NCBI GenBank assembly: GCA_964502615.1
Contig: CAZCXF010000004.1
Span: 7,199 to 71,198 of the forward strand
Length of the DNA stretch: 64,000 bases
Reading direction: 5' to 3'
From: an uncultured Candidatus Saccharibacteria bacterium
GTDB lineage: Bacteria; Patescibacteriota; Minisyncoccia; Phycocordibacterales; UBA9973
Shown here: piece by piece, positions 1 to 64,000 of the stretch
Layout of the letters: the number at the start of each line of letters is the position of its first letter
Position numbering within the stretch: the first letter of the stretch is position 1
The notes under the pieces: generated by a model
Database searches by the model: none
What the model saw: the letters and a program-made list of their open reading frames with translations, nothing else
Told to the model about the DNA's origin: nothing
Translations under genes and position numbers: made by a program

Positions 1-114
1 CAGCAAGGTTGGGTATTTTTTCTCTCAAGAGTAGTTGATGAGAAAAATATTAATATGAACACATTGGTGAGTGGTTTTGATCAATGGATGAGTTGGTCAA
101 TTAACTACTCATAA
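1..114 (+). CDS. C-terminal fragment of an upstream gene running off the window start (…NINMNTLVSGFDQWMSWSINYS*)
   Basis: Open frame from position 1 to TAA at 112-114, followed at 124-149 by a strong intrinsic terminator. No homology recognised. Confidence 0.25.
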   Translation, partial: QQGWVFFLSRVVDEKNINMNTLVSGFDQWMSWSINYS

Positions 115-123
115 ACAAAGAAA

Positions 124-149
124 CCGCCGGTTCCCCGGCGGCCCTTTTT
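124..149. terminator. Bidirectional rho-independent terminator (CCGCCGG-TTCC-CCGGCGG, then CCCTTTTT)
   Basis: Perfect 7-bp GC stem with a 4-nt loop. T-run on the + strand and A-run/T-rich tract on the - strand. Sits between the + strand fragment end and the khpA stop. Confidence 0.6.
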
Positions 150-161
150 ATTTAAACTGAA

Positions 162-494
162 TTAAATTCCTTTCAAATCTTCTAGTGCTGAATCAACAGA
201 CTTTGAAGCTTCACTTGCTGACTGTTGTACAGGAGCCTGGTGAGTACTACCTTCTGGTTCGTTAATTTTTAGGTTTACGCGAGCATTATTTTTCATACCA
301 ATTACTCGAAGTAATGTACGTATAGCCTTTGCTGTATTACCCTGACGGCCAATAATTTTACCCATATCCGCACTATTTACTGTCATTGTAATGAGTACAC
401 CCATTTCATCAACTGTTCGGTCAATCACAACATCTTCTGGATGATCAACCAATGCTTTTACTATATATTCAAGAAACGCTTTATCATCTGCCAT
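162..494 (-). CDS. khpA: KH-domain RNA-binding protein KhpA (YlqC/UPF0109 family)
   Basis: 110 aa with the KH GXXG motif 'IGRQGNTAKAIRTLL'. Conserved position directly downstream of rpsP. Confidence 0.8.
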   Translation of the reverse strand: MADDKAFLEYIVKALVDHPEDVVIDRTVDEMGVLITMTVNSADMGKIIGRQGNTAKAIRTLLRVIGMKNNARVNLKINEPEGSTHQAPVQQSASEASKSVDSALEDLKGI

Positions 495-593
495 ATTAAT
501 AGTCTTATCGTGTTATTCTTAAAATCTTGCAGTGTATCGACTACAACCTGCTTGCAGTATATTATAACATAACAACATTTTTTCTGGCAATAT

Positions 594-619
594 AAAATCA
601 CCCGTTTTAGGGTGATTTT
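594..619 (-). terminator. Perfect 10-bp stem-loop immediately after the rpsP stop (AAAATCACCC-6 nt-GGGTGATTTT); possible attenuator or partial terminator between rpsP and khpA
   Basis: Perfect inverted repeat seen in sequence. The stem ends in U-rich sequence on the transcribed (-) strand. Confidence 0.4.
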
Positions 620-620
620 A

Positions 621-926
621 TTAAGCTTTTTTGAGTTCTTTGCGAGCTTTGGTAGGGGTCTTTTTAGACAATACATTTTTCTTCTTGCCATCAACTAACT
701 TTTGGTGGACTAAGAAATTGTGCACTGTAGCTGAAGTTTGAGCTCCATTTTTGATCCAGTGAGATATTCGATCAGCTTTAAATAGAACTTCCCCTGTTTT
801 TAGATTGTATGAACCTAGAATTTCTTTAAATTTTCCACTTTTAGCTGAATTTTTTGAATCAGTTAAAACAACTCTGAAAGAGGCATCATTCTTGCGTCCA
901 ACCCTTTGTAATCGTATTTTTAACAT
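621..926 (-). CDS. rpsP: 30S ribosomal protein S16
   Basis: N-terminus 'MLKIRLQRVGRKNDASFRVVLTDS' is the S16 signature. 101 aa. Confidence 0.9.
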   Translation of the reverse strand: MLKIRLQRVGRKNDASFRVVLTDSKNSAKSGKFKEILGSYNLKTGEVLFKADRISHWIKNGAQTSATVHNFLVHQKLVDGKKKNVLSKKTPTKARKELKKA

Positions 927-989
927 GAGCGTATCCTACCATAAAGGATTATATGAATCAAGCCCGAATGTCTATGCTATACTGTTTAT

Positions 990-2966
990 ATGAAAAATAC
1001 TGAAAAAAGAAAGAAATTCCAGAAATCACATAAAAACAAAAGCGGTAAAATAGGCCATTCAAATAGAACTGTTGAGGGTATCATACACATATCTCATAAA
1101 GGTATCGGTACTGTCCGCATTCCCCATACAAATGAAACAATAGAAGTTGATCATAATTTTTTAAAGACAGCTTGCCAAGGTGACACAGTGAAAGTGATAC
1201 TCCACCCTAAAAAAAGAGACGCTGATCAAACAGGAGAAGTTATAGAGATTATTAGGAGATCAAAAATAGGTTTCTCTGGAATATTAGAGCGTGAACACGA
1301 GACATATTTTTTGATACCTAGTGATTTAAAAATGTATGCGGATATCGTAGTTCCAGAGGACAAGTTAAATGGAGCAAAAATTGGCCAAAAAGTTTTCGTA
1401 ATAATAACAGATTGGAAAGACCCTAAAAAAGCACCTATCGGTGAAGTAAATAAGATATTGGGTGAACCTATGGAGCACAATGCCGAGATGGAAGCTATTG
1501 CTCTTGAAAAAGGATTTGATGCATTATTCCCTCCCAGTGTCGATATGGAAGCCAAAAAAATTGCAAAAGATGGAATAAAAGAGAGTGATTTAAAAGGGCG
1601 TAAAGACATGAGAACAACTACGACTTTTACTATTGATCCAGAAGATGCAAAAGATTTTGACGATGCATTATCGTTTAAAAAATTATCGAACGGACATGTT
1701 GAAGTAGGAATTCATATAGCTGATGTGTCTCACTATGTCAGAACTAATACTTCGCTTGATAAAGAAGCTCGCAGACGTGGTACATCTGTGTATTTAGTCG
1801 ATCGTACAATACCAATGCTTCCAGAAGAGCTATCAAATGGACTATGTAGCTTAAATCCAGATGTTGATCGACTAACATTTTCAGTTATTTTTGAATTAGA
1901 TTTACATGGAAAAATTCATAAAGAGTGGTTCGGTAGGACTGTAATTCATTCAGACAAACGGTTTACCTACGAAAATGCACAAAAAATCTTAGACGATGGT
2001 CATGGGCAATTCTTCAACGAATTATCAACTTTAAATAACATAGGTAAAAAACTATTAAAAAAACGTTTTCTAGAGGGCGCAATCTCCCTTGAACAAGAAG
2101 AGGTTAAATTTAAGTTAGATAAAAATGGTGTGCCATTATCGGTCTACACTAAAGTACGTGGTGATACTCATAAAATGATAGAGGAGTTCATGCTCCTTGC
2201 TAATAGGCGCGTGGCGGAGTATATGTCTTCTAAAAATAAAGGCAAGGGTGGAGTATTCCTTTATAGAATCCACGATAAACCAAATAAAGAAAAAATGCAG
2301 GATTTGGTTACTTTTTTAAAAAGACTTGGATATCATGTAAAATTAAAAGATGGAATTATTCCTTCTGAAGAAATAAATGCTTTGATTGGAAAACTTGAGC
2401 ATAATCCCCTCCGCGATACAGTTCACAGTATTATTATAAGGACAATGGCTAAGGCTATATACTCTACTAAAAATATTGGTCATTTTGGACTTGGATTTAA
2501 ATTTTATACTCACTTTACATCTCCTATCCGTCGTTACCCAGATATAATAGTCCACCGTCTTTTAAATTCATTTTTGAAAGATGAAATTATTCCAAAAGAG
2601 CGTTGGTTTGAATATGAAGAAATGAGTACTGAAGCTTCTCATCGTGAGAAAGAAGCAGCAGAAGCAGAACGCACCTCAATCAAATACAAACAAGTTGAGT
2701 ATATGTCCACACGTATAGGAGAATCCTTCATGGGTATAATAACTGGGGTTACCGAGTGGGGGCTTTACATTGAAGAAGAAAAGACTAAATGTGAAGGTAT
2801 GGTACGCATGCGGGATTTGAAAGATGATTATTATGAGTTTGATAACAAATTCATGAGTATAAGAGGAAGAAAAACTCATAAGAAGTATACTTTGGGAGAT
2901 AAAATGAAATTCAAAGTTAAAAATGTCGACAGAAATAAGAAAACCATAGATTATGAAATACTTTAA
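990..2966 (+). CDS. rnr: Ribonuclease R / RNase II family 3'-5' exoribonuclease (RNB catalytic domain plus C-terminal S1 domain)
   Basis: RNB motif 'HFGLGFKFYTHFTSPIRRYPDIIVHRLL'. C-terminal S1-like 'GIITGVTEWGLYIEEE…GMVRMRDL'. Confidence 0.9.
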   Translation: MKNTEKRKKFQKSHKNKSGKIGHSNRTVEGIIHISHKGIGTVRIPHTNETIEVDHNFLKTACQGDTVKVILHPKKRDADQTGEVIEIIRRSKIGFSGILEREHETYFLIPSDLKMYADIVVPEDKLNGAKIGQKVFVIITDWKDPKKAPIGEVNKILGEPMEHNAEMEAIALEKGFDALFPPSVDMEAKKIAKDGIKESDLKGRKDMRTTTTFTIDPEDAKDFDDALSFKKLSNGHVEVGIHIADVSHYVRTNTSLDKEARRRGTSVYLVDRTIPMLPEELSNGLCSLNPDVDRLTFSVIFELDLHGKIHKEWFGRTVIHSDKRFTYENAQKILDDGHGQFFNELSTLNNIGKKLLKKRFLEGAISLEQEEVKFKLDKNGVPLSVYTKVRGDTHKMIEEFMLLANRRVAEYMSSKNKGKGGVFLYRIHDKPNKEKMQDLVTFLKRLGYHVKLKDGIIPSEEINALIGKLEHNPLRDTVHSIIIRTMAKAIYSTKNIGHFGLGFKFYTHFTSPIRRYPDIIVHRLLNSFLKDEIIPKERWFEYEEMSTEASHREKEAAEAERTSIKYKQVEYMSTRIGESFMGIITGVTEWGLYIEEEKTKCEGMVRMRDLKDDYYEFDNKFMSIRGRKTHKKYTLGDKMKFKVKNVDRNKKTIDYEIL

Positions 2967-3663
2967 GTTTTTCAATATATTTTTATTATGCTTTATCTTT
3001 GCTAGCTTATTCGTTAGTGTTGCTAATGCTGATAACAGTAAAAAAAATGGTTACTATATAAATAAGAACTTTGACTTAATTCCAAATGATAAGGCAATGA
3101 ATAAAAAAGTTGTCCTAATCACAATCGATGATGGCCCTGGTAAAACAGACAGGGATCTAATCAATACTCTTAAAAAACATAATGCAAAAGCTATCTTCTT
3201 TATTAATGGAATTCATGATAAAGATTATAAAAGTAATATAAAAATGTTATTTGATGAAGGATTTTCAATAGGTAATCATACCTGGAGCCATGCGAATCTT
3301 AAAAAATCCAAAGAGGATACTATAAAAAAAGAGATTGATGATAACACAAAATTAATAGTAAAACTTACAGGTCAAAATCCAAGATTTTTCCGCCCACCTT
3401 ATGGTGCAATAAACACTTTTACTAAAAACTTAGTAAAAAAAGAAGGTATGCTATTTATGAATTGGTCTGGTGCAGCAAAAGATTGGGAGAAAAATACGAA
3501 GGATGAGAAAGTCTTTTCAAAAAATGTATTGAGCGATCTTCACGATGGAGAGATAATACTTTTACATGGGCACCCTTGGACAACAAAATACCTAGATAAC
3601 CTTATGACTAATATCGAAAAAAAGGGTTATTCTTTTGTTAACCCATCTGATATCACAGAATAA
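2953..3663 (+). CDS. Secreted polysaccharide deacetylase (NodB / CE4 family)
   Basis: Signal peptide, then 'VVLITIDDGPGKTD' (the TFDDGP motif) and 'GNHTWSHANL' (the HxxxH motif). Confidence 0.8.
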   Translation: MKYFKFFNIFLLCFIFASLFVSVANADNSKKNGYYINKNFDLIPNDKAMNKKVVLITIDDGPGKTDRDLINTLKKHNAKAIFFINGIHDKDYKSNIKMLFDEGFSIGNHTWSHANLKKSKEDTIKKEIDDNTKLIVKLTGQNPRFFRPPYGAINTFTKNLVKKEGMLFMNWSGAAKDWEKNTKDEKVFSKNVLSDLHDGEIILLHGHPWTTKYLDNLMTNIEKKGYSFVNPSDITE

Positions 3664-3668
3664 TAATC

Positions 3669-4535
3669 ATGAATATTAAAAACATAACAATTATATTTGT
3701 AACTTCTATCTTGGGTTTCATCTGCGGTTTTTTTACTACAACAGAATATATAAAACCCATATTATTAGAAAACCAACAAATAGTTAGCGAGCAACCTGCA
3801 GCTGCATTATTGAGTGATAAAGAAAATGTTCAAGTTATTATGCCAGAGCAAAAACCACCAACTCCTACCCAGACAAATAACTCTGAAGTAAAAAAACCTA
3901 AAAATCCAGATTGCCCAATACCGAAAAAAGATTACCCTGATTACACATACTTAGACGTTGGACAAAAAGTAGCAATACCAGATAAAACATATATACCATC
4001 AGATTTAGTACTACTAGATAAGAATATAACTACTGCTACTAGTTGCTTGAAGAAAGATGCGGCTTTAGCTATAGCTGAGCTAATCTCCTCAGCAAAAAAA
4101 GATGGATATGATATAAAAGTCTCTTCAGGGTTTAGAAGTTATACAACACAAAAAGCTATTTTAGATAATAATATAAAGAATGGAAACAAAAATGCTCGCA
4201 GACTTATAGCTAAACCAGGGTATTCAGAACACCAACTTGGAGTGGCTGTTGACTTAACTGGTGCTTCAATAAAAAATATTTCTGCTGCAGCTAAATTTAA
4301 AAATAGTGTTGAGGACAAATGGTTAGAAACTCACGCAAGTGAATATGGATTTATAGAAAGTTATCCTGAAGATAAAGAAGAAATTACTGGGTATATGAAC
4401 GAAGATTGGCATTATCGTTATGTTGGTATAGACAACGCAAAAGAAATAATAAAAAATAAACAAACAATCAATGAATTCTTAAAAGATCGCAAAGACAAAG
4501 AAGTACAGGAACTAAAAAATAAAATCACACAATAA
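3669..4535 (+). CDS. Membrane-anchored D-alanyl-D-alanine carboxypeptidase (peptidase M15B / VanY family)
   Basis: 'SGFRSYTTQ', 'GYSEHQLGVAVDL' and 'EDWHYRYVG' zinc-binding motifs of VanY-like peptidases. N-terminal TM helix. Confidence 0.75.
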   Translation: MNIKNITIIFVTSILGFICGFFTTTEYIKPILLENQQIVSEQPAAALLSDKENVQVIMPEQKPPTPTQTNNSEVKKPKNPDCPIPKKDYPDYTYLDVGQKVAIPDKTYIPSDLVLLDKNITTATSCLKKDAALAIAELISSAKKDGYDIKVSSGFRSYTTQKAILDNNIKNGNKNARRLIAKPGYSEHQLGVAVDLTGASIKNISAAAKFKNSVEDKWLETHASEYGFIESYPEDKEEITGYMNEDWHYRYVGIDNAKEIIKNKQTINEFLKDRKDKEVQELKNKITQ

Positions 4536-4556
4536 TTTGCGTGATTTTATTTTGCA
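4521..4556. terminator. AT-rich hairpin flanked by an A-run and a T-run between the convergent M15 peptidase and smc genes
   Basis: AAAATCAC…GTGATTTT stem followed by TTTATTTT. Overlaps the two stop codons. Confidence 0.4.
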
Positions 4557-6793
4557 TAAACACTTGCATCTTCAAGATGTATTGAGAGGAGTTTGGAAGC
4601 TCCAGATGAATCCATTGTAACGCCAAAGAGAACCTGAGCTCGAGACATAGTCTCTCTGTTGTGAGTTACAACTACGAGCTGTGAATACTTTGATAAGTTC
4701 TCAAGCATATTCCCATATTTTCTAGAGTTTGCTTCGTCCAATGCAGCATCTGTCTCATCAAGAACAAGAAATGGAGGTGGGTTCACTTGAGATATAGCAA
4801 ACAGAAGCGCAATGGAAGCAAGGGATCTCTCCCCTCCAGAGAGCATGTGTAAATCTTTTACCTTTTTATGTGGAAGGGTTACATTTATCTCAATTCCCCT
4901 TTCAAAACCGAGCTCTTCTTCCTCCTCAGTTTCTTCTTCGTCTTCTTCGTCACGTACTCTTGATTTTCTATGTTCCATTACGACAGAAAGAAAGGCAGAT
5001 CCCCCACCAAACATAAGAGAGAAGAAATCTTGAAACTGCTTATTAATTTTTTCAACACCATATTTAAATTCGGTATCAAGTTTTTCTTTTAACTCAGCAA
5101 TTAACAATCTACAATCCTCAACACCTTTAGTTAAATCTATAATTTCACGAGCAAGGAATTGATCTCTCTCTTCAGCTTCTTGATATTCTTTCAAAACATT
5201 AGCTCCGCTTCCAGAACCAATATCTTCTAATTTAATCTTTATACGCTCAATTTTACGTCTTAGTTCCTCTTGAAGAGGTCGCGCAACTTCTTCGCTAACC
5301 TCTATATCCATATAAGAAGTAACCTCATGTCCTATTAGGACTTTCGCTTCTTCTAGTTCCATAAGAAATGCATTATTAACCATGCTTAACTTCTCTTCTT
5401 CAAAAGACAATGAATGCATGGAAGATGTGGCTACGTTTTTATGTCCAAGAAGTTCATATAATACTCGTTCACCTTCTCTTAGGCTCAACTCCATATCTTT
5501 CTCTTTCTCTCGTAGATTAGAAATTACGGATAATATTGATTCTTCTTTTTTAGTTATATTTTGGAGTTCAGAGACAATAGACTCTTTGACTCCTTTCATT
5601 TCTTCATATTCTTTCTCTATTTTTTCATCTACTTTATCGGAAGTACCTAAACTATTGAGACTTTTAATTTTTTGCTTTAATTCTTTCAAAATATTAGTTA
5701 TATCACCAATATTTTCAAGTTGTAATGCGTGATCAATACGTTCACTAATATGATCAATTATTGAATACCACTCAGAGGCTGGTATTGTCTTTTGTTCTTG
5801 TTCTTCTGCACGATTTATCTCTCTTTCAATTCCTTCAATAACTCCTTCTATACGACCGAGCTTGCGGACAAGTTCATCTTTTTGTCTACGTAAATCTAAT
5901 AGTTTTGACTCCTCATCTTTTATTTGATTTGAATATTCATTTTCAATACTATTGTTATTTTTCTCTTTTTTTACTGCTTCAATATTACTATCAATCGATT
6001 GAATTTGTTTCTCTAGATCGTGCCTAAGATCCTTTAACCTTTTTGATTCTTTTTTTATATAGAAATTTTCAGCAGAAAAATAATTTTTATATAGTCCTTT
6101 TAAATCTTCACGCATTTCGCGAGCTTTCTCAATAACTTGTACTTGTTTCTTTAAAAAAGCCAGATGCGGTGTAAGCTCACGCCTTGAAGCTTGTACTTCT
6201 TTCATGTTTATAATTGTTTTATCAAGCTTTCTTTCTGATTCGCGAATACGGTATTGGTAGACTTTCAATCCAAGCGCATCTTCTATCATTGCACGTCTAT
6301 CTTTATTTGAAGCATTTAGAACTCTATCAGCTTCTCCTTGTGAAATTATATGATGGCCTGAGCTTCCAATATTGACCGAAGCAAGAAGATCTATTACGTC
6401 TTTAAGACGAACTTCTGTATCATTTATACTATACACATTGCCACCATCTGTAAAAACTTCACGTGATATTGAAACTTCATCATAATCAAGTGATACACCT
6501 AAACCACTATTTGAAAAAGAAAAAATTTTTTTACTATTATCAAAAGTTATTGTTACCTTGGCGTGGTTTGCAGAAGGCATAGCTTTTGAACCTTTAAAGA
6601 TAAGATCTATTCCTCCCTTGCCACGCAAAGATTTCATTGATTGCTCTCCTAACACAAAACGTATAGCCTCTACAATATTGGACTTTCCAGATCCATTCGG
6701 TCCAACAACAGCTGTTATAGGAGTAGTAAATTGCACGGAACTTTTCCGTCCAAAAGATTTAAAACCTATGAGTTCTATGGACTTAAGAGTCAT
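4547..6793 (-). CDS. smc: SMC-family chromosome segregation ATPase, shortened to 748 aa
   Basis: N-terminal Walker A 'VVGPNGSGKSNIVEAIRFVLGEQS'. Long coiled coil. C-terminal signature 'LSGGERSLASIALLFAI' and Walker B 'FLVLDETDAALD'. Confidence 0.8.
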   Translation of the reverse strand: MTLKSIELIGFKSFGRKSSVQFTTPITAVVGPNGSGKSNIVEAIRFVLGEQSMKSLRGKGGIDLIFKGSKAMPSANHAKVTITFDNSKKIFSFSNSGLGVSLDYDEVSISREVFTDGGNVYSINDTEVRLKDVIDLLASVNIGSSGHHIISQGEADRVLNASNKDRRAMIEDALGLKVYQYRIRESERKLDKTIINMKEVQASRRELTPHLAFLKKQVQVIEKAREMREDLKGLYKNYFSAENFYIKKESKRLKDLRHDLEKQIQSIDSNIEAVKKEKNNNSIENEYSNQIKDEESKLLDLRRQKDELVRKLGRIEGVIEGIEREINRAEEQEQKTIPASEWYSIIDHISERIDHALQLENIGDITNILKELKQKIKSLNSLGTSDKVDEKIEKEYEEMKGVKESIVSELQNITKKEESILSVISNLREKEKDMELSLREGERVLYELLGHKNVATSSMHSLSFEEEKLSMVNNAFLMELEEAKVLIGHEVTSYMDIEVSEEVARPLQEELRRKIERIKIKLEDIGSGSGANVLKEYQEAEERDQFLAREIIDLTKGVEDCRLLIAELKEKLDTEFKYGVEKINKQFQDFFSLMFGGGSAFLSVVMEHRKSRVRDEEDEEETEEEEELGFERGIEINVTLPHKKVKDLHMLSGGERSLASIALLFAISQVNPPPFLVLDETDAALDEANSRKYGNMLENLSKYSQLVVVTHNRETMSRAQVLFGVTMDSSGASKLLSIHLEDASVYAK

Positions 6794-6794
6794 A

Positions 6795-7490
6795 CTAATC
6801 TAGCCATTCTTTAGCTTCTAATGCGAGTCTTGCTGCAGCTTGTTCAGCTTCTTGTTTTGATTTGCCCTTACCTTCAGCAACTTTATCATCTGCAAAATAT
6901 ATACCTACAGTAAAATGCTTATCGTGATCTGGTCCTGATTCGCTTATAACCTTATAAGATGGAGTAACTCCTAAATATTCTTGGGCTTTTTCTTGTACTA
7001 AACTTTTTGCATCTCGCCAAAGTTTTTTTGAAACAATAGTATCAATCTTACCGAAAAGGGATTTCGAAATAAATTCAAGTGCTTTATCGTAACCTTGGTC
7101 AAGATATACTGCTCCAACATATGCCTCATAAGTATTAGCAAGAATATAACTACGAGCACGTCCTACGTCCTTTGCTTCACCTTTTGATAGTAACAAATAG
7201 TCATTCATTCCTAAGTCTTGAGCTACTTCACCAATAATGACGGCATTAACGAGGGCAGACCTGTAAGCTGTTAACTCCCCTTCATCACGATCTGGATATT
7301 TTTTATATAAATGATCAGTAACTATAAGTTCAAGGACTGCATCTCCTAAAAATTCTAGGCGCTCGTTGTGAGAAAGTTTTAGACCAGTATTTTCATTTAT
7401 ATATGAACGGTGAATAAAAGCTTGTTCGAGAAGCTTTTTGTCTTTAAAAATAATCTTTGTCTTTTGTTCAAATTGTGATAAATCAACCAT
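6795..7490 (-). CDS. rnc: Ribonuclease III
   Basis: Signature 'ERLEFLGDAVLELIV' plus a C-terminal dsRBD. 231 aa. Confidence 0.9.
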   Translation of the reverse strand: MVDLSQFEQKTKIIFKDKKLLEQAFIHRSYINENTGLKLSHNERLEFLGDAVLELIVTDHLYKKYPDRDEGELTAYRSALVNAVIIGEVAQDLGMNDYLLLSKGEAKDVGRARSYILANTYEAYVGAVYLDQGYDKALEFISKSLFGKIDTIVSKKLWRDAKSLVQEKAQEYLGVTPSYKVISESGPDHDKHFTVGIYFADDKVAEGKGKSKQEAEQAAARLALEAKEWLD

Positions 7491-7494
7491 AGTA

Positions 7495-8406
7495 TTATTC
7501 AGCCTTAGTTAGTATTTCTATTGCTTTCGTAAGAAGTGGAATCATATTGTCGTACATTTTTAAGCCTGTGATTTCTTCCATTGGAAACCATTTAGCATCG
7601 TCGAGTCCTCCTGATTTATTTTTCAGTTCTATATATCCATAATCAGCTTCGGCAAGGAAAAAAGTTACTTGTTTCCTAATTTTACCCTTTTCAGGATGTG
7701 TAGCGATATATTCATTTTGTCCTAGCATTTCTTTTATTTTTATTTCAAGACCGAGTTCTTCTTTTATCTCTCTTACTGCTCCTGCTTCAACGTCTTCATT
7801 TTCTTCTACACCACCCTTTGAAAGAGTCCAGTATCCAAATACATCATGTACAAATGCAAAATATATATTTCCATTATCCTTAGAATATATAACTGCCCCA
7901 GCTTTTTTTTCTATTGGAAATTTACTTGGATCAGTTTCGTGATTCTTAATTTTATTTTTTGGCTTACCGACATCATCTTTACCTGGTTCACCAAGCTCCT
8001 TGTACACTCCACCCAAAACTCCATTTATAAATTTACTAGAATTCTCTCCGCCAAAGCTTTTGGCAAGCTCGATAGATTCATTGATAGCAACCTTTGGCGG
8101 AACTTGAGTTCTGTCTCCAAAAAGCAACTCATATAAGCCTAAGCGTAATATATTCCGATCTACTACTGAGATCTTTTCAATTGGCCAATCTGGAGCTGCT
8201 TTTTCAATTATTTCATCAATAATAGCTTTCTTTTTGACGACACCAAGAAAAATTTCACTCATAAAAGAAGAATCATCAAGTCCAGGACCGAATTCTTCTA
8301 TATTATGATCTAGCATTTCCTCTGGAGTTACATCTTTTTGTGCACCAAAATCCCACTCAAAGAGCGTTTGTAGAACAATTGAACGTGAAAGGTGCCTGTT
8401 TGCCAT
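7495..8406 (-). CDS. NusB-like N-terminal domain fused to a C-terminal NUDIX hydrolase domain
   Basis: N-terminal ~140 aa NusB-like ('ILRLGLYELLF…AINESIELAKSFGGENSSKFINGVLG'). C-terminal Nudix box 'GGVEENEDVEAGAVREIKEELGL' (GX5EX7REUXEEXGU). Confidence 0.75.
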   Translation of the reverse strand: MANRHLSRSIVLQTLFEWDFGAQKDVTPEEMLDHNIEEFGPGLDDSSFMSEIFLGVVKKKAIIDEIIEKAAPDWPIEKISVVDRNILRLGLYELLFGDRTQVPPKVAINESIELAKSFGGENSSKFINGVLGGVYKELGEPGKDDVGKPKNKIKNHETDPSKFPIEKKAGAVIYSKDNGNIYFAFVHDVFGYWTLSKGGVEENEDVEAGAVREIKEELGLEIKIKEMLGQNEYIATHPEKGKIRKQVTFFLAEADYGYIELKNKSGGLDDAKWFPMEEITGLKMYDNMIPLLTKAIEILTKAE

Positions 8407-8428
8407 TGTTTAATAAAGATCTACGCTT

Positions 8429-8469
8429 TAGTTGCAAGGGTCTAGTATAAATACTAGAGCTTAGCAACT
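8429..8469 (-). promoter_or_regulatory. About 40-bp imperfect inverted repeat (15 of 18 bp pairing, perfect core CTAGTAT-AAA-ATACTAG) in the leader of the nusB-nudix/rnc/smc transcription unit
   Basis: Seen in sequence between the rpmF stop and the nusB-fusion start. Duplex length is suitable for an RNase III substrate or an operator. Confidence 0.3.
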
Positions 8470-8480
8470 AACGCCTAAAA

Positions 8481-8699
8481 TTACTTAGCGCTAGCTTTCT
8501 TTTTTGCTTGTTTCTTTTCTACCTTCTTGACCACATCGATAACCTTGCGACCACGGTAAAATCCACAGTTTTTGCAGACTACATGGGTCTCTTTTGGTGC
8601 CTTACAGTGTGCACAAACAGCAAATGTCTTTGCCTTTAATGCATGATGGCTTCGGCGGTTACCAGTATGGGCACGAGTATGTCTCATTCGTATTACCAT
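8481..8699 (-). CDS. rpmF: 50S ribosomal protein L32
   Basis: 72 aa, basic, four-Cys zinc ribbon ('CAHC…CKNC'). 'RRSHHAL' is L32-like. Confidence 0.85.
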   Translation of the reverse strand: MVIRMRHTRAHTGNRRSHHALKAKTFAVCAHCKAPKETHVVCKNCGFYRGRKVIDVVKKVEKKQAKKKASAK

Positions 8700-8744
8700 A
8701 TAGACAGTATAGCTATTTTCGAAGAAATTGCAAATATGCTATGA

Positions 8745-10499
8745 TTGCTAAATATGGAAAATACTGAAAAATTATCACATATTCGCCACACATTGGCTCA
8801 CTTACTTGCGCAAGCTGTTTTGGAACACTACCCCGATGCCTTACCTACACTTGGCCCTGCAATTGATAATGGATTCTATTACGATATCGATTTTGGTGCA
8901 GATAAATTCACAGATGAGGATCTAGAGAAAGTTGAAAAAACAATGCTAAAAAACCTGCCAAATTGGATAGAGTTTAGCCATAAAGAGGTTAGCAAAGAAG
9001 AAGCATTGGGTTATTTCAAAAAAAATATTTATAAAGCAGAGTTAATAAACGAAATATCTGATCGTGGTGAAAAAATCACTCTATATACTTGTGGTGACTT
9101 CACTGATCTTTGTCGTGGAGGACATGCAAAGAATCCAAATAAGGAAATAAAATTAGACTCATTTAAACTCGACCGAGTTGCTGGTGCATACTGGCGTGGT
9201 GATGAAAAGAATAAAATGCTAACCCGTATATACGGCCTTGCTTTTAATACCAAAGCTGAGCTTGAAGCATATGAAATTCAACAAGAGGAAGCTAAGAAGA
9301 GAGATCACAAGAAACTAGGCATTGAGCTAGATCTATTTACATTCTCAGACCTAGTAGGACCTGGACTTCCACTTTGGACCCCAAAAGGAACTATATTGCG
9401 CAATTTGCTTGATGCATATGTGTGGGAGCTTCGCAAAGAAAAAGGTTATGAGAGAGTTGAAATACCTCATATCACAAAAAAAGATTTGTATGAGAAAAGT
9501 GGACATTGGGATAAATATAAAGATGATTTATTTCGTATAACTACACGTGAAGGACATGAATTTGCAATGAAGCCGATGAACTGTCCACATCACACTCAGA
9601 TCTACTCTCGTAAAATGTGGAGTTATAGAGAACTACCTCAAAGATATGCAAACACTACAACTTGCTACAGAGACGAACAGTCTGGAGAACTTTCAGGCCT
9701 ATCTCGAGTAAGGGCTTTTGCTCAAGATGACGCCCATGTATTTTGTAGAATGTCACAAGCACAAGAGGAGTTCTTGAAAATCTGGGACATTGTTGAAAAG
9801 TTTTATAAGACATTCGGTTTTAATTTAAGAGTACGTATTTCAAAACACGATCCAGAACATCCAGAAAAATACTTAGGAGACAAAGAACGCTGGGTATTTG
9901 CTGAAAACATGCTTGAAGAAATTGCTAAAGGAAAAGGGGTTGATACATTTCCTGGCATAGGTGAGGCTGCATTTTACGGACCAAAGCTTGATTTCATGGC
10001 CAATGACGCTATTGGACGCGAGTGGCAAGTTGCAACTATACAACTTGATATGAATATGCCAGAGAGATTTGACCTAACTTGTACTAATGAAAAGGGAGAA
10101 AAGGAGCGTATTGTAATGATACATGCAGCAATCATGGGATCAATTGAGAGATTCTTGTCTATATTGATAGAACACACTGCTGGTCAATTCCCTGCTTGGC
10201 TTAATCCAATACAAGTAGCTATAATCCCAGTCAAGGAAAATCATTTCGAAGAAACAAATAAAATAGTACAAACTCTTTCAGAAAATGGTATAAGAATTGA
10301 GCATATAGATTATAACGATAGTCTTGGTAAACGCATTCATGCTGCAAAGAAAATTAACACTCCTTATATTATAGTTGTTGGAGATAAAGAAAAAGAATCA
10401 GGACTTCTCACAATAGAGAAACGTGATGGATCAAAAATACAAATGTCACTCCCTGATTTTATAAATCACATCAAAGAAGAAATTAAAAACCGCTCCTAG
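8745..10499 (+). CDS. thrS: Threonyl-tRNA synthetase, short form lacking the N-terminal TGS domain
   Basis: 'HIRHTLAHLLAQAV' (second additional domain), class II core and a C-terminal anticodon-binding domain. TTG start at 8745, with an alternative ATG at 8754. Confidence 0.9.
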   Translation: MLNMENTEKLSHIRHTLAHLLAQAVLEHYPDALPTLGPAIDNGFYYDIDFGADKFTDEDLEKVEKTMLKNLPNWIEFSHKEVSKEEALGYFKKNIYKAELINEISDRGEKITLYTCGDFTDLCRGGHAKNPNKEIKLDSFKLDRVAGAYWRGDEKNKMLTRIYGLAFNTKAELEAYEIQQEEAKKRDHKKLGIELDLFTFSDLVGPGLPLWTPKGTILRNLLDAYVWELRKEKGYERVEIPHITKKDLYEKSGHWDKYKDDLFRITTREGHEFAMKPMNCPHHTQIYSRKMWSYRELPQRYANTTTCYRDEQSGELSGLSRVRAFAQDDAHVFCRMSQAQEEFLKIWDIVEKFYKTFGFNLRVRISKHDPEHPEKYLGDKERWVFAENMLEEIAKGKGVDTFPGIGEAAFYGPKLDFMANDAIGREWQVATIQLDMNMPERFDLTCTNEKGEKERIVMIHAAIMGSIERFLSILIEHTAGQFPAWLNPIQVAIIPVKENHFEETNKIVQTLSENGIRIEHIDYNDSLGKRIHAAKKINTPYIIVVGDKEKESGLLTIEKRDGSKIQMSLPDFINHIKEEIKNRS

Positions 10500-10510
10500 G
10501 AGCGGTTTTT
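10490..10510. terminator. Rho-independent terminator CCGCTCC-TAGG-AGCGG + TTTTT, shared by the convergent thrS and 10513..10968 genes
   Basis: Overlaps the thrS stop. GC stem plus T-run. Confidence 0.6.
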
Positions 10511-10512
10511 AA

Positions 10513-10968
10513 TTATAAATAATTTATTTTAATACCTAATTTTTTGGCTTGATCATGTTCCCAGTTTGCACCTTTTGATGTTTGCCAATTATTCATAAAA
10601 TAACACTCTTTTATTAGCCCAGATTTAAATAATGGTTCGTAAAAATCATACAGTATAGCCTCTGGGTATTTATTTAGATCAACTTTCATTTTTATAACCT
10701 GCATTGGCCATTCAAATGGCATCTGATCAAAAACATTCAAACCTTTATTTTGTAAATTTTTAATTGTTGAATCAAACGCATTCAAATTGTCTTCAACATT
10801 ACCCAAACCACCAGTACCAATAGGACCACAAACTTGGACTACTGGTTGTGGCATACGATTAAGAACTCTTTGTGCTATAAAGTATAATTCCTTAAAATCT
10901 TTTGCAGCTTGTACCGCTAAAATATCTTCTTCTGTCCAATATTGTTTCGTTATATTATTTATTTGCAT
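10513..10968 (-). CDS. Hypothetical protein with a DUF4406-like (nucleoside 2-deoxyribosyltransferase-like) core
   Basis: 'VQVCGPIGTGG…NLNAFDSTIKNLQNKGLNVFD' resembles the DUF4406 motif 'VYISGPMTG…FN…G..V.NP'. Weak call. Confidence 0.3.
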   Translation of the reverse strand: MQINNITKQYWTEEDILAVQAAKDFKELYFIAQRVLNRMPQPVVQVCGPIGTGGLGNVEDNLNAFDSTIKNLQNKGLNVFDQMPFEWPMQVIKMKVDLNKYPEAILYDFYEPLFKSGLIKECYFMNNWQTSKGANWEHDQAKKLGIKINYL

Positions 10969-11971
10969 TTTTACTTAAAACTTTCTTTTTTATCTTATTT
11001 TCAATAGCAGCCTGGCGTAAATCTGGTATATCATCGTCTTCATCCATTATTTCAGTTCCTATTATTTCTTCAATAACGTCCTCGACTGTTATTACTCCTT
11101 CAAACCCTCCGAACTCATCTAAAACTATAAATAGGTGGGTTTTTGTTTTTATAAATTTGTTTAATACTGAATCGAGAGGATCAGATGGATGTACAAAGTA
11201 TATTGTTTTCTCCATCAAATCACTTACTTTTTGTGGTAATTTTATTCCTATCAAATCCTTTAAATAAAGCATACCCATAAATTGATTGGTGTCGTCTGTT
11301 GCCACAGGTAGTCTAGAATAACCTGAATCTTTCAAATCAAGTAAATATTTTTCATCAATAATATCGTCCACATGAAGAGTTTTAACAACAGTATTAGGAG
11401 TCATAACGTGTTCAACTTTTTTGTGTGAAAATGAAAAAGCTCCACGAGCAATACGTCTCTCGTCTTGATCTACTTCTGTACTAGTTGCAGCATCGTCTTC
11501 AATAATAGATAAAATATCGCGTTTAGTATAACGAGTAGGACCTTCCTCTCCAAGCAACTTATTTAAACACCAAGCAATTGGGTAACAAATCGGTGAAGCA
11601 AACCACATAATAAATCGTATTAGTGGAGCAGTCTGGGCTCCAAATTTTAGTGCATGTCTAGATACGGCTGCTTGAGGTAATATCTCACCAAAAATGAAGA
11701 GCAGTATTGTAGATAGCATTCCTGCAACTACCCCGTGGAGCATATCTCCAAGTAAAATTGCAAAAAATGAACTTGCTGCTGCATTTCCTAAAAGAAGTGT
11801 TGTCAGTAGCAACATTCCATTTTTACGGATTCTATAAACTTTCTCTGCATCTTTATCACCATGTTCTATCTTTCTTTTGAGAGTAGAAAGATCTAGGCTC
11901 ATAAGCCCAATTGTTAAACTTGAGAATAGTGCGGCAAATGATACACAAATTAGAGCAAGAATTATATACAT
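10955..11971 (-). CDS. CNNM/CorC-family transporter (DUF21 transmembrane domain plus CBS pair)
   Basis: N-terminal multi-TM DUF21 and tandem CBS domains. A typical HlyC/CorC architecture that lacks the C-terminal CorC_HlyC domain. Confidence 0.8.
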   Translation of the reverse strand: MYIILALICVSFAALFSSLTIGLMSLDLSTLKRKIEHGDKDAEKVYRIRKNGMLLLTTLLLGNAAASSFFAILLGDMLHGVVAGMLSTILLFIFGEILPQAAVSRHALKFGAQTAPLIRFIMWFASPICYPIAWCLNKLLGEEGPTRYTKRDILSIIEDDAATSTEVDQDERRIARGAFSFSHKKVEHVMTPNTVVKTLHVDDIIDEKYLLDLKDSGYSRLPVATDDTNQFMGMLYLKDLIGIKLPQKVSDLMEKTIYFVHPSDPLDSVLNKFIKTKTHLFIVLDEFGGFEGVITVEDVIEEIIGTEIMDEDDDIPDLRQAAIENKIKKKVLSKNANK

Positions 11972-11975
11972 TTAA

Positions 11976-14078
11976 TTAAATATCGAGTTTTGCCATCTTG
12001 GCGTGGGACTGGATGAAAGCTTTACGAGGAGGAACTTCTGAACCCATAAGCATATCAAAAACCTTATTCGCATCTTCAGCATCATTTATAGTGACTTGTT
12101 TGAGTATGCGTTTTGAAGGATCCATTGTAGTTTCCCAAAGTTCTTCGGCATTCATTTCTCCGAGACCTTTGTAACGCTGTACATGTATCTTTACTGCTTT
12201 CTTTGTTTTAGATTTTTCATCTTCTTCTTCAATTTCTACTTCAACTTCATTTTCTCCCTCATTTGCAGATTCTTGAAGTAATTCTTCTATAGAAGGAGCA
12301 TCTTTTCCTAGCAAACGGTCGCGTTCTTCATCAGAATAAGCGTAAGATATCTCTTTACCTTTTTTAATTTTAAACAATGGAGGTTGTGCAATATAAACAT
12401 AACCTGCATCTAGTACTGGTCTAAAATATCTATACATGAGAGTTAGTATAAGAGTTCTGATATGAGCACCATCCACATCCGCATCGGTTGCGATTATCAA
12501 TTTATGATAACGAATTTTTTCAATATCAAAAGTATCACCGATTGATGTTCCCATAGCGATAACAAGATTTTTTATTTGTTCACTACCAAGCATTCGATCA
12601 AGGCGTGCACGCTCAACGTTTAAGATTTTTCCACGAAGCGGTAAAATCGCTTGAGTTTTTCTATCACGACCCATTTTAGCAGTACCACCTGCAGAGTCCC
12701 CCTCTACTATAAATATCTCAGATTCTTCTGCACTTTTTGATTGGCAATCTGCAAGTTTTCCAGGTAGTGTCATACCTTCAAGAGCTCCTTTTCGTAATAC
12801 TGAGTCTTTAGCGGCTTTAGCGGCTTTACGAGCACGAAGAGCAAGGATTGATTTATTAATGATTGCTTTTGCTTCATCTGGGTTCTCTTCTAAAAACCCA
12901 GTAAAAGCATCTCCAAATACAGTAGCAACTGCTCCTTGAGCCTCTGTAGATCCCAATTTTGCCTTAGTTTGGCCTTCAAATTGAATCTCGCGCAATTTTA
13001 CTGAGACAACAACCATAAGACCTTCTAGAACGTCATCTCCAGTAAAAGCGCCATCTGCTTCTTTTATTAAGTTATTCTTCTTACTATAAGTATTTAAAAC
13101 GCGAGTTAGAGCTGTTTTAAAACCGGTTATATGTGTACCACCTTCTGGGTTATAAATATTGTTAGCAAATGGAACTATGTGAGAGTTAACATCATCTACG
13201 TATTGAAGTGCCACTTCTACTCCAACTTCATCTACTTCTTTTTCAACATAAAAAACAGTTGGGTGTATAGCTTTTTCAAGTTTGTTATAAAACTTTACAA
13301 GTGATACCAATCCTCCTTCAAAGTAAAACGTTGTACTAGGAACTTCCAGAGAAAGTTCTTTGAACCAGAAAACTTTATCATCACTAAGAGCTTCTGCTCC
13401 TTTGGTAAGTATTGATTTAGCAAAAGATTCATCTCTCGCATCGATAATATCGATACGTAGACCTTTAACCAAATAAGCTTGCTGACGTAAATGGTTTACG
13501 ATTGTATTCCAATCAAATTTAACTTGTTTAAATATTTCCTCGTCAGGACGAAAAGTAATAATTGTACCGTTATTTTTAGAAGTGCCAATTTTTTTTACAG
13601 CTGCTTTACGTTTACCTTGTGAATATTCTTGAACATATTTTCCTCCATCACGATGAACAACAGCTTGAGTATATATAGATAGAGCGTTAACAACAGATGC
13701 TCCAACACCATGGAGACCACCAGAGACTTTATATCCACTATCGTCTCCTCCGAATTTTCCTCCGGCGTGAAGTGTGGTCATTACTGTTTCAAGTGCAGAG
13801 ACTTTTGTTTTTGGGTGAACATCCACTGGAATACCACGACCATTATCTGCAACTCTTACAGAATTATTTGGAAGTAGTGTAACTTCAATATGATCTGCAA
13901 ATCCTCCCATCGCTTCATCGCGAGAGTTATCGAAAATTTCCCAAATTAGGTGGTGAAGTCCATCAACCCCAGTTGAACCAATATACATTCCAGGGCGGCG
14001 ACGGACTGGCTCAAGACCCTCTAAAACTGAGATCTGATCTGCTCCATATTTAGCATTTTTTTCATCCTTTTTAGCCAT
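11976..14078 (-). CDS. gyrB: DNA gyrase subunit B (type IIA topoisomerase ATPase subunit)
   Basis: 'LEGLEPVRRRPGMYIGST', GHKL ATPase and TOPRIM domains, and a C-terminal GyrB tail. The ORF track extends to a TTG at 14087; the ATG at 14078 (MAKKDEK…) matches the GyrB N-terminus. Confidence 0.85.
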   Translation of the reverse strand: MAKKDEKNAKYGADQISVLEGLEPVRRRPGMYIGSTGVDGLHHLIWEIFDNSRDEAMGGFADHIEVTLLPNNSVRVADNGRGIPVDVHPKTKVSALETVMTTLHAGGKFGGDDSGYKVSGGLHGVGASVVNALSIYTQAVVHRDGGKYVQEYSQGKRKAAVKKIGTSKNNGTIITFRPDEEIFKQVKFDWNTIVNHLRQQAYLVKGLRIDIIDARDESFAKSILTKGAEALSDDKVFWFKELSLEVPSTTFYFEGGLVSLVKFYNKLEKAIHPTVFYVEKEVDEVGVEVALQYVDDVNSHIVPFANNIYNPEGGTHITGFKTALTRVLNTYSKKNNLIKEADGAFTGDDVLEGLMVVVSVKLREIQFEGQTKAKLGSTEAQGAVATVFGDAFTGFLEENPDEAKAIINKSILALRARKAAKAAKDSVLRKGALEGMTLPGKLADCQSKSAEESEIFIVEGDSAGGTAKMGRDRKTQAILPLRGKILNVERARLDRMLGSEQIKNLVIAMGTSIGDTFDIEKIRYHKLIIATDADVDGAHIRTLILTLMYRYFRPVLDAGYVYIAQPPLFKIKKGKEISYAYSDEERDRLLGKDAPSIEELLQESANEGENEVEVEIEEEDEKSKTKKAVKIHVQRYKGLGEMNAEELWETTMDPSKRILKQVTINDAEDANKVFDMLMGSEVPPRKAFIQSHAKMAKLDI

Positions 14079-14088
14079 AAATACCAAG

Positions 14089-14115
14089 TAATTATAGCAT
14101 TTTAGGCTATAATTA
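14089..14115. promoter_or_regulatory. Perfect 10-bp inverted repeat (TAATTATAGC-7 nt-GCTATAATTA) in the gyrB promoter region, with a TATAAT hexamer in each arm
   Basis: Seen in sequence. The minus-strand TATAAT lies 12 nt upstream of the gyrB ATG, suggesting a near-leaderless transcript. The palindrome may act as an operator. Confidence 0.3.
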
Positions 14116-14137
14116 GCCAGTCGATTTTATGCTTATT

Positions 14138-14641
14138 TTAAGGGTTATTATAGCAACCTTTTTGAGTCTGGCTACCATTACCAACAGAGGACCCATCATA
14201 GGTACCACTACTACCCACACAATAATCATGTCCAGTTGGATTACTACCTAAATATACTGGTGTATTTAGACTAGTAGAAATAGAATATTTTTGAGAAGTA
14301 GGATTATTTGCACCCACGTAAAATCCTCCCGCCGAATCTTTAACAATTCGCTTACATACTGCTTGAGCATCACTTGCATAAGCACTAGAGGTAAATCCTA
14401 AATCACAATCCTGAGCAGTATAAAAATATGTTGCCGGAGACTCAATGTTTGCATAACTTCCGTTGTCAGCGTATTCTTGTAAAAGTATTTTTACAAACTC
14501 AGTGAATTCTCTTCTAACTGAGGCATCTTTTGCATTATTCCGTGCATTAGATGACATAGCCATTACTACACTTGCAAGTATTGCAATGATAGCCACAGCA
14601 ACAAGGAGTTCGATTAACGTAAAACCTTTTTGAGTTTTCAT
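14138..14641 (-). CDS. Type IV pilin / pseudopilin with an N-terminal prepilin cleavage-methylation motif
   Basis: 'KGFTLIELLVAVAIIAILASVV' is the canonical G|FTLIE class III signal peptide. 167 aa. Confidence 0.75.
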   Translation of the reverse strand: MKTQKGFTLIELLVAVAIIAILASVVMAMSSNARNNAKDASVRREFTEFVKILLQEYADNGSYANIESPATYFYTAQDCDLGFTSSAYASDAQAVCKRIVKDSAGGFYVGANNPTSQKYSISTSLNTPVYLGSNPTGHDYCVGSSGTYDGSSVGNGSQTQKGCYNNP

Positions 14642-14683
14642 ATAATTTATTAACTACTGTCTATTAATAATTTTTATAATCTA

Positions 14684-15760
14684 CTAGTTAACTTCTTTTA
14701 TTTTATTTTTAATATCTTGTTCGAGATTTTTAACTTCTTTTAATTCTCCTATGAGACTAGCACTAGCAGATTCGAGTTCTGCTATTTCTTCTTCTAACTC
14801 ATTAATTTTACTTGTTTTTTGAGGATACCTATAAACAAAGTTTGCTCTTTTCTTTCTTAAGAAAATAAGGAGTAAGATAAATATTATAATTACAAGAGAA
14901 ATTATAACTATTGAGTTCATATTGCTTTTAAAATCAAAAGAAAATATGCCAGGGTTAATCTTTTCATTTGGTAAAGAAATCCATTTATCTATTATCTGTT
15001 GGTGTTCTTTTGCACTTATTTTTTGTAGACCTTTAGCTAATATAGAGCTCAATACAGTTTTATCTTTGGGTACGATAAAAGCCATTTTAGAATCAAGAGT
15101 AAGGCTACCAACCACTTTAATACTTCTCATTGATTGCTTTGATAATAGATATGTTAAAGATGCAGAATTAATAACAGTAGCATCTACTTCATTTAAGGCT
15201 ACTTTTTGTAATGCAAGTTCACCGTCTACAACTTCTTCTGTTATAACTCTTGGATAATTTTGTTTAATATAAGAAACAACCGGAGAACCTTTAATAACTG
15301 CTACGCTTCTATTATTGAAATCATCCAGTGTCATACCTTCGCGTGAGTCATAATCTTTGCGTACCGCTATAACTACCGGAAAAATTGCGTATGGTTCACT
15401 GAAAATAACCGGTAAATCTTGGTTTTTATCAATCTCTAGAGTCGATATATAGTCAACCTTAGGTTCGTTCATACTTAAGATTATGTCAGATCTGGTACGA
15501 GGAGTTATAAAATCAACTTTTATATCAAGCTTCTCGGCTACAAGTTTAATATAATCTACAAAAATTCCTTGTGATATATAAGAAGAATCATTGAATGAAA
15601 AAGGGGGGTTATTCCTCTCAGGAATAACAGAGATTGTATTATTCCTAGATGATAACCATATGTTTTCCTCACTACTTAGAAGATCTGATTGGGCGTTTGC
15701 GACCAAAAAAGGATTGGTAAAAAAAAGAGCTAATATAATATATATAGGGAATAATTTCAT
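14684..15760 (-). CDS. Secreted SBP_bac_3-like (family 3 solute-binding) domain, then a single TM helix and a short cytoplasmic coiled coil
   Basis: Signal peptide and ~250 aa periplasmic-binding-fold region. TM 'IVIISLVIIIFILLLIFL'. C-terminal heptad 'INELEEEIAELESASASLIGELKEVKNLEQDIK'. Confidence 0.55.
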   Translation of the reverse strand: MKLFPIYIILALFFTNPFLVANAQSDLLSSEENIWLSSRNNTISVIPERNNPPFSFNDSSYISQGIFVDYIKLVAEKLDIKVDFITPRTRSDIILSMNEPKVDYISTLEIDKNQDLPVIFSEPYAIFPVVIAVRKDYDSREGMTLDDFNNRSVAVIKGSPVVSYIKQNYPRVITEEVVDGELALQKVALNEVDATVINSASLTYLLSKQSMRSIKVVGSLTLDSKMAFIVPKDKTVLSSILAKGLQKISAKEHQQIIDKWISLPNEKINPGIFSFDFKSNMNSIVIISLVIIIFILLLIFLRKKRANFVYRYPQKTSKINELEEEIAELESASASLIGELKEVKNLEQDIKNKIKEVN

Positions 15761-15774
15761 GTTGTAATTATAAT

Positions 15775-16857
15775 TTAAGTTTCAATTTTTTTTATCTTCT
15801 CCTTTATATTTTCTTCAAGAGCTTTAACTTCATTTAATTCGTACATCAATCCCTTGCTTGTATCTTCAAGTTCAATAATTTCTTCTTTTAACTCCTCAAC
15901 TGCATCTAATTTAGCGTGCCTTCTTAGAGAAAAGTGTCCGTGCTTCTGTCTTAAAAGTAAAATTATTATTATAAAACAAAGAAGAATATATAATATTATT
16001 GTACTTAAATTACTCTTTACATAAGGTACAAAAGAACTTGCGGATTTTATTTCACTTGGTACTACTACCCATTTTTCTGTAATAACTTTACGATCATCAG
16101 TGCTTATTTGTTGCAATCCTTTATCTATAATTGATTGTAAGATTTCTTTATCTTTAGGAACTGCAAAAGATAGTTTATATTCAAATCCGGTACTTCCAAC
16201 GATCTTTACACTGTTTAGTACTTGTTTAGAGAGATAATATGACAGAGATGTTACATCTATAATTGCTGCATCAACTTCTCCCAATACTACTTGTTGTAAG
16301 CCTAGTTCATCGTCCGTCACAGATTCAATAACAACTCTTGGATTATTGGTTCTAACAAAATCTTCAACCGCATATTTACTACCAATAGCAACTTTTTTTC
16401 CAGTTAAATCGGCAAGAGTTAAATTACTTCCAATATCTATATCTTTCCTCACGACAATGACAGCGGGGCTCGTAATATATACATCAGAAAAATATAAAAA
16501 TTCACTTCGATCTTTAGTTTCTGACAGAGATGTAATAACATCACCTCTACTATCTTGTTTAACATCATCTAGGATCTGAGAAAGTGAGCGAGCTGGTAAA
16601 TACTCAATTTTGGCTCCCAACTTTTTAGCAACCATTTCAATATAGTCTATTGATAAACCCTGTGGGATTCTGGAAGAGGTTTGATATGAATATGGAGGAA
16701 AATTTTTCTCTGGATATACAACTATAGTGTTGTTACGAGACTTAAGCCACAAGTTTTCTTGGGGTGTTAATATATCACTATTAGCCATTATTATATTAGG
16801 GGAAATTGATATAAGGCCGAAAATACTTAGAAATACCAAGTGGCGGAATCTCTTCAT
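15775..16857 (-). CDS. Paralog of 14684..15760 (SBP_bac_3-like ectodomain + TM + C-terminal coiled coil)
   Basis: Collinear with its neighbour at ~40% identity, e.g. 'NLWLKSRNNTIVVYPE' vs 'NIWLSSRNNTISVIPE'. Confidence 0.55.
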   Translation of the reverse strand: MKRFRHLVFLSIFGLISISPNIIMANSDILTPQENLWLKSRNNTIVVYPEKNFPPYSYQTSSRIPQGLSIDYIEMVAKKLGAKIEYLPARSLSQILDDVKQDSRGDVITSLSETKDRSEFLYFSDVYITSPAVIVVRKDIDIGSNLTLADLTGKKVAIGSKYAVEDFVRTNNPRVVIESVTDDELGLQQVVLGEVDAAIIDVTSLSYYLSKQVLNSVKIVGSTGFEYKLSFAVPKDKEILQSIIDKGLQQISTDDRKVITEKWVVVPSEIKSASSFVPYVKSNLSTIILYILLCFIIIILLLRQKHGHFSLRRHAKLDAVEELKEEIIELEDTSKGLMYELNEVKALEENIKEKIKKIET

Positions 16858-16876
16858 AGTTTACATAATACCATAT

Positions 16877-18022
16877 CTATTCCCTTTTTTCAGCAGGAAC
16901 GGGAGATATTGGGGCTTGAGATAGAATCTTATCCTGACGCTCCAACTCATGCTCTGTAAGTTGTATTTTCTCTTCTTCTAGACCCATTTTACGTTTTAGG
17001 ATACGCATACGTCTTGATGAATACCAAGGTATAAAGTATATAAGCATTATCAAACCAACTATTGGTATAAGCAGTATTAGTATATTGATGAATATAATTA
17101 GTGCTTTTATGATTTTACTATCATTTACAAATAATCTGACCCCGAGTCCTGGCTTATTAATATTGTTGTCATTATCTACCAAAAATGGTGTTGCATTATA
17201 GACACCCGCAACTAGATTGTTAGGTGTAATATATTCAAATAATCCTTTGTCGTTGTTTTTAACCAAGACATCAGTTAGACGTTTCTTTTTGGATTGTATA
17301 AAGTCCATAAACTGCTCACCAAAAGACTTACTAGAAACTTCTTCAAAAGATAATTTGGTTAGGGCATTAGGTTCTCCTTTTCCTTTCAAATAAGCACTAT
17401 CCTTTGAAAGTACTGATTGCGAATATTCGGTTATCACAGGCAACGCCAGCAATTTATTATTATTTGTCTTAGCAATTGGCCTTATTAAGTCGAGAGCTCC
17501 AGAAGCTATAATATTAAAACTTGTAGAATTTAATCCATTTATTATATTAGTTCCGAGTCCATCATTTGCAAGTATTGATCCTTCATTAAAAGACACTGTT
17601 GCATTACCAGTCTTCTTAGCTTGAAATACTATGTGAAAAATACTACCTCCTTGTCCAGTGTATCCAGGATTTAATATCACTCCTTCAAAAGATATTTTAT
17701 TTCTACTAACATTTGGATCATGTGTCCATATATTCAAAATACTATTATCCCTTGAAATAGAACTTATTTGTATCAAATCCCCAGGGAATGTAATAGACCC
17801 TGAGACAGCGTTTATTGCTTGGTCTGGTGATTTAACTTTGACATCGATTGTTATATTTTCTCCTTCCGATACCGTCGTCTGAGATTTACTTAGAAAAAGT
17901 GATGCTTGGCCTGCATATACAGGAGTAGCAATAAATACTACTAATATTAGAACACTATATATTATAGTTCTTACGTAGTATTTCATCTTTTTCTTTTTAC
18001 CACAAAAAACAGAAAATAGCAA
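16877..18022 (-). CDS. Membrane-anchored surface protein with an N-terminal cohesin-like domain
   Basis: Signal/TM, then 'ISFEGVILNPGYTGQGGSIFHIVFQAKKTGNATVSFNEGSILANDGLGTNII' resembling the cohesin beta-sandwich C-terminal strands. C-terminal TM anchor 'IIFINILILLIPIVGLIMLIYF'. Confidence 0.4.
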   Translation of the reverse strand: MLFSVFCGKKKKMKYYVRTIIYSVLILVVFIATPVYAGQASLFLSKSQTTVSEGENITIDVKVKSPDQAINAVSGSITFPGDLIQISSISRDNSILNIWTHDPNVSRNKISFEGVILNPGYTGQGGSIFHIVFQAKKTGNATVSFNEGSILANDGLGTNIINGLNSTSFNIIASGALDLIRPIAKTNNNKLLALPVITEYSQSVLSKDSAYLKGKGEPNALTKLSFEEVSSKSFGEQFMDFIQSKKKRLTDVLVKNNDKGLFEYITPNNLVAGVYNATPFLVDNDNNINKPGLGVRLFVNDSKIIKALIIFINILILLIPIVGLIMLIYFIPWYSSRRMRILKRKMGLEEEKIQLTEHELERQDKILSQAPISPVPAEKRE

Positions 18023-18852
18023 GATATTAATATAATAAATACTCCTAGCAATTGAAGTGATGATAGCAAACCAGGTATCTCAACACTAGATTCTCTAATA
18101 TTACCATTGAAATCCAGAGCCCGGACAATGATTGATCTTTTTACTATTCCCTTTGATATCTCAAAAGGGCTCACAACATCCTTCCAATAGCTATGTGAAT
18201 CTTTTATTTGATATTTTTCTACTCCAGAAATAGTATCAGTAGTAAAGAAAGATATCATCGATGGCGTTTTAGAGAAAAATCCTGAAGGAATGTATTCAAC
18301 TACAAATGGTTCCGGTGGCTCTTTATCCCCGCTACTATTCTCAGTAAGATTTATTTTTTGATCTTCTGGTATGTTAATTAAAGTCGTTGCATTGTTTCTG
18401 ACATGGCCTAGGGGCGTTCCAAGGCCATCATTTTGTAGAATACTAGAATCACTAATAGTAAATTCACCTGTGCCATTTATTTTTGGAGAAAACAATAACT
18501 CAGTTATAGGTATAGGTTGTAATCCAACTTTATCAGGGTCATACAAGCCTTCAACTCCACCAGGAATAATCCCAGAAAAATGAATTTTACCTCCGTCATC
18601 TTTTGGAGTTTGAAGCCATAATTTTTTTATACCACCATCTTCTTTGTAACCTTTAAATACAAAAAGCTCTTTGGGATATTCTATTGTAATATCCATAGAG
18701 TTAACTGATACCCCTCCAGAATTTAGATTTACCAATACACTAAATTGACCTGTGCTTTCTATTTTATTTGGAGCAACAATAGAAACATCAGCTGCATATG
18801 CAACCAATGTACTACTTAGAAATATTGCAACTATTAGTAAAAAATTTTTCAT
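17983..18852 (-). CDS. Second membrane-anchored cohesin-like protein (paralogous domain)
   Basis: 'KIHFSGIIPGGVEGLY…GTGEFTISDSSILQNDGLGTPL' shares the 'IL(A/Q)NDGLGT' motif with the upstream protein. C-terminal TM anchor. Confidence 0.4.
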   Translation of the reverse strand: MKNFLLIVAIFLSSTLVAYAADVSIVAPNKIESTGQFSVLVNLNSGGVSVNSMDITIEYPKELFVFKGYKEDGGIKKLWLQTPKDDGGKIHFSGIIPGGVEGLYDPDKVGLQPIPITELLFSPKINGTGEFTISDSSILQNDGLGTPLGHVRNNATTLINIPEDQKINLTENSSGDKEPPEPFVVEYIPSGFFSKTPSMISFFTTDTISGVEKYQIKDSHSYWKDVVSPFEISKGIVKRSIIVRALDFNGNIRESSVEIPGLLSSLQLLGVFIILISCYFLFFVVKRKR

Positions 18853-18875
18853 ATCTTTATTATTTTAATAATACA

Positions 18876-19772
18876 TTAACCAGTCCAATAAAAAGCGAGA
18901 ATTGAAAAATCGACTAGATTAATAATATTGTCATTGTTAGTATCCACGCACCTTGGTGGGTTATCCTTACCATACCAGAAAGCTGCAACTGAGAAATCGG
19001 TAATGTTAATGACTTGGTCTGCGTTGCAATCTCCAGGAATATTGTTGGTTAGATCAACGCTTAAAATATTTGCTTCTCCTATTGTAAACTGAATTACTTT
19101 ACTTATTTTTTTATCATCATGATAATTGACGTGTAGATTGTAACTTCCCTTTTTAAATCCTAAGAGTGGTAAAACAAGTTTATATTTACCATCACTTCCA
19201 CTAGTTAGGTTGAATATCTTATTTGGAACTCCTTCTATGACAACATCTAAAAATTGGTTAGGTAATGAATAACCCAGTACTCCTAAATAATCACCTTGTT
19301 TTACTTCTGTCTTATCTGTAGCAATCGTTGGCGGGAAACGAATACCGCTAACCTGAGTAAGATAATCGATTTTTGCAACAATTGGATAATTAAGTAGGAT
19401 TGATTGCCTATTTGCTTTATCTATCGCATAAAGTGTATATAAGACATTTGATTTATACAATTCGCTAAAAGTTATACTAAAATATCCACTATTATCGGCA
19501 ACTGTGGTTCCTTTTGGGACTCCATCTTTCCATACGTGAACAGTAGCACCTGGATAAGCCCAACCAGAGAAAACAATTCCACTAAAGCGCCCACTATGAC
19601 ATCCACTACAATTATCATCAAGTGGTGTTGCGAAACCACCTACAGTTGCTGTAACAGATACATTTTCAGGAGAACTTACAATAGTAAAACCAAATACTGG
19701 TTGAATAGAAATCAGTAAAAAAAATATAAAGGAGATAAATTTTATAACATTTTTTTTATACATGATTGGCAC
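18876..19772 (-). CDS. Secreted protein with an Ig-like beta-rich body and a C-terminal type I dockerin-like double Ca-binding repeat
   Basis: 'DCNADQVINITDFSVAAFWYG…DTNNDNIINLVDFSILAFYW'. Both repeats match D-x-N-x-D-x3-N-x2-D followed by a hydrophobic helix. Confidence 0.6.
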   Translation of the reverse strand: MPIMYKKNVIKFISFIFFLLISIQPVFGFTIVSSPENVSVTATVGGFATPLDDNCSGCHSGRFSGIVFSGWAYPGATVHVWKDGVPKGTTVADNSGYFSITFSELYKSNVLYTLYAIDKANRQSILLNYPIVAKIDYLTQVSGIRFPPTIATDKTEVKQGDYLGVLGYSLPNQFLDVVIEGVPNKIFNLTSGSDGKYKLVLPLLGFKKGSYNLHVNYHDDKKISKVIQFTIGEANILSVDLTNNIPGDCNADQVINITDFSVAAFWYGKDNPPRCVDTNNDNIINLVDFSILAFYWTG

Positions 19773-20787
19773 CGTTTGGTGTATTCATACCAAGACGAGC
19801 CTTCTGTATAATATGTCGATTGTAACGTCGAATCAGTTTCTTACCACCCCAGAATACAATTATAAAGATAACAGCTAGACATATAAGCAATTGCCAAGGA
19901 AGTACGAAGAAGAAAACTGTCTCAGTTGCACGAGTTGCATTTGTACCATATAAAACATTTAATTTTGCAAAGTAAGGTCCAAAAGCATAGTTGTGCCATT
20001 CATAAAGTGCTTGATCAAAGAAATTAGCTATTAAACCAGTTGGAGCTATATAATCTTTTGATCTTGGTTTTTTAACCCAATCAACATTAAATTTTCGAGT
20101 ACTTTTAGGGAGTATATTTCCTCCACCTGGATTAGCATCAATAGTATCTTCTGGTATGTAAATTAAGTCATGCATTTTTATCTTACCAACTGGTTTTATT
20201 CTGTCTCCTCCATCATTTTTAAAACGATAACTAAAAGATACTGGTAATGTAGTATAAAAGATTTTTTTATCTTTCATTGAGAAATCAAGTAGTCCTCCCT
20301 CTTCTTTCACATCTCCGTTAACCGATAGCAATATCAATATTCCAGCTCGAGCACCGATTGAAAGTCCTGCCCCTTCTGTATCTGGAGTCGTACTCCAAAA
20401 TATTGCAGCGAAATGTCCTCCTGGCTCAGCGTTTTTAGGAATATTAATATGGAAGTTTAAAGTTTTAGATTCTTTAGGTTTTAAAGTTACAGAAGAATCT
20501 GTAGTCATCCAAGTTCCTAGATCTTCTTTAGCATTAACAAATGAAGGGTTACCAGATTCTCCAGAAGCTTCGAAGTTAGCAAATGAAGAGTAATATGTGA
20601 TTAGACCATCACTTTCATTAGTAAGGATTATTTCTTTAGTAATAGACTCACCAGGATTACCTGTAACTTCTATTCTTACGGGAGAAAGTGTAATAGCATA
20701 CGCACTACCTCTAAACCCAAGGAACAAAGCAAGGGTTAGAACCAAGAAGGTAATCTGTCTTCTTTTGTTGAAGTAAGTACGAGTCAT
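19756..20787 (-). CDS. Secreted, C-terminally TM-anchored Ig-fold protein (DUF916/CscA-like or PapD-chaperone-like)
   Basis: Signal peptide. 'ITLSPVRIEVTGNPGESITKEIILTNESD' resembles the first strand motif of pilus chaperones and DUF916. C-terminal TM 'LLICLAVIFIIVFWGG' plus a basic tail. Confidence 0.4.
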   Translation of the reverse strand: MTRTYFNKRRQITFLVLTLALFLGFRGSAYAITLSPVRIEVTGNPGESITKEIILTNESDGLITYYSSFANFEASGESGNPSFVNAKEDLGTWMTTDSSVTLKPKESKTLNFHINIPKNAEPGGHFAAIFWSTTPDTEGAGLSIGARAGILILLSVNGDVKEEGGLLDFSMKDKKIFYTTLPVSFSYRFKNDGGDRIKPVGKIKMHDLIYIPEDTIDANPGGGNILPKSTRKFNVDWVKKPRSKDYIAPTGLIANFFDQALYEWHNYAFGPYFAKLNVLYGTNATRATETVFFFVLPWQLLICLAVIFIIVFWGGKKLIRRYNRHIIQKARLGMNTPNGANHV

Positions 20788-20797
20788 TAAATTTAGA

Positions 20798-22009
20798 TTA
20801 GAATGTAGCAGTTGCTATAAATGTAAGAGTGTCGGCGTAGTCATTGTGAGCAGGAACAGCGCCGCTTATTGAAGCATTAACTGCAACCTGAGCACGACCA
20901 CCTGCAAGGAGACCGGATGATGAAACCATGTTATCTCCAGTTGTAGTTAAACCTTTAACATCGTTAGTACCACCATCTGCTGCACATGTACCAGCGTTGT
21001 AAGGTGCTGCTTTTGAAAGAGTTCCCGTTGTTTGAGTTACAGATATAACACAAAGACCATAGTTTGTTGTGTTTGTAGCCATTGCTGCAGCTGTGTTTGT
21101 AATCTTATCTGCAGGAGTCGAAGTAGACACTAAACCGTTTGCACCATTTGCATTTTTAACAGTCACCACTACTCCACTAGGAGCATTTGTATCAAGGTCC
21201 ATCATTATTCTATTAATACCATCAGTTGCTCCAGAAACTTTAACGTCTGATGTACTTAAAGATCCAAGTGGTACATTGTATGGTGCACTAGTATTTTCAC
21301 TACCAGCTGTACCTACGTCTAGATCAAAAGTAAGTGTAGAATTAACTGTCGCAGTAACATTTACTTGGTCATCATCTACTATACCGTAAGCAATTTGACT
21401 TGAGTGTGAATTAACGAATGTTGTAAAACAAGCTGCTCCAGATTGTTCGTCACACATTTTAAAGTCAATATTTGTAGCAGCAACAGATGAAGGATTTGTA
21501 AGTACTCCTGTACCTCCAGTCTCACCCTTTATTGTAAATGTAATAGCTGAGGCAGTTGAGGAAGAAGTAAAAGTTGATGCAGGTTTAACAGTAAAAATTA
21601 AATTTGTAGTATCTATTGCGACACACACACTTTGAGCAGTAGTAGCAGTACAAGTAATAGTACCTGCACCTGCAGACACAGCATCTATAGTGTGAGAACC
21701 GTTACTATCAGAGAAAGCAAAGTCAGATGTTTGCCATGTTCCACTTTGAGAAAAGGTTGCAGGAAAGTCTACTTGAAATCCATCAAGATTACCTCCTGTT
21801 ACATCAAAGTCTACTCCAGTAGGCATTGTAAATGTTACAACATGGTCTGCATTAGCACTTATTTTAAGACGAGTTGCTGTATCTTTTGATGCAGTAAAAC
21901 TCGCAGCAGTTGCCAATTGTGGACCAAATGAATAAACGACTATAAGTGCAATTGTTAGAAAGGCACTTAAAAATTTAGAGAACGTAGATTTTATAATGTG
22001 TGTGCTCAT
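20798..22009 (-). CDS. Secreted Thr/Ser/Ala-rich beta protein ending in a Csu/SCPU-pilin-like (or WxL-like) C-terminal strand 'AHNDYADTLTFIATATF'
   Basis: Signal peptide. The C-terminal motif resembles the CsuA/B terminus 'GDYKDTLLVTVNF'. Confidence 0.45.
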   Translation of the reverse strand: MSTHIIKSTFSKFLSAFLTIALIVVYSFGPQLATAASFTASKDTATRLKISANADHVVTFTMPTGVDFDVTGGNLDGFQVDFPATFSQSGTWQTSDFAFSDSNGSHTIDAVSAGAGTITCTATTAQSVCVAIDTTNLIFTVKPASTFTSSSTASAITFTIKGETGGTGVLTNPSSVAATNIDFKMCDEQSGAACFTTFVNSHSSQIAYGIVDDDQVNVTATVNSTLTFDLDVGTAGSENTSAPYNVPLGSLSTSDVKVSGATDGINRIMMDLDTNAPSGVVVTVKNANGANGLVSTSTPADKITNTAAAMATNTTNYGLCVISVTQTTGTLSKAAPYNAGTCAADGGTNDVKGLTTTGDNMVSSSGLLAGGRAQVAVNASISGAVPAHNDYADTLTFIATATF

Positions 22010-22125
22010 TTTGAATAAATGATTTTATTGATTAATAATAATTAAATTTTCTACCCTTATTTTACCACAACAAGATACGAAATCCTATATATAAACTATA
22101 AGATGTGGATAACTTTGGCCTTTAG

Positions 22126-23217
22126 TTAAAAGGTCCCTGTGGCGATAAAGGTCAATGTATCTGCATAATCATTATGGGCTGGAGTCGAAGTACTATTTTC
22201 TGCATTTACTCTAATTTCTGACCGTCCACCAACAATACCAGATGATACAGTAAGAATATTCCTAGATGTATTATCAACTAGACCAACCGAATTAACGTGT
22301 CCACTTGTGCATGGTGATCCATCATAAGGATTTGCTTTAGTTAAAGTACCTCCTGAAGATTGAGTAACTGAACCGACACAGAGTCCATATCTTGCAACAT
22401 TGGGAGCCATTGTTCCAGTAGTTGATGGAATTGAATCAGTAGGTACAGATGTTGATTTTAGAGCACCATTCTTAGATAAAACTGTAACAGCTGCACCACC
22501 AGATGCATTTGTATCTAAATCTACCCATATAGAATTTATAGTACTATTATCAGAATTGCTTGCCTGGGCTGTCGACAATGTACCGAGAGCTACATTATAT
22601 GGAGCAACTGTATTAGTATTTGAAGTAGAAGTATCAATATCAAATGTAATGGTCTGAGGTATAACAGTTGCGCAAACTTTTCTTGTGTATGCAGTTGTGT
22701 TCCCTACTGTTGCATTATCAGCTGGGTTTGCAGGATTTCCAATCATAGAAAATAAAGTTGTATCGTAACCAGTGCAGTTTGTATCTTGATAAGCAATAGT
22801 TATAGTATCGTTTCCAGCTGCATCAGATAAACATGCACTTTGTCCATACGTGTTAACACTTGTTTCCTGTACGTGAGCATTTGTTACAGCAGATAGTCTT
22901 ACAATTCTCTGAAAATTTCCAGAGCAAGAATTCCCAATAGCTGAAACGCTACTACAACATACAACATTGCCGTCATAATTTGCATTTGATTGACTCGGAA
23001 GTTCTGCGTGAGCATTTGTCGAACCTGACATGCGAAGTAATGTAGTGAAACCACTTGTATTACAAGATGACTGTGATACTACGTTGCAAGAAAGCGCCGC
23101 ATATATACGCGAAACTGGATAAAGAGCCGACACAACAAAAACGATTATTAATATAAAATTAAAACGTTTTGTCTTTAAGTGGCCCTGTTGTTTTTTCTGG
23201 TACTGGTGGTGGTACAT
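22126..23217 (-). CDS. Paralog of 20798..22009 (identical C-terminal 'AHNDYADTLTFIATGTF'); the true start is probably an internal Met
   Basis: Shared blocks 'APYNV(P/A)LG(S/T)LST', '(M/V)DLDTNA(P/S)', 'YGLCV…VTQ' and the same C-terminus. The 5' end overlaps 23159..23677. Confidence 0.45.
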   Translation of the reverse strand: MYHHQYQKKQQGHLKTKRFNFILIIVFVVSALYPVSRIYAALSCNVVSQSSCNTSGFTTLLRMSGSTNAHAELPSQSNANYDGNVVCCSSVSAIGNSCSGNFQRIVRLSAVTNAHVQETSVNTYGQSACLSDAAGNDTITIAYQDTNCTGYDTTLFSMIGNPANPADNATVGNTTAYTRKVCATVIPQTITFDIDTSTSNTNTVAPYNVALGTLSTAQASNSDNSTINSIWVDLDTNASGGAAVTVLSKNGALKSTSVPTDSIPSTTGTMAPNVARYGLCVGSVTQSSGGTLTKANPYDGSPCTSGHVNSVGLVDNTSRNILTVSSGIVGGRSEIRVNAENSTSTPAHNDYADTLTFIATGTF

Positions 23218-23677
23218 CTTTTTTATTATTTATAGGAGCGACTTCAATAATTTTATCTATACTTGGTCTATACAAAACGGCCTTACCAGCTTCTGTAAAA
23301 ATTAGTACTTTGTCGTCTTTCTGAGCACCTGAGAAGAAAGCTTGGTCTTTTAATTTTACTGGATCAGATACAGTAGCTATAGTAGGTTCTTCTCCAGTGG
23401 GTATTAGATATAGTTTTGCCACTTTACCTAACAAATCTTTTGCTTCTTTTCTAGCACCTTCTTGAGTGCTCTTTTCTAGATTGTGTAATTTATAGTAAAA
23501 ATACGCGCTCAGAGCGACTGCAACTATTAGAATTATGAATATAACCATATTAAGAAACTTTTGTTTGGTCATGGAAGATCTTTTTTTAACGATTTTTGTT
23601 GCAAAAACACTATCTTGTGATTCATATAAGTCAGAATCATCTGATTTACTATTCCGGAAGTCAATAGACATAAACAT
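23159..23677 (-). CDS. Hypothetical single-pass membrane protein
   Basis: TM 'FLNMVIFIILIVAVALSAYFYY'. No homology recognised. Confidence 0.35.
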   Translation of the reverse strand: MFMSIDFRNSKSDDSDLYESQDSVFATKIVKKRSSMTKQKFLNMVIFIILIVAVALSAYFYYKLHNLEKSTQEGARKEAKDLLGKVAKLYLIPTGEEPTIATVSDPVKLKDQAFFSGAQKDDKVLIFTEAGKAVLYRPSIDKIIEVAPINNKKDVPPPVPEKTTGPLKDKTF

Positions 23678-23734
23678 ATTATAAGTTAAATAACTAATTT
23701 CAGCAATGACTATATTCGGTGTATACTAAAAATC

Positions 23735-24982
23735 ATGAGGGAAGTGAACAAAAATAAGCCAAAAAAGTGTTTAATTTGTAATAGCTATAATCTAGCCCTT
23801 TATCTTGATCTAGGTCAAACAGCCTTGGCAAACTCTTTTTTGAAGAAATCTGACTTAAAGAAAAAAGAATCCAAATTCCCTCTTAAAGTATATTATTGTA
23901 AAGATTGCCACCTTGCTCAGCTTGGCCATATTGTAGATAGAAAAGTCTTATTCCAAAAATATGCCTGGTTTTCATCTGCATCCCCCCAACTTGAAAAATA
24001 TTTTGAAAAATACGCAAAGAACGTATATAGTAGATTCCCTAATCAAGCTAAAAAATATGTATTTGAGATAGCAAGTAACGATGGAATTCTTTTAAAATAT
24101 TTTAAAAAGTTAGGTGTAGAAGTTCTTGGTATTGATCCTGCTAAAAATATTGCCCGCGTTGCAAACAAAAACGGTATAAAAACTTTACCAGCATTCTTCA
24201 ACTTAAACTCAGCTAAAAAAATTTCAAAACAATTCGGCAAAGCAGGTATAATATCTGCCAACCATGTCATCGCTCATGTAGATGATCTGCACAATATAAT
24301 GAGTGGGGTTAAAGATTTGTTAGACGAAAACGGAGTTTTTGTATTTGAGGTGCAATATCTAGGGGACTTAATTAAATACAACGAATTTGACAATACATAT
24401 CATGAACATACTTTTTATTTTTCTTTATCACCACTAATAACTCTTTTAAGTAAACACAATCTATCTATATTTGATGTAGAAGAAGTAGAAGCTCAGGGTG
24501 GATCTATCAGAGTATATGCGAGCCACTCTTCTTCCATGTTACCAAAAAGCAATAATGTAAAAAGGATTTTAACTAGAGAAAAAAATCGGGGTTTGTATAA
24601 ATTAAAAACATATAAAGACTTCAGTAAAAAACCAGAAACAATAAAAAAAGACTTGGTGGAATTATTAAGTAGATTAAAAAAACAAGGGAAAGTTATAGTA
24701 GGTTACGGAGCATCAGCCAAGGGTAATACTCTCCTTCAATACTCTAATATAGATAAAAAATATATAGACTATATAATAGACGACGCGCCTATTAAACAAA
24801 GTAAGTTTACTCCTGGAACACATATACCAATATTTGCTTCAAACCAATTAAAGAAAAAAACTCCTGATTATATACTTATACTTTCTTGGAATCACGCGAA
24901 GTCAATTATGGAAAAAGAATCTTGGGTTAAAAAGAGGGGTGTAAAATTTATATTACCAGTTCCTAAAGTAAAGATAATATGA
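23735..24982 (+). CDS. SAM-dependent sugar C-methyltransferase of the TylCIII/NovU type (zinc-ribbon + methyltransferase + C-methyltransferase C-terminal domain)
   Basis: N-terminal 'CLICNSYNL…CKDCHLAQL' zinc ribbon typical of Methyltransf_13/14 dTDP-sugar C-methyltransferases. 415 aa. Confidence 0.7.
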   Translation: MREVNKNKPKKCLICNSYNLALYLDLGQTALANSFLKKSDLKKKESKFPLKVYYCKDCHLAQLGHIVDRKVLFQKYAWFSSASPQLEKYFEKYAKNVYSRFPNQAKKYVFEIASNDGILLKYFKKLGVEVLGIDPAKNIARVANKNGIKTLPAFFNLNSAKKISKQFGKAGIISANHVIAHVDDLHNIMSGVKDLLDENGVFVFEVQYLGDLIKYNEFDNTYHEHTFYFSLSPLITLLSKHNLSIFDVEEVEAQGGSIRVYASHSSSMLPKSNNVKRILTREKNRGLYKLKTYKDFSKKPETIKKDLVELLSRLKKQGKVIVGYGASAKGNTLLQYSNIDKKYIDYIIDDAPIKQSKFTPGTHIPIFASNQLKKKTPDYILILSWNHAKSIMEKESWVKKRGVKFILPVPKVKII

Positions 24983-25791
24983 AGAAAAAGTTAAAAATAT
25001 TAGTCACAGGAGGAAGTGGGATGGTAGGAAGCCAAGTAAAATTTGGTATAAAGCCAAGCCATAAGGAGCTTGATATAAATAACTCTACATCTATAGAAAA
25101 AGCTGTAAAAAAATACAAGCCAGATGTCATACTACATTTAGCGGCTTTTGCAAATATGCTCGGTTGTGAAGGAAGTAAAATAAAAGCGAAAAAAATAAAT
25201 GTTACAGGAACACAGAATATAGCTCGTGCCTGTAAGAAAAACGACATGAAGCTAGTCTATATGTCCACTTGTGCTGTCTTTGATGGTAAAAAGAAAACAC
25301 CTTATAAAGAAAGTGATCGAGCTAAAACCTTAAATGTATACGGCGAAACAAAACTTGGGGGTGAAAAAATTATACAAAAAATACTTCCGAATGCCTTGAT
25401 AGTACGCACGGGCTGGCTATTTGGTGGCAATAAAACTGATAAAAAGTTTGTGCAACTAACTTACCAAAAATTTAAGAATGGTGAGGAGGTAATGGCAACA
25501 TCCGATCGAAAAGGTTCGCCTACATACGTGAAAGATTTATTGGATACAATAGAAAAATTGATATACCAAAACAAAAGTGGAATATATCATGTAGTAAATT
25601 CTGGTACTGCTTCATACGCTGATATTGCAAAAGAAATCAAAAAAGTAGGTAAATTTAAACAAGAAATCAAGAAAGTTTTGGCGCGTGATATAGAAAATAA
25701 AAAACTAAAAAGGGGTAAGAATGAATCTCTTGCTTCTTCAAAAATAAAATTAAGATCTTGGAAAGTTGCCCTAAAAGAGTATCTTAACTAG
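24979..25791 (+). CDS. dTDP-4-dehydrorhamnose reductase-like NAD(P)H sugar reductase (RmlD family)
   Basis: 'ILVTGGSGMVGS', 'YMSTCAVFDG', 'PYKESD', 'NVYGETKLGGE', 'IVRTGWLFG', 'SDRKGSPTYVKDL', 'YHVVNSGTASYADIAKEI'. Confidence 0.75.
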   Translation: MKKKLKILVTGGSGMVGSQVKFGIKPSHKELDINNSTSIEKAVKKYKPDVILHLAAFANMLGCEGSKIKAKKINVTGTQNIARACKKNDMKLVYMSTCAVFDGKKKTPYKESDRAKTLNVYGETKLGGEKIIQKILPNALIVRTGWLFGGNKTDKKFVQLTYQKFKNGEEVMATSDRKGSPTYVKDLLDTIEKLIYQNKSGIYHVVNSGTASYADIAKEIKKVGKFKQEIKKVLARDIENKKLKRGKNESLASSKIKLRSWKVALKEYLN

Positions 25792-25792
25792 T

Positions 25793-25821
25793 TTGACTTT
25801 AAGTCAAAAATATGTTATAAA
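25793..25821 (+). promoter_or_regulatory. Sigma-70-like promoter TTGACT-17 bp-TATAAA for the DUF218 gene; the -35 lies in the 16-bp perfect palindrome TTTGACTTAAGTCAAA
   Basis: Seen in sequence. The downstream gene has a GGAGGTG SD and a TTG start at 25894. Confidence 0.35.
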
Positions 25822-25893
25822 ACAAACAAGACATAAACATACATTCATATCTACCCTTCTTAACTGATGGGTATACAAAGACGGAGGTGAACA

Positions 25894-26589
25894 TTGAAAA
25901 ATATAATTAATCGCCTAAAGAATAAGATTCTAACGGCAATCCAGTCATCTGCAAAACGCATCGATCTGCAAATCAAGCTTTCGCTTATGATTATGAGCGA
26001 TAGGCCAACCAAACAAGTTGATGTTGCTTTGCTCTTTGGCCGAGCCAATGGAGATGACAACAATAATTTTTTTGGTCTTGTGGTTTACCTTTACAAGATT
26101 GGTCTCATAAAGAATATCTTGATAAATGGATCCCGTGGAGAAAGACAAGGCAAAACAATTCCTGGCGAAAGCTGGGCTGGTGGTGAAGTCTGGGCTGACA
26201 GGTTGCAAAAGCTAGGTATAAGTAAGAATGCAATTCACTTCTTTAAACCTGCTTATAATACTGCAGATGAGGGAAGAAAAATGCTTGCTTATGCTAAAAA
26301 GCAGGGATGGAAAACTGCGGTTTCAATAGCACAACCACACCAGTTGCTTCGTTGTATAGCAGGATTGGTCCGTTCTATGAAAACAGAGGAGTATCCGATG
26401 CGTGTATATTCAGCTGCACCACAGAGTGTAGATTGGTTTGAAAAATGTGCTGGTTCACAAGGACTATATGATATGCCTCGGCATGATCACATTGGGCTTG
26501 AGTATTCCAGAATCCAGCAGTACGTTTTTGATCTTGCTACGCTTGGTCAGGTCTTTGAGTACTACCAAACCCGTGAGTTAATCACGTAA
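25894..26589 (+). CDS. DUF218 / YdcF (ElyC/SanA-like) family protein
   Basis: 'NTADEGRKMLAYAKKQGWKTAVSIAQPHQLLRCIA' matches DUF218 'NTxENA…VTSxxHMxRA'. Confidence 0.65.
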   Translation: MKNIINRLKNKILTAIQSSAKRIDLQIKLSLMIMSDRPTKQVDVALLFGRANGDDNNNFFGLVVYLYKIGLIKNILINGSRGERQGKTIPGESWAGGEVWADRLQKLGISKNAIHFFKPAYNTADEGRKMLAYAKKQGWKTAVSIAQPHQLLRCIAGLVRSMKTEEYPMRVYSAAPQSVDWFEKCAGSQGLYDMPRHDHIGLEYSRIQQYVFDLATLGQVFEYYQTRELIT

Positions 26590-26612
26590 AAAATAGAATC
26601 TTATTTTATTTG

Positions 26613-26660
26613 CCCCCAGATTAGTTTGTTTATAAAACAGACTGATCTGGGGTTTTTTTA
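26613..26660. terminator. Bidirectional rho-independent terminator (CCCCAGATTAGT…ACTGATCTGGGG + T7) between the convergent DUF218 and gtrA-like genes
   Basis: 12-bp stem with one mismatch, flanked by an A-run and a T-run. Confidence 0.6.
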
Positions 26661-27067
26661 TTGAACACAAACTTCTCGTATACAAAAAAGTTCCAACATG
26701 CAAGAATTGCTAAAGTAAAAACTTTTGAGAGCATTTTGTCGATATGTAATATTTCTACAAAAAAAAGCATTAATAATATATTTATACCGAGATTCACCAT
26801 TGATACTAAGAAAAAAAGAATTGCTTGTTTCTTAGTCTCACTCTTACTAGTATTTTGAAAAGTAATATACTTCTGCAAATAGAACCCCACAAAAACTGAA
26901 AGCACAAAAGATGTTATCGATGCTAATAAATACCAAACATGAAACCAATTTAAAAATATATAAAAAAGTACTAGATTAGATAAAGCTGCTGTTCCTCCAG
27001 CTAGTATAAATAGTATTGCTTTATATATTTTTTTATTTAGCATTGAGCCTATTTTTGTAAAATTCAA
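26630..27067 (-). CDS. GtrA-family membrane protein (polyprenyl-phosphate-sugar flippase-like)
   Basis: 145 aa, 4 TM. 'LFILAGGTAALSNLVLFYIF…YLLASITSFVLSVFVGFYLQKYITF' is typical of GtrA. Confidence 0.75.
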   Translation of the reverse strand: MNFTKIGSMLNKKIYKAILFILAGGTAALSNLVLFYIFLNWFHVWYLLASITSFVLSVFVGFYLQKYITFQNTSKSETKKQAILFFLVSMVNLGINILLMLFFVEILHIDKMLSKVFTLAILACWNFFVYEKFVFNKKTPDQSVL

Positions 27068-27998
27068 AAGTCTTCTTTATCCCCTCTTCAAAATTAGTTT
27101 TGGCCTTGAAGCCTAGCTCATCTCGAAGCTCATCTGTATTTATAGAATATCTAAAGTCATTTCCCTTTCTGTCTGGTACATATTCGATACTAGATTCATC
27201 CACTCCTCCCAGTGCTAGTATTTTATCTGTAATCTCTTTATTAGTCAGTTCGTTGTTGGCACCTATATTATATATTCCCCCCGATACTCCTTTGTGGAAA
27301 ATTATATCAATAGCTTCTACATGATCCCCTACATATATCCAATCCCTTACATGTTCACCTTTTGCATGAAGTGGAACTTTCTTACCTTCAAGCAAAAGTT
27401 TTATAAACTTAGGTACCAACTTTGTATAATCTTGATTGGGACCATAATTATTTGTACATCTAGATATTATTGTATCTAAGCCATACATTTCATGATAAGT
27501 GCGCACGATCAAATCGGCAGAAGCCTTTGATGCACTATATGGATTATTTGGTAAGAGAGGTGAATTTCTATCAAAAGATTTATCGCCGATTTTTAGTGAT
27601 CCATAAACTTCATCCGTTGATATCTGGAAAAATCTATTAATTTTATATTTGCGAGCAAGTTCAAGCAAGTTGTGAGTACCTAAAATATTTGTCTCTATAA
27701 ATAGTCTCGGGTCTTCGATACTTGCGTCTACATAACTCTCTGCAGCAAAATGTATTATGTCAGTTATCTGATAAAGGGAGAATATTTTTTCAAGTGAAAC
27801 AGTATCTCTTATATCTACTTTCTCAAACTTATAATTCTCTTCTTTATCTACCGTGACATTCGCAATATCTCCTGCAGAAGTTAGGCAATCGATATTTATA
27901 AAAAAGTAATTCTTATATTTAGGTACATAAATATTTAGGAAATTACTCCCTATAAATCCCATGCCTCCTGTGACCAAAATTGTTTTATCGTATTTCAT
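27033..27998 (-). CDS. rfbB: dTDP-glucose 4,6-dehydratase
   Basis: 'ILVTGGMGFIGSNF' and 'YSASKASADLIVRTYHEMYGLDTIISRCTNNYGPNQ' catalytic YxxxK. 321 aa. Confidence 0.9.
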   Translation of the reverse strand: MKYDKTILVTGGMGFIGSNFLNIYVPKYKNYFFINIDCLTSAGDIANVTVDKEENYKFEKVDIRDTVSLEKIFSLYQITDIIHFAAESYVDASIEDPRLFIETNILGTHNLLELARKYKINRFFQISTDEVYGSLKIGDKSFDRNSPLLPNNPYSASKASADLIVRTYHEMYGLDTIISRCTNNYGPNQDYTKLVPKFIKLLLEGKKVPLHAKGEHVRDWIYVGDHVEAIDIIFHKGVSGGIYNIGANNELTNKEITDKILALGGVDESSIEYVPDRKGNDFRYSINTDELRDELGFKAKTNFEEGIKKTFEFYKNRLNAK

Positions 27999-28004
27999 AG
28001 GTTA

Positions 28005-28745
28005 CTATTTGTGGAAAAGTTTTGTCTTAAAGCCCAGTTTCGCCAAAACATAATAGAATAATACTCCAAAAGTAGCAAATGCGTAAACAATGCTTCTTTT
28101 TATACTTATAGATGTATGTTCTTTCATATATAGTCCTCTGACTGGTACTTCTCCTATTTTGAATTTTTTATATACGATCTGAGCAATTATTTCAAAGCTA
28201 AATAAATAGTCATTAGAAGTATGGGTTAAATCTACACTTTGTATTGACTCTTTGCTATATACTCTTGCTCCAGTGTGGAGCTCGCTAGTACGAACTCCTA
28301 AGATTATCCGATCAATAAAAGTAAGAGATAGGTTGGCTATATATCTTATTAATGGCATCTTATCTTTGAGTGGTTGCCTTAAATCTGTAAATCGTGACCC
28401 AAGCACTAAACCATAACCATTTTTTATTTTTTCAAGTGCGGGTTTTATAAAAGATATATCATACTGACCATCACCGTGTATTTCTACTATATAATCTGCT
28501 CCAAGTTCAAGCGCTTTATTCATCCCGTATTTCATATTACCTCCATAACCAAGCTTAGGATGAGAAAAACATTTGATTCCAAGTTTCTTGGCAACTTCTT
28601 CAGTATTATCTCCAGATTCATCATTTGTAATAAATACTTCATCGAGTACGTCCATTGGAAGCTTTTTTTGTAAATCTTCCAAAAAATTTGCACACTTATA
28701 TGTAAGGATTACTCCTATTACTTTTTTATGATTATTTATTTCCAT
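28005..28745 (-). CDS. Family 2 glycosyltransferase (polyprenyl-phosphate sugar synthase, GtrB/Dpm1-like)
   Basis: 'VIGVILTYKCANFLEDL…ITNDESGDNTEEVAKKLG' GT-A DxD-region motifs. C-terminal TM. Confidence 0.75.
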   Translation of the reverse strand: MEINNHKKVIGVILTYKCANFLEDLQKKLPMDVLDEVFITNDESGDNTEEVAKKLGIKCFSHPKLGYGGNMKYGMNKALELGADYIVEIHGDGQYDISFIKPALEKIKNGYGLVLGSRFTDLRQPLKDKMPLIRYIANLSLTFIDRIILGVRTSELHTGARVYSKESIQSVDLTHTSNDYLFSFEIIAQIVYKKFKIGEVPVRGLYMKEHTSISIKRSIVYAFATFGVLFYYVLAKLGFKTKLFHK

Positions 28746-30792
28746 CTTGTAACTTTGATTCTTCTTCAGCGATAATTTCTTGCCATTTTTTTACATCTGG
28801 ATTATTTGGTTCTATTTCCATCTCTTTTTTTACCATCTCTTTTGTTCTTGCCAACTGTCCAGTTCTAAGATACGCAAGAGCAAGATAACTATAAGATTCC
28901 CAAGTTCCCCAACCATTTTTTATTGCGTTTTCTAAATATATAGCCGCTAAATAAGGATTTGAATTAGCTTGATCAGCTTTTCTTAATTCTGTTCTACCAA
29001 GTACCATCCATACCTTCCCTCGAGTTGGATCCAAAGAAACAACTTTTTGATAGAATTGCATAGACAGATCAACTCTACCTACCAGATTACATATATCTGC
29101 AGCAGCTATCAAATCTTGAGTTTTGCCAGAAGTAGATAGAAAATCTATTTTGCTTAAAATATTATCGTTTGTTATCTGATATTTATCTATAACTTTTTTA
29201 TTTTCTATATTGTTTTTAACCAATATAACTACACTATTATCTAAATATACCCAAACCCAGCTAGGATCGTATATTCTTCTATAAATAAAATCCCGCGCTC
29301 CATCTAGGGCGTCATAATGATAAAAAATAATAGTATTAAAATTGTAACTTTTGTCCAATTGTTTCCAACTATCCTCGTTCCTGATTGCCGGTAAATATAT
29401 ATCACTAAAAAAAGAAGCGGAGTAAGCATCTCCAAAACGATTATCAGTGAAAACTTTTTCTTTTGGATATAGTGTTCCTATTAAATAACTTCCTATATCA
29501 GTATCATTAAATATAGGACCCTTTAGATTATTGGCTTTAAAAAATTTAATTGGATCTTCAGAATATCTGGTCAGGCCTATCCCTTGTTCCATCGAATTCA
29601 TTAATTTAGTCTGACCAGCAAAAATAAGATAAATTATTAGAACAGGAAAGAATCCAAAAAAAGTATATCTTATTAAATTCTTAAAATTTGGCAGTTTTGA
29701 ATATAATTTTTCTTTCAACCAAATAAATGGACCATTTAAATTGCTAACAACTGCAGGTAAGAAAATTATTGCAAACAATGGTAAACCTCTTACTATAATA
29801 AATGGCAAAATAGTTGAACCAATAGAAGCTAAAAAATAGAATATGTAGTTATCTCCCCAAATTGGTAAGTGGTTCTTCTTACGGTAGATAAATGCGATTA
29901 CGAAACTTAAAAACAAAACTAGTATCGAAGGGAAAAATACTGTAGCAGATATTGTATCCCATCCAGGCGCTAAATTATGAGCATTTATTATAGGCGTGAT
30001 CTCTCCACTTGAGATTGGAAAAGTGGCAGAAGTATTGACCATCAATGAGAAAACAACACCCCATAATCCAAATGGGTTTATAAAAGATACCGCTATCAAA
30101 GATACAAATACAATTGAGAGTTTTTTAATTATTTGATTTTTAAAGATTTTCTTTCTATTTAGAATTAAATTTTGAACCAGAAAACCCAAAACCATCATAA
30201 TACCTACCCCAAACAAGAGATGAGTATTAACCCATATAAGCTGTATCGGTATTAACCAAAAAATCCTTTTACTATTGGGATTCTTCTGTAAATGTAGAAG
30301 TAAATAGAGGAATAGAACAACAAATAGAAAACTAAATATCTCTGGCCTGAAAGCAGTACGATTTATAAGTATAAATATTGTGGGTATTGAGAGTAATGCG
30401 GTAAGATAAAAACTTTTATTTTTTTGGGTTAGATAAAAAAGTAATCCAAACATCCCAAGTAGAAGGATGATTTTAAATATAACCATACCACCGAAACCAA
30501 CTGTCAGATAAAGAACATAGGCAAGGACTCCATAGAGCCAGTGATGATTTGCAAAGTGTTGATTGGGTTCTGTATATGAGTAAACATTTTTTGTAAAAAC
30601 ATCATAATTCCCCGCTAACACATCTACTCCGTTTTGCATTTGGCGAGGTAAATCTTGTGCTACTGGTAAACTGATTTTATACACAAGAAAAGATCCATAC
30701 AGTGCTATGAGTAGTGTAAAAATTATTATCTTGAAAGATTTCGAGTTAAGCATCGGAAATTTATTAAGCGATTTATAACTTTCTGGAATCAA
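28732..30792 (-). CDS. Polytopic membrane protein (~12 TM) with C-terminal TPR repeats; probable GT-C-fold glycosyltransferase (TMTC/PMT-like, GtrC-analogous)
   Basis: Many TM helices, then 'FYQKVVSLDPTRGKVWMVLGRTEL…YSYLALAYLRTGQ' TPRs. Operon context with GT2 and GtrA. Confidence 0.45.
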   Translation of the reverse strand: MIPESYKSLNKFPMLNSKSFKIIIFTLLIALYGSFLVYKISLPVAQDLPRQMQNGVDVLAGNYDVFTKNVYSYTEPNQHFANHHWLYGVLAYVLYLTVGFGGMVIFKIILLLGMFGLLFYLTQKNKSFYLTALLSIPTIFILINRTAFRPEIFSFLFVVLFLYLLLHLQKNPNSKRIFWLIPIQLIWVNTHLLFGVGIMMVLGFLVQNLILNRKKIFKNQIIKKLSIVFVSLIAVSFINPFGLWGVVFSLMVNTSATFPISSGEITPIINAHNLAPGWDTISATVFFPSILVLFLSFVIAFIYRKKNHLPIWGDNYIFYFLASIGSTILPFIIVRGLPLFAIIFLPAVVSNLNGPFIWLKEKLYSKLPNFKNLIRYTFFGFFPVLIIYLIFAGQTKLMNSMEQGIGLTRYSEDPIKFFKANNLKGPIFNDTDIGSYLIGTLYPKEKVFTDNRFGDAYSASFFSDIYLPAIRNEDSWKQLDKSYNFNTIIFYHYDALDGARDFIYRRIYDPSWVWVYLDNSVVILVKNNIENKKVIDKYQITNDNILSKIDFLSTSGKTQDLIAAADICNLVGRVDLSMQFYQKVVSLDPTRGKVWMVLGRTELRKADQANSNPYLAAIYLENAIKNGWGTWESYSYLALAYLRTGQLARTKEMVKKEMEIEPNNPDVKKWQEIIAEEESKLQDGNK

Positions 30793-31759
30793 ATTCCTTA
30801 TAGATTACTCCTGAAAGATCTTGGATTATTTTAGTTAGATCATTAAAATCATTACCTCGAGTCATTATACATATGAGATAAGGATTTTTAGGATAGTAGA
30901 CTATGCCACAATCATGTAGTTGTTTTTTGTTGTTAGGTAGATCGGAGCGTTCTCCGAATTTATGCGCAACTTTTAAATTTTTAGGAACTCCTTTTATTAT
31001 GCCATCATTAAAATCAGTATCACTTAATATAGATAAGGCTTTTTCAGATGTCTCTTGTTTATTGAAGAATGAAGAGTGGAAAAGCTGAGTAAATATACCT
31101 GCGTATGATTTAACTGTTACAGTTTGGTCATAGTCATTTTTGGGGTCTACAATACCCAAATCTACATCTGTTTCAAGCAATAAATCTTCTTTAGGACTAG
31201 CAATACTCAAATATTTTAAGAGGCCAAAATACGCACGGTTGTCAGAATACTTTATCATTCTTCTTAAGAGGTCATCTATTGAGTATTCTACGTCTTCCTG
31301 TATTAACGCTTTCGGAGAAAAAAATTGTTCTGAATAGTCCTCTATTTTAGGAAAGGCTATTTTTCTATCTAGGAAATTATCATGCCTATCTTCGTTAATT
31401 CTAAGATATGTTATAAGTAAGGGTAATTTTAGAAGACTAGCGGGAGAAAATTGTATATGTTCATCTATGCCCATTGTTGGGCCATTTATAAGGTCACGAA
31501 AATATATTGATACATTATCGGCTTTTTTTTCTGCAATCTTTGTCGCAATCATATTCTCTAGGTCATTTTTTAATTTTATATAGTTACTTTTATTAACTAC
31601 ATATTTTTGCATACATTTTAGCTTTGGGTTTATATGTTCAAATTTGGAAGAAACACAATTTTGACTATTATTTATTGAACTGCTAGTAAAAAACCCAGCA
31701 AAAAAAATGATGGTAAATAAAAATAACTGTAAGATTATTCTTTTAAAATTCTTACTCAT
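30773..31759 (-). CDS. Secreted class-A beta-lactamase-fold serine hydrolase (PBP/beta-lactamase-like)
   Basis: SxxK 'PASLLK', SDN 'YSDN' and a KxG-like 'HKFGE'. Signal/TM N-terminus. Confidence 0.5.
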   Translation of the reverse strand: MSKNFKRIILQLFLFTIIFFAGFFTSSSINNSQNCVSSKFEHINPKLKCMQKYVVNKSNYIKLKNDLENMIATKIAEKKADNVSIYFRDLINGPTMGIDEHIQFSPASLLKLPLLITYLRINEDRHDNFLDRKIAFPKIEDYSEQFFSPKALIQEDVEYSIDDLLRRMIKYSDNRAYFGLLKYLSIASPKEDLLLETDVDLGIVDPKNDYDQTVTVKSYAGIFTQLFHSSFFNKQETSEKALSILSDTDFNDGIIKGVPKNLKVAHKFGERSDLPNNKKQLHDCGIVYYPKNPYLICIMTRGNDFNDLTKIIQDLSGVIYKEFDSRKL

Positions 31760-31762
31760 AAA

Positions 31763-34700
31763 TTAGGTTGTTGTTGGTGGCGGAGTGTTGTCAGCTGGTG
31801 GTGGGTTACTACCTCCATCTGTTGGTGGTTGCGTATTGTCAGCTGGTGGTGGGTTACTACCTCCATCTGTTGGTGGTTGCGTATTGTCAGCTGGTGGTGG
31901 GTTGTTACTGCCTCCATCTGTTGGTGGCGGATTTGTTGGAACTGGATCAGGAGTAAGGCCTGTTTCCTCTAAGATACTTTCAAATATTTTTGGGTCTTTT
32001 ACTGAAAATACTGTCCATGAGAATCTTATATCTCTATTCGGTGTTTTATTCAAAAGTATTGTGAACCCTGTTTGGTCTTTATCGACTACTATATATCTTA
32101 TATCTTCTCCAAACAAACTCGCTGCGGCACTATCATCAACATTGTCATCTTTTTCAAAAGTCATAGATGCGTTTACAACTGGAGTTGAAATATATGGCTT
32201 ATCAAATACTATTTTTGCTCTCCTGTCCCCTGCTTTTATGAGTGCATAACCAGCAGTATCTTTATTAAACAATGGCGGTAATGAAAATTCCGCTTGCTTG
32301 CTGAAAACAACATCACCATCAAATGTTGTTGTATTGGAGAAGAAGGATAAGCCATTAAATTTCGCTTGACCTGCAAATGAACTATCACCTGTAACTGAGA
32401 GCATATTCATTGTAAATCCATTTACATTTCCATCGGCATCTTTAGTCAAGAAACTTTCGATAACTTTTAGCCTTGTATCGAGGTCTGTTCCACTTGTTGT
32501 AAGCCCTGCGATAGTAGTACTTGCAGTAGTAAGATCTTCTTGCAATTTTTTAATATCTGCTTGAGCAATAGTCAAAGCACTAGATAGTGTATTCATACCC
32601 TCCGCAGTTAGAGTAAAGGCTTGTTGTCCCTCAGCAAGAGAATTAATCTGATCGGTAATTGCTTGTACTCCGGATATATCTCCCAATTTAATATCGTGTG
32701 CTGTGACAGTACCTTTAAATGTTGCATTGCCAAGACTATCAAATACGATAGCTGGATTTACACTATTTGAAGTATTTGTACCATCTTTAGTACCTATTAT
32801 AAACTTACCATTTTCGTTTAGTATTAGATTTATATCATCACCCGTAGCAGATTTGAGAGTATTTGTTGCAAGTACATCCGTCGTAATTTTTGGAGTTATT
32901 ATTTCAACTGCAGCAACTAGCCTATCTGCATATAAGTCAGACATGTCTAGTGTATTTGCATTAGGATCTACCGTTGGACCTGGAGCAGTGCGTGATGCGA
33001 CAACATCGCTTAACAATTTAGCAAGAACTTTTTGACCAAATTCCTGTTTATCAGCAACTGGGGCTTCTGGAGTATTTGGTGTATCACCTGTATTTGGAGT
33101 AAGACCACTTAGTAGAGTAGAGTCTTCAGTTATAGATTCCAACTTCTGACCGTTGTAGTATCCAGGTTGAACGAACAATATAACCACACCCATACGATCT
33201 GGATCAACATTTGGATCATCAACTGCAGGATTCCAACCAGTCAAAGCTTGACCTATAACATGACCTGCTTTTGTAGCCTTCATAGCCCAGCCTGGATGCG
33301 AGGATGTTGTAAGATAATCACCTGGTTTGATAATACCATTCATAGCAGATACTTTTACTGGAACACGTCCAGCCAAGGCAAGGACAACACTCTTTGCTCC
33401 TTGTCTTAGCATTCCTGAACCCATCACCATATCTGGTTGAGTTGATATAACTCCAGCAACATTAGAATCGTATTTTTTACTACTCATTTTTACACCGGCT
33501 TCAAGATCAGGATCAAATGATACGACATCAGCAGCTTCAATAAGTGGATCATTAGTTGCATAAAATTCTCCGAGGTCGGCACCAGATGCTCCACGAATTT
33601 CAATAATACGTACTTCTCCACGGCCTCCGTTACCTCCAGCACCTCCGGTAACTCCAGGACCTCCACCTCCTCCACCACCACCAGGATTTCCTCCGTTACC
33701 TCCAGCACCTCCAACTCCAGCAGCAGCATTGTTCGCTCCTCCTCCACCTCCTCCGTATCCAGCAGTACCAGTAGAGTTTGCATCTGCAGAGTTTGCACCA
33801 TTTCCTCCAGCTCCTGCTGCGGCTCCTCCTCCAGCTCCTCCTCCTCCAGCAACCCAGTTTTGAGTTCCTCCAGATTTTCCTCCAGCTCCTCCTGCTGATG
33901 CAGCGTTGTTTCCAAGAACTTGTCCTCCAGCTCCTCCTCCACCTCCTCCCCATATTGAAGTTCCTCCAGCTCCTCCTGTAACAAGAGCAGCGTTGTTTGA
34001 TCCAGCAGTTGAACCTCCTCCACCTCCTCCGTATATTGCAGAACCTCCGGCACCAGCGGCAGTGTTTGTAGCTGTACCTCCTCCACCTCCTCCGAATTGA
34101 CCTCCGGATGCGTTAGCAGCACCTCCGTTTGGACCTCCTCCAGTACCTCCAGTTGCAGATGGAGAGTTTGAACCGACAGCGCCAGTACCTCCTCCACCTC
34201 CTCCACCAGACCCAGCAGCAGCTATACCTCCCTTACCTCCTCTACCTCCACCATAAGCTTCAATAAATACAGTTGATGTAGCAGAACAAGCCGCATTTAC
34301 AGAGACACATGCAGTATCTCCAGCAGTACCGTTTGTAGCACTTGCACCTCCAGTCACAGCTGCAGGAGCTTGAACGTTTACAGCAGATGAAGTAAAGTTT
34401 GCACCATCAAATGTTTTTGTAACATATGCTCCTCCTCCACCTCCTGAACCTCCCATACGAGGGTTTGCTACTGCAGCTGCCTGTCCTCCACCTCCTGAAC
34501 CTCCTCCTCCGATTGCTTCAATAATCAAAGATTTAACACCTGCTTTTTTGGTGTAAGTAGTGTTTGAAGTAAATACGTTGTAGTTTACATCACCACAAGT
34601 TGCGACAGTGATAGTACCGTTTGTATCCATATTCATACAACCGTTTGCTGATGGTTTGTCAGGAAGAGTGATTGTATAGTCTGTAGTTATTGAAGCTGGT

Positions 34701-37700
34701 GCACTTATACTAACTGAATTTGTTCCGTTACCTGTATTTGTTTCAAACATTCTTACACCAACATCCCAACCAGCACCGATTGATATCGCACTTTCCGTTG
34801 CAGATGTACCTGTTATATTTGCAATTGTTAGACCATTGAATAAATCAGTAGAGCTTACTCCTGTAGATATTGGTGTGAATGCAAGATTTATACCAGATAT
34901 TGTTCCACCAGATGTCATGTCTCCTGCTTCCCAAGCAATAGAAAGTGCTTCTGTACTAGCTGTAACCATTCCAGTTGTTCCACCGGTAAGATCTATTTTC
35001 ATTGCATCGGCTGTTGGAATAGTTCCATTTGTTGTATTTTCAATTGTAAATTGAGTATCTGCAGCATCTCCATATAGAAGGTTTAATCTGTCAGAAGCAG
35101 TTGTTTTATTTATCACGCCTGCTGATGAAGTAAATGATCCTGCTCCACCTCCAGTAGCATCAGTAGCACAACTCCAGACTGAAGTTGATTCAGTCCATTT
35201 TAATATTTCTCCGTCTGCACAACCTTGAAGCAAACCTATTGCTGTAGTATTTCCTACTTCAAGACCAGAACCGTTAGATGTAGAACCAGTACCGTCTGAA
35301 CTTGTCAGAGTAAGGGCTGTACTTGCATCGATTGTTCCTGCTGCAGTCGTAAGAGTTATATTACTTGAACCAGCTTGAATAGTACCTTGGGTATCCAAGT
35401 TACCACTAGTTGCAACTGTAAAGTTTGTAAAGCCAATCAAATTTGTACCAGCCGTTGTTCCCCCGATAACTGTATCCCAACCAGAACCAACTCTAATAGC
35501 AGTTTCTGTCGCAGTTCCAGCAGTTATACCTCCTATGTCCAATCCTATTTGAGTTCCAGCAGAACCAGAAGAAGCTCCGTTTATCAGTATTCCTGTAGAT
35601 GAAACAACAGAAGTAGAAGCAGTATTATTTACTCTTAATCCATTCCAAGTACAGGTCGCTCCACCAGTACACGCAGTAAATGTTGGTGCACCCACATTTA
35701 TAGCATTGAGTGTTTTTACCCCTGAAGTTGCATTGGTTGTGTTGAAATTTGAATCAATATTAATACCATTTGTAGTTGAAGTAAGTGCACCTCCTGTTGC
35801 CGAACCATTACTTACTGAAAGGTTAACAAGGCTTCCTGTCTGACCATTTGCATGACTATATGTTGCACCAGAGACATTGATTGCCCCTCCGGTGGTAAGT
35901 GTTCCATTAGAAATTCCGACATCGAGAGCATACCCAGTAGTGAGGTTGTTAGCAGAGATTGATTGCACTTTACCTGAACTTGCACTGTTTGCAGTTATAT
36001 TGAATATTCCTGTACCAGTGTAAACACCAGTATTTGTAATTCCAAGGTTTGTACCTGTAGTTGCATTAGAATCTATATCAAAGAGTGCATCTGGAGTAGT
36101 ATCAGCTATACCGACATTTCCAGAAGTATCAATTGTAAGAGGAACTATTCCACCAAATGGATAATAAATAAAGAATTTACTAGCAAGACTGAGGGCTGTT
36201 TCATTTGTATTTCCCACTCCAATGCTCCACTCCTGTCCACCCGCGATTGCCATTTGAGTATATCCATTTGTTGCGGTAGATGTATTTAGAATTTTAGTAA
36301 CAGGAGTATAAGCAGCACCATCATTTGTGAAATATCCAGCAAAATTATTATTACCTCCAGTAGCCTGACCATATACTCCGTAATTGTCTGCTCCACCACT
36401 TGATGCGTTACCATATACACCGATATTTACCGGAGTTCCGGCGGTTCTCGTATGACTATTGTCGAAATATCCAGCGTAAGTCGTAATTGTAGTCCCAACG
36501 TTACCAGCCAAAGTTACACTTAATCCTTTTTGTCCGTTTGCAGCAGTAGTTCCGTTTGAAGAAAGTGATAGCAATGATCCTGATGTAAGCCCATTCCCTG
36601 TAATACTTGCAAGCGTACCAGTTGTTGCAGAGTTAGCAGTAAGATTAAATATCCCAGTTCCTGTATAGACACCAGTGTTCGTGATGCCGAGATCAGCACC
36701 GGTTGTATTTGTGGTGTTGAGTGTTACAACATCATTTGCTGTTGTTGCTGAGAGTGTTGTACCAGAACGTGACCAATATCCGATAGCACCAGATGTAGGA
36801 GCAGTTGTAGTGAGAGTTCCGTTACCACCTGAAGTATATAGTGGACCGTTAGAGGTTAGAGCTGAGAATTGAATTGTTCCAGAAGATATAATACCGGCTG
36901 CTGAAGCAATAGCCCCAGAAGAGTTGACTTGGAATTCAGATCCTGGGCCTACAGTAAATAATGAGTTCGGACTAATATCACCTCCAATATTTAAATTATT
37001 ACTTGTGTCTATATATATAGATGTTCCTGCATTAGAACCTATCTGTACTGGATAATTACCTGATGAACCAAACATTGATCCGCCTCCATCAGCATAAATA
37101 TATGCTTCGGCATTTGTACTTGCATCACGAACTGAAATTGAAGAGGAACCATTATTTTGGAAAATTGCTAATTCAGTACTTGCTATGTCTGATACATCAT
37201 TACCTGCACCGACATGGAGTTTATATTGAGGAGCTGTATTAGCTATACCCACATTCCCCGCATTAAATATAGCCGCATAATTATTATCCGCACCTGATGC
37301 TGTTGCGTATAGACCAATCGCAGTTGATGCTCCCGCAGTATCTCCTGTCGCTGCGAAATATCCACCGTAAGTATTTACTGTTCCTGCAGCTGTTCGGCCT
37401 GTGTTGTCTGCCGTGTTGTATGAACCATATAAAGTATAAGTACCAGTTGCAGTATCTGCACCTGTTTTTGAGGCGTTGTTATAGATACCATATGCTGTCT
37501 GACTTACTGATGCCCCTGCAACTACAGCAGAAGATGTCCAGAAATTTTGAAGTCCGTATGATGCAGTGAGTGCACCTGTTCCTGTTTGTGTGGTTGAGAA
37601 TCGTGCTCCAGGTACAAAATCACTGCTAGATGTTGCGTTTAGTCTTAACACACCACTTGAACTTGAAGCTGTCGCATTTGTAAATGTAAACCCGCTAGTA

Positions 37701-40700
37701 CTTGAAGTTGTAAATTCAGCATTTCCTGCAACAGTAAGAGCGCTTGTTGCACTAGTAGTTTGTATGCCAACATTTCCTGCTTTATCAATTATAAATGGAC
37801 TACTATCTGTATATGTACCATCATCATTCACTCGAAATGCTAGAGCATTGGTACCAGTTTGCGCAGTTGTAACATTAAGTGTTGTACCCTCTCCACCTGC
37901 AGCACCAAGTAGTCCGAGTTTAAGCGCAGTACCATCGACATCAACATCAGCATTGTTGTATTCTATCTTTGCAAGGTCTCCTGTCCAAGAAGTTCCCGGT
38001 GCACCTGTTGCAGAAATATTAAGAAGTCCACCAGTTGTAAATGCTGTTGAAGTCGAAGTGAGATTAAATAATGTACCAGTCGTCAAAGCATTTGCTGTCC
38101 AGGTAAATGGATTCTGTGTTGAAGCAGTAGACCAATCCCATTGTTGTGCATAGTTTGTGTTGTCGATTGTATTTGTACCAGTTGCAAGAGTAATGGTATT
38201 GAGTGAAGTACTTCCTGCTCCTCCACAAGCACCAGCTGAAATGAGTCCAACGTTATCAGTCTTTATACACTGAGTTCCTCCACCTCCATAAAACGGTGCA
38301 GTAATTTGTCCATTATAATCAATTGCAAACTTAGAAGTTGCATTATTTTTAATATTCAGAAGATTCCCTCCTGTTTGTGCACCTGATGTATCAAATTTAT
38401 ATGCATCACCGGAACCAGAAGCAGTGATACTTGCAGAGAGAGTGTTGTAACCAATAGTAAGATTATTTGAAGCTATAGAATATGAACTTGTTCCGTAAAC
38501 ACCTCCAGCCACAGCTAGATTCTTGTTTATAATAACAATGTCTGCGGAACTATATACTATGTTTGCATCAGAAACACCGATTGTTGACGTATCATTTCTA
38601 GCAATATTTATTCCACCTGGACCTGCAGATATTAAACCATTTGATGATGCAATTTTTGCTTTCACAACACCACTTGCAGTTGAGTAAAAATCTCCAGCTT
38701 GATCTGTATCCCCTGTCACTTGAAGTTTGTAGGCACCAAGATCAGAAGTTGAACCGATTTGAAGTTCACCAGCAGTATTAAATCTTCCTCCTTCGTTAGG
38801 GCTGTCGAAGGAATCATCGTAATAAAAATACAGAGCTCCAGAATTACCACCGCCAATACCTGCAAAAGTATTATTTCCTCCGTTAAGGAACAATATACTA
38901 TCTGTACTAACTCGAGCACCCCCAGATCCACCACCATTTGCATTTAGACGTATTACTCCACCAGCTATATTTATATTACTTGAAGAAGCCCAGACAGAGT
39001 CACCACCTGATGAGTACAATGATCCAATTGTCCCTGTACCGAAATCTGTTTGACCTGTGATTTTAGTATTTCCAGTAACTTGCAGTGCATATGTACCAAG
39101 ATCAGTCATTGAACCAATTTGGAGTTCGCCAGCAGAGTTTATTCTCATTCTCTCTCCTGCAGTTCCGGTCGAGAATGCAAGGGTATTTGCTCCAGGACTC
39201 CAAATACCTGTATCTAAATCTCCGTTAAATGTATATGAGGGTGCAGTAGTTCCTCCAAGCTGGTTAGCAATAACTCCTGTTTGGGTAATATATAAACCAG
39301 AACCATTCTGTAATGTAAGATTAGTAGTGTCTAGAGTAACTGGAATTGTAAATAATACATGATTTGCACCTGAAATGGTAGCTCCGGCACTTGCATTTCC
39401 TGTAATACTTAAATATATAGGATCATTGCGAAGTAAAATAGAAACACCGCCTGTTTCAGTCCCTGCTACTTTGAAATAACTTCGCGTGCCATCACTAACA
39501 TCAAGTATTCCTGTTGGAGTTGCTGTACCAATTCCTACCCTCCCTCCCATAAACGCTGCCGCATATGTTGTATCTGCAGTGTTGGCGGTTGTAGCGTCGA
39601 CATAAAGACCGGTGACAGTGTTAGCAAGTGAGCCAGCATCGGTAAATGAAATATGTTGGCCATAGAGAGTGTCTGCATTTGTTGCTTGGTTGTTTGTGAG
39701 AGCAAGTTTTTCTCCATAATATGTCTCTGATGCTGCAGAGCCAGAAACTGTCACAGTGTTTAAGAATCCAGATGAACCAGTTGTAGTAATAGCGGAACTA
39801 GTGAGAGCAAGTGGTGCACCAGTTGCTGCGTTAGTAGAGATAGTTACAATATCGTTAGCGGTGGCAGGAGAAAGTGTGGTGCCACTTCTTGACCAGTATC
39901 CGATCGCGCCAGAGGTTGGGGCAGTAGATGTAAGATTTTTTGAGCCGTCTGTATAAACAGCAGAAGAAGCAGTGAGACCAGAGACATTTAATGAATCGAC
40001 AATTGCGTTGCCTGTGACTTGAAGCTTAAATGTTCCAAGGTCAGAGGTTGATCCGATTTGTACTTCTCCTGTCTGGAAAATATGTCTCGTAATACTACTG
40101 TTACCATACGCAGCAGTATTAGAACCAAAGCCGGTGGTGTTATAGCCGAGTACTATTTCGTTGGTATCCCCATCTGCTAGAGCTTTGGTGCTTGCTCCTA
40201 AATAAACAGATGTGTTAGAGGTCTGGTTTGAAGTTGAGCCATCTGCAATAACTCCTCCGGCAAAATACCCTAGAGCGGCATTATAGTAACCTGAGGTGTT
40301 TCTTTCGAGAGCATAGATTCCAAAGGCTGAGTTGGAATAACCTGTGTCGTTAAGTTTGAGAGCATACATTCCAAAAGCTGAGTTGGAATAACCTGTGGTA
40401 TTGGTGGTGAGAGCTTGGACTCCGAAACCAGAATTATAATAGCCGGTAGTATCGGAATTGAGCACTTGGACTCCGAAACCTGAATTATTTGAGGCCTGAT
40501 ATGTTGCTGTCGCTGTGCTTCCCATTGTCAAATTACCGGCACTTAATCCTACAAAAGTATTACTACCGTTTGGTCTTGCGCCACCTCCAGTTGGATGCCT
40601 GTAGTTATGAATAAAAGGTGTTCCATCTTTATAGATAATTCCATTTGAAGCATTAGTGTCTGTTTGTTGATCTGCTATTCTAAAATTACCTGTGATTTCT

Positions 40701-43093
40701 AGTTGAGCTTGTGGTGTTGCTGTACCAATCCCCACATTACCTTGATCGAAAATCGCAGCGTAATTACCACCAGTTGCACCAGATGCAGTTGAGTAAAGAC
40801 CGACGTTGACTGCACTTGCACCAGTTCGTGTATTTGAAAAATATCCACCATATGTAGTTTGTGCACCAGTAAGCGCACCAGTGAGTGCAACATTTAATCC
40901 TTTTTGCCCGGTAGTTGCGGCGGCACTCGATGAAGTTAGGGAGAGAATATTTCCAGAAGTTGCTGAATTAGCAGTTATCAATCCAGCGTTGCCTGTTGTC
41001 GCTCCAGATGTAGTTAAAAAATCACCGTTGTTATCAACTTGAAATTGAGAAGAGGAACCTACAGAGAATAAATTAGTTGGGCTTACTGTACCTACACCAA
41101 CACTACCTCCACCAGAAGGAACTACGATTGCATAGTTATTATCAGCTCCTGTTGCTGTTGCGTACAAACCATAAGCTGTTCCTGCAGGGGCAGTTGCTGA
41201 AAAATATCCTCCGTAAACATTTGGCCCACCTCCTGTTCCTGTGGCTGTTCCGTAAATAGCATATTGAGTATTGTTACTTGCAGAAGTACTACTATACAAA
41301 CCGTAATTTATAGCACCAGTACCGTCATGACCATTTGAAATGTAAGCTCCGTAACTTGAAACAGAACTAGTAGCATTAGTTCCGGTAAGAGCAATATTTA
41401 ACCCTTTCTGATTTGTAGCAGCTGCTGTTCCACTTGAAGAAATATTTAAAAGTGACCCAGATGTTAGTGTTGAAGAAGCTAAATACATACCAGTTCCAGA
41501 AGTGAGTGAATTAAAGTTTCCAGCAAATGCAGAAGTTGTTGTCGTACCTGTTGTCACTCCAGAGTTGATAGTAAATGTTCCTGCACCTGCGAGAGTATTT
41601 GTTAATGATTGACCAGATGTTGGAGCAAATGTTATAGCGCCAGTGTCGAGGAATGATGCAATGGCTGTACCGTTGTCTTGGATTAATAAATCTCCAGTTG
41701 ATGCCAGATTAAATTTTATATCAGCAGTACCATTTGAAGTTACTCGTAGTGGTGAGGCAGTAGAAGTTGCGAGTGTTGAGATATCTACTAGTGATTGGTT
41801 TCCAGCACCATTTGCAGCTGCAGTGGTTTCACCAAAAGTAAATGCTGTTTTTGCTGCTGTAGTTAGTGCCCAGTTCCAAACAATTGCATTGTCACCGTTA
41901 CCAATTGTTGCAGTTGTGTTTGCTGCGGCGACATTGTTAAGCGGAACTGTGAAAGATGATGATGCAATCTTCTCGACTACTCCAGTAGAAGTGTTACGTG
42001 TTAGAACTTCATATCCACCAGCAGACGCTGAAGGTGAGGTTGCTAGAGTTAGTATTCCAGTACTTCCAATTCGAAGCTTTTCACTCACAGCTGTACCTCC
42101 ACTTTGTGTTAGAAAAATCAAGTCACCACTTTCTGAGCCTGCTGTGTTTCCAAGATTAGTAATCTGAATACTTGCTCTTGCTATTTGCCTTGTACCATTG
42201 GCAGCTGAGAATAGCAAACCATTCGAATTTGAATTAGTCATGAAAATACCACTGTTACCAGCTGTATTGCCTCCGTTACCGAAGTAGAAAGGATATGAAA
42301 GATCAGAGCCAGCATTAGTGAGTCTGAGTAGAACAGTAGTATTACCTTGGTTATTTATTTGATTGGTAACAGTAAGGACACCGTTGGCTTGAATATAGTT
42401 TGAGAACGTCTTATCTCCAGCGAATGTCTGTGTTCCTGTTGTAACTACACCGCCAAACGATGCAGATGCTGGTTCAAGATTAAGAACTGAGCCTGTAATT
42501 GTAGCGCCGTTTGCATTCGGAGATGATCCAATTGCAGAAAGTGTTGTTACTCCTGTTGCAGTTGATCCTTCAATTATGTTTCCAGTTGAATCTACTTGCA
42601 AAGCAAAAGTCGGAGTACCAGTAAACGTACCAGCTCCGTATTGTGCGAGTTTAAACTTACCACTGTTCAAAAATCTTCCGACTTCTGTCGCACCGTTGTT
42701 TCCAGTTTTGAAAATAATATCTGCACCAGTTGTACCAACTCCAGAAGTTGATTTGAAAGTTAGTGTATCTGTAGTACCAGTACCTCCGATCAAAGTTGAT
42801 CCACCAGATAGACCGATATTGTTTGCAATGAGTGTAGCGTTAACAGTTGGACCAGTGTAAGTAACAAGTGAACCTGCGTCGTTGAACTGAAGGTGTCCGT
42901 CACCAATCTCAGCCCATGGGTGACCAGGGTTTGGAGTAGTAGCTGTTACGATACCAACGATTGAGAAAGCGAGGAATAGGAAAAGTACTGAGTAGACAGC
43001 ATAGTGAAGAGAAAATCTAGGGTGAATTTTCTTCGCAATTTTTGTTAGAAATCGTATGTATTTTTGATTGTTGTTTTCGGACATAAAATACAA
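31763..43093 (-). CDS. Giant (3776 aa) N-terminally anchored Thr/Gly/Ser/Ala/Asn-rich beta-repeat surface protein, with tail-fibre-like G-N-V-G-I-G-T-x-x-P motifs, a poly-Gly region, a conserved globular domain and a C-terminal Pro-rich repeat
   Basis: Single uninterrupted 11.3 kb ORF. N-terminal TM 'VYSVLFLFLAFSIVGIVTA'. Recurring 'GNVGIGTATPQAQLEI' / 'GRVGIGTATPTGILDV' motifs and internal duplications ('TAPTSGAIGYWSRSGTTLS' twice). Gly-rich GGGGxGG block. C-terminal 'PPTDGGSNPPPADNTQ' x3. Confidence 0.7.
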   Translation of the reverse strand: MYFMSENNNQKYIRFLTKIAKKIHPRFSLHYAVYSVLFLFLAFSIVGIVTATTPNPGHPWAEIGDGHLQFNDAGSLVTYTGPTVNATLIANNIGLSGGSTLIGGTGTTDTLTFKSTSGVGTTGADIIFKTGNNGATEVGRFLNSGKFKLAQYGAGTFTGTPTFALQVDSTGNIIEGSTATGVTTLSAIGSSPNANGATITGSVLNLEPASASFGGVVTTGTQTFAGDKTFSNYIQANGVLTVTNQINNQGNTTVLLRLTNAGSDLSYPFYFGNGGNTAGNSGIFMTNSNSNGLLFSAANGTRQIARASIQITNLGNTAGSESGDLIFLTQSGGTAVSEKLRIGSTGILTLATSPSASAGGYEVLTRNTSTGVVEKIASSSFTVPLNNVAAANTTATIGNGDNAIVWNWALTTAAKTAFTFGETTAAANGAGNQSLVDISTLATSTASPLRVTSNGTADIKFNLASTGDLLIQDNGTAIASFLDTGAITFAPTSGQSLTNTLAGAGTFTINSGVTTGTTTTSAFAGNFNSLTSGTGMYLASSTLTSGSLLNISSSGTAAATNQKGLNIALTGTNATSSVSSYGAYISNGHDGTGAINYGLYSSTSASNNTQYAIYGTATGTGGGPNVYGGYFSATAPAGTAYGLYATATGADNNYAIVVPSGGGSVGVGTVSPTNLFSVGSSSQFQVDNNGDFLTTSGATTGNAGLITANSATSGNILSLTSSSAAATTGQKGLNVALTGALTGAQTTYGGYFSNTRTGASAVNVGLYSTASGATGGNYAAIFDQGNVGIGTATPQAQLEITGNFRIADQQTDTNASNGIIYKDGTPFIHNYRHPTGGGARPNGSNTFVGLSAGNLTMGSTATATYQASNNSGFGVQVLNSDTTGYYNSGFGVQALTTNTTGYSNSAFGMYALKLNDTGYSNSAFGIYALERNTSGYYNAALGYFAGGVIADGSTSNQTSNTSVYLGASTKALADGDTNEIVLGYNTTGFGSNTAAYGNSSITRHIFQTGEVQIGSTSDLGTFKLQVTGNAIVDSLNVSGLTASSAVYTDGSKNLTSTAPTSGAIGYWSRSGTTLSPATANDIVTISTNAATGAPLALTSSAITTTGSSGFLNTVTVSGSAASETYYGEKLALTNNQATNADTLYGQHISFTDAGSLANTVTGLYVDATTANTADTTYAAAFMGGRVGIGTATPTGILDVSDGTRSYFKVAGTETGGVSILLRNDPIYLSITGNASAGATISGANHVLFTIPVTLDTTNLTLQNGSGLYITQTGVIANQLGGTTAPSYTFNGDLDTGIWSPGANTLAFSTGTAGERMRINSAGELQIGSMTDLGTYALQVTGNTKITGQTDFGTGTIGSLYSSGGDSVWASSSNINIAGGVIRLNANGGGSGGARVSTDSILFLNGGNNTFAGIGGGNSGALYFYYDDSFDSPNEGGRFNTAGELQIGSTSDLGAYKLQVTGDTDQAGDFYSTASGVVKAKIASSNGLISAGPGGINIARNDTSTIGVSDANIVYSSADIVIINKNLAVAGGVYGTSSYSIASNNLTIGYNTLSASITASGSGDAYKFDTSGAQTGGNLLNIKNNATSKFAIDYNGQITAPFYGGGGTQCIKTDNVGLISAGACGGAGSTSLNTITLATGTNTIDNTNYAQQWDWSTASTQNPFTWTANALTTGTLFNLTSTSTAFTTGGLLNISATGAPGTSWTGDLAKIEYNNADVDVDGTALKLGLLGAAGGEGTTLNVTTAQTGTNALAFRVNDDGTYTDSSPFIIDKAGNVGIQTTSATSALTVAGNAEFTTSSTSGFTFTNATASSSSGVLRLNATSSSDFVPGARFSTTQTGTGALTASYGLQNFWTSSAVVAGASVSQTAYGIYNNASKTGADTATGTYTLYGSYNTADNTGRTAAGTVNTYGGYFAATGDTAGASTAIGLYATASGADNNYAAIFNAGNVGIANTAPQYKLHVGAGNDVSDIASTELAIFQNNGSSSISVRDASTNAEAYIYADGGGSMFGSSGNYPVQIGSNAGTSIYIDTSNNLNIGGDISPNSLFTVGPGSEFQVNSSGAIASAAGIISSGTIQFSALTSNGPLYTSGGNGTLTTTAPTSGAIGYWSRSGTTLSATTANDVVTLNTTNTTGADLGITNTGVYTGTGIFNLTANSATTGTLASITGNGLTSGSLLSLSSNGTTAANGQKGLSVTLAGNVGTTITTYAGYFDNSHTRTAGTPVNIGVYGNASSGGADNYGVYGQATGGNNNFAGYFTNDGAAYTPVTKILNTSTATNGYTQMAIAGGQEWSIGVGNTNETALSLASKFFIYYPFGGIVPLTIDTSGNVGIADTTPDALFDIDSNATTGTNLGITNTGVYTGTGIFNITANSASSGKVQSISANNLTTGYALDVGISNGTLTTGGAINVSGATYSHANGQTGSLVNLSVSNGSATGGALTSTTNGINIDSNFNTTNATSGVKTLNAINVGAPTFTACTGGATCTWNGLRVNNTASTSVVSSTGILINGASSGSAGTQIGLDIGGITAGTATETAIRVGSGWDTVIGGTTAGTNLIGFTNFTVATSGNLDTQGTIQAGSSNITLTTAAGTIDASTALTLTSSDGTGSTSNGSGLEVGNTTAIGLLQGCADGEILKWTESTSVWSCATDATGGGAGSFTSSAGVINKTTASDRLNLLYGDAADTQFTIENTTNGTIPTADAMKIDLTGGTTGMVTASTEALSIAWEAGDMTSGGTISGINLAFTPISTGVSSTDLFNGLTIANITGTSATESAISIGAGWDVGVRMFETNTGNGTNSVSISAPASITTDYTITLPDKPSANGCMNMDTNGTITVATCGDVNYNVFTSNTTYTKKAGVKSLIIEAIGGGGSGGGGQAAAVANPRMGGSGGGGGAYVTKTFDGANFTSSAVNVQAPAAVTGGASATNGTAGDTACVSVNAACSATSTVFIEAYGGGRGGKGGIAAAGSGGGGGGGTGAVGSNSPSATGGTGGGPNGGAANASGGQFGGGGGGTATNTAAGAGGSAIYGGGGGGSTAGSNNAALVTGGAGGTSIWGGGGGGAGGQVLGNNAASAGGAGGKSGGTQNWVAGGGGAGGGAAAGAGGNGANSADANSTGTAGYGGGGGGANNAAAGVGGAGGNGGNPGGGGGGGGPGVTGGAGGNGGRGEVRIIEIRGASGADLGEFYATNDPLIEAADVVSFDPDLEAGVKMSSKKYDSNVAGVISTQPDMVMGSGMLRQGAKSVVLALAGRVPVKVSAMNGIIKPGDYLTTSSHPGWAMKATKAGHVIGQALTGWNPAVDDPNVDPDRMGVVILFVQPGYYNGQKLESITEDSTLLSGLTPNTGDTPNTPEAPVADKQEFGQKVLAKLLSDVVASRTAPGPTVDPNANTLDMSDLYADRLVAAVEIITPKITTDVLATNTLKSATGDDINLILNENGKFIIGTKDGTNTSNSVNPAIVFDSLGNATFKGTVTAHDIKLGDISGVQAITDQINSLAEGQQAFTLTAEGMNTLSSALTIAQADIKKLQEDLTTASTTIAGLTTSGTDLDTRLKVIESFLTKDADGNVNGFTMNMLSVTGDSSFAGQAKFNGLSFFSNTTTFDGDVVFSKQAEFSLPPLFNKDTAGYALIKAGDRRAKIVFDKPYISTPVVNASMTFEKDDNVDDSAAASLFGEDIRYIVVDKDQTGFTILLNKTPNRDIRFSWTVFSVKDPKIFESILEETGLTPDPVPTNPPPTDGGSNNPPPADNTQPPTDGGSNPPPADNTQPPTDGGSNPPPADNTPPPTTT
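31787..31930. repeat. 48-bp perfect tandem DNA repeat (x3) at the 3' end of the giant gene, encoding PPTDGGSNPPPADNTQ
   Basis: 'TTGTCAGCTGGTGGTGGGTTACTACCTCCATCTGTTGGTGGTTGCGTA' repeated head-to-tail. Confidence 0.8.
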
Positions 43094-43155
43094 CTATATT
43101 ATATCATAGTTGTATAGCGAAAACACTCGAAAAACTGTTAGATTTATTGATTTTT

Positions 43156-43298
43156 GTGGAAAACTGTGGATAACTTTTGTGAGAATTCCTGAAAAAATAA
43201 TTTTCCCAAAATCAATCAAAACTGATGCCTTATTTTAGCATATTTTTGGTCAAAATTCGAGCCTATTCCCCTACTTTTTTATATTAAATTGTGGATAA
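43156..43298. promoter_or_regulatory. Cluster of DnaA-box 9-mers in the AT-rich region upstream of the giant gene: two perfect TGTGGATAA boxes and one 1-mismatch TGTGGAAAA box
   Basis: The TTATCCACA reverse complement is seen at 43166-43174 and 43290-43298. The TTTTCCACA reverse complement is at 43156-43164. Confidence 0.35.
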
Positions 43299-43328
43299 CC
43301 AAAAATGGTTATTTTAAAGTAAAAATAG

Positions 43329-45185
43329 TTACCTAACAACATAACCGAGTGAAGATAATTTTTCAGTTATTTTTGACATAATTAGATTTATTTCTTCAGT
43401 GGTGAGAGTGCGATCGTATGACTGGAAAATTAGTCGGAACGCATAAGAAACTTTATCATCCTTTTTGAAAGTATCTACTAAAATCGGATCTTTGATTAGG
43501 AGTTCAGTTCCAAATTCATGATAAATTTTTGCAAGTTCATCAGCAGAAACATTTTCTGGCACCCAAACAGCAATATCACGAGTTGCAAAAGGATACAAAC
43601 TCCACATTTTGAAATAATTCATAGCGGAGGTAGGTAATACTTTTTCTGAGTCGGCGTCGGAGCCCCCGGAGAGAGGGTTAAGACGCGAAGAGAGAGTATT
43701 ATCTACCGTAGATCCGAGAATTTGAAGAAAACTTTCTTCAAATTCATCCAATTTCATTTCTTTTATTTCTTTTTTATTTGCAAATCCTACGTGTACTTCT
43801 TCCCCATTTTTGGTAAATACTGTTCCAATTTCAAATATTTTTATTTCATTTAAATTTAAATATGGAGCATTTAATTTATTTAATTCATAAGATTCTTTTA
43901 ATCCGTCTGTCAGATTGGTCCTTAAGAATTTTTTATCCGAAGCTGAAGCTAAAACTTCAACTACCCCAGTATTAGCAAATGCATAAGTCATGACCTCAAG
44001 ATAGCCATTTGATGCTAAAATTTCTCGTGCTTTTGAGATTTTTTGGTATGTTTCATTTTCTTTTAAATCTACTTTAATCCTTGGTAATACTGGCTTTATT
44101 TTGTCATAGCCTATTATACGAGCTATTTCTTCGGCCATATCTTCCCGGTTTGTAAGATCTAGCCGCATTGGGGGTATAGATACAGAAAAGTTATCTTCTG
44201 ATTTTGTAAAATCAAATTTATATCGTTTCAAAATGTCTTCAATTTCACTATCTGATATCTTAAGACCCAATAAATTTTCTATATATTTTTTTGAGAATTC
44301 TAAGTTATGGCTTTCTTGTTTTTTAGGATATACATCTACAATTTCTTCAAATGTCGCTTCTGGAAAAAGTTCAATCAGCAGTGCAGATAATGCAAACATA
44401 CCAAAATCACAAAGCTCTGGTGACAAATCATTTTCAAATCTTTTTGCAGAATCCGATAGTTGTCCGATTCTTCTTGCAGTTTTTCTGACTGATGTTGGAT
44501 TAAAGTTTGCAACTTCAAGAACAATATCAGTTGTTGTATCACTTATCCCAGATTCATGTCCTCCTTTTACTCCACCGAGTGCAAGATTAATTCCACCAGA
44601 AGTAATGACTAAATCATTTTCTTTTAGTTTGGCAGTTACTCCTTCTCTACCGACAAGTTTTAATTCATCACCTTCTTTTGCATTTGTTATTTTTATTTTC
44701 TCATATACAATTTTTTGTAAATCAAATGCGTGAGTTGGTTGACCACAATCATACATGACAATGTTTGTGGCATCCACGATATTATTTATACTTCTCTGTC
44801 CTATAGATTCTAGGTGTTTTACCATCCACTCTGGTGATGGGCCAACTTTTATATTGCGAACTATTCGAGCACTGTATCTCCTACAATTCTCTGTTTCTAT
44901 TTCGACTTTTAGATTTGTAGGTTTTGAAGCTGGAGTCTTATACATAGGGGTAGGATCTTTGAATTCTATTCCCAAGAGTCCAGATAGCTCACGAGCGACA
45001 CCTTGATGGGAAAGCAAATCATGCGCACGGTTTGGCAAAATTCCAAGATCAAAGAGAAAATCCCCGTCTGGTAATTTTTCAACTGATTCAACTTCGCAGA
45101 GATGGTAGGTAAAAATATCTGCCAAACGATTTGGTTCTGGAATTTCTGGCACATATGCTTTTAACCAATTGTAAGAAATTTTCAT
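43329..45185 (-). CDS. pheT: Phenylalanyl-tRNA synthetase beta subunit, shortened to 618 aa
   Basis: 'MKISYNWLKAYVPE' PheT N-terminus. B3/4 and B5 domains. Confidence 0.85.
   Translation of the reverse strand: MKISYNWLKAYVPEIPEPNRLADIFTYHLCEVESVEKLPDGDFLFDLGILPNRAHDLLSHQGVARELSGLLGIEFKDPTPMYKTPASKPTNLKVEIETENCRRYSARIVRNIKVGPSPEWMVKHLESIGQRSINNIVDATNIVMYDCGQPTHAFDLQKIVYEKIKITNAKEGDELKLVGREGVTAKLKENDLVITSGGINLALGGVKGGHESGISDTTTDIVLEVANFNPTSVRKTARRIGQLSDSAKRFENDLSPELCDFGMFALSALLIELFPEATFEEIVDVYPKKQESHNLEFSKKYIENLLGLKISDSEIEDILKRYKFDFTKSEDNFSVSIPPMRLDLTNREDMAEEIARIIGYDKIKPVLPRIKVDLKENETYQKISKAREILASNGYLEVMTYAFANTGVVEVLASASDKKFLRTNLTDGLKESYELNKLNAPYLNLNEIKIFEIGTVFTKNGEEVHVGFANKKEIKEMKLDEFEESFLQILGSTVDNTLSSRLNPLSGGSDADSEKVLPTSAMNYFKMWSLYPFATRDIAVWVPENVSADELAKIYHEFGTELLIKDPILVDTFKKDDKVSYAFRLIFQSYDRTLTTEEINLIMSKITEKLSSLGYVVR
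43629..43707 (-). mobile_element. Copy A of a 63-bp-core palindromic repeat inserted in-frame in pheT; adds '…PLSGGSDADSEKV…' to the protein
   Basis: Core ATACTTTTTCTGAGTCGGCGTCGGAGCCCCCGGAGAGAGGGTTAAGACGCGAAGAGAGAGTAT is near-identical to 46097-46159. Flanked by complementary arms. Confidence 0.55.
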
Positions 45186-45188
45186 AAA

Positions 45189-45584
45189 TTATTTTGACAC
45201 TACTATTAACCCAGAAACAACTGGTGCGACAATGTGAAACCATGGGTGGAATTTTTTATAATTACCAAATTTAAATCCATACCAGAAAAATATTCCTGTT
45301 AATGAAAGTGCAATAGTAAGTGGAACTTGGAATTGATTATTTACTTTAGTAAAAATAAAATAATACATGTAGATATAAGCACCAACTGCAAAAAACCAAT
45401 CAAAATCTCTTATTGCATGAAGTAATTTTGTTCTCTTGGAATTATTCTCTCTTAAATAATGAAAGATGGGTGAGAAAATACTAATTCCTAGCGCAAAGAA
45501 AAAATACAACCACTCATGTACTATTGCGGAAGCTATGACTGGAATGAATAGAAAAATATTGGATGTGATTATAAATTTCTTCAT
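45189..45584 (-). CDS. Hypothetical 4-TM membrane protein between pheT and pheS
   Basis: 131 aa and hydrophobic. No homology recognised. Confidence 0.4.
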   Translation of the reverse strand: MKKFIITSNIFLFIPVIASAIVHEWLYFFFALGISIFSPIFHYLRENNSKRTKLLHAIRDFDWFFAVGAYIYMYYFIFTKVNNQFQVPLTIALSLTGIFFWYGFKFGNYKKFHPWFHIVAPVVSGLIVVSK

Positions 45585-45587
45585 AGA

Positions 45588-46364
45588 TTAAAATTGGTTC
45601 AATCGTAAATCACCCTGATAAAATAAGCGTACATCTGGAATATTCCAACGTATCATAGCAATACGATCAAGTCCTCCGCCGAACGCAAACCCTTGAACTT
45701 TTTCTGGATCAAGTCCAGCATTACGAAGAACATTTGGATGAATCATTCCTCCACCCATCATCTCAAGCCATTTGCCGTTGAATTTGGCGTGTACTTCTAC
45801 AGATGGTTCTGTGAACGGGAAGAAACTTGGACGAAATTCAATCTCAATATCCTCCCCCAATGCTTTTTTATAAAACTCTACTAGTACTGCTTTCATATGA
45901 GAGAGATTTACATTCTCACCGATCATACATCCATCAATCTGAAAAAATTGCATTTCGTGAGTGATATCTGTCGCTTCATTTCGAAAAACTTTTCCGATTG
46001 ATATTGATGCAATTTCTTTGATTCCTTCTTTTGCTGCACGTTCGAGAGTTCGCGCGGTAACATTTGTCGCATGCGTCCTCATAACATAGCTAGCGGATAC
46101 TTTTTCTGAGTCAGCGTCGGAGCCCCCGGAGAGAGGGTAAAGATGCGAAGAAAAAGTATCCGCTAGTTTTGTTTTTATATAAAAAGTATCCTGCATATCA
46201 CGAGCAGGGTGATCTTTAGGTACATTGAGTGCGTCGAAATTATACCAAGTCGTTTCAAGTTCGGGGCCTTGTGCTATTTCAAAACCAAGTTTTCCAAACA
46301 CTTCGTATGCTTCATTTTGTAGAATTGTTAGTGGGTGTAAGCTCCCTTTCTGGAATTCTCGCAT
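45588..46364 (-). CDS. pheS: Phenylalanyl-tRNA synthetase alpha subunit, catalytic core only (258 aa, no N-terminal helical arm)
   Basis: 'KDHPARDMQDTFYI', 'MRTHATNV' and class II motifs 2/3 'FRPSFFPFTEPS' / 'GFAFGGGLDRIAM'. Confidence 0.85.
   Translation of the reverse strand: MREFQKGSLHPLTILQNEAYEVFGKLGFEIAQGPELETTWYNFDALNVPKDHPARDMQDTFYIKTKLADTFSSHLYPLSGGSDADSEKVSASYVMRTHATNVTARTLERAAKEGIKEIASISIGKVFRNEATDITHEMQFFQIDGCMIGENVNLSHMKAVLVEFYKKALGEDIEIEFRPSFFPFTEPSVEVHAKFNGKWLEMMGGGMIHPNVLRNAGLDPEKVQGFAFGGGLDRIAMIRWNIPDVRLFYQGDLRLNQF
46091..46165 (-). mobile_element. Copy B of the same palindromic repeat (75 bp = 25 codons, perfect 15-bp terminal inverted repeats TAGCGGATACTTTTT / AAAAAGTATCCGCTA) inserted in-frame in pheS
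   Basis: Shares the 63-bp core with copy A at 60/63 identity. Same orientation and reading frame. Encodes 'PLSGGSDADSEKV' between the conserved DTFY and RTH motifs of PheS. Confidence 0.55.
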
Positions 46365-46405
46365 AAATAGAATATAGCATTTTTAAGCTTTTTTTCAAAA
46401 AATGA

Positions 46406-46633
46406 CTATTCCTCCCGTAAGTAAAGAATATATTCCTCACCTTCTTTTTTAAGACCAAGATTTGTATGATGTTCATCCTCAAAGTGTGCGTGAGTTCCTG
46501 TACGTGCAACTTGAAAAAAAGTTTCAGCTTCATCTCGAGATAAAACAGATTCTAAATAGTAAACTGCGTGACGAAGTCTTTCGTGACTGTCATCATAAGA
46601 AACATTATGATCGTGTATTGTTGTATGTGCCAT
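46406..46633 (-). CDS. Small His/Glu-rich hypothetical protein (75 aa)
   Basis: Intergenic ORF between pheS and the helicase gene with no overlapping gene. No SD, which is common in this window. No homology recognised. Confidence 0.25.
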   Translation of the reverse strand: MAHTTIHDHNVSYDDSHERLRHAVYYLESVLSRDEAETFFQVARTGTHAHFEDEHHTNLGLKKEGEEYILYLREE

Positions 46634-46656
46634 AATAAAACTAACTTAATTAATAA

Positions 46657-49600
46657 TTATTTGATCATCTCTCGCAGATGACAAAATTCGCAATCTTTTT
46701 CTTCACACTTTTTATTCCAGAAAGAAAGTGACAAAATCTCATCAGTAACTTTTACAATCAATTCTTCTAGATCTTTAACTTCACTGTCAGAAATTTCAAA
46801 AACTTCTTTGTGGTATTTACCATTTTCACTTGGTTCAATAAAATCAATAATTCCTGATTGCATATTGTATTTACCGTCATTCCAATATTTTAAAAGTAGT
46901 TTATAAAAAACAAGCTGCCTATAATAATCACCATTTGCATTCTTTGTCTCACCCATAAGTTCGTTGCGAGTTTTGGGTTTACCAGTCTTATAATCAACAA
47001 CATTCACAATATCTCCATCTATGAACTCAAGTTTATCCAATACCCCAGTTAGCCTTATATTATCGCGTAAAATAACGCCATTTATACGAAATTCAGATAT
47101 AGTATTTACCTCAAAATTCCCATTATAGGTATCGTACCAACCAGAAAGTGCCTTTTTACCTTTCTCTAAAACTTCTTCATATTCACTTTCCCCTATTGGC
47201 TGATTAGACAGGGCATATTTAAATGAATCGATTAAGAAATCTTTACCTACATCTTCTTCTTTTAAGGAATCGAAGAATTTTTGAAGTGCAGCGTGAACTG
47301 CTGTACCATAAGATAAATATTTTTCTGGAGCTTGTGGAATTCTAACTAAATTTCTATAAAAATATTTCCAGGGACACGTTAGATAATTATTGAGTGCAGA
47401 TACTGATAAACCATTTTTAATAAATAAGTCATTAACAAAATCTTTATCTCCTTGGTTGGAACTTTCGGATTTTACTTCTTTTAACAATATTTCTTTATTA
47501 GATTTTGCTTCATCTTCGTATTTTTCAGTGTTCAACTCTTCTATTAAATTTTTATCCATTTCAAGAATAAAAGGGCTTGGTAGTTGATCACGACCATCAA
47601 AAGATGTCTTAGAATAAGTCATGCAAACCCAATATTTAGCACGAGTAAGTGCTACATAAAGAAGTCTCCTGTCGTCAGAATCTCCATCACCTAAAACATC
47701 TGGTATAGTATTGCCAATATTATCTTTTTTTATAGATAAATCATAAACACTATCAAGTAGTGGCAGTCTATCAATTTCTCTGCGTCCTCCAAAATGGCCG
47801 GCGTAGCAATTCACAATATATACATATCCAAATTCGAGACCTTTTGACCTGTGAACTGTCATCATTCTAACTTTTCCAGTTGGAATCCTAGCTCTGCGTT
47901 TCTTTATAAACAAATTGTGTTTATTTACTGTATCTAGGTAGGCAAAGAAATCATCGAGTGTTGCCTTGCTATTTGATTCAACAATAAGTTTTATCTCATC
48001 TATTAAAGTATTCACAACATCAAGTCGATCTTCTTGATTGTTGCTTGATAAGATATCTTCGAGCATTCCTGTATCGCGCAAAACTTCTGGAATAAAAGAC
48101 ATTAAATCTGTATTGTGACTTCTGCTTACTAGATTAGAGAACATCGTTGAGAAATTTAAAAACTTATCAACATCAACAACTCCGGCATCGACAAGGAGTT
48201 TCTTGTCAGAAATTATCTCCCACAATCCAATTCTTTTTTCGCTTCCATGATTCTTTAAATTATCTGCCTTACGAATAACTCTATATACATCAAGTGGAGA
48301 AAATCTAAACAAGTCTTGGTGTAATACATATGATAGTGAGACACCGTATTCATGTTCACGTAAAGCTCTTAATATTAAAAGTATTTTTTTGATATCAGGT
48401 TCTCCAAATAAATCGAGGTCCGATTCAATAACATATGGTACGCCTAGAGCATTTGCTACATCTGCAAAAACCTTGGCATCGCTATTATTACGATATAAAA
48501 TTGCAATTTCGCTTGGTTCTACGCCCTCCTCTATTTTTTTATTTATATCTGAAACAACAAAGAAGGTTTCAGCCCAAGTAGTTTCAAATGGATATAAATG
48601 TACTAATGAAGCGTTTTTATCTTTTTTAAACTGCGACATTAAAGATATATCGCCAGATGAGAGTAAACTACCAGAAGCATCTAGAATATTCTGCGTTGAG
48701 CGATAGTTATCAGTAAGTGTTATTAATTTAGCACTAGGATAGAGGGTCTTGAAGTAGTAAAAATTCTCAAGTGAAGCTCCTTGAAACCGAAAAATAGCTT
48801 GCTTATCATCCCCCACTATAAAAAGGTTGGGGTTCGGTGCGTGATATGAAGCAAGCAACTCTAGTATTTTATTTTGAGCATTGTTGGTATCTTGATGTTC
48901 ATCTACTAAGAAATATTGGTATTTTTCTTGCAATATTAGAAGTAATGATTCATCAGACTTGAGTGCTTTTAAAACCTCCATGATCATATCAGAGTAATCA
49001 TATATCTTGTTTGATGATAGATCTTCTTGATATGTTTTGTATATTAAAGAAAGCTCTTTATTCTTTTTTATTTTTTTCTCAATCTTTTGATATTCCCCTT
49101 TCATCTTTCCTGCATGAGGTCCTTTAGTATGAAATTTATCTGGCAAAATATCGAAGGCATCCTCTTCTCTTTTTACTAAATCAATAAATAAATCTTCATC
49201 TATACCTTCGCGTTTGAGCTCATTGATTGATGCTAAAATATCACGAACATAATAATATCTATCTCCAAATGGTGAGAGTACTTCAATAGAATGGTCTTTG
49301 GTTTTTTTATCAATAATCTTTTCAATTAATGATATTTGATCAACTTCAGTGGAAGGTTTCGAGCCAACAATTTTTGGGAAATGTTCCGGATTTTCACTAA
49401 TAATACTCTGGCAAAATGAGTGGAAAGTAGTTATAACAACTTGATAAGCTCGAGTTCCTATTAAGTCCGAGAGTCGTTTACGCATAGCGCTAACACCTGC
49501 ATCAGTAAAAGTAATAGCTAAAATATTTGAAGGGTCCGTATCTGTTTTTTTTAGTATATTACCTATTCTAAGTGTCAAAACTTGAGTCTTACCAGTACCA

Positions 49601-49707
49601 GGACCAGCAACCACCATAACAGGTCCTTCTATCGTGTTTACAGCCTCAAGTTGAGCTTTATTAAGCTTTTTATAGGACTCTTCGAAGGTAATATTGCTCA
49701 TATACAC
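46657..49707 (-). CDS. UvrD/PcrA-family helicase fused to a C-terminal RecB/Cas4-like PD-(D/E)xK nuclease domain with a Cys cluster (AddA/AdnB-like helicase-nuclease)
   Basis: Walker A 'VVAGPGTGKTQVL'. UvrD motifs. C-terminal 'DYKTGKPK…YYRQLVFYKLLL' plus Cys residues (CPWKYF … CEEKDCEFCH). Confidence 0.8.
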   Translation of the reverse strand: MYMSNITFEESYKKLNKAQLEAVNTIEGPVMVVAGPGTGKTQVLTLRIGNILKKTDTDPSNILAITFTDAGVSAMRKRLSDLIGTRAYQVVITTFHSFCQSIISENPEHFPKIVGSKPSTEVDQISLIEKIIDKKTKDHSIEVLSPFGDRYYYVRDILASINELKREGIDEDLFIDLVKREEDAFDILPDKFHTKGPHAGKMKGEYQKIEKKIKKNKELSLIYKTYQEDLSSNKIYDYSDMIMEVLKALKSDESLLLILQEKYQYFLVDEHQDTNNAQNKILELLASYHAPNPNLFIVGDDKQAIFRFQGASLENFYYFKTLYPSAKLITLTDNYRSTQNILDASGSLLSSGDISLMSQFKKDKNASLVHLYPFETTWAETFFVVSDINKKIEEGVEPSEIAILYRNNSDAKVFADVANALGVPYVIESDLDLFGEPDIKKILLILRALREHEYGVSLSYVLHQDLFRFSPLDVYRVIRKADNLKNHGSEKRIGLWEIISDKKLLVDAGVVDVDKFLNFSTMFSNLVSRSHNTDLMSFIPEVLRDTGMLEDILSSNNQEDRLDVVNTLIDEIKLIVESNSKATLDDFFAYLDTVNKHNLFIKKRRARIPTGKVRMMTVHRSKGLEFGYVYIVNCYAGHFGGRREIDRLPLLDSVYDLSIKKDNIGNTIPDVLGDGDSDDRRLLYVALTRAKYWVCMTYSKTSFDGRDQLPSPFILEMDKNLIEELNTEKYEDEAKSNKEILLKEVKSESSNQGDKDFVNDLFIKNGLSVSALNNYLTCPWKYFYRNLVRIPQAPEKYLSYGTAVHAALQKFFDSLKEEDVGKDFLIDSFKYALSNQPIGESEYEEVLEKGKKALSGWYDTYNGNFEVNTISEFRINGVILRDNIRLTGVLDKLEFIDGDIVNVVDYKTGKPKTRNELMGETKNANGDYYRQLVFYKLLLKYWNDGKYNMQSGIIDFIEPSENGKYHKEVFEISDSEVKDLEELIVKVTDEILSLSFWNKKCEEKDCEFCHLREMIK

Positions 49708-49739
49708 ACATTATACTCCGACTATAGGTAAAACGAAAA

Positions 49740-51497
49740 ATGCGATATAATCGGTTAATGCAAATACTATATTCATACCTCAAAAAGTACTGGAAGATCC
49801 TTCTTTTGGCCCTTTTCTTAGCCACTATAAACCAAGTTTTTTCACTACTTGATCCACTTATCTTTCGTCATGTTATTGATGGATATGCCACCAAATACGA
49901 TCAATATACATTTTCGCAATTTATAAAAGGTGTTAGTATATTGCTCGGCGCTGCGGTTGGAGTTGCTTTTGTATCAAGGGTTGCTAAAAATTTCCAAGAT
50001 TTTTATGTAAATACTGTAACTCAGCGTATTGGAGCAGAAATGTATGCTGATGGAATAAAACATTCACTAGAACTTCCCTACCAACAATTTGAAGATGAAC
50101 GCAGTGGTGAAACTCTGGGTAAAATCCAAAAAGCACGTACTGATACAGAGAGATTAATTAGTTCATTAATTAATGTTGTATTTATAACCATAGTTGGTTT
50201 TGTGTTTGTCATGATATATGCCACAAAAGTTTACTGGCCAATAGCTCCTCTTTATTTGTTTACTATTCCTGTGATTGGAGGTGTGAGTCTAGCTCTTTCT
50301 AAAAGAATCAAGAAAGTTCAAGAGAAAATCTTTGCAGAGACAGCAGCTTTAGCTGGTGCAACAACCGAATCCCTTCGTAATATTGAACTTGTTAAAAGTC
50401 TTGGGCTATCAGAACAGGAAATAAACCGACTCAATAATACTACTGAGAAAATACTGATACTTGAATTAAAGAAAGTAAAATATATACGGAGTTTAGCTTT
50501 TGTTCAAGGTACTATTGTAAACTTTGTACGCACAACCATACTATTTATAATGTTATATTTGATATTTTCACAAAAGATTACATTTGGTGAATTCTTCTCT
50601 CTTTGGATTTACTCTTTCTTCTTATTTCAACCACTGCAAGAATTAGGAAATATAATCAGTACTTATAGAGAAAGCCAGGCTTCACTTTCAAACTTCAAAA
50701 ATATTATTGAAACTCCAATTGAACAAAAACCAAAAAACCCTGAAAATATTTCAACTATTGAATCTTTGGTTTTTGATGATATAGCATTTAAACATAAATC
50801 AGCAACTAGTGAAGCCCTTGGTGGAGTATCATTTGAAGCACAAAGAGGAGAAACTATTGCCTTTGTAGGACCATCTGGATCAGGCAAAACTACTCTAGTA
50901 AAACTATTAGTTGGACTATACCAACCACTACGAGGAGACATAAAATACAATAATATTTCATATAATAAAATAAATATCGATACCGTACGCTCTCAGATTG
51001 GCTTTGTAACCCAAGACACTCAACTTTTCGCAGGTACTATTCGTGAGAATTTACTTTTCGTAAACCCAAATGCTACAGATGCTATGTGTATGGAAGCACT
51101 TGAGAAAGCTGCGTGCCAGACATTGCTTTCTCGAGCGGAAAAAGGTCTTGATACAGTTATTGGTGAAGGTGGAGTAAAAGTATCTGGTGGTGAAAAACAA
51201 CGCTTATCAATAGCTCGTGCATTACTACGCAAGCCAAAATTACTAGTATTCGATGAAGCAACATCTTCTCTTGATTCTATAACCGAAGAAGAAATTTCAA
51301 AAACTGTGCAATCAATAAGTGAAGCAAAAGAACATATAACTGTTCTTATTGCGCATCGTCTTTCAACTATTATGCATGCAGATCGTATTTATGTACTTGA
51401 AAAAGGCAAAATAATTGAATCTGGTTCACATAAAAATCTCATAGACCAAAAAGGATTATATGCGGCTATGTGGCGTCAACAGATTGGAGAAAAATAG
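49740..51497 (+). CDS. ABC exporter, fused permease and ATPase (MsbA/Type I exporter family)
   Basis: 6-TM domain. 'GPSGSGKTT', 'LSGGEKQRLSIARALL', 'LVFDEATSSLD'. Confidence 0.85.
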   Translation: MRYNRLMQILYSYLKKYWKILLLALFLATINQVFSLLDPLIFRHVIDGYATKYDQYTFSQFIKGVSILLGAAVGVAFVSRVAKNFQDFYVNTVTQRIGAEMYADGIKHSLELPYQQFEDERSGETLGKIQKARTDTERLISSLINVVFITIVGFVFVMIYATKVYWPIAPLYLFTIPVIGGVSLALSKRIKKVQEKIFAETAALAGATTESLRNIELVKSLGLSEQEINRLNNTTEKILILELKKVKYIRSLAFVQGTIVNFVRTTILFIMLYLIFSQKITFGEFFSLWIYSFFLFQPLQELGNIISTYRESQASLSNFKNIIETPIEQKPKNPENISTIESLVFDDIAFKHKSATSEALGGVSFEAQRGETIAFVGPSGSGKTTLVKLLVGLYQPLRGDIKYNNISYNKINIDTVRSQIGFVTQDTQLFAGTIRENLLFVNPNATDAMCMEALEKAACQTLLSRAEKGLDTVIGEGGVKVSGGEKQRLSIARALLRKPKLLVFDEATSSLDSITEEEISKTVQSISEAKEHITVLIAHRLSTIMHADRIYVLEKGKIIESGSHKNLIDQKGLYAAMWRQQIGEK

Positions 51498-51499
51498 AC

Positions 51500-52249
51500 T
51501 TAAATTATACTCTCAAAAAAGTTTTTTAGTTTTATATGATTTTCACTTGAAGTAAATAATTCTGGTTTTTTAGAGCTATCACTTGGAGTAATATTATTTT
51601 CTTCAACTAATTGTTTCGCTCGCCTAACAACTGCTGGCGCAGGATCAACAATATGAACCTTGTCTTCTACAATTTTTTTAATACGATTTATAAGAAATGC
51701 ATAGTGAGTGCATCCAAGAACTAATTGATCAATATTTTTTTCAAGTAACGGCTCTAAATATGTTCGCAAGAGAACTTCCGCTTGGTCAGTATCAGCTTCC
51801 CCACCTTCAACAAGCTCAACTAATCCATATCCTATAACAGTATGAACTTCTACATTAGATGCAAATTTTTCAATACTATCTTGGAGCTTCTGTCCCTCTG
51901 CTGTTACTTTTGTCGCAAGTACTCCTATGTGACCCGTTTTTGAACTCTCACTTGCAGGTTTGACTGCAGGCTCAATTCCCACAAATGGTATAGGATATTT
52001 TTCTCTAAGTTCACTTATTGCAGCTGAAGTAGCAGTATTACAAGCTACTACTATTAGCTTGCAGTCTTTTGATAGTAGAAAATCGGTAATAGCAAATGAA
52101 AACTGTTTTATCTCATCTGGAGTATGAGATCCATATGGCAAGTTTGCTTGATCGGCAAAATATATAAAATTATATCCTGGGAGTTCACGTTCCAAGTATT
52201 TTAGTATCCACAAGCCTCCAAGCCCTGAATCAAATACGCCAATATTCAT
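51500..52249 (-). CDS. murI: Glutamate racemase
   Basis: 'IGVFDSGLGGLWIL', 'VVACNTATSAAI', 'GCTHYAFL'. Confidence 0.85.
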   Translation of the reverse strand: MNIGVFDSGLGGLWILKYLERELPGYNFIYFADQANLPYGSHTPDEIKQFSFAITDFLLSKDCKLIVVACNTATSAAISELREKYPIPFVGIEPAVKPASESSKTGHIGVLATKVTAEGQKLQDSIEKFASNVEVHTVIGYGLVELVEGGEADTDQAEVLLRTYLEPLLEKNIDQLVLGCTHYAFLINRIKKIVEDKVHIVDPAPAVVRRAKQLVEENNITPSDSSKKPELFTSSENHIKLKNFFESII

Positions 52250-52253
52250 ATGA

Positions 52254-52937
52254 CTATTTTACCACAATAAGGTCTTTTGGTGATTTTGTGAGTGAAACAC
52301 AGCCCTTTTTAGTTATGAGGCATGTATCTTCGATACGGATGCCTAATTTGTTTTTAATATAAATCCCCGGTTCGATAGTTATAATCATATTCTCTTTTAA
52401 AATAGGTTTTGTGAGTTTGTAGTATAGTTTTGGTTCTTCATGTATTTTGGTACCTACTCCATGGCCAAGCATATGTATAAAATATTTCTTGTATTTACCA
52501 AGTGAATTACGAACAACTTCATCAACATCTGCACAATTCACATCTTTAGCTGCTATATTAATACCCAATTCTTCTGATTGTAAAAGTAATTTATATATAT
52601 CTTTATCTTCTTTAGTTGGAACACCTGCATAAATAGTCCGTGTCATATCTGACATATATTTTTCATATATCACCCCAAAATCAATAATGACAAAACCAGA
52701 CATTTTATTGTCTGTAGATTTTGGATGGATTTCATTTCCTGCTCGTTTACCTGAAGTGACAATCGGAGGAAAACTTGATTTAAGTCCTCTTTTTTTAATT
52801 TCATCGACTATAAAATCCCGAAGTTCAATCTCTGTTTTAAAATTAAAATTCTTAATGATGTTCGAAAAAATAGCATCCGTTATCTGACATGCTTTTTTAA
52901 TTTTTATGATTTCATCTTTTCTCTTTACTTGTGCCAT
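52254..52937 (-). CDS. M24-family metallopeptidase (pita-bread fold; Xaa-Pro / methionine aminopeptidase-like), compact at 227 aa
   Basis: 'DFGVIYEKYMSDMTRT', 'HMLGHGVGTKIHEEP', 'ITIEPGIY…IRIEDT' metal ligand motifs. Confidence 0.7.
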   Translation of the reverse strand: MAQVKRKDEIIKIKKACQITDAIFSNIIKNFNFKTEIELRDFIVDEIKKRGLKSSFPPIVTSGKRAGNEIHPKSTDNKMSGFVIIDFGVIYEKYMSDMTRTIYAGVPTKEDKDIYKLLLQSEELGINIAAKDVNCADVDEVVRNSLGKYKKYFIHMLGHGVGTKIHEEPKLYYKLTKPILKENMIITIEPGIYIKNKLGIRIEDTCLITKKGCVSLTKSPKDLIVVK

Positions 52938-52938
52938 C

Positions 52939-53367
52939 TTATTCTTTCTTTTCTAGATCTAATGCACAGGAATTTAGACAAAAATGTTTACCAGTTTTTG
53001 CCTCCATATCATCAAATATATGTCCGAGGTGTGATTTGCATTTGGCACAGACAACCTCTGTCCGATACATTCCGTAGCTTGTATCTTCTCTATACTCAAC
53101 AGAATCTGGTATTGCTTGATCAAAACTTGGCCAACCTTCTAGCCATGGATGTGTCGTATCGTATTTTGCATCAGATAGAAATAATGGATTTCCACAGACT
53201 TTGCAATTATAGGTTCCTTTGGCTTTTTCATTATGATATTTACCAGAAAATGGAACTTCAGTACCTTTTTCTTGAGTAACGTGATACTCTTCTGGTGTTA
53301 ATTTTTTCTTTAATTCTTCTGTATCCATATATTTAGTATAGATTATTTTTGTAAATATGCGAGCCAA
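52939..53367 (-). CDS. msrB: Peptide-methionine (R)-S-oxide reductase MsrB (zinc-binding form)
   Basis: 'RTEVVCAKCKSHLGHIFDD' catalytic signature plus a second CxxC 'CKVCGNPLF'. Confidence 0.85.
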   Translation of the reverse strand: MARIFTKIIYTKYMDTEELKKKLTPEEYHVTQEKGTEVPFSGKYHNEKAKGTYNCKVCGNPLFLSDAKYDTTHPWLEGWPSFDQAIPDSVEYREDTSYGMYRTEVVCAKCKSHLGHIFDDMEAKTGKHFCLNSCALDLEKKE

Positions 53368-54026
53368 TAATCACGCTTATAAATACGATTATTAAATGTA
53401 GCGTAGTTGGTTTTCTTATCTAACTTCAGGATCTTAAAAAACTTTCCATACATTTTTATAAAATCATCGCGACTGAATACTCTTTCAGTTAAACCAATTT
53501 CTTTTATAATATAGGTGTCATATTCTTTACCTGGATTATCTTTTAAAAGATTTTTAACATTTTTATTTCCATCCTTACAGAGTGCCCTTACAAACATATA
53601 ACCACTATTTTTTAATACTCTATGCGACTCCTTCAAATAAGTTTCTCTTCCTTTTTCGTCTAATGAATTTGAAGATGTGACATCAATAATAATATCAACA
53701 GACTCATCTTTTATTTCATATGGCTCACCAATATCTCCGAGGCGATAATCAACATTGAGTCCCGAGCTTTGTGCTCGTTCTTTTGCAACATTAAGAGCAG
53801 TTTTTGAAATTTCAATTCCTATTACAATATTTCTTTTTTCTGCTAGATAATTTGAATTACGACCAGTACCACAACCCAAATCAAGAATGGTTTTATTTTC
53901 AACGCTATACTTTTGATCTTTTTTTAAGAATTTAAAAAAACGCAATGTATCAGCATTAGGTCCGTCATTCTTCGTGACTAATTTTGGATTTCTATATTCT
54001 CTATCCCAAACACTTCCTTGGTGCAT
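53343..54026 (-). CDS. Class I SAM-dependent methyltransferase
   Basis: Motif I 'ILDLGCGTGRNSNYLA'. Post-I acidic residue 'IGIEIS'. Confidence 0.7.
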   Translation of the reverse strand: MHQGSVWDREYRNPKLVTKNDGPNADTLRFFKFLKKDQKYSVENKTILDLGCGTGRNSNYLAEKRNIVIGIEISKTALNVAKERAQSSGLNVDYRLGDIGEPYEIKDESVDIIIDVTSSNSLDEKGRETYLKESHRVLKNSGYMFVRALCKDGNKNVKNLLKDNPGKEYDTYIIKEIGLTERVFSRDDFIKMYGKFFKILKLDKKTNYATFNNRIYKRDYWLAYLQK

Positions 54027-54027
54027 A

Positions 54028-55275
54028 TTATGCTTTAGTTATATCTCTAGGATAAAATATATTCATTGTCCAATCTACAATAATTTTTATTTTTTTAGAG
54101 TGTGAGAAGAACTTAAATAAGTAAACTGTTCTCCATAAAAACCATGCAAATGGGCCAGAAAATCTCATACCGTAAATATCTGCCACGGCTTTCCATTGAC
54201 CAACTGAAGCAAGTGTACCTTTTGATTTATATGAGAAGCTGAGGAGTTTTTTAGAGTGGATTAGTTTTTTAATATTATGACCTGTAAGTAGACCTTGTTT
54301 TACAGCTACCTGTGCAAGCATTGGTAAAGGTTTACCGTCAGGGCCAGCAAGGCTTGCAATATCACCTATAGCGAAAACATTTGGGTGATCTGGCATTTGT
54401 AATGAAGAATTAACCACAATACGACCCCAGTTATCCAGCGCAATTGGATGAATGAATTTTGGTGTGTTTGGTTTAACTCCAGCTGTCCAAATAACATGAT
54501 TAATAGGCAAAACTGAATCGTTTGTAAATATAATCTTGTCTTTTTGCACTTCTTTAACCCCAGTATTTAGCATTACCTTCACTCCAGATTCTCTTAGTGA
54601 GGAGAGAGCTTTCTTTCGCAAATCTTCATGAAATGGAGATAGGACATTTACATCTCGATTAATCAGATATAGAGATATATCTTCTGGGTCAATCAAATCA
54701 TGATAATAGCGATCGAAAGTATCTAAACATAATTCGGCCATCTCGGAAATTAACTCAACTCCTGTTGGTCCTCCTCCTACAACTGCAAACGAGAGTGCAT
54801 GGCGACGGTCTTTTTCATTTTTTATCTCCGAAGCTTTTTCAAATGTATCGATAAGAAGATTTTTTATTTTTATTGCATCACCTAAATCTTTTAGAACCAT
54901 ACAATATTTTTCAGCTCCAGGTGCATTGAAAAAATTAGTAGTAGCACCAAGTGCAATCACCAATACATCATAAGGTAATTCACCTATTGTAGTTTTTACT
55001 ATTTGATTATCGCAATCAATAGAAACAAGTTCTGCAATATGCAAGTGATCATTTGTTTTGTATATTATCTGTCGTATTGACTCAACCACTTGTTGATCAG
55101 ATAAGCTACCAGTGGCCACTTCATGTAGAAGCGGAGTAAAGAGAAAGTAGTTTGTTCTATTTACAATTGTTATGTCTATTTCATTTTTATCAAAATACTT
55201 ATAAAGGCCTTTATATGTATAAAGACCCCCAAATCCACCTCCTAAAATTACGATTCGTTTCTTGTGTTTAATCAT
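54028..55275 (-). CDS. Type II NADH dehydrogenase (NDH-2) / FAD-dependent pyridine nucleotide-disulfide oxidoreductase
   Basis: Two Rossmann GxGxxG motifs, 'RIVILGGGFGGLY' and 'VVGGGPTGVELISE'. 415 aa with a C-terminal membrane-association helix. Confidence 0.75.
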   Translation of the reverse strand: MIKHKKRIVILGGGFGGLYTYKGLYKYFDKNEIDITIVNRTNYFLFTPLLHEVATGSLSDQQVVESIRQIIYKTNDHLHIAELVSIDCDNQIVKTTIGELPYDVLVIALGATTNFFNAPGAEKYCMVLKDLGDAIKIKNLLIDTFEKASEIKNEKDRRHALSFAVVGGGPTGVELISEMAELCLDTFDRYYHDLIDPEDISLYLINRDVNVLSPFHEDLRKKALSSLRESGVKVMLNTGVKEVQKDKIIFTNDSVLPINHVIWTAGVKPNTPKFIHPIALDNWGRIVVNSSLQMPDHPNVFAIGDIASLAGPDGKPLPMLAQVAVKQGLLTGHNIKKLIHSKKLLSFSYKSKGTLASVGQWKAVADIYGMRFSGPFAWFLWRTVYLFKFFSHSKKIKIIVDWTMNIFYPRDITKA

Positions 55276-55345
55276 ACTCTAATAATCAATTCTATGATAA
55301 ATTGAGCTTAATAACAAATTGACTATCTAAAATAATATTGTCTTG

Positions 55346-55432
55346 CAGAGGGTAGGAGATTCGAACTCCTGAGACCCTTTCGAGCCTACTACCTTTCCAA
55401 GGTAGCGCACTAGACCGCTATGCGAACCCTCT
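55346..55432 (-). tRNA. tRNA-Ser (anticodon GGA), long variable arm, CCA not encoded
   Basis: Manual fold: acceptor AGAGGGT/ACCCTCT, anticodon stem CTACC/GGTAG with loop TTGGAAA, T-arm AGGAG-TTCGAAT-CTCCT, and an 18-nt variable arm. Confidence 0.75.
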
Positions 55433-55461
55433 AGCTTCTAGAAATACTACTAGAATTTAGC

Positions 55462-56307
55462 TTATGATACAACTTCAGTATTAGGGCTATCAGGCAAGTT
55501 AATATAAGCTATTAGTGAGAAAATTATTATTTTTACAATAAGGGGGTACCCAATTCCAAAAACTATTGATAGCAACTCAAGGAAGATTAATAGTGTTGCA
55601 ACATGGATACCTACTTGGTATGACTTTTTATAAGATAATTTTACTTTTTTAAATTTTGCTATTATCCAAACTATTAGAGCATAGATCAAGAGCATAAACA
55701 CAGTACCAATAAACACACCGACAAAAGATAGAGCAAAAACTCCTGGTGGTACTATAAAGTAGAAAATTGGTATAATCTCAAACAATTTAGACTCTTTCTC
55801 TAAAATTAACTTTTTAGTTATCTCTATGTCACCTATTTTTGAAATCGGCGTAACTTGCAAAGAATTCTTATCTTTTATAAGAACTAGGTCATTTTTTGTA
55901 ATTAATCCAACCGTCGAATATTTAAAGAATTCTTCCGTACTAAAAGGTTCTTTTGTATTTACAACCAATAGGTTTTCTATTTTATCTGATTTACTATCCT
56001 GCATATCCAGCCATTCTTGGGGTAGTTTCATTTTATATGGCTCAGGTTTATTAATAGAAGCATTACCACTTTTTAAAGTAATTATTAGATCCTCAGGATA
56101 ATTAGTAACAACTTTTGAAATATTGTCTTTAACAAACGAAACCATGCTAGGCATCTTAGCTATAAACACTAGTGTAGTAACTAAGGAAACCAGTAATATT
56201 AATTTGGCCAAATACCTAAGTGATGATTTAAAACTACGCTCTGATATTATTTTTTGGTAGTAAGCTTTATCTAATACGCTACTCTTTATCTCTTGAAATA
56301 TATTCAT
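55462..56307 (-). CDS. Hypothetical polytopic membrane protein
   Basis: 281 aa with several TM helices. No confident family assignment. Confidence 0.4.
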   Translation of the reverse strand: MNIFQEIKSSVLDKAYYQKIISERSFKSSLRYLAKLILLVSLVTTLVFIAKMPSMVSFVKDNISKVVTNYPEDLIITLKSGNASINKPEPYKMKLPQEWLDMQDSKSDKIENLLVVNTKEPFSTEEFFKYSTVGLITKNDLVLIKDKNSLQVTPISKIGDIEITKKLILEKESKLFEIIPIFYFIVPPGVFALSFVGVFIGTVFMLLIYALIVWIIAKFKKVKLSYKKSYQVGIHVATLLIFLELLSIVFGIGYPLIVKIIIFSLIAYINLPDSPNTEVVS

Positions 56308-56326
56308 AGTATTTTAAAAAAAATAA

Positions 56327-57223
56327 TTAACTCGACATCCCTCTTAAAATTTTAATTCTCTCTTCAACTGGAGGATGAGTTGAAAATAAGTTACCAATCT
56401 TTTTACCAAAAGTTCCACTTCCAAAAGGGTTTGCAATATATAGATGTGCAATAGCAGTTGACTGCCTCATCATAGGCCTCTGGTAGCTTCCAATTTTTTC
56501 GAGTGCAGAAGCTAAACCTTCGGGATATCTGGTAAGTAGCGCACCTGATGCATCAGCTAAATATTCCCTTTTTCGAGATATAGCAAGCTGTATAAGAGTA
56601 GCTAAAATTGGAGCAAGAATTGATAAAACTATACCGATTATCATAAGGAGGCCGCTTCCCTTATTATCATCATCTCTATGTCCTCCAAAAAATGTCATAC
56701 GCATAAGCATGTCAGAAACTATTGAAATAAACCCAACAAGCACAACTGCGACAGTTGAAACAAGCATATCGCGATTGCCAATATGAGAAAGCTCGTGAGC
56801 GATTACCCCTTCGAGTTCAGTCTTGTTCATCATAGAGAGCAATCCAGTCGTAGCAGCAACTACTGCATGATTCTTGTCTCTACCAGTTGCAAATGCATTC
56901 GGTGCCGGATCGTCAATCACATAAATTTTTGGCATTGGAAGACCTGCTGTAATGCACAGATTCTCAACTGATGTATATAAGTCAAAATATTGTTCACGAG
57001 TTGCTGGATGTGCACCTGCAATCCTAAGTGCAATTTTATCTGAATACCAGTAACCAACAATATTCATGACTACTGAAAAAATTACAAAGAAATATAAAAT
57101 ATTTGGGTTGCCATATATACGCGCAAAGACAAATCCAAGAGCTATGACAATTATTAAAAAACTACTCATGAGTAACCATGTCTTACCTACATTCTTTGAC
57201 TGTTGTGTGTATAGTGTAGCCAT
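56327..57223 (-). CDS. htpX: Zinc metalloprotease HtpX (peptidase M48)
   Basis: 'HELSHIGNRDM' HExxH in a 4-TM protein of HtpX size (298 aa). Confidence 0.85.
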   Translation of the reverse strand: MATLYTQQSKNVGKTWLLMSSFLIIVIALGFVFARIYGNPNILYFFVIFSVVMNIVGYWYSDKIALRIAGAHPATREQYFDLYTSVENLCITAGLPMPKIYVIDDPAPNAFATGRDKNHAVVAATTGLLSMMNKTELEGVIAHELSHIGNRDMLVSTVAVVLVGFISIVSDMLMRMTFFGGHRDDDNKGSGLLMIIGIVLSILAPILATLIQLAISRKREYLADASGALLTRYPEGLASALEKIGSYQRPMMRQSTAIAHLYIANPFGSGTFGKKIGNLFSTHPPVEERIKILRGMSS

Positions 57224-57226
57224 ATT

Positions 57227-57820
57227 TTATTTTATAACAATTGGTATAAGTATTTCTTTGGTTGGGGTACCTACTTTCTCTGGATGATCTCGAGGGTCAT
57301 CTGCAGTAATTACTATATAGGCCTTACCTTTTGGTAAATTAGTAAAATCTATCGATCCTTCGATAGAAACTGGTCCGGACGTCATCCAATCACTAGTTGC
57401 TTTCTTGGTCACATCATATTTAATATTTATATCTTTTTTATTAGCATCAACAACAGATAAACCAAAATTCCCTTCAAAAAAATAACCGCCCTTTAAAACT
57501 CCAGTAAATTTTGTAAGCCCAGAAACTTCTTGACCTGGCTTAATAGAGAAAGATACTAAATCGCCCTTATTCCCTTCAATTTCAAATTTACTTAATGGTT
57601 TACCATCATATCCTAAAATTTCATTTAATTTTGGATTTTTTATAGTTAAATCATCCCAGTACTCTGCATCCTTAGAAGTCATATTATCACTTGGAATTCC
57701 AAGATATTTTTCACGATCTTGATACATCCATCGAAGCGCAATTACCATTAATATTATTAATATTAATAAAAGTGCAGTGTTTAATTTTGACCCAAAAAAC
57801 CAAAATTTTTTATTATCCAT
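57227..57820 (-). CDS. Hypothetical N-terminally anchored extracytoplasmic protein
   Basis: TM 'LLLILIILMVIAL', then a soluble beta-rich domain. No homology recognised. Confidence 0.35.
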   Translation of the reverse strand: MDNKKFWFFGSKLNTALLLILIILMVIALRWMYQDREKYLGIPSDNMTSKDAEYWDDLTIKNPKLNEILGYDGKPLSKFEIEGNKGDLVSFSIKPGQEVSGLTKFTGVLKGGYFFEGNFGLSVVDANKKDINIKYDVTKKATSDWMTSGPVSIEGSIDFTNLPKGKAYIVITADDPRDHPEKVGTPTKEILIPIVIK

Positions 57821-57824
57821 AAAC

Positions 57825-58313
57825 TTATTTAAGGTTTGATTTATATTCGTCTATTTTATATTTATATTTTCCTCCTAAAGCTTTACCGAGTAAATCTAGT
57901 GTTGAATCTTTCAATTTACCCAACTTCCCACTAGTTAAATTACTTATAATATACTCAGTGTATGTACTATCAACCTTTAAGGCTTCTTCAACAATCTTAT
58001 CTTTATCTACAGGACCTCTTTTTTCTATTAAATTTAGACAGTCAAATAGTGTGTAAATATTTTTAGTTTCTAAACATGCTTCAATAAGATCTTGGGAAGA
58101 TAATTGACTGATCAATGGATTCTCTTGCATATTTCCTTTAATCTCTTCTTCTGTTGCAGTTGAAGCATTTGTTTTTAGATATGCTTCCATACGTCCAGGA
58201 TATGGAATATAAAAAAGAGATCCACTTGTGCTAGAACTCAGAATTTCTTTTGCTTTTTCTTTAGCTGTTTTCTCTTCTGGTTTTCCACCAGAAAACATTT
58301 TATTGTCAGTCAT
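57825..58313 (-). CDS. Hypothetical protein
   Basis: 162 aa and soluble. No homology recognised. Confidence 0.3.
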   Translation of the reverse strand: MTDNKMFSGGKPEEKTAKEKAKEILSSSTSGSLFYIPYPGRMEAYLKTNASTATEEEIKGNMQENPLISQLSSQDLIEACLETKNIYTLFDCLNLIEKRGPVDKDKIVEEALKVDSTYTEYIISNLTSGKLGKLKDSTLDLLGKALGGKYKYKIDEYKSNLK

Positions 58314-58319
58314 ATTATT

Positions 58320-58868
58320 TTAAAATTTAACTGCTACTGGTTCTTTTTGTTCACTTCCCTCTTCTAGCTGGAAGAAATCCATTTTTGTAAAATGAAACAT
58401 GCTCGCAATAACATTACCTGGGAACATTTGTATTCCAGCATTTAAGTCACGAACATTGCCATTGTAAAATCTTCGCGCTGCTTGAATTTTGTTTTCAGTA
58501 TCACTAAGTTCGCTTTGAAGTTGTAAAAAGTTGGTATTTGCTTTCAATTCTGGATATGCTTCTGAAATTGCAAAAAGGGATTTAAGAGTTCCTGATAGCA
58601 TATTCTCAGCTTCTCCTTTTTGAGCTGGTGTACCTGCGCTCATAGCCTTTGCGCGAGCTTCTGTAACTTTCTCAAAAGCAGTGCTTTCGTGGGTAGCATA
58701 ACCTTTTACAGTATTCACTAGGTTTGGAATAAGATCATATCGACGCTTTAGTTGGACATCAATATCAGCCCAAGCTTCTTGTGCACGAGTACGAAGATTG
58801 ATAAAACCGTTATATTTCATTATAAAATATAGGACTAAAACTACGAGTATTATTAGGGGTATCATCAT
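58320..58868 (-). CDS. LemA-family membrane protein
   Basis: N-terminal TM, then 'NGFINLRTRAQEAWADIDVQLKRRYDLIPNLVNTVKGYATHE', the LemA signature. Confidence 0.8.
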   Translation of the reverse strand: MMIPLIILVVLVLYFIMKYNGFINLRTRAQEAWADIDVQLKRRYDLIPNLVNTVKGYATHESTAFEKVTEARAKAMSAGTPAQKGEAENMLSGTLKSLFAISEAYPELKANTNFLQLQSELSDTENKIQAARRFYNGNVRDLNAGIQMFPGNVIASMFHFTKMDFFQLEEGSEQKEPVAVKF

Positions 58869-58911
58869 AAAATTTATGGGTTATTTGTTAATATTGTCCT
58901 CGTATTATATC

Positions 58912-58946
58912 AAAAAAGCCCTATTGTTACTACAATGGGCTTTTTT
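58912..58946. terminator. Rho-independent terminator (A6-GCCCTATTGT…ACAATGGGC-T6) after secF
   Basis: 9-bp stem with one bulge, flanked by an A-run and a T-run. Sits directly downstream of the secF stop. Confidence 0.55.
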
Positions 58947-58956
58947 GATATTGGAG

Positions 58957-59835
58957 TTACTTTTTCTTAGTAGTATTAAACATTACCAAGAGTGGAGATG
59001 CTAGGAATATTGATGAATATGTTCCAAAGAACATCCCTGCAGTAAGCATCATTGCAAATACCTTTGTTGAAGTTGGGCCAAAGAACACCAAACACAGAAG
59101 CACGATGATGACAGTAGAAGAGGTTGCAATAGAGCGAGTGTAAACTTGCTCAAGACTTTTACCCACTGTTTCTTCAAATGTTTTAAAGTGTCCAACACGA
59201 ATATTTTCACGAATACGATCAAATACAACTATGGTATCAGAAACTGAAAGCCCAAGTACTGTAAGTATTGCAACAACAAAGAGAGTATCAACTTCTGTTC
59301 CATAAAAATGTGATAGTGCTGCAAAAGCGCCTACTGGAATCATTATGTCATGTATAAGAGTTATGATTGCAATCATTCCATATTTCCAAGAAGAAACTGG
59401 TTTAGAAACTTTTCTGAAAGAAAATGCAATAAAGAAAATAATTCCTAGTGATACCAATATAAATGATAGTACTGATTTACGTACAAGCTCTGCTCCTACA
59501 GATGGACCAATTGAGGTAAAACTCTTTTCAGTCGCATCTTTTCCAAGAGAATTCAGTATTGCTCCTCGTTCATTTTCTGATACTGCTCTAGTCTTAATAC
59601 TGTAACCAGTTTCTCCTGTTGGTTGGATTATTATTTCACCTAAAGATAGGGTTTTTAGTTGTGTATCAACAACACTTTGTTCTGGACGAACACCTTTATA
59701 TTCTACTTCTGTAAGTGAACCCCCTTTGAAATCAATTCCTAATTTTAAACCGAAATACCCTATTGATCCTAAAGATAGTATAACTAGAATTATAGAGATA
59801 ATAACGAATATTTTTTTGTGTTTAATTATTGGCAT
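58957..59835 (-). CDS. secF: Protein translocase subunit SecF
   Basis: 6-TM SecD/F family, 292 aa, directly downstream of secD. Confidence 0.85.
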   Translation of the reverse strand: MPIIKHKKIFVIISIILVILSLGSIGYFGLKLGIDFKGGSLTEVEYKGVRPEQSVVDTQLKTLSLGEIIIQPTGETGYSIKTRAVSENERGAILNSLGKDATEKSFTSIGPSVGAELVRKSVLSFILVSLGIIFFIAFSFRKVSKPVSSWKYGMIAIITLIHDIMIPVGAFAALSHFYGTEVDTLFVVAILTVLGLSVSDTIVVFDRIRENIRVGHFKTFEETVGKSLEQVYTRSIATSSTVIIVLLCLVFFGPTSTKVFAMMLTAGMFFGTYSSIFLASPLLVMFNTTKKK

Positions 59836-59838
59836 ATA

Positions 59839-61227
59839 TTATTTTGACTGCACGCGAGCAGAACTTATCCCCGACCCAAATAAAAAGTTGGTAAATTTAC
59901 TTGTTTTTGTAATATTTAGAGTTTTAAGGAAAAGACGAGTAATAGATATTGCAGAAATCATAGAAACAATAACACCGATTAGAAATGTTAGAGCGAATCC
60001 TTGTATAAGTGGAGTTCCAAACCAAAATAGAATTATTGCAGTAATAATACTTGATGAATTTGAATCACGAATAGAAAGCCATGCACGTGTAAATCCATTT
60101 TTTGTTGAATCCATTATAGTACGGCCTCCTCTTAATTCTTCTTTTATACGTTCAAATATAAGGACATTTGCGTCAACGGCAATACCAATCGAAATGATAA
60201 ATCCGGCTATACCTGCAGCAGTGAGAGTAACTGGAATGAACTTAAATAGAGCAAGCATTAGTACTACATATATAGACAAAGCTATAACGGCAACCAATCC
60301 TGGTAGTCTGTACCAAATGATAAGGAATATTGCAATTGCAAGAAATCCTATTAATGCAGCTTTTACTCCAGCGGCTGTTGCTTGTGCTCCAAGAGTAGGA
60401 CCGATAGTTTGTGTTGAAATCAAATCAATAGGAACAGGAAGGGCGCCAGAATTTAAACGTCCAACTAAGGTCTTTGCCTCTTCTGGTTTAAAGTTCCCAG
60501 TGATTTGAGCCTTACCTCCAGTGATTGGCTCGTTAACAGTTGGAGTAGATATTGGTTGACCATCTAAGAATATTGCTACTGGTTTACCAACATTAGCTCT
60601 AGTAATTTTTTCAAAAAGTTTTGATCCTTCGTCGTTGAACTGAAGTGATACTTGTGGTTGACCTGTTGTCTGATCAAACTCAAGAATTGCTTTTTGTAAA
60701 TAGCGTCCAGTTAGTTCAGTAGATACATAAGGATCTGGAATCTTAAGCGGAGAAGCATTTCCATCTTTATCGATAGTTATTTCTTGTGGGGCATTTGGGT
60801 TTGGATTTACAGTTTTAAATTCTAGAAGTGGAGTCTGGCCAATCATAGCAACTGCTTTTGAAACATCTGTAACTCCAGGTAGGTCAACAATTAACCTCTC
60901 TTCACCTGCATTTGAGAATCCCCCATCTTGCACAGCGACAACTGGCTCTGAAACACCAAAGATATTTATACGGCGTTCAATAACATCGCGAAGTGCGCTC
61001 ATTGAGTCTTTGACTTCGGTTGCTGAAACTTTTGAAACATCTGCATGGTAAACCAAGTGAGTACCACCGGATAAGTCCAAGCCTAGTTTGAATGGATATT
61101 TAGCAAAACCAGTGGCTTCTTTGCCTGGTTCAAGCTTTCTATGAGCAAGTTCTGATTTATATACAAAAAAACCGACCCCTACACCTAGGAGTAATATAAG
61201 CAATGCTGTAATTCTTGTTTTCCACAT
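59839..61227 (-). CDS. secD: Protein translocase subunit SecD
   Basis: N-terminal TM, a large periplasmic domain, then 5 TM. 462 aa. Conserved secDF order. Confidence 0.85.
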   Translation of the reverse strand: MWKTRITALLILLLGVGVGFFVYKSELAHRKLEPGKEATGFAKYPFKLGLDLSGGTHLVYHADVSKVSATEVKDSMSALRDVIERRINIFGVSEPVVAVQDGGFSNAGEERLIVDLPGVTDVSKAVAMIGQTPLLEFKTVNPNPNAPQEITIDKDGNASPLKIPDPYVSTELTGRYLQKAILEFDQTTGQPQVSLQFNDEGSKLFEKITRANVGKPVAIFLDGQPISTPTVNEPITGGKAQITGNFKPEEAKTLVGRLNSGALPVPIDLISTQTIGPTLGAQATAAGVKAALIGFLAIAIFLIIWYRLPGLVAVIALSIYVVLMLALFKFIPVTLTAAGIAGFIISIGIAVDANVLIFERIKEELRGGRTIMDSTKNGFTRAWLSIRDSNSSSIITAIILFWFGTPLIQGFALTFLIGVIVSMISAISITRLFLKTLNITKTSKFTNFLFGSGISSARVQSK

Positions 61228-61239
61228 AATAGGGTTATT

Positions 61240-61761
61240 CTATCGGGTTTTAAGGAAATATGCAACCAAGAAGCCCAAGGCATATCCGCCAATAATATCA
61301 AGGGGGAAATGCACTCCAGAGACCACCCTAGATAGCCCTATTAACACCATTGCCAAGAAACAAATATATCCTAATCTCTTATTTTTAAAGAAAACTGCAA
61401 AAGCAAAGGCAGCAATAGTTGCAGAGTGCCCTGACGGAAAAGCATACCCACTTTCTGGAATAAGCGTATGCACATTACTCATAGCGACAAAAGGGCGATC
61501 TGATTGTATTAATAATTTCAATAAATTAGCCAATATATAACCTGAAACTGTGGTAACAGCTATAACAATAACCATTCTAGATTTTCGATATATTGATTTT
61601 AAGTTAAAATCATCAAAAATATGGCTTTGCAATAATAAAATAGCTGTTACCACAACAATAAATATATAAATAAAAGGCTCAGCAAAAAATATAACCAGAG
61701 AATCAAACCAATTAGATTGGAAAGCAAAGCTATGTAGAAATATAAAAATGGAACTATTCAT
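61240..61761 (-). CDS. PAP2-family phosphatase (undecaprenyl-diphosphate phosphatase-like)
   Basis: 'KLLIQSDRPF', 'PSGHSATIAAFAF', 'SRVVSGVHFPLDII' PAP2 motifs. Confidence 0.8.
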   Translation of the reverse strand: MNSSIFIFLHSFAFQSNWFDSLVIFFAEPFIYIFIVVVTAILLLQSHIFDDFNLKSIYRKSRMVIVIAVTTVSGYILANLLKLLIQSDRPFVAMSNVHTLIPESGYAFPSGHSATIAAFAFAVFFKNKRLGYICFLAMVLIGLSRVVSGVHFPLDIIGGYALGFLVAYFLKTR

Positions 61762-62593
61762 AAATATTTTTTGAGCTAGCTAATACATTTGATAGTAACA
61801 TGGCCACTGTTACAGGACCTACTCCACCCGGAGTAGATGTAACAAATGAAGCAATCCCAGAAACTGAATCCATGTCTAAATCTCCTACAACTCCCCCGTC
61901 TTCCTCTGATGTACCAGCATCAATAATAGTAGCACCATTTTTTATTTTATCTCCTGTTATAAACTTTGCTTGCCCAATCGCAGAAATAATAATATCGGCA
62001 TTTTTTAAAATTTCATCTTTATTCTCTGTATTTTTGGTTATAGTATCAATATCAAGTCCGCGAGCTTGAAGTAAATGAGCCACTGGTCGTCCTACTAAAT
62101 TACCTTGACCAAGTATAGCTATTTTTTTATTTTTTAAATCTGGATGTATAGATTCGAGAATTTTAATACAGGCAAGTGCTGTGGGATATTTTATAAACCC
62201 AGTGTTTTGATAAAACGCACTACTTGCATCTTTACCAAGACAATCCACATCAAGACTTGGTTTTACAGCATCCAAAACTCGATTTTTATCAATATGACTT
62301 GGTAATGGTAACTGAACAATTATTCCACACATATGGGGAACATTGTTTAAATCATTTATCTTTTCGATTAATTCTTCCGTTGTTATAGATTCGTTGAAAT
62401 TAGCAGCTTTGAATTTTATCCCTACTGATTCTGCTGTGCGAGCCTTTATACGAACATAGCTTGCCGAAACCAAATCATCCCCTACTAAAATATCGCAAAA
62501 TATTGGAGAGAACGGCAACAACAAAACCTCCTCTTTTATTTTAGACAAGATATCTTCCTTTATTTTTTGACAGTCAATTATTTGTGTTTGCAT
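61754..62593 (-). CDS. folD: Bifunctional methylenetetrahydrofolate dehydrogenase/cyclohydrolase
   Basis: 'ILGQGNLVGRPVAHLL' and 'TPGGVGPVTVAMLLSN' FolD signatures. 279 aa. Confidence 0.85.
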   Translation of the reverse strand: MQTQIIDCQKIKEDILSKIKEEVLLLPFSPIFCDILVGDDLVSASYVRIKARTAESVGIKFKAANFNESITTEELIEKINDLNNVPHMCGIIVQLPLPSHIDKNRVLDAVKPSLDVDCLGKDASSAFYQNTGFIKYPTALACIKILESIHPDLKNKKIAILGQGNLVGRPVAHLLQARGLDIDTITKNTENKDEILKNADIIISAIGQAKFITGDKIKNGATIIDAGTSEEDGGVVGDLDMDSVSGIASFVTSTPGGVGPVTVAMLLSNVLASSKNIYE

Positions 62594-62595
62594 TT

Positions 62596-63714
62596 TTATA
62601 TTCCGAGAAATTCATTTCTCATATCATCTCTATGAGCTACGCGTCGATAGCGATTCATGCCCATAAGTATACCGAGTCCAATAAATTCTGTAAGTATGTG
62701 AGAGCCACCATAACTCATGAAAGGTAAAGTAATACCTGTAACTGGCATTATACCTATATTCATACCTATATTAATAATAAAATGACTCATAAAATAAATA
62801 GCAAGCCCTACACCGAAAAGTATCTCAAAATTAGTTGTACCAAGTAAAGCTATATGAAGTATGCGCCAAATTATAAGACCTAGTAACAATAATAGTATGA
62901 TAGAACCTACAAATCCCCACTCCTCTGAAAATGCTGCAAATATAAAGTCGTTTTGGTATTCTGGTAAAAATTTTAAGCGAGATTGTGTTCCAAAACCAAC
63001 CCCCTTCCCAAGAGTCTGTCCACTACCCACAGCAATGGTTGATTGATAAACATTGTATCCAGAACCGTGAACGTTAGAGAGTGGTTGAACAAAGTTATGT
63101 ATTCTTGCCTTTTGATATGGTTTGAGAAAAAATGCCCACATTATCACAAATATTATAGCCCCTATTCCTAGAACAAAAAGAAGATGTTTTCTTGATATGC
63201 CCGAAACTAGAATCATACCTAGCCAAATAAAAAATATAATCACTGCTCCTCCGAAGTCTGGTTGAAGTAAAATTAACAAGAAAGGTATAGCAGCATAAAT
63301 CCCTGAAATAAAAATATGCTTAAAATTATCTATCTCTATATGCCTGCGTGAGAAGTATTTTGCAAGCATTAAGATGACTACGAGTTTCATCATATCGGAA
63401 GGTTGGAAAGAAAAAAATCCAAACGAGAACCAGCTCTTTGCTCCATTTGAAATATGACCTCCAATAAAAAGAAAGAGTAGTAGTAGAGAAAACACAGAAA
63501 ATATAGTAACCAAAACCTCTGTTCTTTTTAAAAATCTAAAATCAAGATATGAGAGTATGAAGAATACCAAAAAAGAAATACTAATCCATATTATTTGATG
63601 TGAAAAGTATGGAGTCTCTTCGGTAAAAGATTTCATTGTTACAAGTCCAGCACCAAGTACAGGTAATAGAAAAACAAAGAGAAGCCAGTCAATCTGTGGT
63701 AAGCGTAATTTCAT
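62596..63714 (-). CDS. SEDS-family peptidoglycan polymerase (FtsW/RodA)
   Basis: 10-TM. 'VGSGQTLGKGVGFGTQSRLKFLPEYQNDFIFAAFSEEWGFVGS' SEDS signature. Confidence 0.85.
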   Translation of the reverse strand: MKLRLPQIDWLLFVFLLPVLGAGLVTMKSFTEETPYFSHQIIWISISFLVFFILSYLDFRFLKRTEVLVTIFSVFSLLLLFLFIGGHISNGAKSWFSFGFFSFQPSDMMKLVVILMLAKYFSRRHIEIDNFKHIFISGIYAAIPFLLILLQPDFGGAVIIFFIWLGMILVSGISRKHLLFVLGIGAIIFVIMWAFFLKPYQKARIHNFVQPLSNVHGSGYNVYQSTIAVGSGQTLGKGVGFGTQSRLKFLPEYQNDFIFAAFSEEWGFVGSIILLLLLGLIIWRILHIALLGTTNFEILFGVGLAIYFMSHFIINIGMNIGIMPVTGITLPFMSYGGSHILTEFIGLGILMGMNRYRRVAHRDDMRNEFLGI

Positions 63715-63720
63715 AAAGTT

Positions 63721-64000
63721 TTAAAATGAAGCACTAAAAGGATTAATCTGAACCAAAATATCTTTTGTTGCTACATCAGTTGGCAATGGATTTGGCCAAG
63801 TAAACAAAACAGGTGTCTTGTTATTGCTTGGAAGACTATCTTTATGAGTTTTCGATACATTTATTGCATTGTGATTTATATCGTATAAAATAGCTACAAC
63901 ATCAAACTCTGGTAATTCATATACTGATTCATTGTTTACAACTGCGGTTAAAGTTGGACTTGTTTTATCATCTCCTAATATTATATTCTCTACTTTGATA
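63721..64000 (-). CDS. C-terminal 93 codons of a gene continuing beyond the window end (…LFTWPNPLPTDVATKDILVQINPFSASF*)
   Basis: Manual translation of the minus strand gives an open frame from the window edge to TAA at 63721-63723. Directly upstream of the SEDS gene. No homology recognised. Confidence 0.3.
   Translation of the reverse strand, partial: IKVENIILGDDKTSPTLTAVVNNESVYELPEFDVVAILYDINHNAINVSKTHKDSLPSNNKTPVLFTWPNPLPTDVATKDILVQINPFSASF

Follow-up and report, generated by a model that had tools for sequence, protein, structure and literature searches.

Cohesin-dockerin pairs are found in cellulosomes and, as non-cellulosomal modules, in many bacteria and archaea. WxL/Csc clusters, which occur in Lactobacillales, Listeria and Enterococcus, encode a small WxL protein, a large WxL protein and a WxLIP with a DUF916-DUF3324-transmembrane (TM) architecture. 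By its defining grammar, a WxL cluster comprises one WxLIP together with two or more WxL proteins, both small and large; WxLIPs are 337-365 aa long, and those of L. plantarum and Listeria have a pI of 8-11 (PMC10599100).

Here, we describe a gene cassette that ultrasmall Patescibacteria of about 80 species have retained intact and that, by analogy, appears to attach secreted proteins to the cell surface by two separate plug-and-socket systems, one WxL/WxLIP-like, as in lactic acid bacteria, and one cohesin-dockerin-like. The analysis is based on the window, i.e., the whole 64,000-nucleotide stretch of DNA, and on related genomes. As in WxL/Csc clusters, the gene for a membrane-tethered protein with two Ig-like domains (g7) adjoins at least two genes for secreted proteins with a common C-terminal domain, designated the anchor domain, which is modular, always terminal and present in small and very large forms. 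The best solved structure for g7 is a WxLIP, and its length and pI are within the reported ranges. Unlike in these clusters, the anchor domain has neither W-x-L nor PF13731 and ends in T-x-T-F/Y; g7 is sub-threshold for DUF916, with DUF3324 undetected and the NQIDK...YFDLK motif missing; there is no LPXTG partner; the host belongs to Patescibacteria; and the cassette is combined with a cohesin-dockerin set. This set is similar to known pairs in the canonical duplicated Ca-binding dockerin of g6, in the ~145-aa modules of g4 and g5, which match only cohesins at the family level, and in the apparent division into a secreted ligand (g6) and cell-bound receptors (g4/g5). It differs in that the cassette has no enzymes or carbohydrate-binding modules, g4 and g5 rely for anchoring on TM helices of their own instead of SLH domains or sortase and show a weak cohesin signal, and the g6 passenger is composed of just two Ig-like domains.

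We think it fairly probable that the locus is a surface-display cassette of Paceibacteria-type Patescibacteria that appears to be vertically inherited and would contain two non-covalent anchoring modules. Gene content, domain architectures, fold similarity and conserved synteny are demonstrated here; each binding step described below, like a role at the surface or in host contact, is inferred.

Table 1. Features of the locus and of the upstream region (positions in the window)
Feature	Position	Strand	Basis and remarks
g10, small bitopic membrane protein	23159-23677	-	TM prediction, alignment; first cassette gene
g9, secreted, Cys-rich N-terminal domain and anchor domain	22126-23217	-	HMM, g8 alignment
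Spacer g9/g8, 116 nt	22010-22125	-	Read from sequence; only sizeable gap in cassette
g8, secreted two-domain beta-sandwich protein	20798-22009	-	AF2 model, homologue search
g7, putative WxLIP-like membrane receptor	19756-20787	-	AF2 model, Foldseek, sub-threshold Pfam
g6, secreted, two Ig-like domains (Big_6/Bap-like) and C-terminal dockerin	18876-19772	-	Pfam, family profile
g5, putative membrane-anchored cohesin-like protein	17983-18852	-	Orthologue Pfam, profile vs PDB
g4, second putative membrane-anchored cohesin-like protein	16877-18022	-	hhalign, orthologue Pfam
g3, SBP_bac_3, TM and coiled coil	15775-16857	-	Pfam; optional cassette accessory
g2, paralogue of g3	14684-15760	-	Pfam; 42% identity to g3
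g1, type IV pilin-like, orphan	14138-14641	-	N_methyl
Giant surface protein and Beta-lactamase2-like gene	30773-43093	-	Tentative displaced partner

Gene order and conservation

The sequence of the window contains ten ORFs at 14138-23677, all on the minus strand and separated by gaps of -59 to +116 nt, with no housekeeping gene between members, in agreement with the preliminary description of co-oriented genes with short or overlapping gaps. Its claim that secreted and anchored proteins occur throughout was also borne out: an N-terminal hydrophobic signal/anchor segment is present in all ten products, and g2-g5 and g7 have an additional C-terminal TM helix. A sortase motif was found in none of the ten proteins. 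The co-directional run extends past these genes through gyrB to position 10513 with no strong terminator on the way, and co-orientation alone is therefore insufficient to delimit the unit. Consensus promoter sites were not in excess over shuffled sequences, and both promoter and terminator scans were uninformative. Between g9 and g8, the spacer includes TGgTAAAAT, an extended -10-like element, and may be an internal promoter for g8; a gap of ~60-130 nt is present at the same position in most related loci shown. The flanks scanned (990-10968 and 25894-31759) consist of housekeeping and sugar-modification genes. In an HMM search, the genes of these families in the window numbered exactly two for the cohesin-like type, two for the anchor domain, and one each for the dockerin and g7. 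The GC content of the locus (0.341) equals that of the background (0.339), and thus the check proposed earlier for horizontal acquisition gave no sign of it.

Synteny was analyzed in 80 species-level genomes, with g7 as the query (identity 43-69%, median 52%) and assessable loci as denominators. The same order and strand were observed for g8 (74/76 loci, directly upstream of g7), g7 itself (80/80, as the query), g6 (77/78) and g5/g4 (71/71); tblastn found g5 in 75/75 loci. A g10 orthologue was located upstream of the cassette in 39 of 62 loci, a second anchor-domain gene in 49 of 63, and at least two cohesin-like genes in 66 of 71. An orthologue of g3 directly followed g4 in 31/69 loci (~45%), and the pilin gene g1 adjoined the cassette in 1/60. 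Flanking genes were mostly common to 1-7 of the 80 loci, the exception being gyrB (26/80).

The preliminary description had viewed all ten genes as one functional unit and had set comparative synteny beforehand as a test that could refute this view. The unit holds for seven genes, g10-g9-g8-g7-g6-g5-g4, because their order and strand are kept in the 80 genomes while most flanks vary; it does not extend to the pilin g1 or to the lineage-specific g2. For the four kinds of machinery distinguished there, a better reading is a pair of receptor-ligand anchoring modules with accessories. It is extremely improbable that the locus is a chance neighborhood of unrelated secreted-protein genes with no common function. 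Although the co-directional run through gyrB leaves the boundary unclear and the promoter and terminator scans do not help, such a reading is contradicted by the synteny result, since order and strand persist over 80 species at this level of divergence and most flanks, gyrB excepted, do not.

The membrane protein g7 and the anchor-domain proteins g8 and g9

g7 (343 aa, pI 9.4) is the most conserved cassette gene. Its AF2 model (pLDDT 85) contains a helix at 3-24, corresponding to the signal peptide, Ig-like domains at 32-156 and 164-295, and a TM helix at 298-332, i.e., the architecture of WxLIPs (signal peptide, two tandem Ig-like domains and C-terminal TM within 337-365 aa). The top Foldseek matches in PDB were E. 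faecium WxLIPs, 9i1y_A (E 1.2e-11) and 9i25_C (E 2.2e-11), with TMt of 0.49-0.51, and these solved structures include a WxLIP bound to a long WxL. They were followed by RbmA and the chaperone-usher chaperones CfaA and CsuC, complexed with their pilins (TMt ~0.5, E ~1e-9). Fold discrimination is weak, because these chaperones and WxLIPs have similar TM-scores (0.49-0.54).

The DUF916/CscA-like label given to g7 in the preliminary description was thus supported by the top solved matches of the model, but not by Pfam, in which PF06030 (WxLIP_PGBD) was sub-threshold (E 1.3e-4, 22.4 bits vs a cutoff of 27.3). WxLIP_PGBD was detected at E<0.01 in 25 of 50 g7 orthologues (best 2e-5), with fn3_5 matching equally many. 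PF11797 (DUF3324, WxLIP_HBD) was not detected by Pfam in g7 or its orthologues, and a g7 profile had zero matches among PDB sequences. The WxLIP motif NQIDKxxxYFDLK is missing from g7, whose N-terminal strand reads AITLSPVRIEVTGNPGE; this strand carries an invariant Arg, R38, in a motif that may resemble that of the carboxylate-binding Arg of chaperone-usher chaperones.

The secreted proteins g8 and g9, previously described as paralogues, are 52% identical over their C-terminal ~180 aa (E 3e-45). g8 is Thr/Ala/Ser-rich, with a pI of 4.4 and an AF2 pLDDT of 91.4, and consists of a conserved N-terminal domain (36-208) and an anchor domain (222-403) that ends in ...TLTFIATATF. In g9, an N-terminal domain with 10 Cys residues and a repeated R-[LM]-S-x-x-T-N-A-H motif is followed by an anchor domain of ~185 aa (HMM E 1.5e-66) ending in ...DYADTLTFIATGTF. 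The anchor domain is always found at the extreme C-terminus and ends in T-x-T-F/Y; the last residue is F or Y in 148 of 150 representatives. Proteins that carry it span 170-2955 aa, and the passengers include F5/8 type C and RCC1. Homology between the two subtypes of the domain was evident (hhalign 99.6%, E 4.7e-24). Immediately upstream of g7 there are one to three anchor-domain genes, joined in 12 loci by a large one. Two loci that were reached independently via anchor-domain proteins and were long enough to assess (L090 and L091) also have an adjoining g7-like gene; both of them, as well as the Uhrbacteria locus L003, contain g7-like and anchor-domain genes without cohesin or dockerin genes. 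The search with g8 yielded 1565 representative clusters, with a Pfam domain in none among the matches listed, and 380 homologues, of which the named ones belong to Patescibacteria, except for two other labels.

The suggestion that g8 and g9 are WxL/SCPU-like proteins was not confirmed by any test run. A WxL domain comprises 160-190 aa at the C-terminus and contains the W-x-L motif twice. Two such motifs were present in the last 185 aa of 0/150 family representatives, 72 of which have no Trp there at all, and the C-terminal domains of g8 and g9 likewise have no Trp. Neither PF13731 nor the NCBIfam WxL model matched 61 anchor-domain members even at E<=10, g8 and g9 had no Pfam or NCBIfam match, including WxL and SCPU models, and the WxL chain of 9i25 was not among the top 50 PDB fold matches of the g8 model. 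By sequence, the WxL/SCPU label for these proteins fails. What the family does have is a WxL-type organization (a terminal domain, small and large proteins, and a WxLIP-like neighbor), which is an analogy and not proof of homology; given this gene grammar and the WxLIP-like partner, a WxL-like role of g8 and g9 is plausible. Judged by sequence comparison, the ~185-aa C-terminal anchor domain is a new domain.

In the reading that we favor, g7, tethered to the membrane by its C-terminal helix, would expose two Ig-like domains of the WxLIP/PapD-chaperone type and capture the ~185-aa domain shared by secreted g8 and g9, which in other genomes is found on proteins as large as ~3000 aa. Capture would probably proceed by beta-strand complementation, with the invariant free C-terminus (...T-x-T-F/Y-COOH) as the feature recognized, and would retain g8 and g9 on a cell without an outer membrane.

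The locus may also be compared with chaperone-usher pili, such as CfaA-CfaB of CFA/I and the archaic CsuC-CsuA/B. The two-Ig fold of g7 (TMt ~0.5) and the putative beta-sandwich clients with a strictly conserved aromatic C-terminus are common to both, whereas the cassette has no usher, its host has no outer membrane, and g7 is membrane-tethered. The resemblance of g7 and g8 to these systems is at the fold level only: no PapD_N or SCPU Pfam match was found, and no usher-like gene is present among cassette or scanned window genes. It is possible, although unlikely, that the cassette is a hitherto unrecognized, usher-independent relative of chaperone/subunit systems with an evolutionary link to WxL-WxLIP, in which g7, as a membrane-tethered PapD-like protein, would read the free aromatic C-terminus of the new beta-sandwich domain and either polymerize g8 into a surface fiber or act as a universal dock for giant adhesins, with the cohesin-dockerin set as a brace. 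If so, it would represent the core host-attachment organelle of Paceibacteria episymbionts.

A related but distinctly doubtful proposal is an usher-less donor-strand fiber, with g8 polymerizing by strand exchange (chaperone-usher or TasA-like), g9 or large family members serving as tips, g7 as membrane-tethered chaperone and base, and the cohesin-dockerin set bracing the base. It would account for the similarity of g7 to CfaA and CsuC, that of g8 to the CfaB pilin (TMt ~0.5) and to Gram-positive pilins such as EbpB, and the invariant aromatic C-terminus, which is like that of chaperone-usher pilins. The segment that follows the signal-peptide cleavage site of g8 is near-invariant (A35, T39, T44, R47, S51) and donor-strand-like, and the g8 N-terminal domain, found in 74/76 loci, is conserved far beyond the needs of an adhesin tip. 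However, the g8 model matches only generic tandem-Ig adhesin/pilin folds in PDB (TMq ~0.2), its AF2 monomer is a confidently predicted, complete fold from which no strand is evidently missing, and the usher is absent.

We also consider it quite unlikely that g7 holds g8 as an abundant protein of a surface array, in which case the cassette would provide general envelope or S-layer architecture rather than adhesin display. An acidic, Thr/Ala/Ser-rich protein that is near-universal in the cassette and is preceded by its sole sizeable spacer, with the extended -10-like element, would suit this role, as would the location of the cassette amid housekeeping genes at background GC. Yet there was no S-layer family match, and an anchor domain with lectin-like and giant passengers is a better fit to adhesin display.

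Dockerin, cohesin-like and accessory genes

The dockerin of g6 has two Ca-binding repeats, GDCNADQVINITDF ... VDTNNDNIINLVDF, that form the duplicated ~22-residue EF-hand-like Ca loop (D-x-N-x-D...D) plus helix typical of dockerins; D248, N250, D252, D259, D277, D281 and D288 are invariant in the family alignment. In the window protein itself, Dockerin_1 (PF00404) was sub-threshold (E 0.0068, 17 bits vs 22.9), and Big_6 was detected with E 1.1e-6. Dockerin_1 was present in 41 of 46 g6 orthologues (best 6e-7), and the family profile matched solved dockerins (2y3n_B, E 3.2e-6, plus 5nrm and 2vn5) and Bap Ig domains (1.8e-7), so that the dockerin assignment made previously holds at the family level.

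Evidence for the cohesin-like label of g4 and g5 is weaker. g5 consists of a signal peptide, a cohesin-like module (~22-165), a PKD/Ig-like domain (~170-258), whose profile matches chitinase/ColH PKD-like domains in PDB, and a TM helix (267-285). g4, with a probable start at ATG 17986 that gives 369 aa, combines a cohesin-like module with another beta domain, a TM helix (308-326) and a cytoplasmic helix that is charged and conserved; the N-terminal domains of g4 and g5 are homologous (hhalign 99.8%, E 1.7e-29). Pfam Cohesin (PF00963) did not match either window protein and was found in 9/46 g5 orthologues (best 1.4e-6) and 4/38 g4 orthologues (best 1.6e-6). Profile matches to solved cohesins were marginal, both for g5 (scaffoldin cohesins 5aoz and 5m2o, E 0.009-0.02) and for g4 (E 0.03-0.05), and covered only ~55 residues of the ~140-150-aa module. 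g6, g8 and g9 have a signal peptide and no membrane anchor of their own, and the proposed receptors are all membrane-anchored. In the second module, g6, a secreted protein with Ig repeats, would be bound through its Ca-dependent dockerin by the cohesin-like modules that g4 and g5 would expose.

g10 and the SBP-TM-coiled-coil protein(s) would be frequent accessory membrane components. g10 is 172 aa long (gene callers start at the second ATG, giving 170 aa), with a TM segment at 41-59 and a conserved extracytoplasmic domain of ~90 aa. Its orthologues share invariant P93, E96, P98, F114 and F115, and no relatives were found in Pfam or PDB. g3 has an SBP_bac_3 (Venus-flytrap) ectodomain (E 1.8e-21), a TM helix and a ~55-aa cytoplasmic coiled coil, and the earlier identification of two proteins of this type was correct (PF00497, 66.6 and 76.7 bits for the g2/g3 pair; cutoff 26.4). 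Tandem SBP copies occur only in L009, L010, L014, L082 and L086, and g2, a duplicate of the optional g3, is lineage-specific.

The SBP_bac_3 domains of g2 and g3 are similar to amino-acid binding proteins and to the sensor domains of EvgS, and carbohydrate use was the role first proposed for Csc/WxL clusters (PMC1534035). Both points would agree with a Csc-like nutrient-capture complex that, coupled to SBP_bac_3, binds or senses host-derived amino acids or glycans; this is highly improbable, as the SBP gene is missing from ~55% of cassettes and the cassette has no transporter, kinase or hydrolase gene.

g1 was correctly recognized as a type IV pilin: it has a class III signal peptide (G↓F-x-x-x-E; MKTQKGFTLIELLV...) and a hydrophobic N-terminal helix, and matches N_methyl (PF07963, 2.3e-10) and TIGR02532 (1.6e-9). 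Pilus assembly genes are absent among the flanks scanned, and g1 is outside the conserved cassette.

Together, the products of the favored surface-display cassette would make up a fixed scaffold in the envelope, with a giant surface protein usually encoded alongside. In the window, a 3776-aa protein (31763-43093), which is Gly/Thr/Ala/Ser-rich with an N-terminal TM and a Pro-rich tail and has no Pfam match, is encoded ~8 kb upstream of the cassette, with sugar-modification genes between. It is next to a Beta-lactamase2-like gene (30773-31759; Beta-lactamase2, 9.4e-29), and we tentatively regard the two as a displaced cassette partner. In 40 of 48 related loci, an ORF on the same strand, at least 700 aa long, terminates immediately ahead of g10 or g8, and 14 of these 40 are homologous to the C-terminal region of the giant protein. 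The Beta-lactamase2-like gene is upstream of g7 in 5 loci and lies directly before g10 in L019, L073 and L001.

Organization and conservation of the gene cassette

Ten successive ORFs (g1 to g10, numbered in coordinate order, g10 being transcriptionally first) form a minus-strand run with intergenic gaps of -59 to +116 nt and no housekeeping genes among them, as the preliminary description had stated. All ten products carry a hydrophobic signal or anchor segment at the N-terminus. A C-terminal transmembrane (TM) helix is present in g2, g3, g4, g5 and g7, and g6, g8 and g9 are without a membrane anchor of their own. The minus-strand run extends past g1 through gyrB, a CNNM/CBS gene and a DUF4406 gene, after which lies the sole strong terminator-like hairpin on this strand. 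Co-orientation therefore does not delimit the unit, and the co-directional array from g10 to gyrB and the CNNM gene may lack an internal intrinsic terminator. Promoter-like sites were not in excess in the promoter and terminator scan of the window locus, so the scan sets no operon limits. By eye, a TTGCTG-17-TATAAT element was found that ends six bases 5' of the second ATG of g10, the start chosen by gene callers; its position suggests a possibly leaderless g10 transcript. An extended -10-like element was spotted in the same way in the g9-g8 spacer, where a gap of ~60-130 nt recurs in most related loci among those shown.

Horizontal acquisition of the locus, raised earlier as something to be checked by composition, was rejected: its GC is 0.341 versus 0.339 for the rest of the window, so that nothing points to recent acquisition. 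Nearly all homologues of the encoded proteins belong to Patescibacteria MAGs, which bear the labels Paceibacteria, Nomurabacteria, Parcubacteria, Minisyncoccia and Uhrbacteria.

Synteny was analyzed by tblastn and with HMMs built in this analysis in 80 loci from distinct species-level genomes, each encoding a g7 relative at 43-69% identity. Because these loci were chosen via two conserved g7 peptides, Paceibacteria-type relatives are sampled best. The resulting counts (see table) identify g10-g9-g8-g7-g6-g5-g4 as the conserved unit, hereafter the cassette, with g3 as an optional member, g2 as a local duplicate and g1 as an accidental neighbour. The earlier proposal that all ten genes form one functional unit is thus retained for g10 to g4, with g3 optional, but not for the pilin or g2. 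A chance neighbourhood is contradicted by this synteny. gyrB is present within 26 of the 80 related loci, and the other flanking genes of the window locus recur in just 1-7 of them. The cassette is among the most conserved surface loci of the Paceibacteria-type genomes sampled.

Features of the window and occurrence of cassette genes in related loci
Feature	Location	Strand	Description or occurrence
Terminator-like hairpin	10514-10481	-	15 pairs and T-run
Ten-gene run, g1-g10	14138-23677	-
g4 tail	16877-17100	-	Highly conserved charged cytoplasmic helix behind TM
g9-g8 spacer	22010-22125	-	116 nt; TGgTAAAAT
g9 residues ~41-175	22693-23097	-	Cys-rich N-terminal domain (10 Cys)
Promoter-like element	23680-23725	-	TTGCTG-17-TATAAT
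Sugar-modification block	23735-30792	mixed	Methyltransf_13/14-type C-methyltransferase, RmlD-like epimerase, GtrA, GDP-mannose-dehydratase-like gene, GT2, 686-aa TPR-tailed protein
Beta-lactamase2-like gene	30773-31759	-	Next after window giant
Window giant	31763-43093	-	3776 aa, Gly/Thr/Ala/Ser-rich; N-terminal TM, Pro-rich repeat tail; no Pfam match
g8-type gene (N-domain and anchor tail)	directly upstream of g7		74/76 assessable loci
Second/third anchor-tail gene	upstream of g7		49/63 assessable loci
Large anchor-tail protein (925-2931 aa)	further upstream of g7		12 loci
g10	upstream of g7		39/62 assessable loci
g6	downstream of g7		77/78 assessable loci; dockerin detected in 76
At least one cohesin-like gene	downstream of g7		71/71 assessable loci
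At least two cohesin-like genes	downstream of g7		66/71 assessable loci
SBP-TM-coiled-coil gene	after g4		31/69 assessable loci (tblastn E<1e-4); two copies in five loci
Pilin	after SBP genes		1/60 assessable loci

A WxLIP-like protein and a C-terminal anchor domain

The best-conserved gene of the locus is g7 (median identity 52%), previously labelled DUF916/CscA-like. Between a signal helix and a C-terminal TM helix, its AF2 model (pLDDT 85) has beta-sandwiches at 32-156 and 164-295. Among solved structures, two WxLIP entries ranked first, 9i1y_A of Enterococcus faecium (E 1.2e-11) and 9i25_C, a WxLIP in complex with long WxL; RbmA and the chaperones CfaA and CsuC of chaperone-usher systems came next, at comparable TM-scores (~0.5). 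g7 falls below the threshold of Pfam WxLIP_PGBD (DUF916), and DUF3324 was not detected in a Pfam scan of the window protein and 50 orthologues. Half of these orthologues matched WxLIP_PGBD at E<0.01, and fn3_5 was matched equally often. Searches of PDB sequences with g5, g7 and g8, and with family profiles of g7 and g8, returned no WxL or WxLIP relatives. Since the DUF916 and DUF3324 thresholds were not reached, we call g7 WxLIP-like and not a WxLIP family member. Its size (343 aa), pI (9.4) and SP-Ig-Ig-TM layout fit the description of published WxLIPs, which have 337-365 aa, have a pI of 8-11 in L. plantarum and Listeria, and are proposed to retain WxL proteins via strand insertion (PMC10599100).

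The neighbouring g8 and g9 have no relatives in Pfam, NCBIfam or PDB sequences. They share a C-terminal domain of ~180 aa (52% identity, ending ...PAHNDYADTLTFIATxTF), which we term the anchor domain. A profile search of 1.84 billion representatives yielded ~1565 clusters. In all of the 150 listed representatives the domain forms the extreme C-terminus, and in 148 of these 150 the final residue is F or Y, mostly within TGTF or TATF; the 150 proteins span 173-2955 aa (21 below 300 aa, 98 at 300-450 aa, 31 larger). Passenger domains include F5/8 type C and RCC1. By hhalign, two subtypes, one with PAHxDY and one with AGxY tails, proved homologous (99.6%, E 4.7e-24). Judged by sequence, the anchor domain is a new and modular domain without a Pfam model.

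The preliminary description had regarded g8 and g9 as WxL/SCPU-like, a label that the sequence tests did not bear out. Two W-x-L motifs occurred in none of the 150 listed representatives, and Trp is absent from the anchor domains of g8 and g9; because the defining WxL sequence features failed, these proteins are not filed as WxL proteins. Among 61 g8-family members, Pfam at E<=10 gave no signal above noise for WxL, SCPU or PapD. The anchor domain does resemble WxL proteins in being terminal, in occurring in small and large forms, and in clustering with a WxLIP-like gene. A subtype-2 anchor domain had no tblastn match in plasmids; plasmid pGL5 of L. garvieae is without WxL genes according to its paper.

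The confident g8 model (pLDDT 91) consists of two beta-sandwich domains, and a fold search of the PDB with it retrieved tandem-Ig adhesins and pilins of a generic kind (integrin leg domains, MSCRAMMs, EbpB, CfaB). An usher-less donor-strand fibre built of g8 is a less likely alternative to the attachment system proposed below. The N-terminal domain of g9 contains a motif twice, LLRMSGSTNAHAE and IVRLSAVTNAHVQ, which is kept in orthologues such as that of related locus L012 and has no family assignment; a related RLKISANADH stands right behind the signal peptide of g8 (residues 46-58).

Dockerin, cohesin-like and giant surface proteins

The dockerin label of g6, a protein with a Big_6 Ig domain and a C-terminal dockerin, holds at family level: Dockerin_1 matched 41 of 46 orthologues and the family profile retrieved solved dockerins (2y3n_B, 3.2e-6), whereas the window protein itself is sub-threshold (E 0.0068). 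Its Ca-loop repeats are GDCNADQVINITDF and VDTNNDNIINLVDF, with invariant Asp/Asn positions. The one related mention in a Saccharibacteria Tn-seq paper is of an essential dockerin-domain protein. At their N-termini, the membrane proteins g4 and g5 carry modules of ~145 aa that are homologous to each other (hhalign 99.8%, E 1.7e-29) and appear only weakly cohesin-like. Pfam Cohesin matched 9 of 46 g5 and 4 of 38 g4 orthologues (best ~1.5e-6) but neither window protein, and N-terminal PDB matches of the family profiles were limited to Ruminococcus scaffoldin cohesins (E 0.009-0.05). A cellulosome-like degradative complex was rejected, as enzyme and CBM are both absent.

Downstream, the earlier assignments stand: g1 is a genuine prepilin-type protein (N_methyl 2.3e-10), and g2 and g3 are paralogues (42% identity). 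In each, an SBP_bac_3 ectodomain, scoring well over the Pfam threshold and similar to the Venus-flytrap sensor domains of EvgS, is followed by a TM helix and a short coiled coil in the cytoplasm. A nutrient-capture complex is an unlikely alternative for the locus. The g4 tail reads YFIPWYSxRRMRxLKxKxGLEEEKIxLTxHxLERQDK; a cytoplasmic contact of this helix with the g2/g3 coiled coils is conceivable.

Upstream sequence of at least 5 kb was available for 48 loci, and in 40 of them a very large same-strand ORF ends immediately before g10 or g8. These giants are mostly >2000 aa, with many cut by the locus edge, and 14 are detectably homologous to the C-terminal region of the window giant (GC 0.42 vs 0.34). 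A Beta-lactamase2-like gene lies upstream of g7 in five loci; in L019, L073 and also L001 it sits between giant and g10, an arrangement seen in the window. There, ~7 kb of sugar-modification genes part the cassette from this pair. Among the related loci, these genes lie upstream of the cassette only in L020, L023 and L025, again with no adjacent giant, which suggests an insertion or rearrangement. Because anchor, dockerin and cohesin modules are all absent from the window giant, its link to the cassette rests on neighbourhood only. A general envelope or S-layer scaffold is another, less likely alternative for the locus.

In L009, L012, L014, L026 and L050, the upstream giants belong to a second family (>2300 aa, truncated at the locus edge). 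They stop ~2.6-2.9 kb short of g7, and their ends, made up of GGSGYTSxPTVxFCGGGG in tandem copies, a stretch of poly-Gly and a short tail of hydrophobic character (...GGGGGGDIGFxY...), could be a C-terminal sorting or anchoring signal.

A proposed attachment system

The attachment system that we propose has two plug-and-socket modules. In one, g7, tethered to the membrane, would bind the anchor domain at the C-terminus of g8, g9 and larger members of the family, probably by beta-strand complementation reading the free aromatic C-terminus, a mode proposed for WxLIP-WxL and established between chaperones and pilins. In the other, the dockerin of g6 would bind, in a Ca-dependent manner, the cohesin-like modules of g4 and g5, both of them tethered to the membrane. 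The window inventory of a single g7 for two anchor proteins, and a single dockerin for two cohesin-like proteins, fits this proposal, as does the presence of a C-terminal attachment module on exactly the three unanchored secreted proteins. In L090 and L091, reached independently through anchor-domain proteins, and in the Uhrbacteria locus L003, anchor-domain genes adjoin a g7-like gene and dockerin and cohesin genes are absent. These loci show that the two modules are separable and make the g7-anchor pairing the tightest link.

By analogy, the cassette would combine the workings of a WxL/Csc cluster with those of a non-cellulosomal cohesin-dockerin set. Its new elements are the unmodelled anchor domain, the putative pairing of this domain with a receptor of WxLIP/PapD-like type outside Firmicutes, and the fixed association with cohesin-dockerin proteins and giants. 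In the literature searched, no paper linked WxL or WxLIP to Patescibacteria and none described the cassette.

Patescibacteria account for a large part of bacterial diversity, and their cultivated members are found attached to other cells. Beyond type IV pili and a few Saccharibacteria adhesins, we know of no account of how surface proteins are retained on their sortase-poor, single-membrane envelope. If g7 is the anchor-domain receptor, surface display could be predicted from the sequence of any anchor-domain protein, the WxL/WxLIP principle would reach beyond Firmicutes, and host-attachment experiments would gain small defined targets in the g7-anchor and dockerin-cohesin interfaces. Structurally similar proteins annotated in InterPro as 'peptidoglycan-binding domain (PGBD)' are among the five most expressed secreted proteins of three archaea-parasitising Paceibacteria (PMC10936435) and are candidate orthologues of g7 (WxLIP_PGBD-like).

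What the first reader, a model, noticed from the sequence alone, without database searches (positions are those of the whole stretch)
14684..16857. Tandem paralogs: periplasmic-binding ectodomain + TM + short cytoplasmic coiled coil, a sensor with no output domain
- Both proteins pair an SBP_bac_3-like (amino-acid-binding fold) ectodomain with a single TM helix and a ~55-aa cytoplasmic heptad-repeat tail ('INELEEEIAELESASASLIGELKEVKNLEQDIKNKIKEVN', 'AVEELKEEIIELEDTSKGLMYELNEVKALEENIKEKIKK').
- The topology resembles the sensing half of SBP-type histidine kinases (BvgS-like) or chemoreceptors, truncated just where a signalling helix would begin.
- No ABC permease or ATPase accompanies them.
- They may signal through coiled-coil partner proteins, or tether ligands or partner cells at the surface.
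Basis: partly seen in the sequence, partly recalled or inferred. Interest (0 to 1): 0.55.

Follow-up and report, generated by a model that had tools for sequence, protein, structure and literature searches.

The report
Anchored flytrap receptors lacking output domain
Two adjacent genes of a Patescibacteria (CPR) bacterium encode membrane-anchored ligand-binding 'Venus flytrap' proteins that resemble the sensing half of bacterial sensor kinases but end in a short leucine-zipper-like tail, and one of them is the fixed last gene of a conserved cell-surface gene cassette that I found no paper about, rather than a transporter part or a broken kinase gene.

Summary
winA (14684-15760, 358 aa) and winB (15775-16857, 360 aa) lie on the minus strand and are 42% identical. 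Each has a signal peptide, one SBP_bac_3/Venus-flytrap (VFT) domain, one TM helix and a ~57-aa cytoplasmic tail with 5.5 clean heptads.

They are not kinase fragments. More than 200 protein clusters from Patescibacteria have the same ~360-aa architecture and a conserved tail. Their closest relatives by sequence and fold are sensor-type VFTs (RmcA, BvgS, EvgS and multi-VFT histidine kinases), not transport binding proteins.

No ABC importer or two-component gene was detected in the window, and none recurs in related loci.

- The winB type is always the last gene of a conserved, tightly packed cassette (G0/G1-G2-G3-G4-G5-SBP) of secreted or membrane-anchored proteins. This holds in 37 of 37 related loci. 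G3 looks dockerin-like, G4 and G5 cohesin-like, and G2 and G5 also carry conserved cytoplasmic tails.
- The winA type occurs in only a few relatives and has lost the canonical amino-acid-anchoring Arg and Asp.

Best reading: an output-less, zipper-dimerised VFT receptor subunit of an uncharacterised surface complex. The function is inferred, not shown.

The parts
15775..16857 (-). winB: the universal ('B-type') VFT-TM-coiled-coil protein, 360 aa
   Evidence: ORF. SBP_bac_3 E 1.8e-21. More than 200 orthologous clusters of 355-370 aa. AF2 model pLDDT 83.7.
14684..15760 (-). winA: second copy ('A-type'), 358 aa, found in only a few relatives, with an altered ligand pocket
   Evidence: ORF. SBP_bac_3 E 2.4e-18. 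42% identical to winB. 11 orthologous clusters at 62-78% identity, some on the same contigs as B-type orthologues. Present in only 3 of 37 related loci. Has Gln and Asn where GlnH has R75 and D157.
16066..16722 (-). winB Venus-flytrap (SBP_bac_3) ectodomain, residues 46-264. It is preceded by the conserved 'LTPQENLWLKSRNN' helix typical of sensor VFTs.
   Evidence: Pfam. PDB sequence hits RmcA 7ejg E 2.6e-27, BvgS, EvgS. Foldseek TM 0.92 to 7ejg and 0.89 to BvgS VFT2.
15940..16008 (-). winB transmembrane helix, residues ~284-306
   Evidence: AF2 helix 284-307. Hydrophobic stretch followed by a basic cluster, consistent with the positive-inside rule.
15778..15906 (-). winB cytoplasmic coiled-coil tail, residues 318-360 (5.5 heptads)
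   Evidence: Heptad table: a/d positions 320-358, with a conserved polar Ser/Asn at a334 and Glu (99%) at a348. Single helix 313-359 in the model. Profile matches dimeric leucine zippers.
14978..15631 (-). winA Venus-flytrap ectodomain, residues 44-261
   Evidence: Pfam. Alignment with GlnH and the family.
14858..14914 (-). winA transmembrane helix, residues ~283-301
   Evidence: Sequence and alignment with winB.
14687..14809 (-). winA cytoplasmic coiled-coil tail, residues 318-358, with the same heptad frame as winB
   Evidence: Alignments.
16877..18022 (-). G5: signal peptide, cohesin-like domain, Ig-like region, TM helix and a conserved cytoplasmic tail (invariant YFIPWYS..M..EE). Always directly upstream of the SBP gene. 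The real start is probably the ATG at 17986.
   Evidence: Synteny in 37/37 loci. Gaps of -17 to +51 nt, including 4-nt overlaps. Invariant columns. Pfam Cohesin in 4 of 31 orthologues, best E 1.7e-6.
17983..18852 (-). G4: signal peptide, domain homologous to the G5 N-terminal (cohesin-like) domain, TM helix, short KRKR tail
   Evidence: BLASTP G4 vs G5 E 6e-12. Synteny. Tail statistics.
18876..19772 (-). G3: secreted protein with a Big_6 Ig domain and a very conserved C-terminal dockerin-like duplicated motif (DCNADQVINITD / DTNNDNIINLVD)
   Evidence: Pfam Big_6 E 1e-6, Dockerin_1 E 0.007, below threshold. Alignment. The motif is read directly from the sequence.
19756..20787 (-). G2: signal peptide, Ig-like domains, TM helix and a conserved basic cytoplasmic tail (net +6)
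   Evidence: Weak WxLIP_PGBD hits in 16/32 and fn3_5 in 18/32 orthologues. Invariant tail columns. Tail charge.
20798..22009 (-). G1: secreted Thr/Ser/Ala-rich protein of unknown fold; first conserved gene of the cassette
   Evidence: Synteny. No Pfam, NCBIfam or PDB match. AF2 model unusable.
22126..23217 (-). G0: paralogue of G1 sharing its C-terminal ~190 aa and the invariant end PAHNDYADTLTFIATxTF
   Evidence: Alignment. Present upstream of G1 in many related loci.

Best explanation
winB and winA are complete genes for single-pass membrane receptors. A cleaved signal peptide exports one Venus-flytrap (type II PBP) domain. A TM helix anchors it. A ~57-aa cytoplasmic tail forms a 5.5-heptad leucine-zipper-like helix that most likely holds two chains together, as B-B or, where winA exists, possibly A-B. 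The ectodomain descends from the sensor-kinase branch of VFTs (BvgS/EvgS/RmcA type), but the protein ends after the juxtamembrane coiled coil and has no enzymatic output.

The winB type is a fixed component, the last and probably translationally coupled gene, of a conserved cassette of Paceibacteria-type Patescibacteria. That cassette encodes secreted and C-terminally anchored surface proteins: G0/G1 of unknown fold, G2 Ig-like, G3 dockerin-like, G4 and G5 cohesin-like. I infer that it is the small-molecule-recognition subunit of that surface complex. The B-type keeps an amino-acid-type pocket. Any 'output' would be exerted on the complex itself, through the TM/cytoplasmic tails it shares with G2 and G5, rather than through phosphorylation or transport. 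winA is a duplicate found in only a few relatives, with a remodelled pocket.

Shown: architecture, family, relatives, synteny, tail conservation and pocket residues. Inferred: dimerisation, ligand class, physical association with G2-G5 and function.
For: Architecture:
- ORFs, Pfam hits and 42% paralogy.
- Confident AF2 model with VFT, TM helix and a single long helix.

Family:
- 211 hits; the best 120 are almost all 340-390 aa, from Patescibacteria sources.
- The tail is more conserved than the TM and stalk. L330, L337, E340 and E348 are each conserved in >=94% of members.
- Clean a/d heptads.
- The tail profile best matches dimeric parallel zippers such as CREB, Fos, GCN4 and CC-Di. Pfam bZIP_1 hits 27/32 members.

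Origin:
- Best PDB hits are the RmcA PBP domain, BvgS and EvgS.
- An exhaustive profile search is dominated by 1000-3000-aa proteins with 3-8 VFTs. Of the seven I scanned, five have kinase domains (HisKA/HisKA_2 and/or HATPase_c, with REC, GAF), one a PAS domain, and one only SBP_bac_3.
- Non-CPR loci encode VFT-TM-coiled coil-kinase proteins.
- The BvgS family has 2-6-heptad linkers after the TM helix (PMC5829827).

Cassette:
- Identical gene order in L001-L004.
- The SBP gene sits directly after G5 in 37/37 Patescibacteria loci.
- G5-to-SBP gaps are -17 to +51 nt, with 4-nt overlaps. Window gaps are 19, 14 and 42 nt, with no terminator-like site in those gaps.
- G2 and G5 have invariant cytoplasmic tail residues.
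- Flanking genes differ between clades and are housekeeping genes.

Pocket:
- The B-type keeps E50, S/T112, R/K117 (64/75) and D201 (75/75), aligned to GlnH D10, T70, R75 and D157.
- The A-type has Glu, Gln and Asn at the last three.
- The RmcA VFT binds L-arginine (PMC9028604).
Against: - No experiment or structure shows that the protein contacts G2-G5, dimerises or binds any ligand.
- Conserved synteny proves co-inheritance, not physical association.
- The carboxylate-binding Arg is only R in 44/75 and K in 20/75 of B-type members, so an amino-acid ligand is not assured.
- The cohesin and dockerin assignments of the neighbours are sub-threshold or hold in a minority of orthologues.
- G1 and G0 remain unidentified, so the nature of the 'complex' is itself a guess.
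- Whole genomes could not be inspected. A distant ABC permease or an orphan kinase partner cannot be excluded.
Confidence: 0.5

Rival explanations
1. Co-receptor for a separate signalling enzyme. The VFT senses a ligand, and its cytoplasmic coiled coil pairs with the coiled coil of a kinase, cyclase or other effector encoded elsewhere, giving a split BvgS-like sensor.
For: - It descends from sensor-kinase VFTs.
- The tail sits where BvgS-family linkers sit and has similar length.
- Conserved polar core residues (a334 Ser/Asn, a348 Glu 99%) are typical of dynamic or partner-specific coiled coils.
Against: - No HisKA, response regulator or GGDEF/EAL gene was detected in the 64-kb window.
- None is among the 25 most frequent Pfam families of 130 flanking genes from 27 related loci.
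- The only constant neighbours are surface proteins.
- The tail shows no residue-level similarity to kinase linkers or DHp, only to generic zippers.
Confidence: 0.17
2. An ordinary nutrient-capture binding protein of an ABC importer, tethered by a C-terminal TM helix because these cells have no periplasm. The permease and ATPase are encoded elsewhere. This is what public annotation says.
For: - It has the SBP_bac_3 fold and similarity to GlnH/ArtJ/ArgBP-type proteins.
- The B-type keeps most alpha-amino-acid-anchoring residues.
- Sources name it 'ABC-type amino acid transport substrate-binding protein'.
- Patescibacteria must scavenge amino acids (general knowledge).
Against: - It is never next to a permease or ATPase in the window or among the recurrent flanking genes of related loci. 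Polar-amino-acid SBP genes are normally in the transporter operon (general knowledge).
- The closest relatives are sensor VFTs, including the N-terminal 'T-x-E-E-x-x-W-L' helix.
- A 41-residue cytoplasmic helix with residues conserved in >=94% of members is unnecessary for a tether.
- The A-type lacks the Arg/Asp pair.
Confidence: 0.15
3. A structural or adhesive subunit. The flytrap fold has been co-opted as a protein- or cell-wall-binding module or spacer of the surface complex (for example in host attachment or surface-layer anchoring) and binds no small ligand.
For: - It is strictly linked to cohesin/dockerin-like, Ig-like and secreted proteins.
- The Arg position is variable in the B-type and the pocket is remodelled in the A-type.
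- SBP_bac_3 domains have non-transport roles elsewhere, such as MltF. I inferred that from a weak NCBIfam match and general knowledge.
Against: The ectodomain is the most conserved part (mean top-residue frequency 0.74). D201 is invariant and E50 is near-invariant at ligand-contact positions, which suggests a maintained small-molecule pocket.
Confidence: 0.15
4. Fragments of a disrupted histidine-kinase gene, or chance ORFs.
For: Only the architectural resemblance to the N-terminal half of VFT kinases.
Against: - Lengths are uniform at 355-370 aa in more than 200 clusters across a bacterial class.
- The stop position and tail are conserved.
- No kinase-domain ORF lies downstream: winA, a pilin gene and gyrB follow.
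- The A-subfamily shows strong purifying conservation.
Confidence: 0.01

Closest known systems
BvgS/EvgS-family Venus-flytrap sensor histidine kinases (including PAS-less members with an 'X linker')
   Same: The extracytoplasmic SBP_bac_3/VFT domain has the same N-terminal helix motif and the 'ILQSILEKGL..IS..ER' motif. A single TM helix is followed by a heptad coiled coil of 2-6 heptads. These are the best sequence, profile and fold matches.
   Different: There is only one VFT instead of 2-8. There is no DHp/HisKA, HATPase_c, receiver, HPt, PAS or GAF domain, because the protein ends after the coiled coil. The tail shows no 'LLAAA' or H-box similarity. The gene is encoded in a surface-protein cassette rather than next to a response regulator.
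RmcA (PA0575) periplasmic PBP domain, PDB 7EJG
   Same: It is the closest solved structure: phmmer E 2.6e-27, Foldseek TM 0.92, rmsd 1.9 A, 27% identity. It is a sensor VFT reported to bind L-arginine (PMC9028604).
   Different: RmcA continues into PAS-GGDEF-EAL domains and controls c-di-GMP. The proteins here have no such domains.
Polar-amino-acid ABC-transporter binding proteins (GlnH, HisJ/LAO, ArtJ, ArgBP; tethered SBDs of GlnPQ)
   Same: They share the fold. The B-type keeps counterparts of GlnH D10, T70, R75 and D157. Tethering of binding domains to the membrane is known in organisms without an outer membrane (general knowledge).
   Different: These are weaker matches than the sensor VFTs. 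No linked permease or ATPase is present. The conserved cytoplasmic leucine-zipper tail has no counterpart. The A-type lacks the Arg/Asp pair.
Class C GPCR-type flytrap dimers such as GABA-B (analogy only, from general knowledge)
   Same: A VFT ectodomain is paired with a paralogue whose pocket has lost ligand-anchoring residues, and both carry C-terminal cytoplasmic coiled coils.
   Different: There is no homology beyond the PBP fold, a single TM helix instead of seven, and no G-protein coupling. Heterodimerisation was not tested here.
Cohesin-dockerin cell-surface assemblies and Csc/WxL-type surface clusters of Gram-positive bacteria (for the cassette, not the SBP itself)
   Same: G3 carries a duplicated D-x-N-x-D-x-x-I-x-x-x-D dockerin-like motif. 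G4 and G5 share a cohesin-like domain. G2 weakly resembles the WxL-interacting protein domain and has a C-terminal TM anchor.
   Different: Most hits are below Pfam thresholds. No enzymes, WxL or LPXTG proteins were found. To my knowledge, no such cluster includes a VFT-TM-coiled-coil protein.

Membership tests
SBP_bac_3 / type II periplasmic-binding-protein (Venus flytrap) fold | Significant match to the family profile | tested here: met
   Pfam PF00497: 66.6 and 76.7 bits against a cut-off of 26.4.
SBP_bac_3 / type II periplasmic-binding-protein (Venus flytrap) fold | Bilobed alpha/beta fold superposable on solved members | tested here: met
   AF2 ectodomain pLDDT >90. Foldseek TM 0.92 to 7ejg, 0.89 to 3mpk and 0.84-0.90 to amino-acid binding proteins. 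Modelled for winB only.
BvgS/EvgS-family VFT sensor kinase | Extracytoplasmic VFT domain(s) of the sensor branch | tested here: met
   Best PDB and profile hits are sensor VFTs. Motifs are shared with VFT kinases in L039 and L042. There is only one VFT, whereas relatives have 1-8.
BvgS/EvgS-family VFT sensor kinase | TM helix followed by an alpha-helical coiled-coil linker | tested here: met
   TM 284-307 and helix 313-359. 5.5 heptads. The family range is 2-6 heptads (PMC5829827).
BvgS/EvgS-family VFT sensor kinase | DHp/HisKA domain with phospho-accepting His plus HATPase_c catalytic domain | tested here: not met
   No such Pfam or NCBIfam domain. The protein ends at residue 358/360. No His-box is present in the tail. 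No kinase ORF lies downstream.
ABC-importer substrate-binding protein (polar amino acid type) | Gene linked to permease and ATPase genes of an importer | tested here: not met
   None was detected in the 64-kb window. None is among the neighbours in L001-L004 or the 25 most frequent Pfam families of 130 flanking genes from 27 loci. Whole genomes were not inspected.
ABC-importer substrate-binding protein (polar amino acid type) | Residues anchoring the alpha-carboxylate and alpha-ammonium groups (GlnH T70, R75, D10, D157) | tested here: inconclusive
   The B-type has E50, S/T112, R117 (R 44/75, K 20/75) and D201 (75/75). The A-type has Glu, Gln and Asn at three of the four. This is based on sequence alignment only.
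ABC-importer substrate-binding protein (polar amino acid type) | Docking to a permease and substrate delivery | not testable with these tools
   Needs biochemistry.
Two-stranded parallel leucine zipper | Uninterrupted heptads with hydrophobic a/d positions | tested here: met
   10 of 12 core positions are >=94% hydrophobic across 77 sequences. The profile hits CREB, Fos, GCN4 and CC-Di. bZIP_1 hits 27/32 tails. This is a compositional or convergent likeness, not homology.
Two-stranded parallel leucine zipper | Actual dimer formation, and whether homo- or heteromeric | not testable with these tools
   Only single-chain prediction was available.
Cohesin-dockerin assembly (neighbouring genes G3-G5) | Dockerin with duplicated Ca-binding F-hand motif; cohesin beta-sandwich | tested here: inconclusive
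   G3 Dockerin_1 E 0.007, below the cut-off, but both 12-residue motifs are readable. Cohesin appears in 4/31 G5 orthologues, best E 1.7e-6. PDB cohesins reach only E ~0.5.

The most novel reading that the evidence does not exclude
The cassette G0/G1-G5 plus the flytrap protein encodes a so-far undescribed surface organelle of Paceibacteria, possibly for host attachment or sensing. The flytrap subunit would be a ligand-gated regulator with no enzymatic output. Ligand-induced closure would be passed through the TM helix and zipper to the equally conserved cytoplasmic tails of G2 and G5. Where winA exists, the receptor would be an obligate heterodimer of a ligand-binding (B) and a non-binding (A) flytrap, analogous to GABA-B receptors.
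Probability: 0.12. Interest if true: 0.8.

Novelty: new variant of a known kind. Interest (0 to 1): 0.55.

Why it matters
- Patescibacteria make up a large share of bacterial diversity and are thought to live attached to other cells, yet almost nothing is known about how they sense or bind their surroundings.
- This is a class-wide, strongly conserved receptor that keeps the sensing half and signalling helix of a BvgS-type kinase but has no enzyme domain. It is hard-wired into a six-gene surface cassette.
- If the inference holds, it gives a concrete, testable handle on ligand recognition at the CPR cell surface. The tests would cover the ligand of the flytrap, the partners of the tail and the structure of the complex.
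- It would also show how a two-component sensor can be reduced to a non-enzymatic module.
- It corrects the public annotation ('ABC-type amino acid transport substrate-binding protein', and in one case 'diguanylate cyclase').

Tried and rejected
- **Tail-only word-index search.** It found only 15 candidates and two contig-edge fragments (P0137, P0138), so it did not show whether the tail occurs on other ectodomains.
- **Alignment of the family profile through the TM helix and tail of seven multi-VFT sensor proteins.** It extends, but only through generic TM and coiled-coil similarity. I do not claim tail homology to kinase linkers.
- **bZIP likeness of the tail.** I considered a membrane-tethered DNA binder and rejected it. 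The basic linker is poorly conserved (entropy ~2.7), is low-confidence in the model, lacks the bZIP DNA-contact signature and sits directly under the membrane.
- **Structure of G1 from a two-sequence alignment.** pLDDT was 30.7, so the model is unusable and I ran no fold search on it.
- **afdb50 fold library.** It was unavailable.
- **PDB searches for the neighbours.** G5 and G1 were searched as single sequences and G5, G2 and G1 as profiles. Nothing significant was found.
- **NCBIfam on the neighbours.** G1, G2, G4 and G5 had no hits. G3 had only a sub-threshold repeat match.
- **Literature searches for the cassette or for output-less VFT receptors in CPR.** Nothing relevant was found.
- **Promoter and terminator scan.** It found no promoter-like enrichment over shuffles and no terminator-like site in the three short intergenic gaps of the operon.
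- **Neighbour-joining tree.** The A clade falls outside all B-types. This could mean old paralogy or rate acceleration, and is unresolved.
Full report
**1. Observation**

- winA, 14684-15760, 358 aa.
- winB, 15775-16857, 360 aa.

They are 42% identical end to end (E 2e-78). Both match Pfam SBP_bac_3 far above threshold (E 2.4e-18 and 1.8e-21).

I modelled winB with AlphaFold2 from a 77-sequence alignment (A1). The model has mean pLDDT 83.7, and >90 through residues ~30-260. It shows a signal helix (3-18), a bilobed alpha/beta domain, a TM helix (284-307), a low-confidence basic linker and one uninterrupted helix (313-359).

The window has about 33% G+C and typical Patescibacteria gene content: gyrB, a CNNM/CBS protein, thrS, a NusB-NUDIX fusion and RNase III. 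All close homologues come from Patescibacteria, under the labels Paceibacteria, Nomurabacteria, Parcubacteria and Minisyncoccia.

**2. Not a broken kinase, and not only a pair**

A search with winB returned 211 hits. The best 120 are almost all 340-390 aa, apart from a few shorter fragments and one of 409 aa, and carry only PF00497 (plus PF12974 in some).

The TM helix and the tail are present throughout. The tail consensus is ELKEExxELExxSxxLxEELxxVKxxExxIKEKIxxI.

Per-column statistics show how the regions compare:

| Region | Mean top-residue frequency |
|---|---|
| Flytrap domain | 0.74 |
| Tail helix | 0.55 |
| TM helix | 0.41 |
| Stalk | 0.38 |

So the tail is clearly more conserved than the TM helix and stalk, though less than the flytrap domain. 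L337 is invariant, L330 and E348 are at 97%, E340 at 94% and E331 at 92%.

In heptad notation, positions 320, 323, 327, 330, 337, 341, 344, 351, 355 and 358 are 94-100% hydrophobic. Two 'a' positions carry conserved polar residues: 334 is Ser/Asn and 348 is Glu in 99% of members.

A profile of the tail alone finds dimeric parallel zippers in the PDB (CREB E 5e-5, Fos, GCN4, designed CC-Di). It hits Pfam bZIP_1 in 27 of 32 members. I read this as convergent zipper character, which favours a two-stranded parallel coiled coil. It is not homology and not DNA binding.

winA defines a separate subfamily:
- There are 11 clusters at 62-78% identity. Three of them lie on the same contigs as winB orthologues.
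- Among 37 related species-level loci, only L005, L008 and L009 have the second copy.
- A neighbour-joining tree puts the A clade outside all B-types. That may reflect old paralogy or accelerated evolution.

**3. What the ectodomain is related to**

By sequence, the best solved relatives are the PBP domain of RmcA (7ejg, E 2.6e-27), BvgS (4q0c) and EvgS (9ilw). Transport binding proteins score lower. Foldseek gives the same order at the top: 7ejg TM 0.92, BvgS VFT2 0.89 and a histidine-kinase sensor domain 3h7m 0.88. Arg/Gln/Lys-binding proteins score similarly well.

An exhaustive HMMER search of 1.84 billion representatives with the family profile is dominated by 1000-3000-aa proteins containing 3-8 flytrap domains. 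About ten ~360-aa family representatives appear among the best 150.

I scanned seven of the long hits. All have 2-5 SBP_bac_3 domains. Five also have kinase domains (HisKA/HisKA_2 and/or HATPase_c, sometimes with REC or GAF). One has a PAS domain. One shows only the flytrap domains.

Non-CPR loci from the genome scan encode VFT-TM-coiled coil followed by PAS and kinase domains (L039, L042). In one Acidobacteriota case (L044) a small Cys-rich C-terminal module follows instead.

The BvgS family is known to have 2-6-heptad helical linkers directly after the TM segment in its PAS-less third (PMC5829827). The proteins here therefore keep the input half and a linker-like helix of that family and stop where PAS or DHp would begin. 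The HMMER alignment runs through the TM helix and tail of some of these proteins but without residue-level similarity, so homology of the tail is unproven.

**4. Pocket**

I aligned the family with E. coli GlnH, whose ligand contacts D10, T70, R75 and D157 I took from general knowledge.

| GlnH contact | B-type residue | B-type conservation | winA residue |
|---|---|---|---|
| D10 | E50 | 71/75 | Glu (kept) |
| T70 | S/T112 | T in 37/75; rest mixed | Glu |
| R75 | R117 | R 44/75, K 20/75 | Gln |
| D157 | D201 | 75/75 | Asn |

The Asn at the D157 position is conserved across the A subfamily (VINSAS). The A ectodomain is itself highly conserved, so it is functional but different.

The closest solved relative, the RmcA flytrap, is reported to recognise L-arginine (PMC9028604). 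An amino-acid-like ligand for the B-type is therefore plausible, but it is inferred.

**5. Context: the main new result**

Three relatives looked up by exact protein showed the same upstream genes, and these align gene by gene with the window.

A scan of one genome per species returned 47 loci, 37 of them Patescibacteria.
- In all 37, the SBP gene lies directly downstream of a G5 orthologue on the same strand.
- G3-G4-G5-SBP is present wherever upstream DNA exists.
- G2 is found in 31 loci, and G1/G0-type genes in most.
- G5-stop to SBP-start distances are -17 to +51 nt, with several 4-nt overlaps.
- In the window the gaps are 19 nt (G5 to winB), 14 nt (winB to winA) and 42 nt (winA to the pilin gene), and no terminator-like site falls in those gaps.
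- The flanks of the cassette differ between clades and are housekeeping genes (gyrB, thrS, ychF and others). No ABC importer or two-component family is among the 25 most frequent Pfam families of 130 flanking ORFs from 27 loci.
- No such gene was detected in the window either. The only ABC protein is an exporter-type half-transporter.

The cassette proteins all carry signal peptides:
- **G0/G1** are paralogous Thr/Ser/Ala-rich secreted proteins of unknown fold, with the invariant end PAHNDYADTLTFIATxTF.
- **G2** has Ig-like domains (weak WxLIP_PGBD and fn3_5 hits in half the orthologues) and a C-terminal TM helix. Its conserved basic tail has net charge +6 and invariant Y322, N323, I326, I327 and A330.
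- **G3** has a Big_6 domain and a duplicated dockerin-like 12-residue motif.
- **G4 and G5** share an N-terminal domain (E 6e-12). That domain reaches Pfam Cohesin in 4 of 31 G5 orthologues (best E 1.7e-6).
- **G5** has an invariant YFIPWYS..M..EE segment at the membrane-cytoplasm boundary and a ~53-aa tail.

So three or four cassette proteins, including the flytrap protein, present conserved sequences to the cytoplasm.

**6. Interpretation**

Shown:
- A complete, conserved, output-less VFT-TM-zipper protein of the sensor-kinase lineage.
- Obligatory co-inheritance and tight packing with a surface-protein cassette.
- A duplicate with a changed pocket, present in only a few relatives.

Inferred:
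- It dimerises through the zipper.
- It binds a small ligand, amino-acid-like for the B-type.
- It works as the recognition subunit of the cassette's membrane-anchored complex.
- Any signal acts on that complex through the tails rather than through an enzyme.

I put this at about 0.5. The rivals are:
- a split sensor pairing with a distant enzyme (0.17);
- a tethered ABC binding protein, as public annotation states (0.15);
- a purely structural or adhesive flytrap (0.15);
- kinase fragments (refuted).

**7. Novelty**

The fold and its sensor lineage are well known. I found no description of this architecture or of the cassette, and NCBIfam has no model for G1, G2, G4 or G5. I rate it a new variant of a known kind, embedded in what may be a new surface system. 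Interest is moderate to fairly high (0.55), limited by the lack of any functional evidence.

Noticed in passing
window 16877-23217 (minus strand); L005-L038, L040, L041, L051: A conserved cassette G0/G1-G2-G3-G4-G5 of secreted or C-terminally anchored proteins. It includes a dockerin-like motif in G3, a cohesin-like domain shared by G4 and G5, and invariant cytoplasmic tail motifs in G2 and G5. It is found with the SBP gene in 37/37 Patescibacteria loci and has no NCBIfam model and no paper that I found. It may deserve a finding of its own.
   Followed up: partly
window 31763-43093 (minus strand): A giant 3776-aa ORF with no Pfam match at E<=0.001. It lies in a stretch of clearly higher G+C (0.41-0.43, against ~0.33 elsewhere).
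   Followed up: no
window 14138-14641 (minus strand): A type IV pilin-like gene (N_methyl motif, E 2e-10) lies 42 nt downstream of winA. An orthologue sits in the same place only in the closest relative, L005. It is therefore not part of the conserved cassette.
   Followed up: partly
window 20798-22009 and 22126-23217 (minus strand): G1 and G0 are paralogues (38% identity). They share a C-terminal ~190-aa domain ending in the invariant PAHNDYADTLTFIATxTF, which suggests a terminal beta-strand of some fibre or pilus subunits. The fold is unknown, and the two-sequence AF2 model failed (pLDDT 31).
   Followed up: partly
L044:8605-10203 (Acidobacteriota MAG): A VFT-TM-coiled-coil protein whose only cytoplasmic module is a ~50-aa Cys-rich end (IPICCHCKKVRND...GFCPECARKL). 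This is another minimal-output variant of the flytrap sensor architecture.
   Followed up: no
P0135 (318 aa, high-G+C metagenome contig): A VFT + TM protein that ends ~10 residues after the membrane, with no coiled coil. Tail-less anchored flytraps therefore also exist outside Patescibacteria.
   Followed up: no
window 7495-8406 (minus strand); also L001, L002: A NusB domain fused to a NUDIX hydrolase domain in one 303-aa protein. The fusion is conserved in relatives.
   Followed up: no
P0112; P0287 (exact winA sequence): Public names for family members are misleading. One is called 'Diguanylate cyclase with PAS/PAC sensor' although it is 361 aa with only an SBP_bac_3 domain. Others are called 'ABC-type amino acid transport substrate-binding protein'.
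   Followed up: yes

Follow-up and report, generated by a model that had tools for sequence, protein, structure and literature searches.

A probable non-cellulosomal cohesin-dockerin surface assembly conserved in a branch of the Patescibacteria

Three adjacent genes, one coding for a secreted dockerin-bearing protein and two for membrane-anchored cohesin proteins, probably specify a non-cellulosomal cohesin-dockerin surface assembly conserved in the Paceibacteria/Parcubacteria branch of the Patescibacteria; we put the probability of this reading at about 0.65. At least 59 species-level Patescibacteria genomes have an operon of which the trio is the invariant core, and it is the retention of the trio's gene order across dozens of species that makes a "plug-and-socket" surface assembly probable. 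The window (the whole 64-kb stretch of DNA that was analysed) contains exactly one dockerin and two cohesins when scanned with family HMMs. The genes of the trio and their modules are:

18876..19772, minus strand: dockerin-bearing secreted protein (298-aa ORF; public gene calls start at the ATG at 19763, giving 295 aa)
18879..19037, minus strand: dockerin module (PGD...YWTG, 53 aa), two 22-residue F-hand segments plus a 7-residue linker, from the translation
18996..19031, minus strand: Ca-binding loop 1, DCNADQVINITD (sequence and motif scan)
18909..18944, minus strand: Ca-binding loop 2, DTNNDNIINLVD (sequence and motif scan)
17983..18852, minus strand: cohesin protein 2 (289 aa; AF2 model with pLDDT 88, Foldseek)
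18373..18792, minus strand: cohesin module of protein 2, residues 21-160 (AF2 model, Foldseek)
16877..17986, minus strand: cohesin protein 1 (369 aa; public calls start at the ATG at 17986, and the ORF reaches a TTG at 18022)
17501..17911, minus strand: cohesin module of protein 1, residues 26-162 of the 369-aa form (model, fold search)

The three minus-strand ORFs of the preliminary description (18876..19772, 298 aa; 17983..18852, 289 aa; 16877..18022, 381 aa) are borne out, and its guess at a CPR-like source was right: the DNA comes from the Patescibacteria/CPR. The peptides that it quoted are found in the sequence, including the hydrophobic helices FSVAAFWY and FSILAFYW of the dockerin protein; ISFEGVILNPGYTGQGGSIFHIVFQAKKTGNATVSF, ILANDGLGT and ILQNDGLGT are all present in the cohesin-protein ORFs. 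One statement has to be turned around: the cohesin genes, said to lie upstream of the dockerin gene, are downstream of it in the direction of transcription, which reads the dockerin gene first, then cohesin protein 2, then cohesin protein 1. The genes of the trio overlap or are spaced 19-23 nt apart: the start of cohesin protein 1 overlaps the stop of cohesin protein 2 (ATGA), and the stop of the preceding gene, g343 (see below), overlaps the start of the dockerin gene. (A consensus scan for promoters and terminators yielded promoter-like sites at levels not above those of shuffled sequence, and no convincing terminator between genes; the genome is AT-rich, and these results carry little weight in it.) A giant 3,776-aa neighbour was considered as a further cohesin or dockerin carrier and rejected: the family HMMs find neither module in it and Pfam finds no match.

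The dockerin protein consists of a signal peptide, a Gly-rich linker, a Big_6 Ig domain, a second Ig-like domain and the C-terminal dockerin. The Big_6 domain scores above its Pfam cutoff (29.3 bits) and is matched in all 36 of 36 family members; searched against PDB sequences, the family profile finds the Ig domains of Bap (7dm0, E = 4e-5). A type I dockerin is recognized by a tandem segment of about 22 residues, with a 12-residue Ca-binding loop (D or N at positions 1, 3, 5 and 9, D at position 12) and then a helix. The window protein has this tandem duplication (PF00404), DCNADQVINITD being followed by FSVAAFWYGK and DTNNDNIINLVD by FSILAFYWTG. Among the 39,849 ORF residues that the six frames of the window yield, the strict pattern D.N.D...N..D is found exactly twice, at a distance of 29 residues and both times in the dockerin protein; when the residues are shuffled, the mean count is 0.01. 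The duplicated pattern is kept in 56 of 59 orthologs, and in these 56 sequences D1, N3, D5 and D12 are present at 100% in both loops and the linker length is constant at 7. The Gly directly before the first Ca-binding Asp (position 0) is highly conserved in dockerins (PMC3821032); here P246, G247 and D248 are invariant across 36 dockerin-protein sequences. The dockerin is the best-conserved part of its protein, at 73% identity as against 43-47% for the Ig domains.

The assignment of the C-terminal module as a dockerin, made at the outset, is upheld by these conserved duplicated loops together with two kinds of profile evidence. Dockerin_1 (PF00404) is matched by 30 of 36 relatives at E <= 0.01 (best 6e-7), the window module itself scoring 17.0 bits, under the 22.9-bit cutoff (E = 0.0068, profile positions 1-53 of 57); the family profile, in turn, matches solved dockerins, 2y3n_B at E = 6.2e-5, followed by 5nrm_B at 0.013 and 2vn5_B at 0.56. 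It is an atypical dockerin, with its 7-residue linker and a pair of co-occurring Cys residues (both present in 42 sequences, neither in 13, a single one in none). We could not reconcile this Cys pair (C249 and C275) with canonical dockerin geometry, so the fold of the window dockerin may deviate from the canonical one.

The two cohesin proteins are of similar general plan. Cohesin protein 2 has a signal peptide, the cohesin, an FnIII/PKD-like domain, a C-terminal transmembrane (TM) helix and a KRKR tail; its C-terminal domain, which has weak profile matches to a chitinase and to a ColH (collagenase) domain, is taken to be of the FnIII/PKD type. Cohesin protein 1 has a signal peptide, the cohesin, a second β domain, a TM helix and a conserved cytoplasmic helix. 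The helices of the models (2-13 and 265-288 in protein 2; 2-20 and 291-355 in the 369-aa form of protein 1) agree with the signal peptide and C-terminal TM segment of each, so that both proteins are predicted to be single-pass and anchored in the membrane at the C-terminus, as had been proposed. The proposal that both N-terminal domains are cohesins stood or fell with a cohesin-type β-sandwich, and that is what the models predict: a nine-stranded jelly-roll, with Foldseek target TM scores of 0.70-0.77 at about 3 Å against cohesins for both proteins (for protein 2, 0.77 at 2.9 Å against 2vo8 and 0.74 at 2.8 Å against 2vn5). The two modules are paralogs, cross-matching by HMM at E = 1e-13 to 1e-24.

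Sequence databases give a more qualified answer. Single-sequence Pfam/NCBIfam scans of the two window proteins find no match to Cohesin (PF00963), which is matched by 5 of 35 relatives of cohesin protein 1 at E <= 0.01 (best 5e-7), is precomputed for relatives at 87-88% identity, and is carried by distant relatives of cohesin protein 2. Searched against PDB sequences, the cohesin family profiles give marginal matches only (E = 0.4-0.9; 5aoz at E = 0.4-0.8). The Pfam check suggested in the preliminary description thus came out mixed, with a weak Dockerin_1 score and no Cohesin match in the window and matches to both among relatives. With single-sequence Pfam scores insufficient and profile-PDB cohesin matches marginal, family profiles and structure prediction were needed for the assignments.

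Comparison of the cohesin families places their invariant residues on strands 3, 5, 6 and 8, and for protein 2 also in the 8/9 loop. Strands 3, 5, 6 and 8 form the dockerin-binding face of type I cohesins (1OHZ complex). Many of the invariant residues are Gly, Pro or Trp, and could be structural instead of belonging to an interface.

At least two same-strand cohesin genes directly follow the dockerin gene in 52 of 53 loci (distinct species with enough flanking sequence for downstream cohesin genes), and in the other locus one does; there are two, sometimes three, cohesin paralogs per locus. The dockerin-cohesin-cohesin order is near-invariant down to 31-36% identity, and the synteny survey called for at the outset is in this sense strongly positive. 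The relatives are already auto-named "cohesin domain-containing" and "dockerin type I domain-containing" in GenBank; no published description of the operon, or of a similar cohesin-dockerin arrangement, was found in the literature. The preliminary description had spoken of a minimal, two-component system. The dockerin and cohesin components are indeed there, but the trio is the 3' part of a conserved surface operon of 7-8 genes. The other genes of this cluster are:

23159..23677, minus strand: g172, a small protein with an N-terminal TM helix, the first gene of the conserved cluster
22126..23217, minus strand: g363, a secreted protein, paralog of g403, with which it has in common an unclassified C-terminal domain (CTD)
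20798..22009, minus strand: g403, the second secreted paralog with this domain
19756..20787, minus strand: g343, a WxLIP-like membrane protein (343 aa; signal peptide, C-terminal hydrophobic segment, then basic residues)
15775..16857 and 14684..15760, minus strand: two SBP_bac_3 solute-binding paralogs, each with a C-terminal TM helix and a coiled coil

The gene g172 occurs in 30 of 42 loci, g363/g403 upstream in 32 of 42 and g343 ahead of the dockerin gene in 36 of 42; on the other side of the trio, 31 of 47 loci have an SBP gene after the cohesin genes (Pfam SBP_bac_3 at E = 2e-21 and 2e-18 for the two window paralogs). The CTD of g363/g403 is about 190 aa long and ends HNDYADTLTFIATxTF. Its family comprises 509 representative clusters, in which it is always found at the extreme C-terminus of proteins of about 230 to 2,955 aa (entries below about 230 aa look like fragments). 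It has no match among PDB sequences even at E <= 10. The possibility that it is a WxL domain was considered, and homology is not supported: Pfam finds no match in 46 members plus 8 relatives from a deep search. The protein g343 probably has two β domains, judging from Ig/Fn3-like Pfam matches. It scores 22.4 bits against WxLIP_PGBD, below the 27.3-bit cutoff, and 17 of 31 relatives also match, all scores being subthreshold; the only PDB match of its profile is EfmWxLIP1, at E of about 0.9, and Pfam finds no HBD (DUF3324) in it. TM and tail segments are among the best-conserved parts of both g343 and cohesin protein 1.

How might the trio work? After Sec export, Ca2+ binding would fold the dockerin, and one cohesin, or both, would receive it on the 8-3-6-5 sheet; a non-covalent link would thereby hold the Ig-domain protein at the cytoplasmic membrane, from where it would extend out through the wall. 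With its two halves nearly identical, the dockerin may bind in a dual mode, or may be able to choose between the cohesins. The trio would usually act inside a larger surface cluster comprising g172, two CTD proteins, a WxLIP-like protein and a membrane-tethered solute-binding protein. Most likely, we infer, it would help to assemble or fix in place some structure on the cell surface by which the bacterium adheres or makes contact, with a host cell for instance. A bolder, and quite improbable, variant has the symmetric dockerin bridging both cohesin paralogs simultaneously, each bound to a different one of its two near-identical faces, as an extracellular dimeriser. Such a clamp would make a heteromeric transmembrane complex out of the two cohesin proteins; the unusually well conserved TM and cytoplasmic segments would then add up, with the WxLIP-like protein and the membrane-tethered solute-binding protein, to a Patescibacteria-specific trans-envelope device for sensing or holding a host. 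This, if true, would be a new use of cohesin-dockerin chemistry.

Are the adjacent modules in fact partners? Binding between them is suggested by the synteny in 52 of 53 loci and by the conserved cohesin strands. The modules may also be genuine and the neighbours not partners. In that case the ligand of the dockerin, whether a cohesin or not, would be encoded elsewhere or be found on a host cell or in the wall, unless the dockerin is only a Ca-stabilised structural cap; the cohesins would capture other dockerin proteins. Dockerin-like modules are common in non-cellulosomal proteins without known partners (PMC13487519), the counts of cohesins and dockerins cover 64 kb of the genome, and inter-protein mutual information between the dockerin and each cohesin in 51 paired loci is dominated by clade-marker columns (the Cys pair is an example), shows no interface signal and is uninformative on this point. 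This explanation, which we regard as unlikely, has to contend with a gene order, overlapping genes included, that is held down to 31-36% identity, with the persistence of the trio's association where the remaining cluster changes, and with the ratio of one dockerin gene to two cohesin genes in the window. A different possibility is that the whole cluster is a WxL-like wall complex, with g343 as the anchor of the two CTD proteins and the trio as a tether, accessory or regulatory in function, whose TM and cytoplasmic segments may couple it to the solute-binding protein for signalling or uptake; this idea overlaps the surface-assembly reading and does not exclude it. It would account for the architecture and size of g343, which resemble those of a WxLIP protein, and for its subthreshold WxLIP_PGBD matches (PMC10599100) and its single PDB match; two paralogs with a common CTD mirror the "two WxL plus one WxLIP" arrangement (PMC10599100), and the conserved TM and tail segments of cohesin protein 1 and g343 fit, as do the SBP genes downstream. 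Against this, the CTD has no detectable WxL, Pfam or PDB similarity, the WxLIP scores are all under threshold, and a divergent clade keeps the dockerin and cohesins and lacks g343 and the CTD genes, so the trio can function independently. On balance the wall-complex explanation is unlikely.

The preliminary description had also called the arrangement "cellulosome-like". Cohesin together with dockerin is a cellulosome hallmark, and the best structural matches of the cohesin modules include cellulosomal type I cohesins, so that a genuine minimal cellulosome or amylosome has to be considered, in which a surface scaffold would display enzymes that degrade polysaccharides as a means of capturing nutrients. 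A cellulosome is defined by a scaffoldin with at least two cohesins plus a dockerin-fused glycoside hydrolase (PMC13487519). Here there is one cohesin module per protein (models, HMM scan) and no second dockerin in the window, and Pfam finds no catalytic domain, glycoside hydrolase or CBM on the dockerin protein and its 36 relatives, in which the only domains beside the dockerin are Ig-like (Big_6, CarboxypepD_reg, Big_13). With one cohesin per protein and no dockerin-fused enzyme, the definition fails and the label does not hold. The cellulosome, lacking CAZyme, CBM and multi-cohesin scaffoldin, is rejected as a barely credible, largely refuted reading; to judge from the domain content, polysaccharide degradation is not the trio's role.

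The non-cellulosomal surface assembly that we favour would extend the known range of cohesin-dockerin pairs to assemblies of ultra-small bacteria that have no enzyme and are anchored by membrane helices. The Patescibacteria (CPR) account for a large share of bacterial diversity, and a life attached to other cells is assumed for most of them; to our knowledge, their surface molecules outside the Saccharibacteria are almost entirely uncharacterised. The components have a well-understood biochemistry, and the locus is therefore directly testable. The analysis also flags, next to the trio, an unclassified C-terminal surface domain family.

We know of no description of a WxL cluster with cohesin or dockerin genes. 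The WxL/WxLIP clusters of Firmicutes (PMC10599100) resemble the upstream half of the operon only: a WxLIP protein has DUF916 (PGBD), DUF3324 (HBD) and a TM helix in 337-365 aa (PMC10599100), and g343 has two probable Ig-like domains and a TM helix in about 340 aa. The C-terminal domain of g363/g403, found in small and large proteins, is analogous in placement to WxL domains (PMC10599100); unlike them, it has neither a WxL motif nor a Pfam WxL match, and the dual WxL signature is absent. The minimal system of Cellulosilyticum lentocellum is similarly very small, a single-cohesin protein with a dockerin protein; its dockerin is borne by a functional GH5 cellulase and its cohesin protein has a CBM, whereas the trio has no CAZyme or CBM (PMC13487519).

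Closer in kind are the glycosidase/toxin complexes of Clostridium perfringens, with their non-cellulosomal cohesin-dockerin pairs (cohesins 2vo8, 2jh2, 2w1n; complex 2ozn). In that organism, the carriers of the modules are large secreted glycoside hydrolases, and the modules join one enzyme to another; the Patescibacteria trio differs in having no enzyme partner, in the C-terminal TM anchoring of its cohesins, and in its fixed operon. OlpA and OlpC of Clostridium thermocellum are, like the cohesin proteins of the trio, single-cohesin cell-surface anchors, and pair with type I dockerins (3ul4, 4dh2). They are anchored to the wall through SLH repeats. OlpA and OlpC bind cellulosomal enzymes, while the trio has TM-helix anchoring and an Ig-like domain pair as cargo. 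[quoted passage not shown] 2009 as cited in PMC13487519. That cohesin/dockerin proteins can be non-cellulosomal and non-catalytic is thus nothing new; what we found no account of is the form that they take in the Patescibacteria, a lineage-wide operon, shared by at least 59 species, in which a single dockerin gene goes with two, sometimes three, genes for TM-anchored cohesin paralogs.

The three open reading frames from which the preliminary description assembled a cohesin-like/dockerin pair are all found on the minus strand of the window, and every peptide that it quoted is confirmed by re-reading the DNA. It had placed the cohesin genes upstream of the dockerin gene; the direction was wrong, since on the minus strand both lie downstream. 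The features concerned are these:

18876..19772, minus strand: dockerin gene, 298 aa (public gene calls start at the ATG at 19763, yielding 295 aa)
18879..19037, minus strand: dockerin module, with the Cys pair C249 and C275 (numbered on the 298-aa ORF)
17983..18852, minus strand: cohesin 2, 289 aa
16877..18022, minus strand: cohesin 1, 381 aa (database versions start at the ATG at 17986, yielding 369 aa)
19756..20787, minus strand: g343, a 343-aa protein that has a signal peptide and, C-terminally, a TM helix
20798..23217, minus strand: g403 and g363, secreted paralogs with a common C-terminal domain

The stop of g343 overlaps the start of the dockerin gene, 23 nt separate the latter from cohesin 2, and the stop of cohesin 2 overlaps the start of cohesin 1 as ATGA. 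Family HMMs find exactly one dockerin and two cohesins in the window, and the identity of these modules, taken by itself, is close to certain.

A search of the window's six-frame ORFs, 39,849 residues in all, for the strict Ca-binding loop pattern D.N.D...N..D yields two copies and no more; they lie 29 residues apart in the dockerin protein (shuffled residues give a mean of 0.01). Scanned alone, that protein scores 17.0 bits against the 22.9-bit cutoff of Pfam Dockerin_1, covering profile positions 1-53 of 57; 30 of 36 relatives match PF00404 (best E = 6e-7), and the family profile finds type I dockerins of solved structure: 2y3n_B (E = 6.2e-5) and 5nrm_B (E = 0.013). Judged by these profiles, the dockerin assignment can be called firm at the family level. 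When 58 orthologs from fetched loci are aligned with the window's own sequence, 56 of the 59 keep the duplicated F-hand pattern, and in these neither loop ever varies at D1, N3, D5 or D12; the helices that follow the loops are nearly identical: FS[VI]LAF[WY][YW]. PMC3821032 describes the Gly directly preceding D1 as highly conserved among dockerins; in this family it never varies. Outside the dockerin the protein has non-catalytic parts only: behind the signal peptide come a Gly-rich linker, a Big_6 Ig domain (29.3 bits, exceeding the cutoff) and another Ig-like domain, with the dockerin at the C-terminus. The module is the most highly conserved part (73% identity vs 43-47% in the Ig domains). 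Two of its features are atypical: 1) the linker between its segments is a constant 7 residues (xNPPxCV); 2) it has a Cys pair, one Cys at position 2 of loop 1 and the other at residue -2 relative to loop 2, which the canonical dockerin fold should place at a distance from each other. Both Cys are present in 42 orthologs, neither in 13 (which may be one clade) and a single one in none; this co-occurrence suggests a C249-C275 disulfide. No Cys was found in the cohesin ectodomains.

Neither cohesin protein matches Pfam Cohesin when scanned alone. PF00963 is carried by relatives of the 369-aa protein (cohesin 1) at 87-88% identity and matched by 5 of its 35 sampled relatives (best E = 5e-7); for the 289-aa protein (cohesin 2) it appears in distant relatives. 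AlphaFold2 models made from family alignments (mean pLDDT 78 for the 369-aa and 88 for the 289-aa protein, about 85-95 in the N-terminal domains) were compared with solved structures by Foldseek: the 369-aa model matches 2vo8 at a target TM of 0.77, the 289-aa model 2vo8 (0.77, 2.9 A) and 2vn5 (0.74, 2.8 A), and cohesins of type II, at 0.5-0.6, are poorer fits than type I and non-cellulosomal ones. Models and matches thus bear out the cohesin fold proposed for these domains. The two modules are paralogs (HMM cross-matches, E = 1e-13 to 1e-24), and each is followed by a second beta domain; that of the 289-aa protein has weak matches to a chitinase and to a ColH collagenase domain, and we take it to be FnIII/PKD-type. 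The membrane-anchored topology is evident: each protein terminates in one TM helix, to which the 369-aa protein adds a conserved cytoplasmic helix. Within cohesin 1, conservation is highest across the TM helix and juxtamembrane segment (residues 291-355 of 369; 16922..17116, minus strand; 0.52 mean identity; W321, Y322, S323, M327, E337 and E338 invariant), which hints at interactions in the membrane or cytoplasm beyond plain anchoring.

A survey of one genome per species yields 59 loci with relatives of the dockerin protein (31-67% identity), essentially all in Patescibacteria (labelled Paceibacteria, Nomura-, Vogel-, Taylor-, Kaiserbacteria, Parcubacteria and Minisyncoccia); one locus comes from a "Bacteroidia" bin, into which the contig was probably mis-binned. 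The linkage of one dockerin gene to two cohesin genes is lineage-wide: of the 53 loci whose sequence continues for more than 2.2 kb downstream of the dockerin gene, 52 have two or more cohesin genes immediately 3' of it in the same orientation, and the remaining locus has one. Where more than 4 kb is available upstream (42 loci), g343 is found at 36, a g363/g403-type gene at 32, and g172, coding for a small N-terminal TM protein, at 30; an SBP_bac_3 solute-binding protein gene follows the cohesins at 31 of 47. Typically the cluster runs g172, one or two proteins with the g363/g403 C-terminal domain, g343, dockerin, cohesin 2, cohesin 1 and the solute-binding protein, often with gyrB next and a giant protein upstream. 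A divergent clade (loci L051, L052, L054, L056, L060, L061) has one to three g172 copies, the dockerin gene and three cohesin genes, and lacks g343 and the g363/g403-type genes. Together with the near-constant synteny, this makes the dockerin-cohesin set the separable, invariant core of the cluster.

Several neighbors in the window deserve mention in their own right. Two tandem SBP_bac_3 paralogs (14684..16857, minus strand) have endings uncommon among binding proteins: each closes with a TM helix and a cytoplasmic coiled coil. Between them and gyrB lies a type IV pilin-like gene (14138..14641, minus strand; N_methyl motif, E = 2e-10), seen among related loci only in L004. The 3,776-aa giant ORF (31763..43093, minus strand) has no Pfam match, a GC content of 0.41-0.43 in surroundings of about 0.33, a stretch rich in Gly and, at the C-terminus, repeats of the PPADNTQPPTDGGSN type; in several genomes (L001, L012, L015, L025, L027 and others) its relatives immediately precede the cluster. 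About 8 kb of genes on both strands (23735..31759) separate it from g172; by eye they resemble genes for sugar modification or glycosylation, akin to those of methyltransferases, epimerases/dehydratases and glycosyltransferases, along with one for a large polytopic membrane protein. The giant gene adjoins g172 in L001 and L012, so the block looks like an insertion.

The upstream genes invite comparison with the WxL systems of Firmicutes. In size and architecture g343 is like the WxLIP proteins (337-365 aa; PMC10599100), but the similarity is weak: 22.4 bits on WxLIP_PGBD against a cutoff of 27.3, a profile matched by 17 of 31 relatives, and EfmWxLIP1 as its sole PDB match, at E of about 0.9. 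Ig/Fn3-like Pfam matches suggest two beta domains. Its TM helix and cytoplasmic tail are highly conserved (FFFVFPWQLL...GGKKLIxRYNR). The C-terminal domain of g403 and g363 (about 190 aa, 53% identity, ending in ...HNDYADTLTFIATxTF) has no Pfam family, Pfam WxL match or PDB sequence match. A full-library HMM search finds it in 509 representative clusters, always at the extreme C-terminus of proteins of about 230 to 2,955 aa (entries below that range resemble fragments), one with an RCC1 propeller as passenger; it looks like a Patescibacteria surface-anchoring domain placed as WxL is. WxL clusters combine two WxL proteins with one WxLIP (PMC10599100); the "small plus large" proteins and the pairing with a WxLIP-like gene are alike, an analogy rather than demonstrated homology.

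How might the trio operate? The secreted Ig-domain protein would dock, Ca-dependently, on one or both membrane-anchored cohesins, its symmetric dockerin permitting dual-mode binding or a choice between partners, and the assembly would function in a surface or adhesion structure; we give this reading a probability of roughly 0.65. Residues invariant in both cohesin paralogs, N (strand 3), W/P (strand 5), G-x-x-x-P-G (strand 6) and L-x-N-D-G-x-G (after strand 8), are located on the strands of the 8-3-6-5 sheet, the dockerin-binding face in type I complexes (as in 1OHZ); several could equally be structural rather than interface residues. That dockerin and cohesins are neighbors and yet non-cognate is unlikely. 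A WxL-like complex of the entire cluster, coupled to signaling or uptake, draws on the analogy just described and overlaps with docking on anchored cohesins; as a separate account it is quite unlikely. A true cellulosome is barely conceivable: the definition in PMC13487519 calls for a multi-cohesin scaffoldin and a dockerin-fused glycoside hydrolase, the trio has neither and so falls outside it, and the "cellulosome-like" of the preliminary description must be given up.

A passage of PMC13487519, citing Peer et al. 2009, recognizes non-cellulosomal, predominantly non-catalytic cohesin/dockerin proteins as a class, and to this class the trio belongs. Relatives already have the GenBank auto-names "cohesin domain-containing protein" or "dockerin type I domain-containing protein"; the window's own proteins are called "hypothetical protein". 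A full-text literature search turned up no publication on a cohesin-dockerin operon in Patescibacteria, CPR or Parcubacteria. What is new is the use of single cohesin modules on TM-helix anchors with enzyme-free cargo, the constant gene ratio of one dockerin to two cohesins within a conserved surface cluster, and the compact dockerin with its Cys pair. The finding is solid, directly testable and relevant to the poorly known CPR cell surface; it does not overturn what a cohesin-dockerin specialist would expect. The trio would work like other non-cellulosomal tethers: the enzyme complexes of C. perfringens, which supply the best structural matches of the window cohesins, OlpA and OlpC, which are anchors with one cohesin each, and the likewise non-cellulosomal cohesin of A. 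fulgidus.
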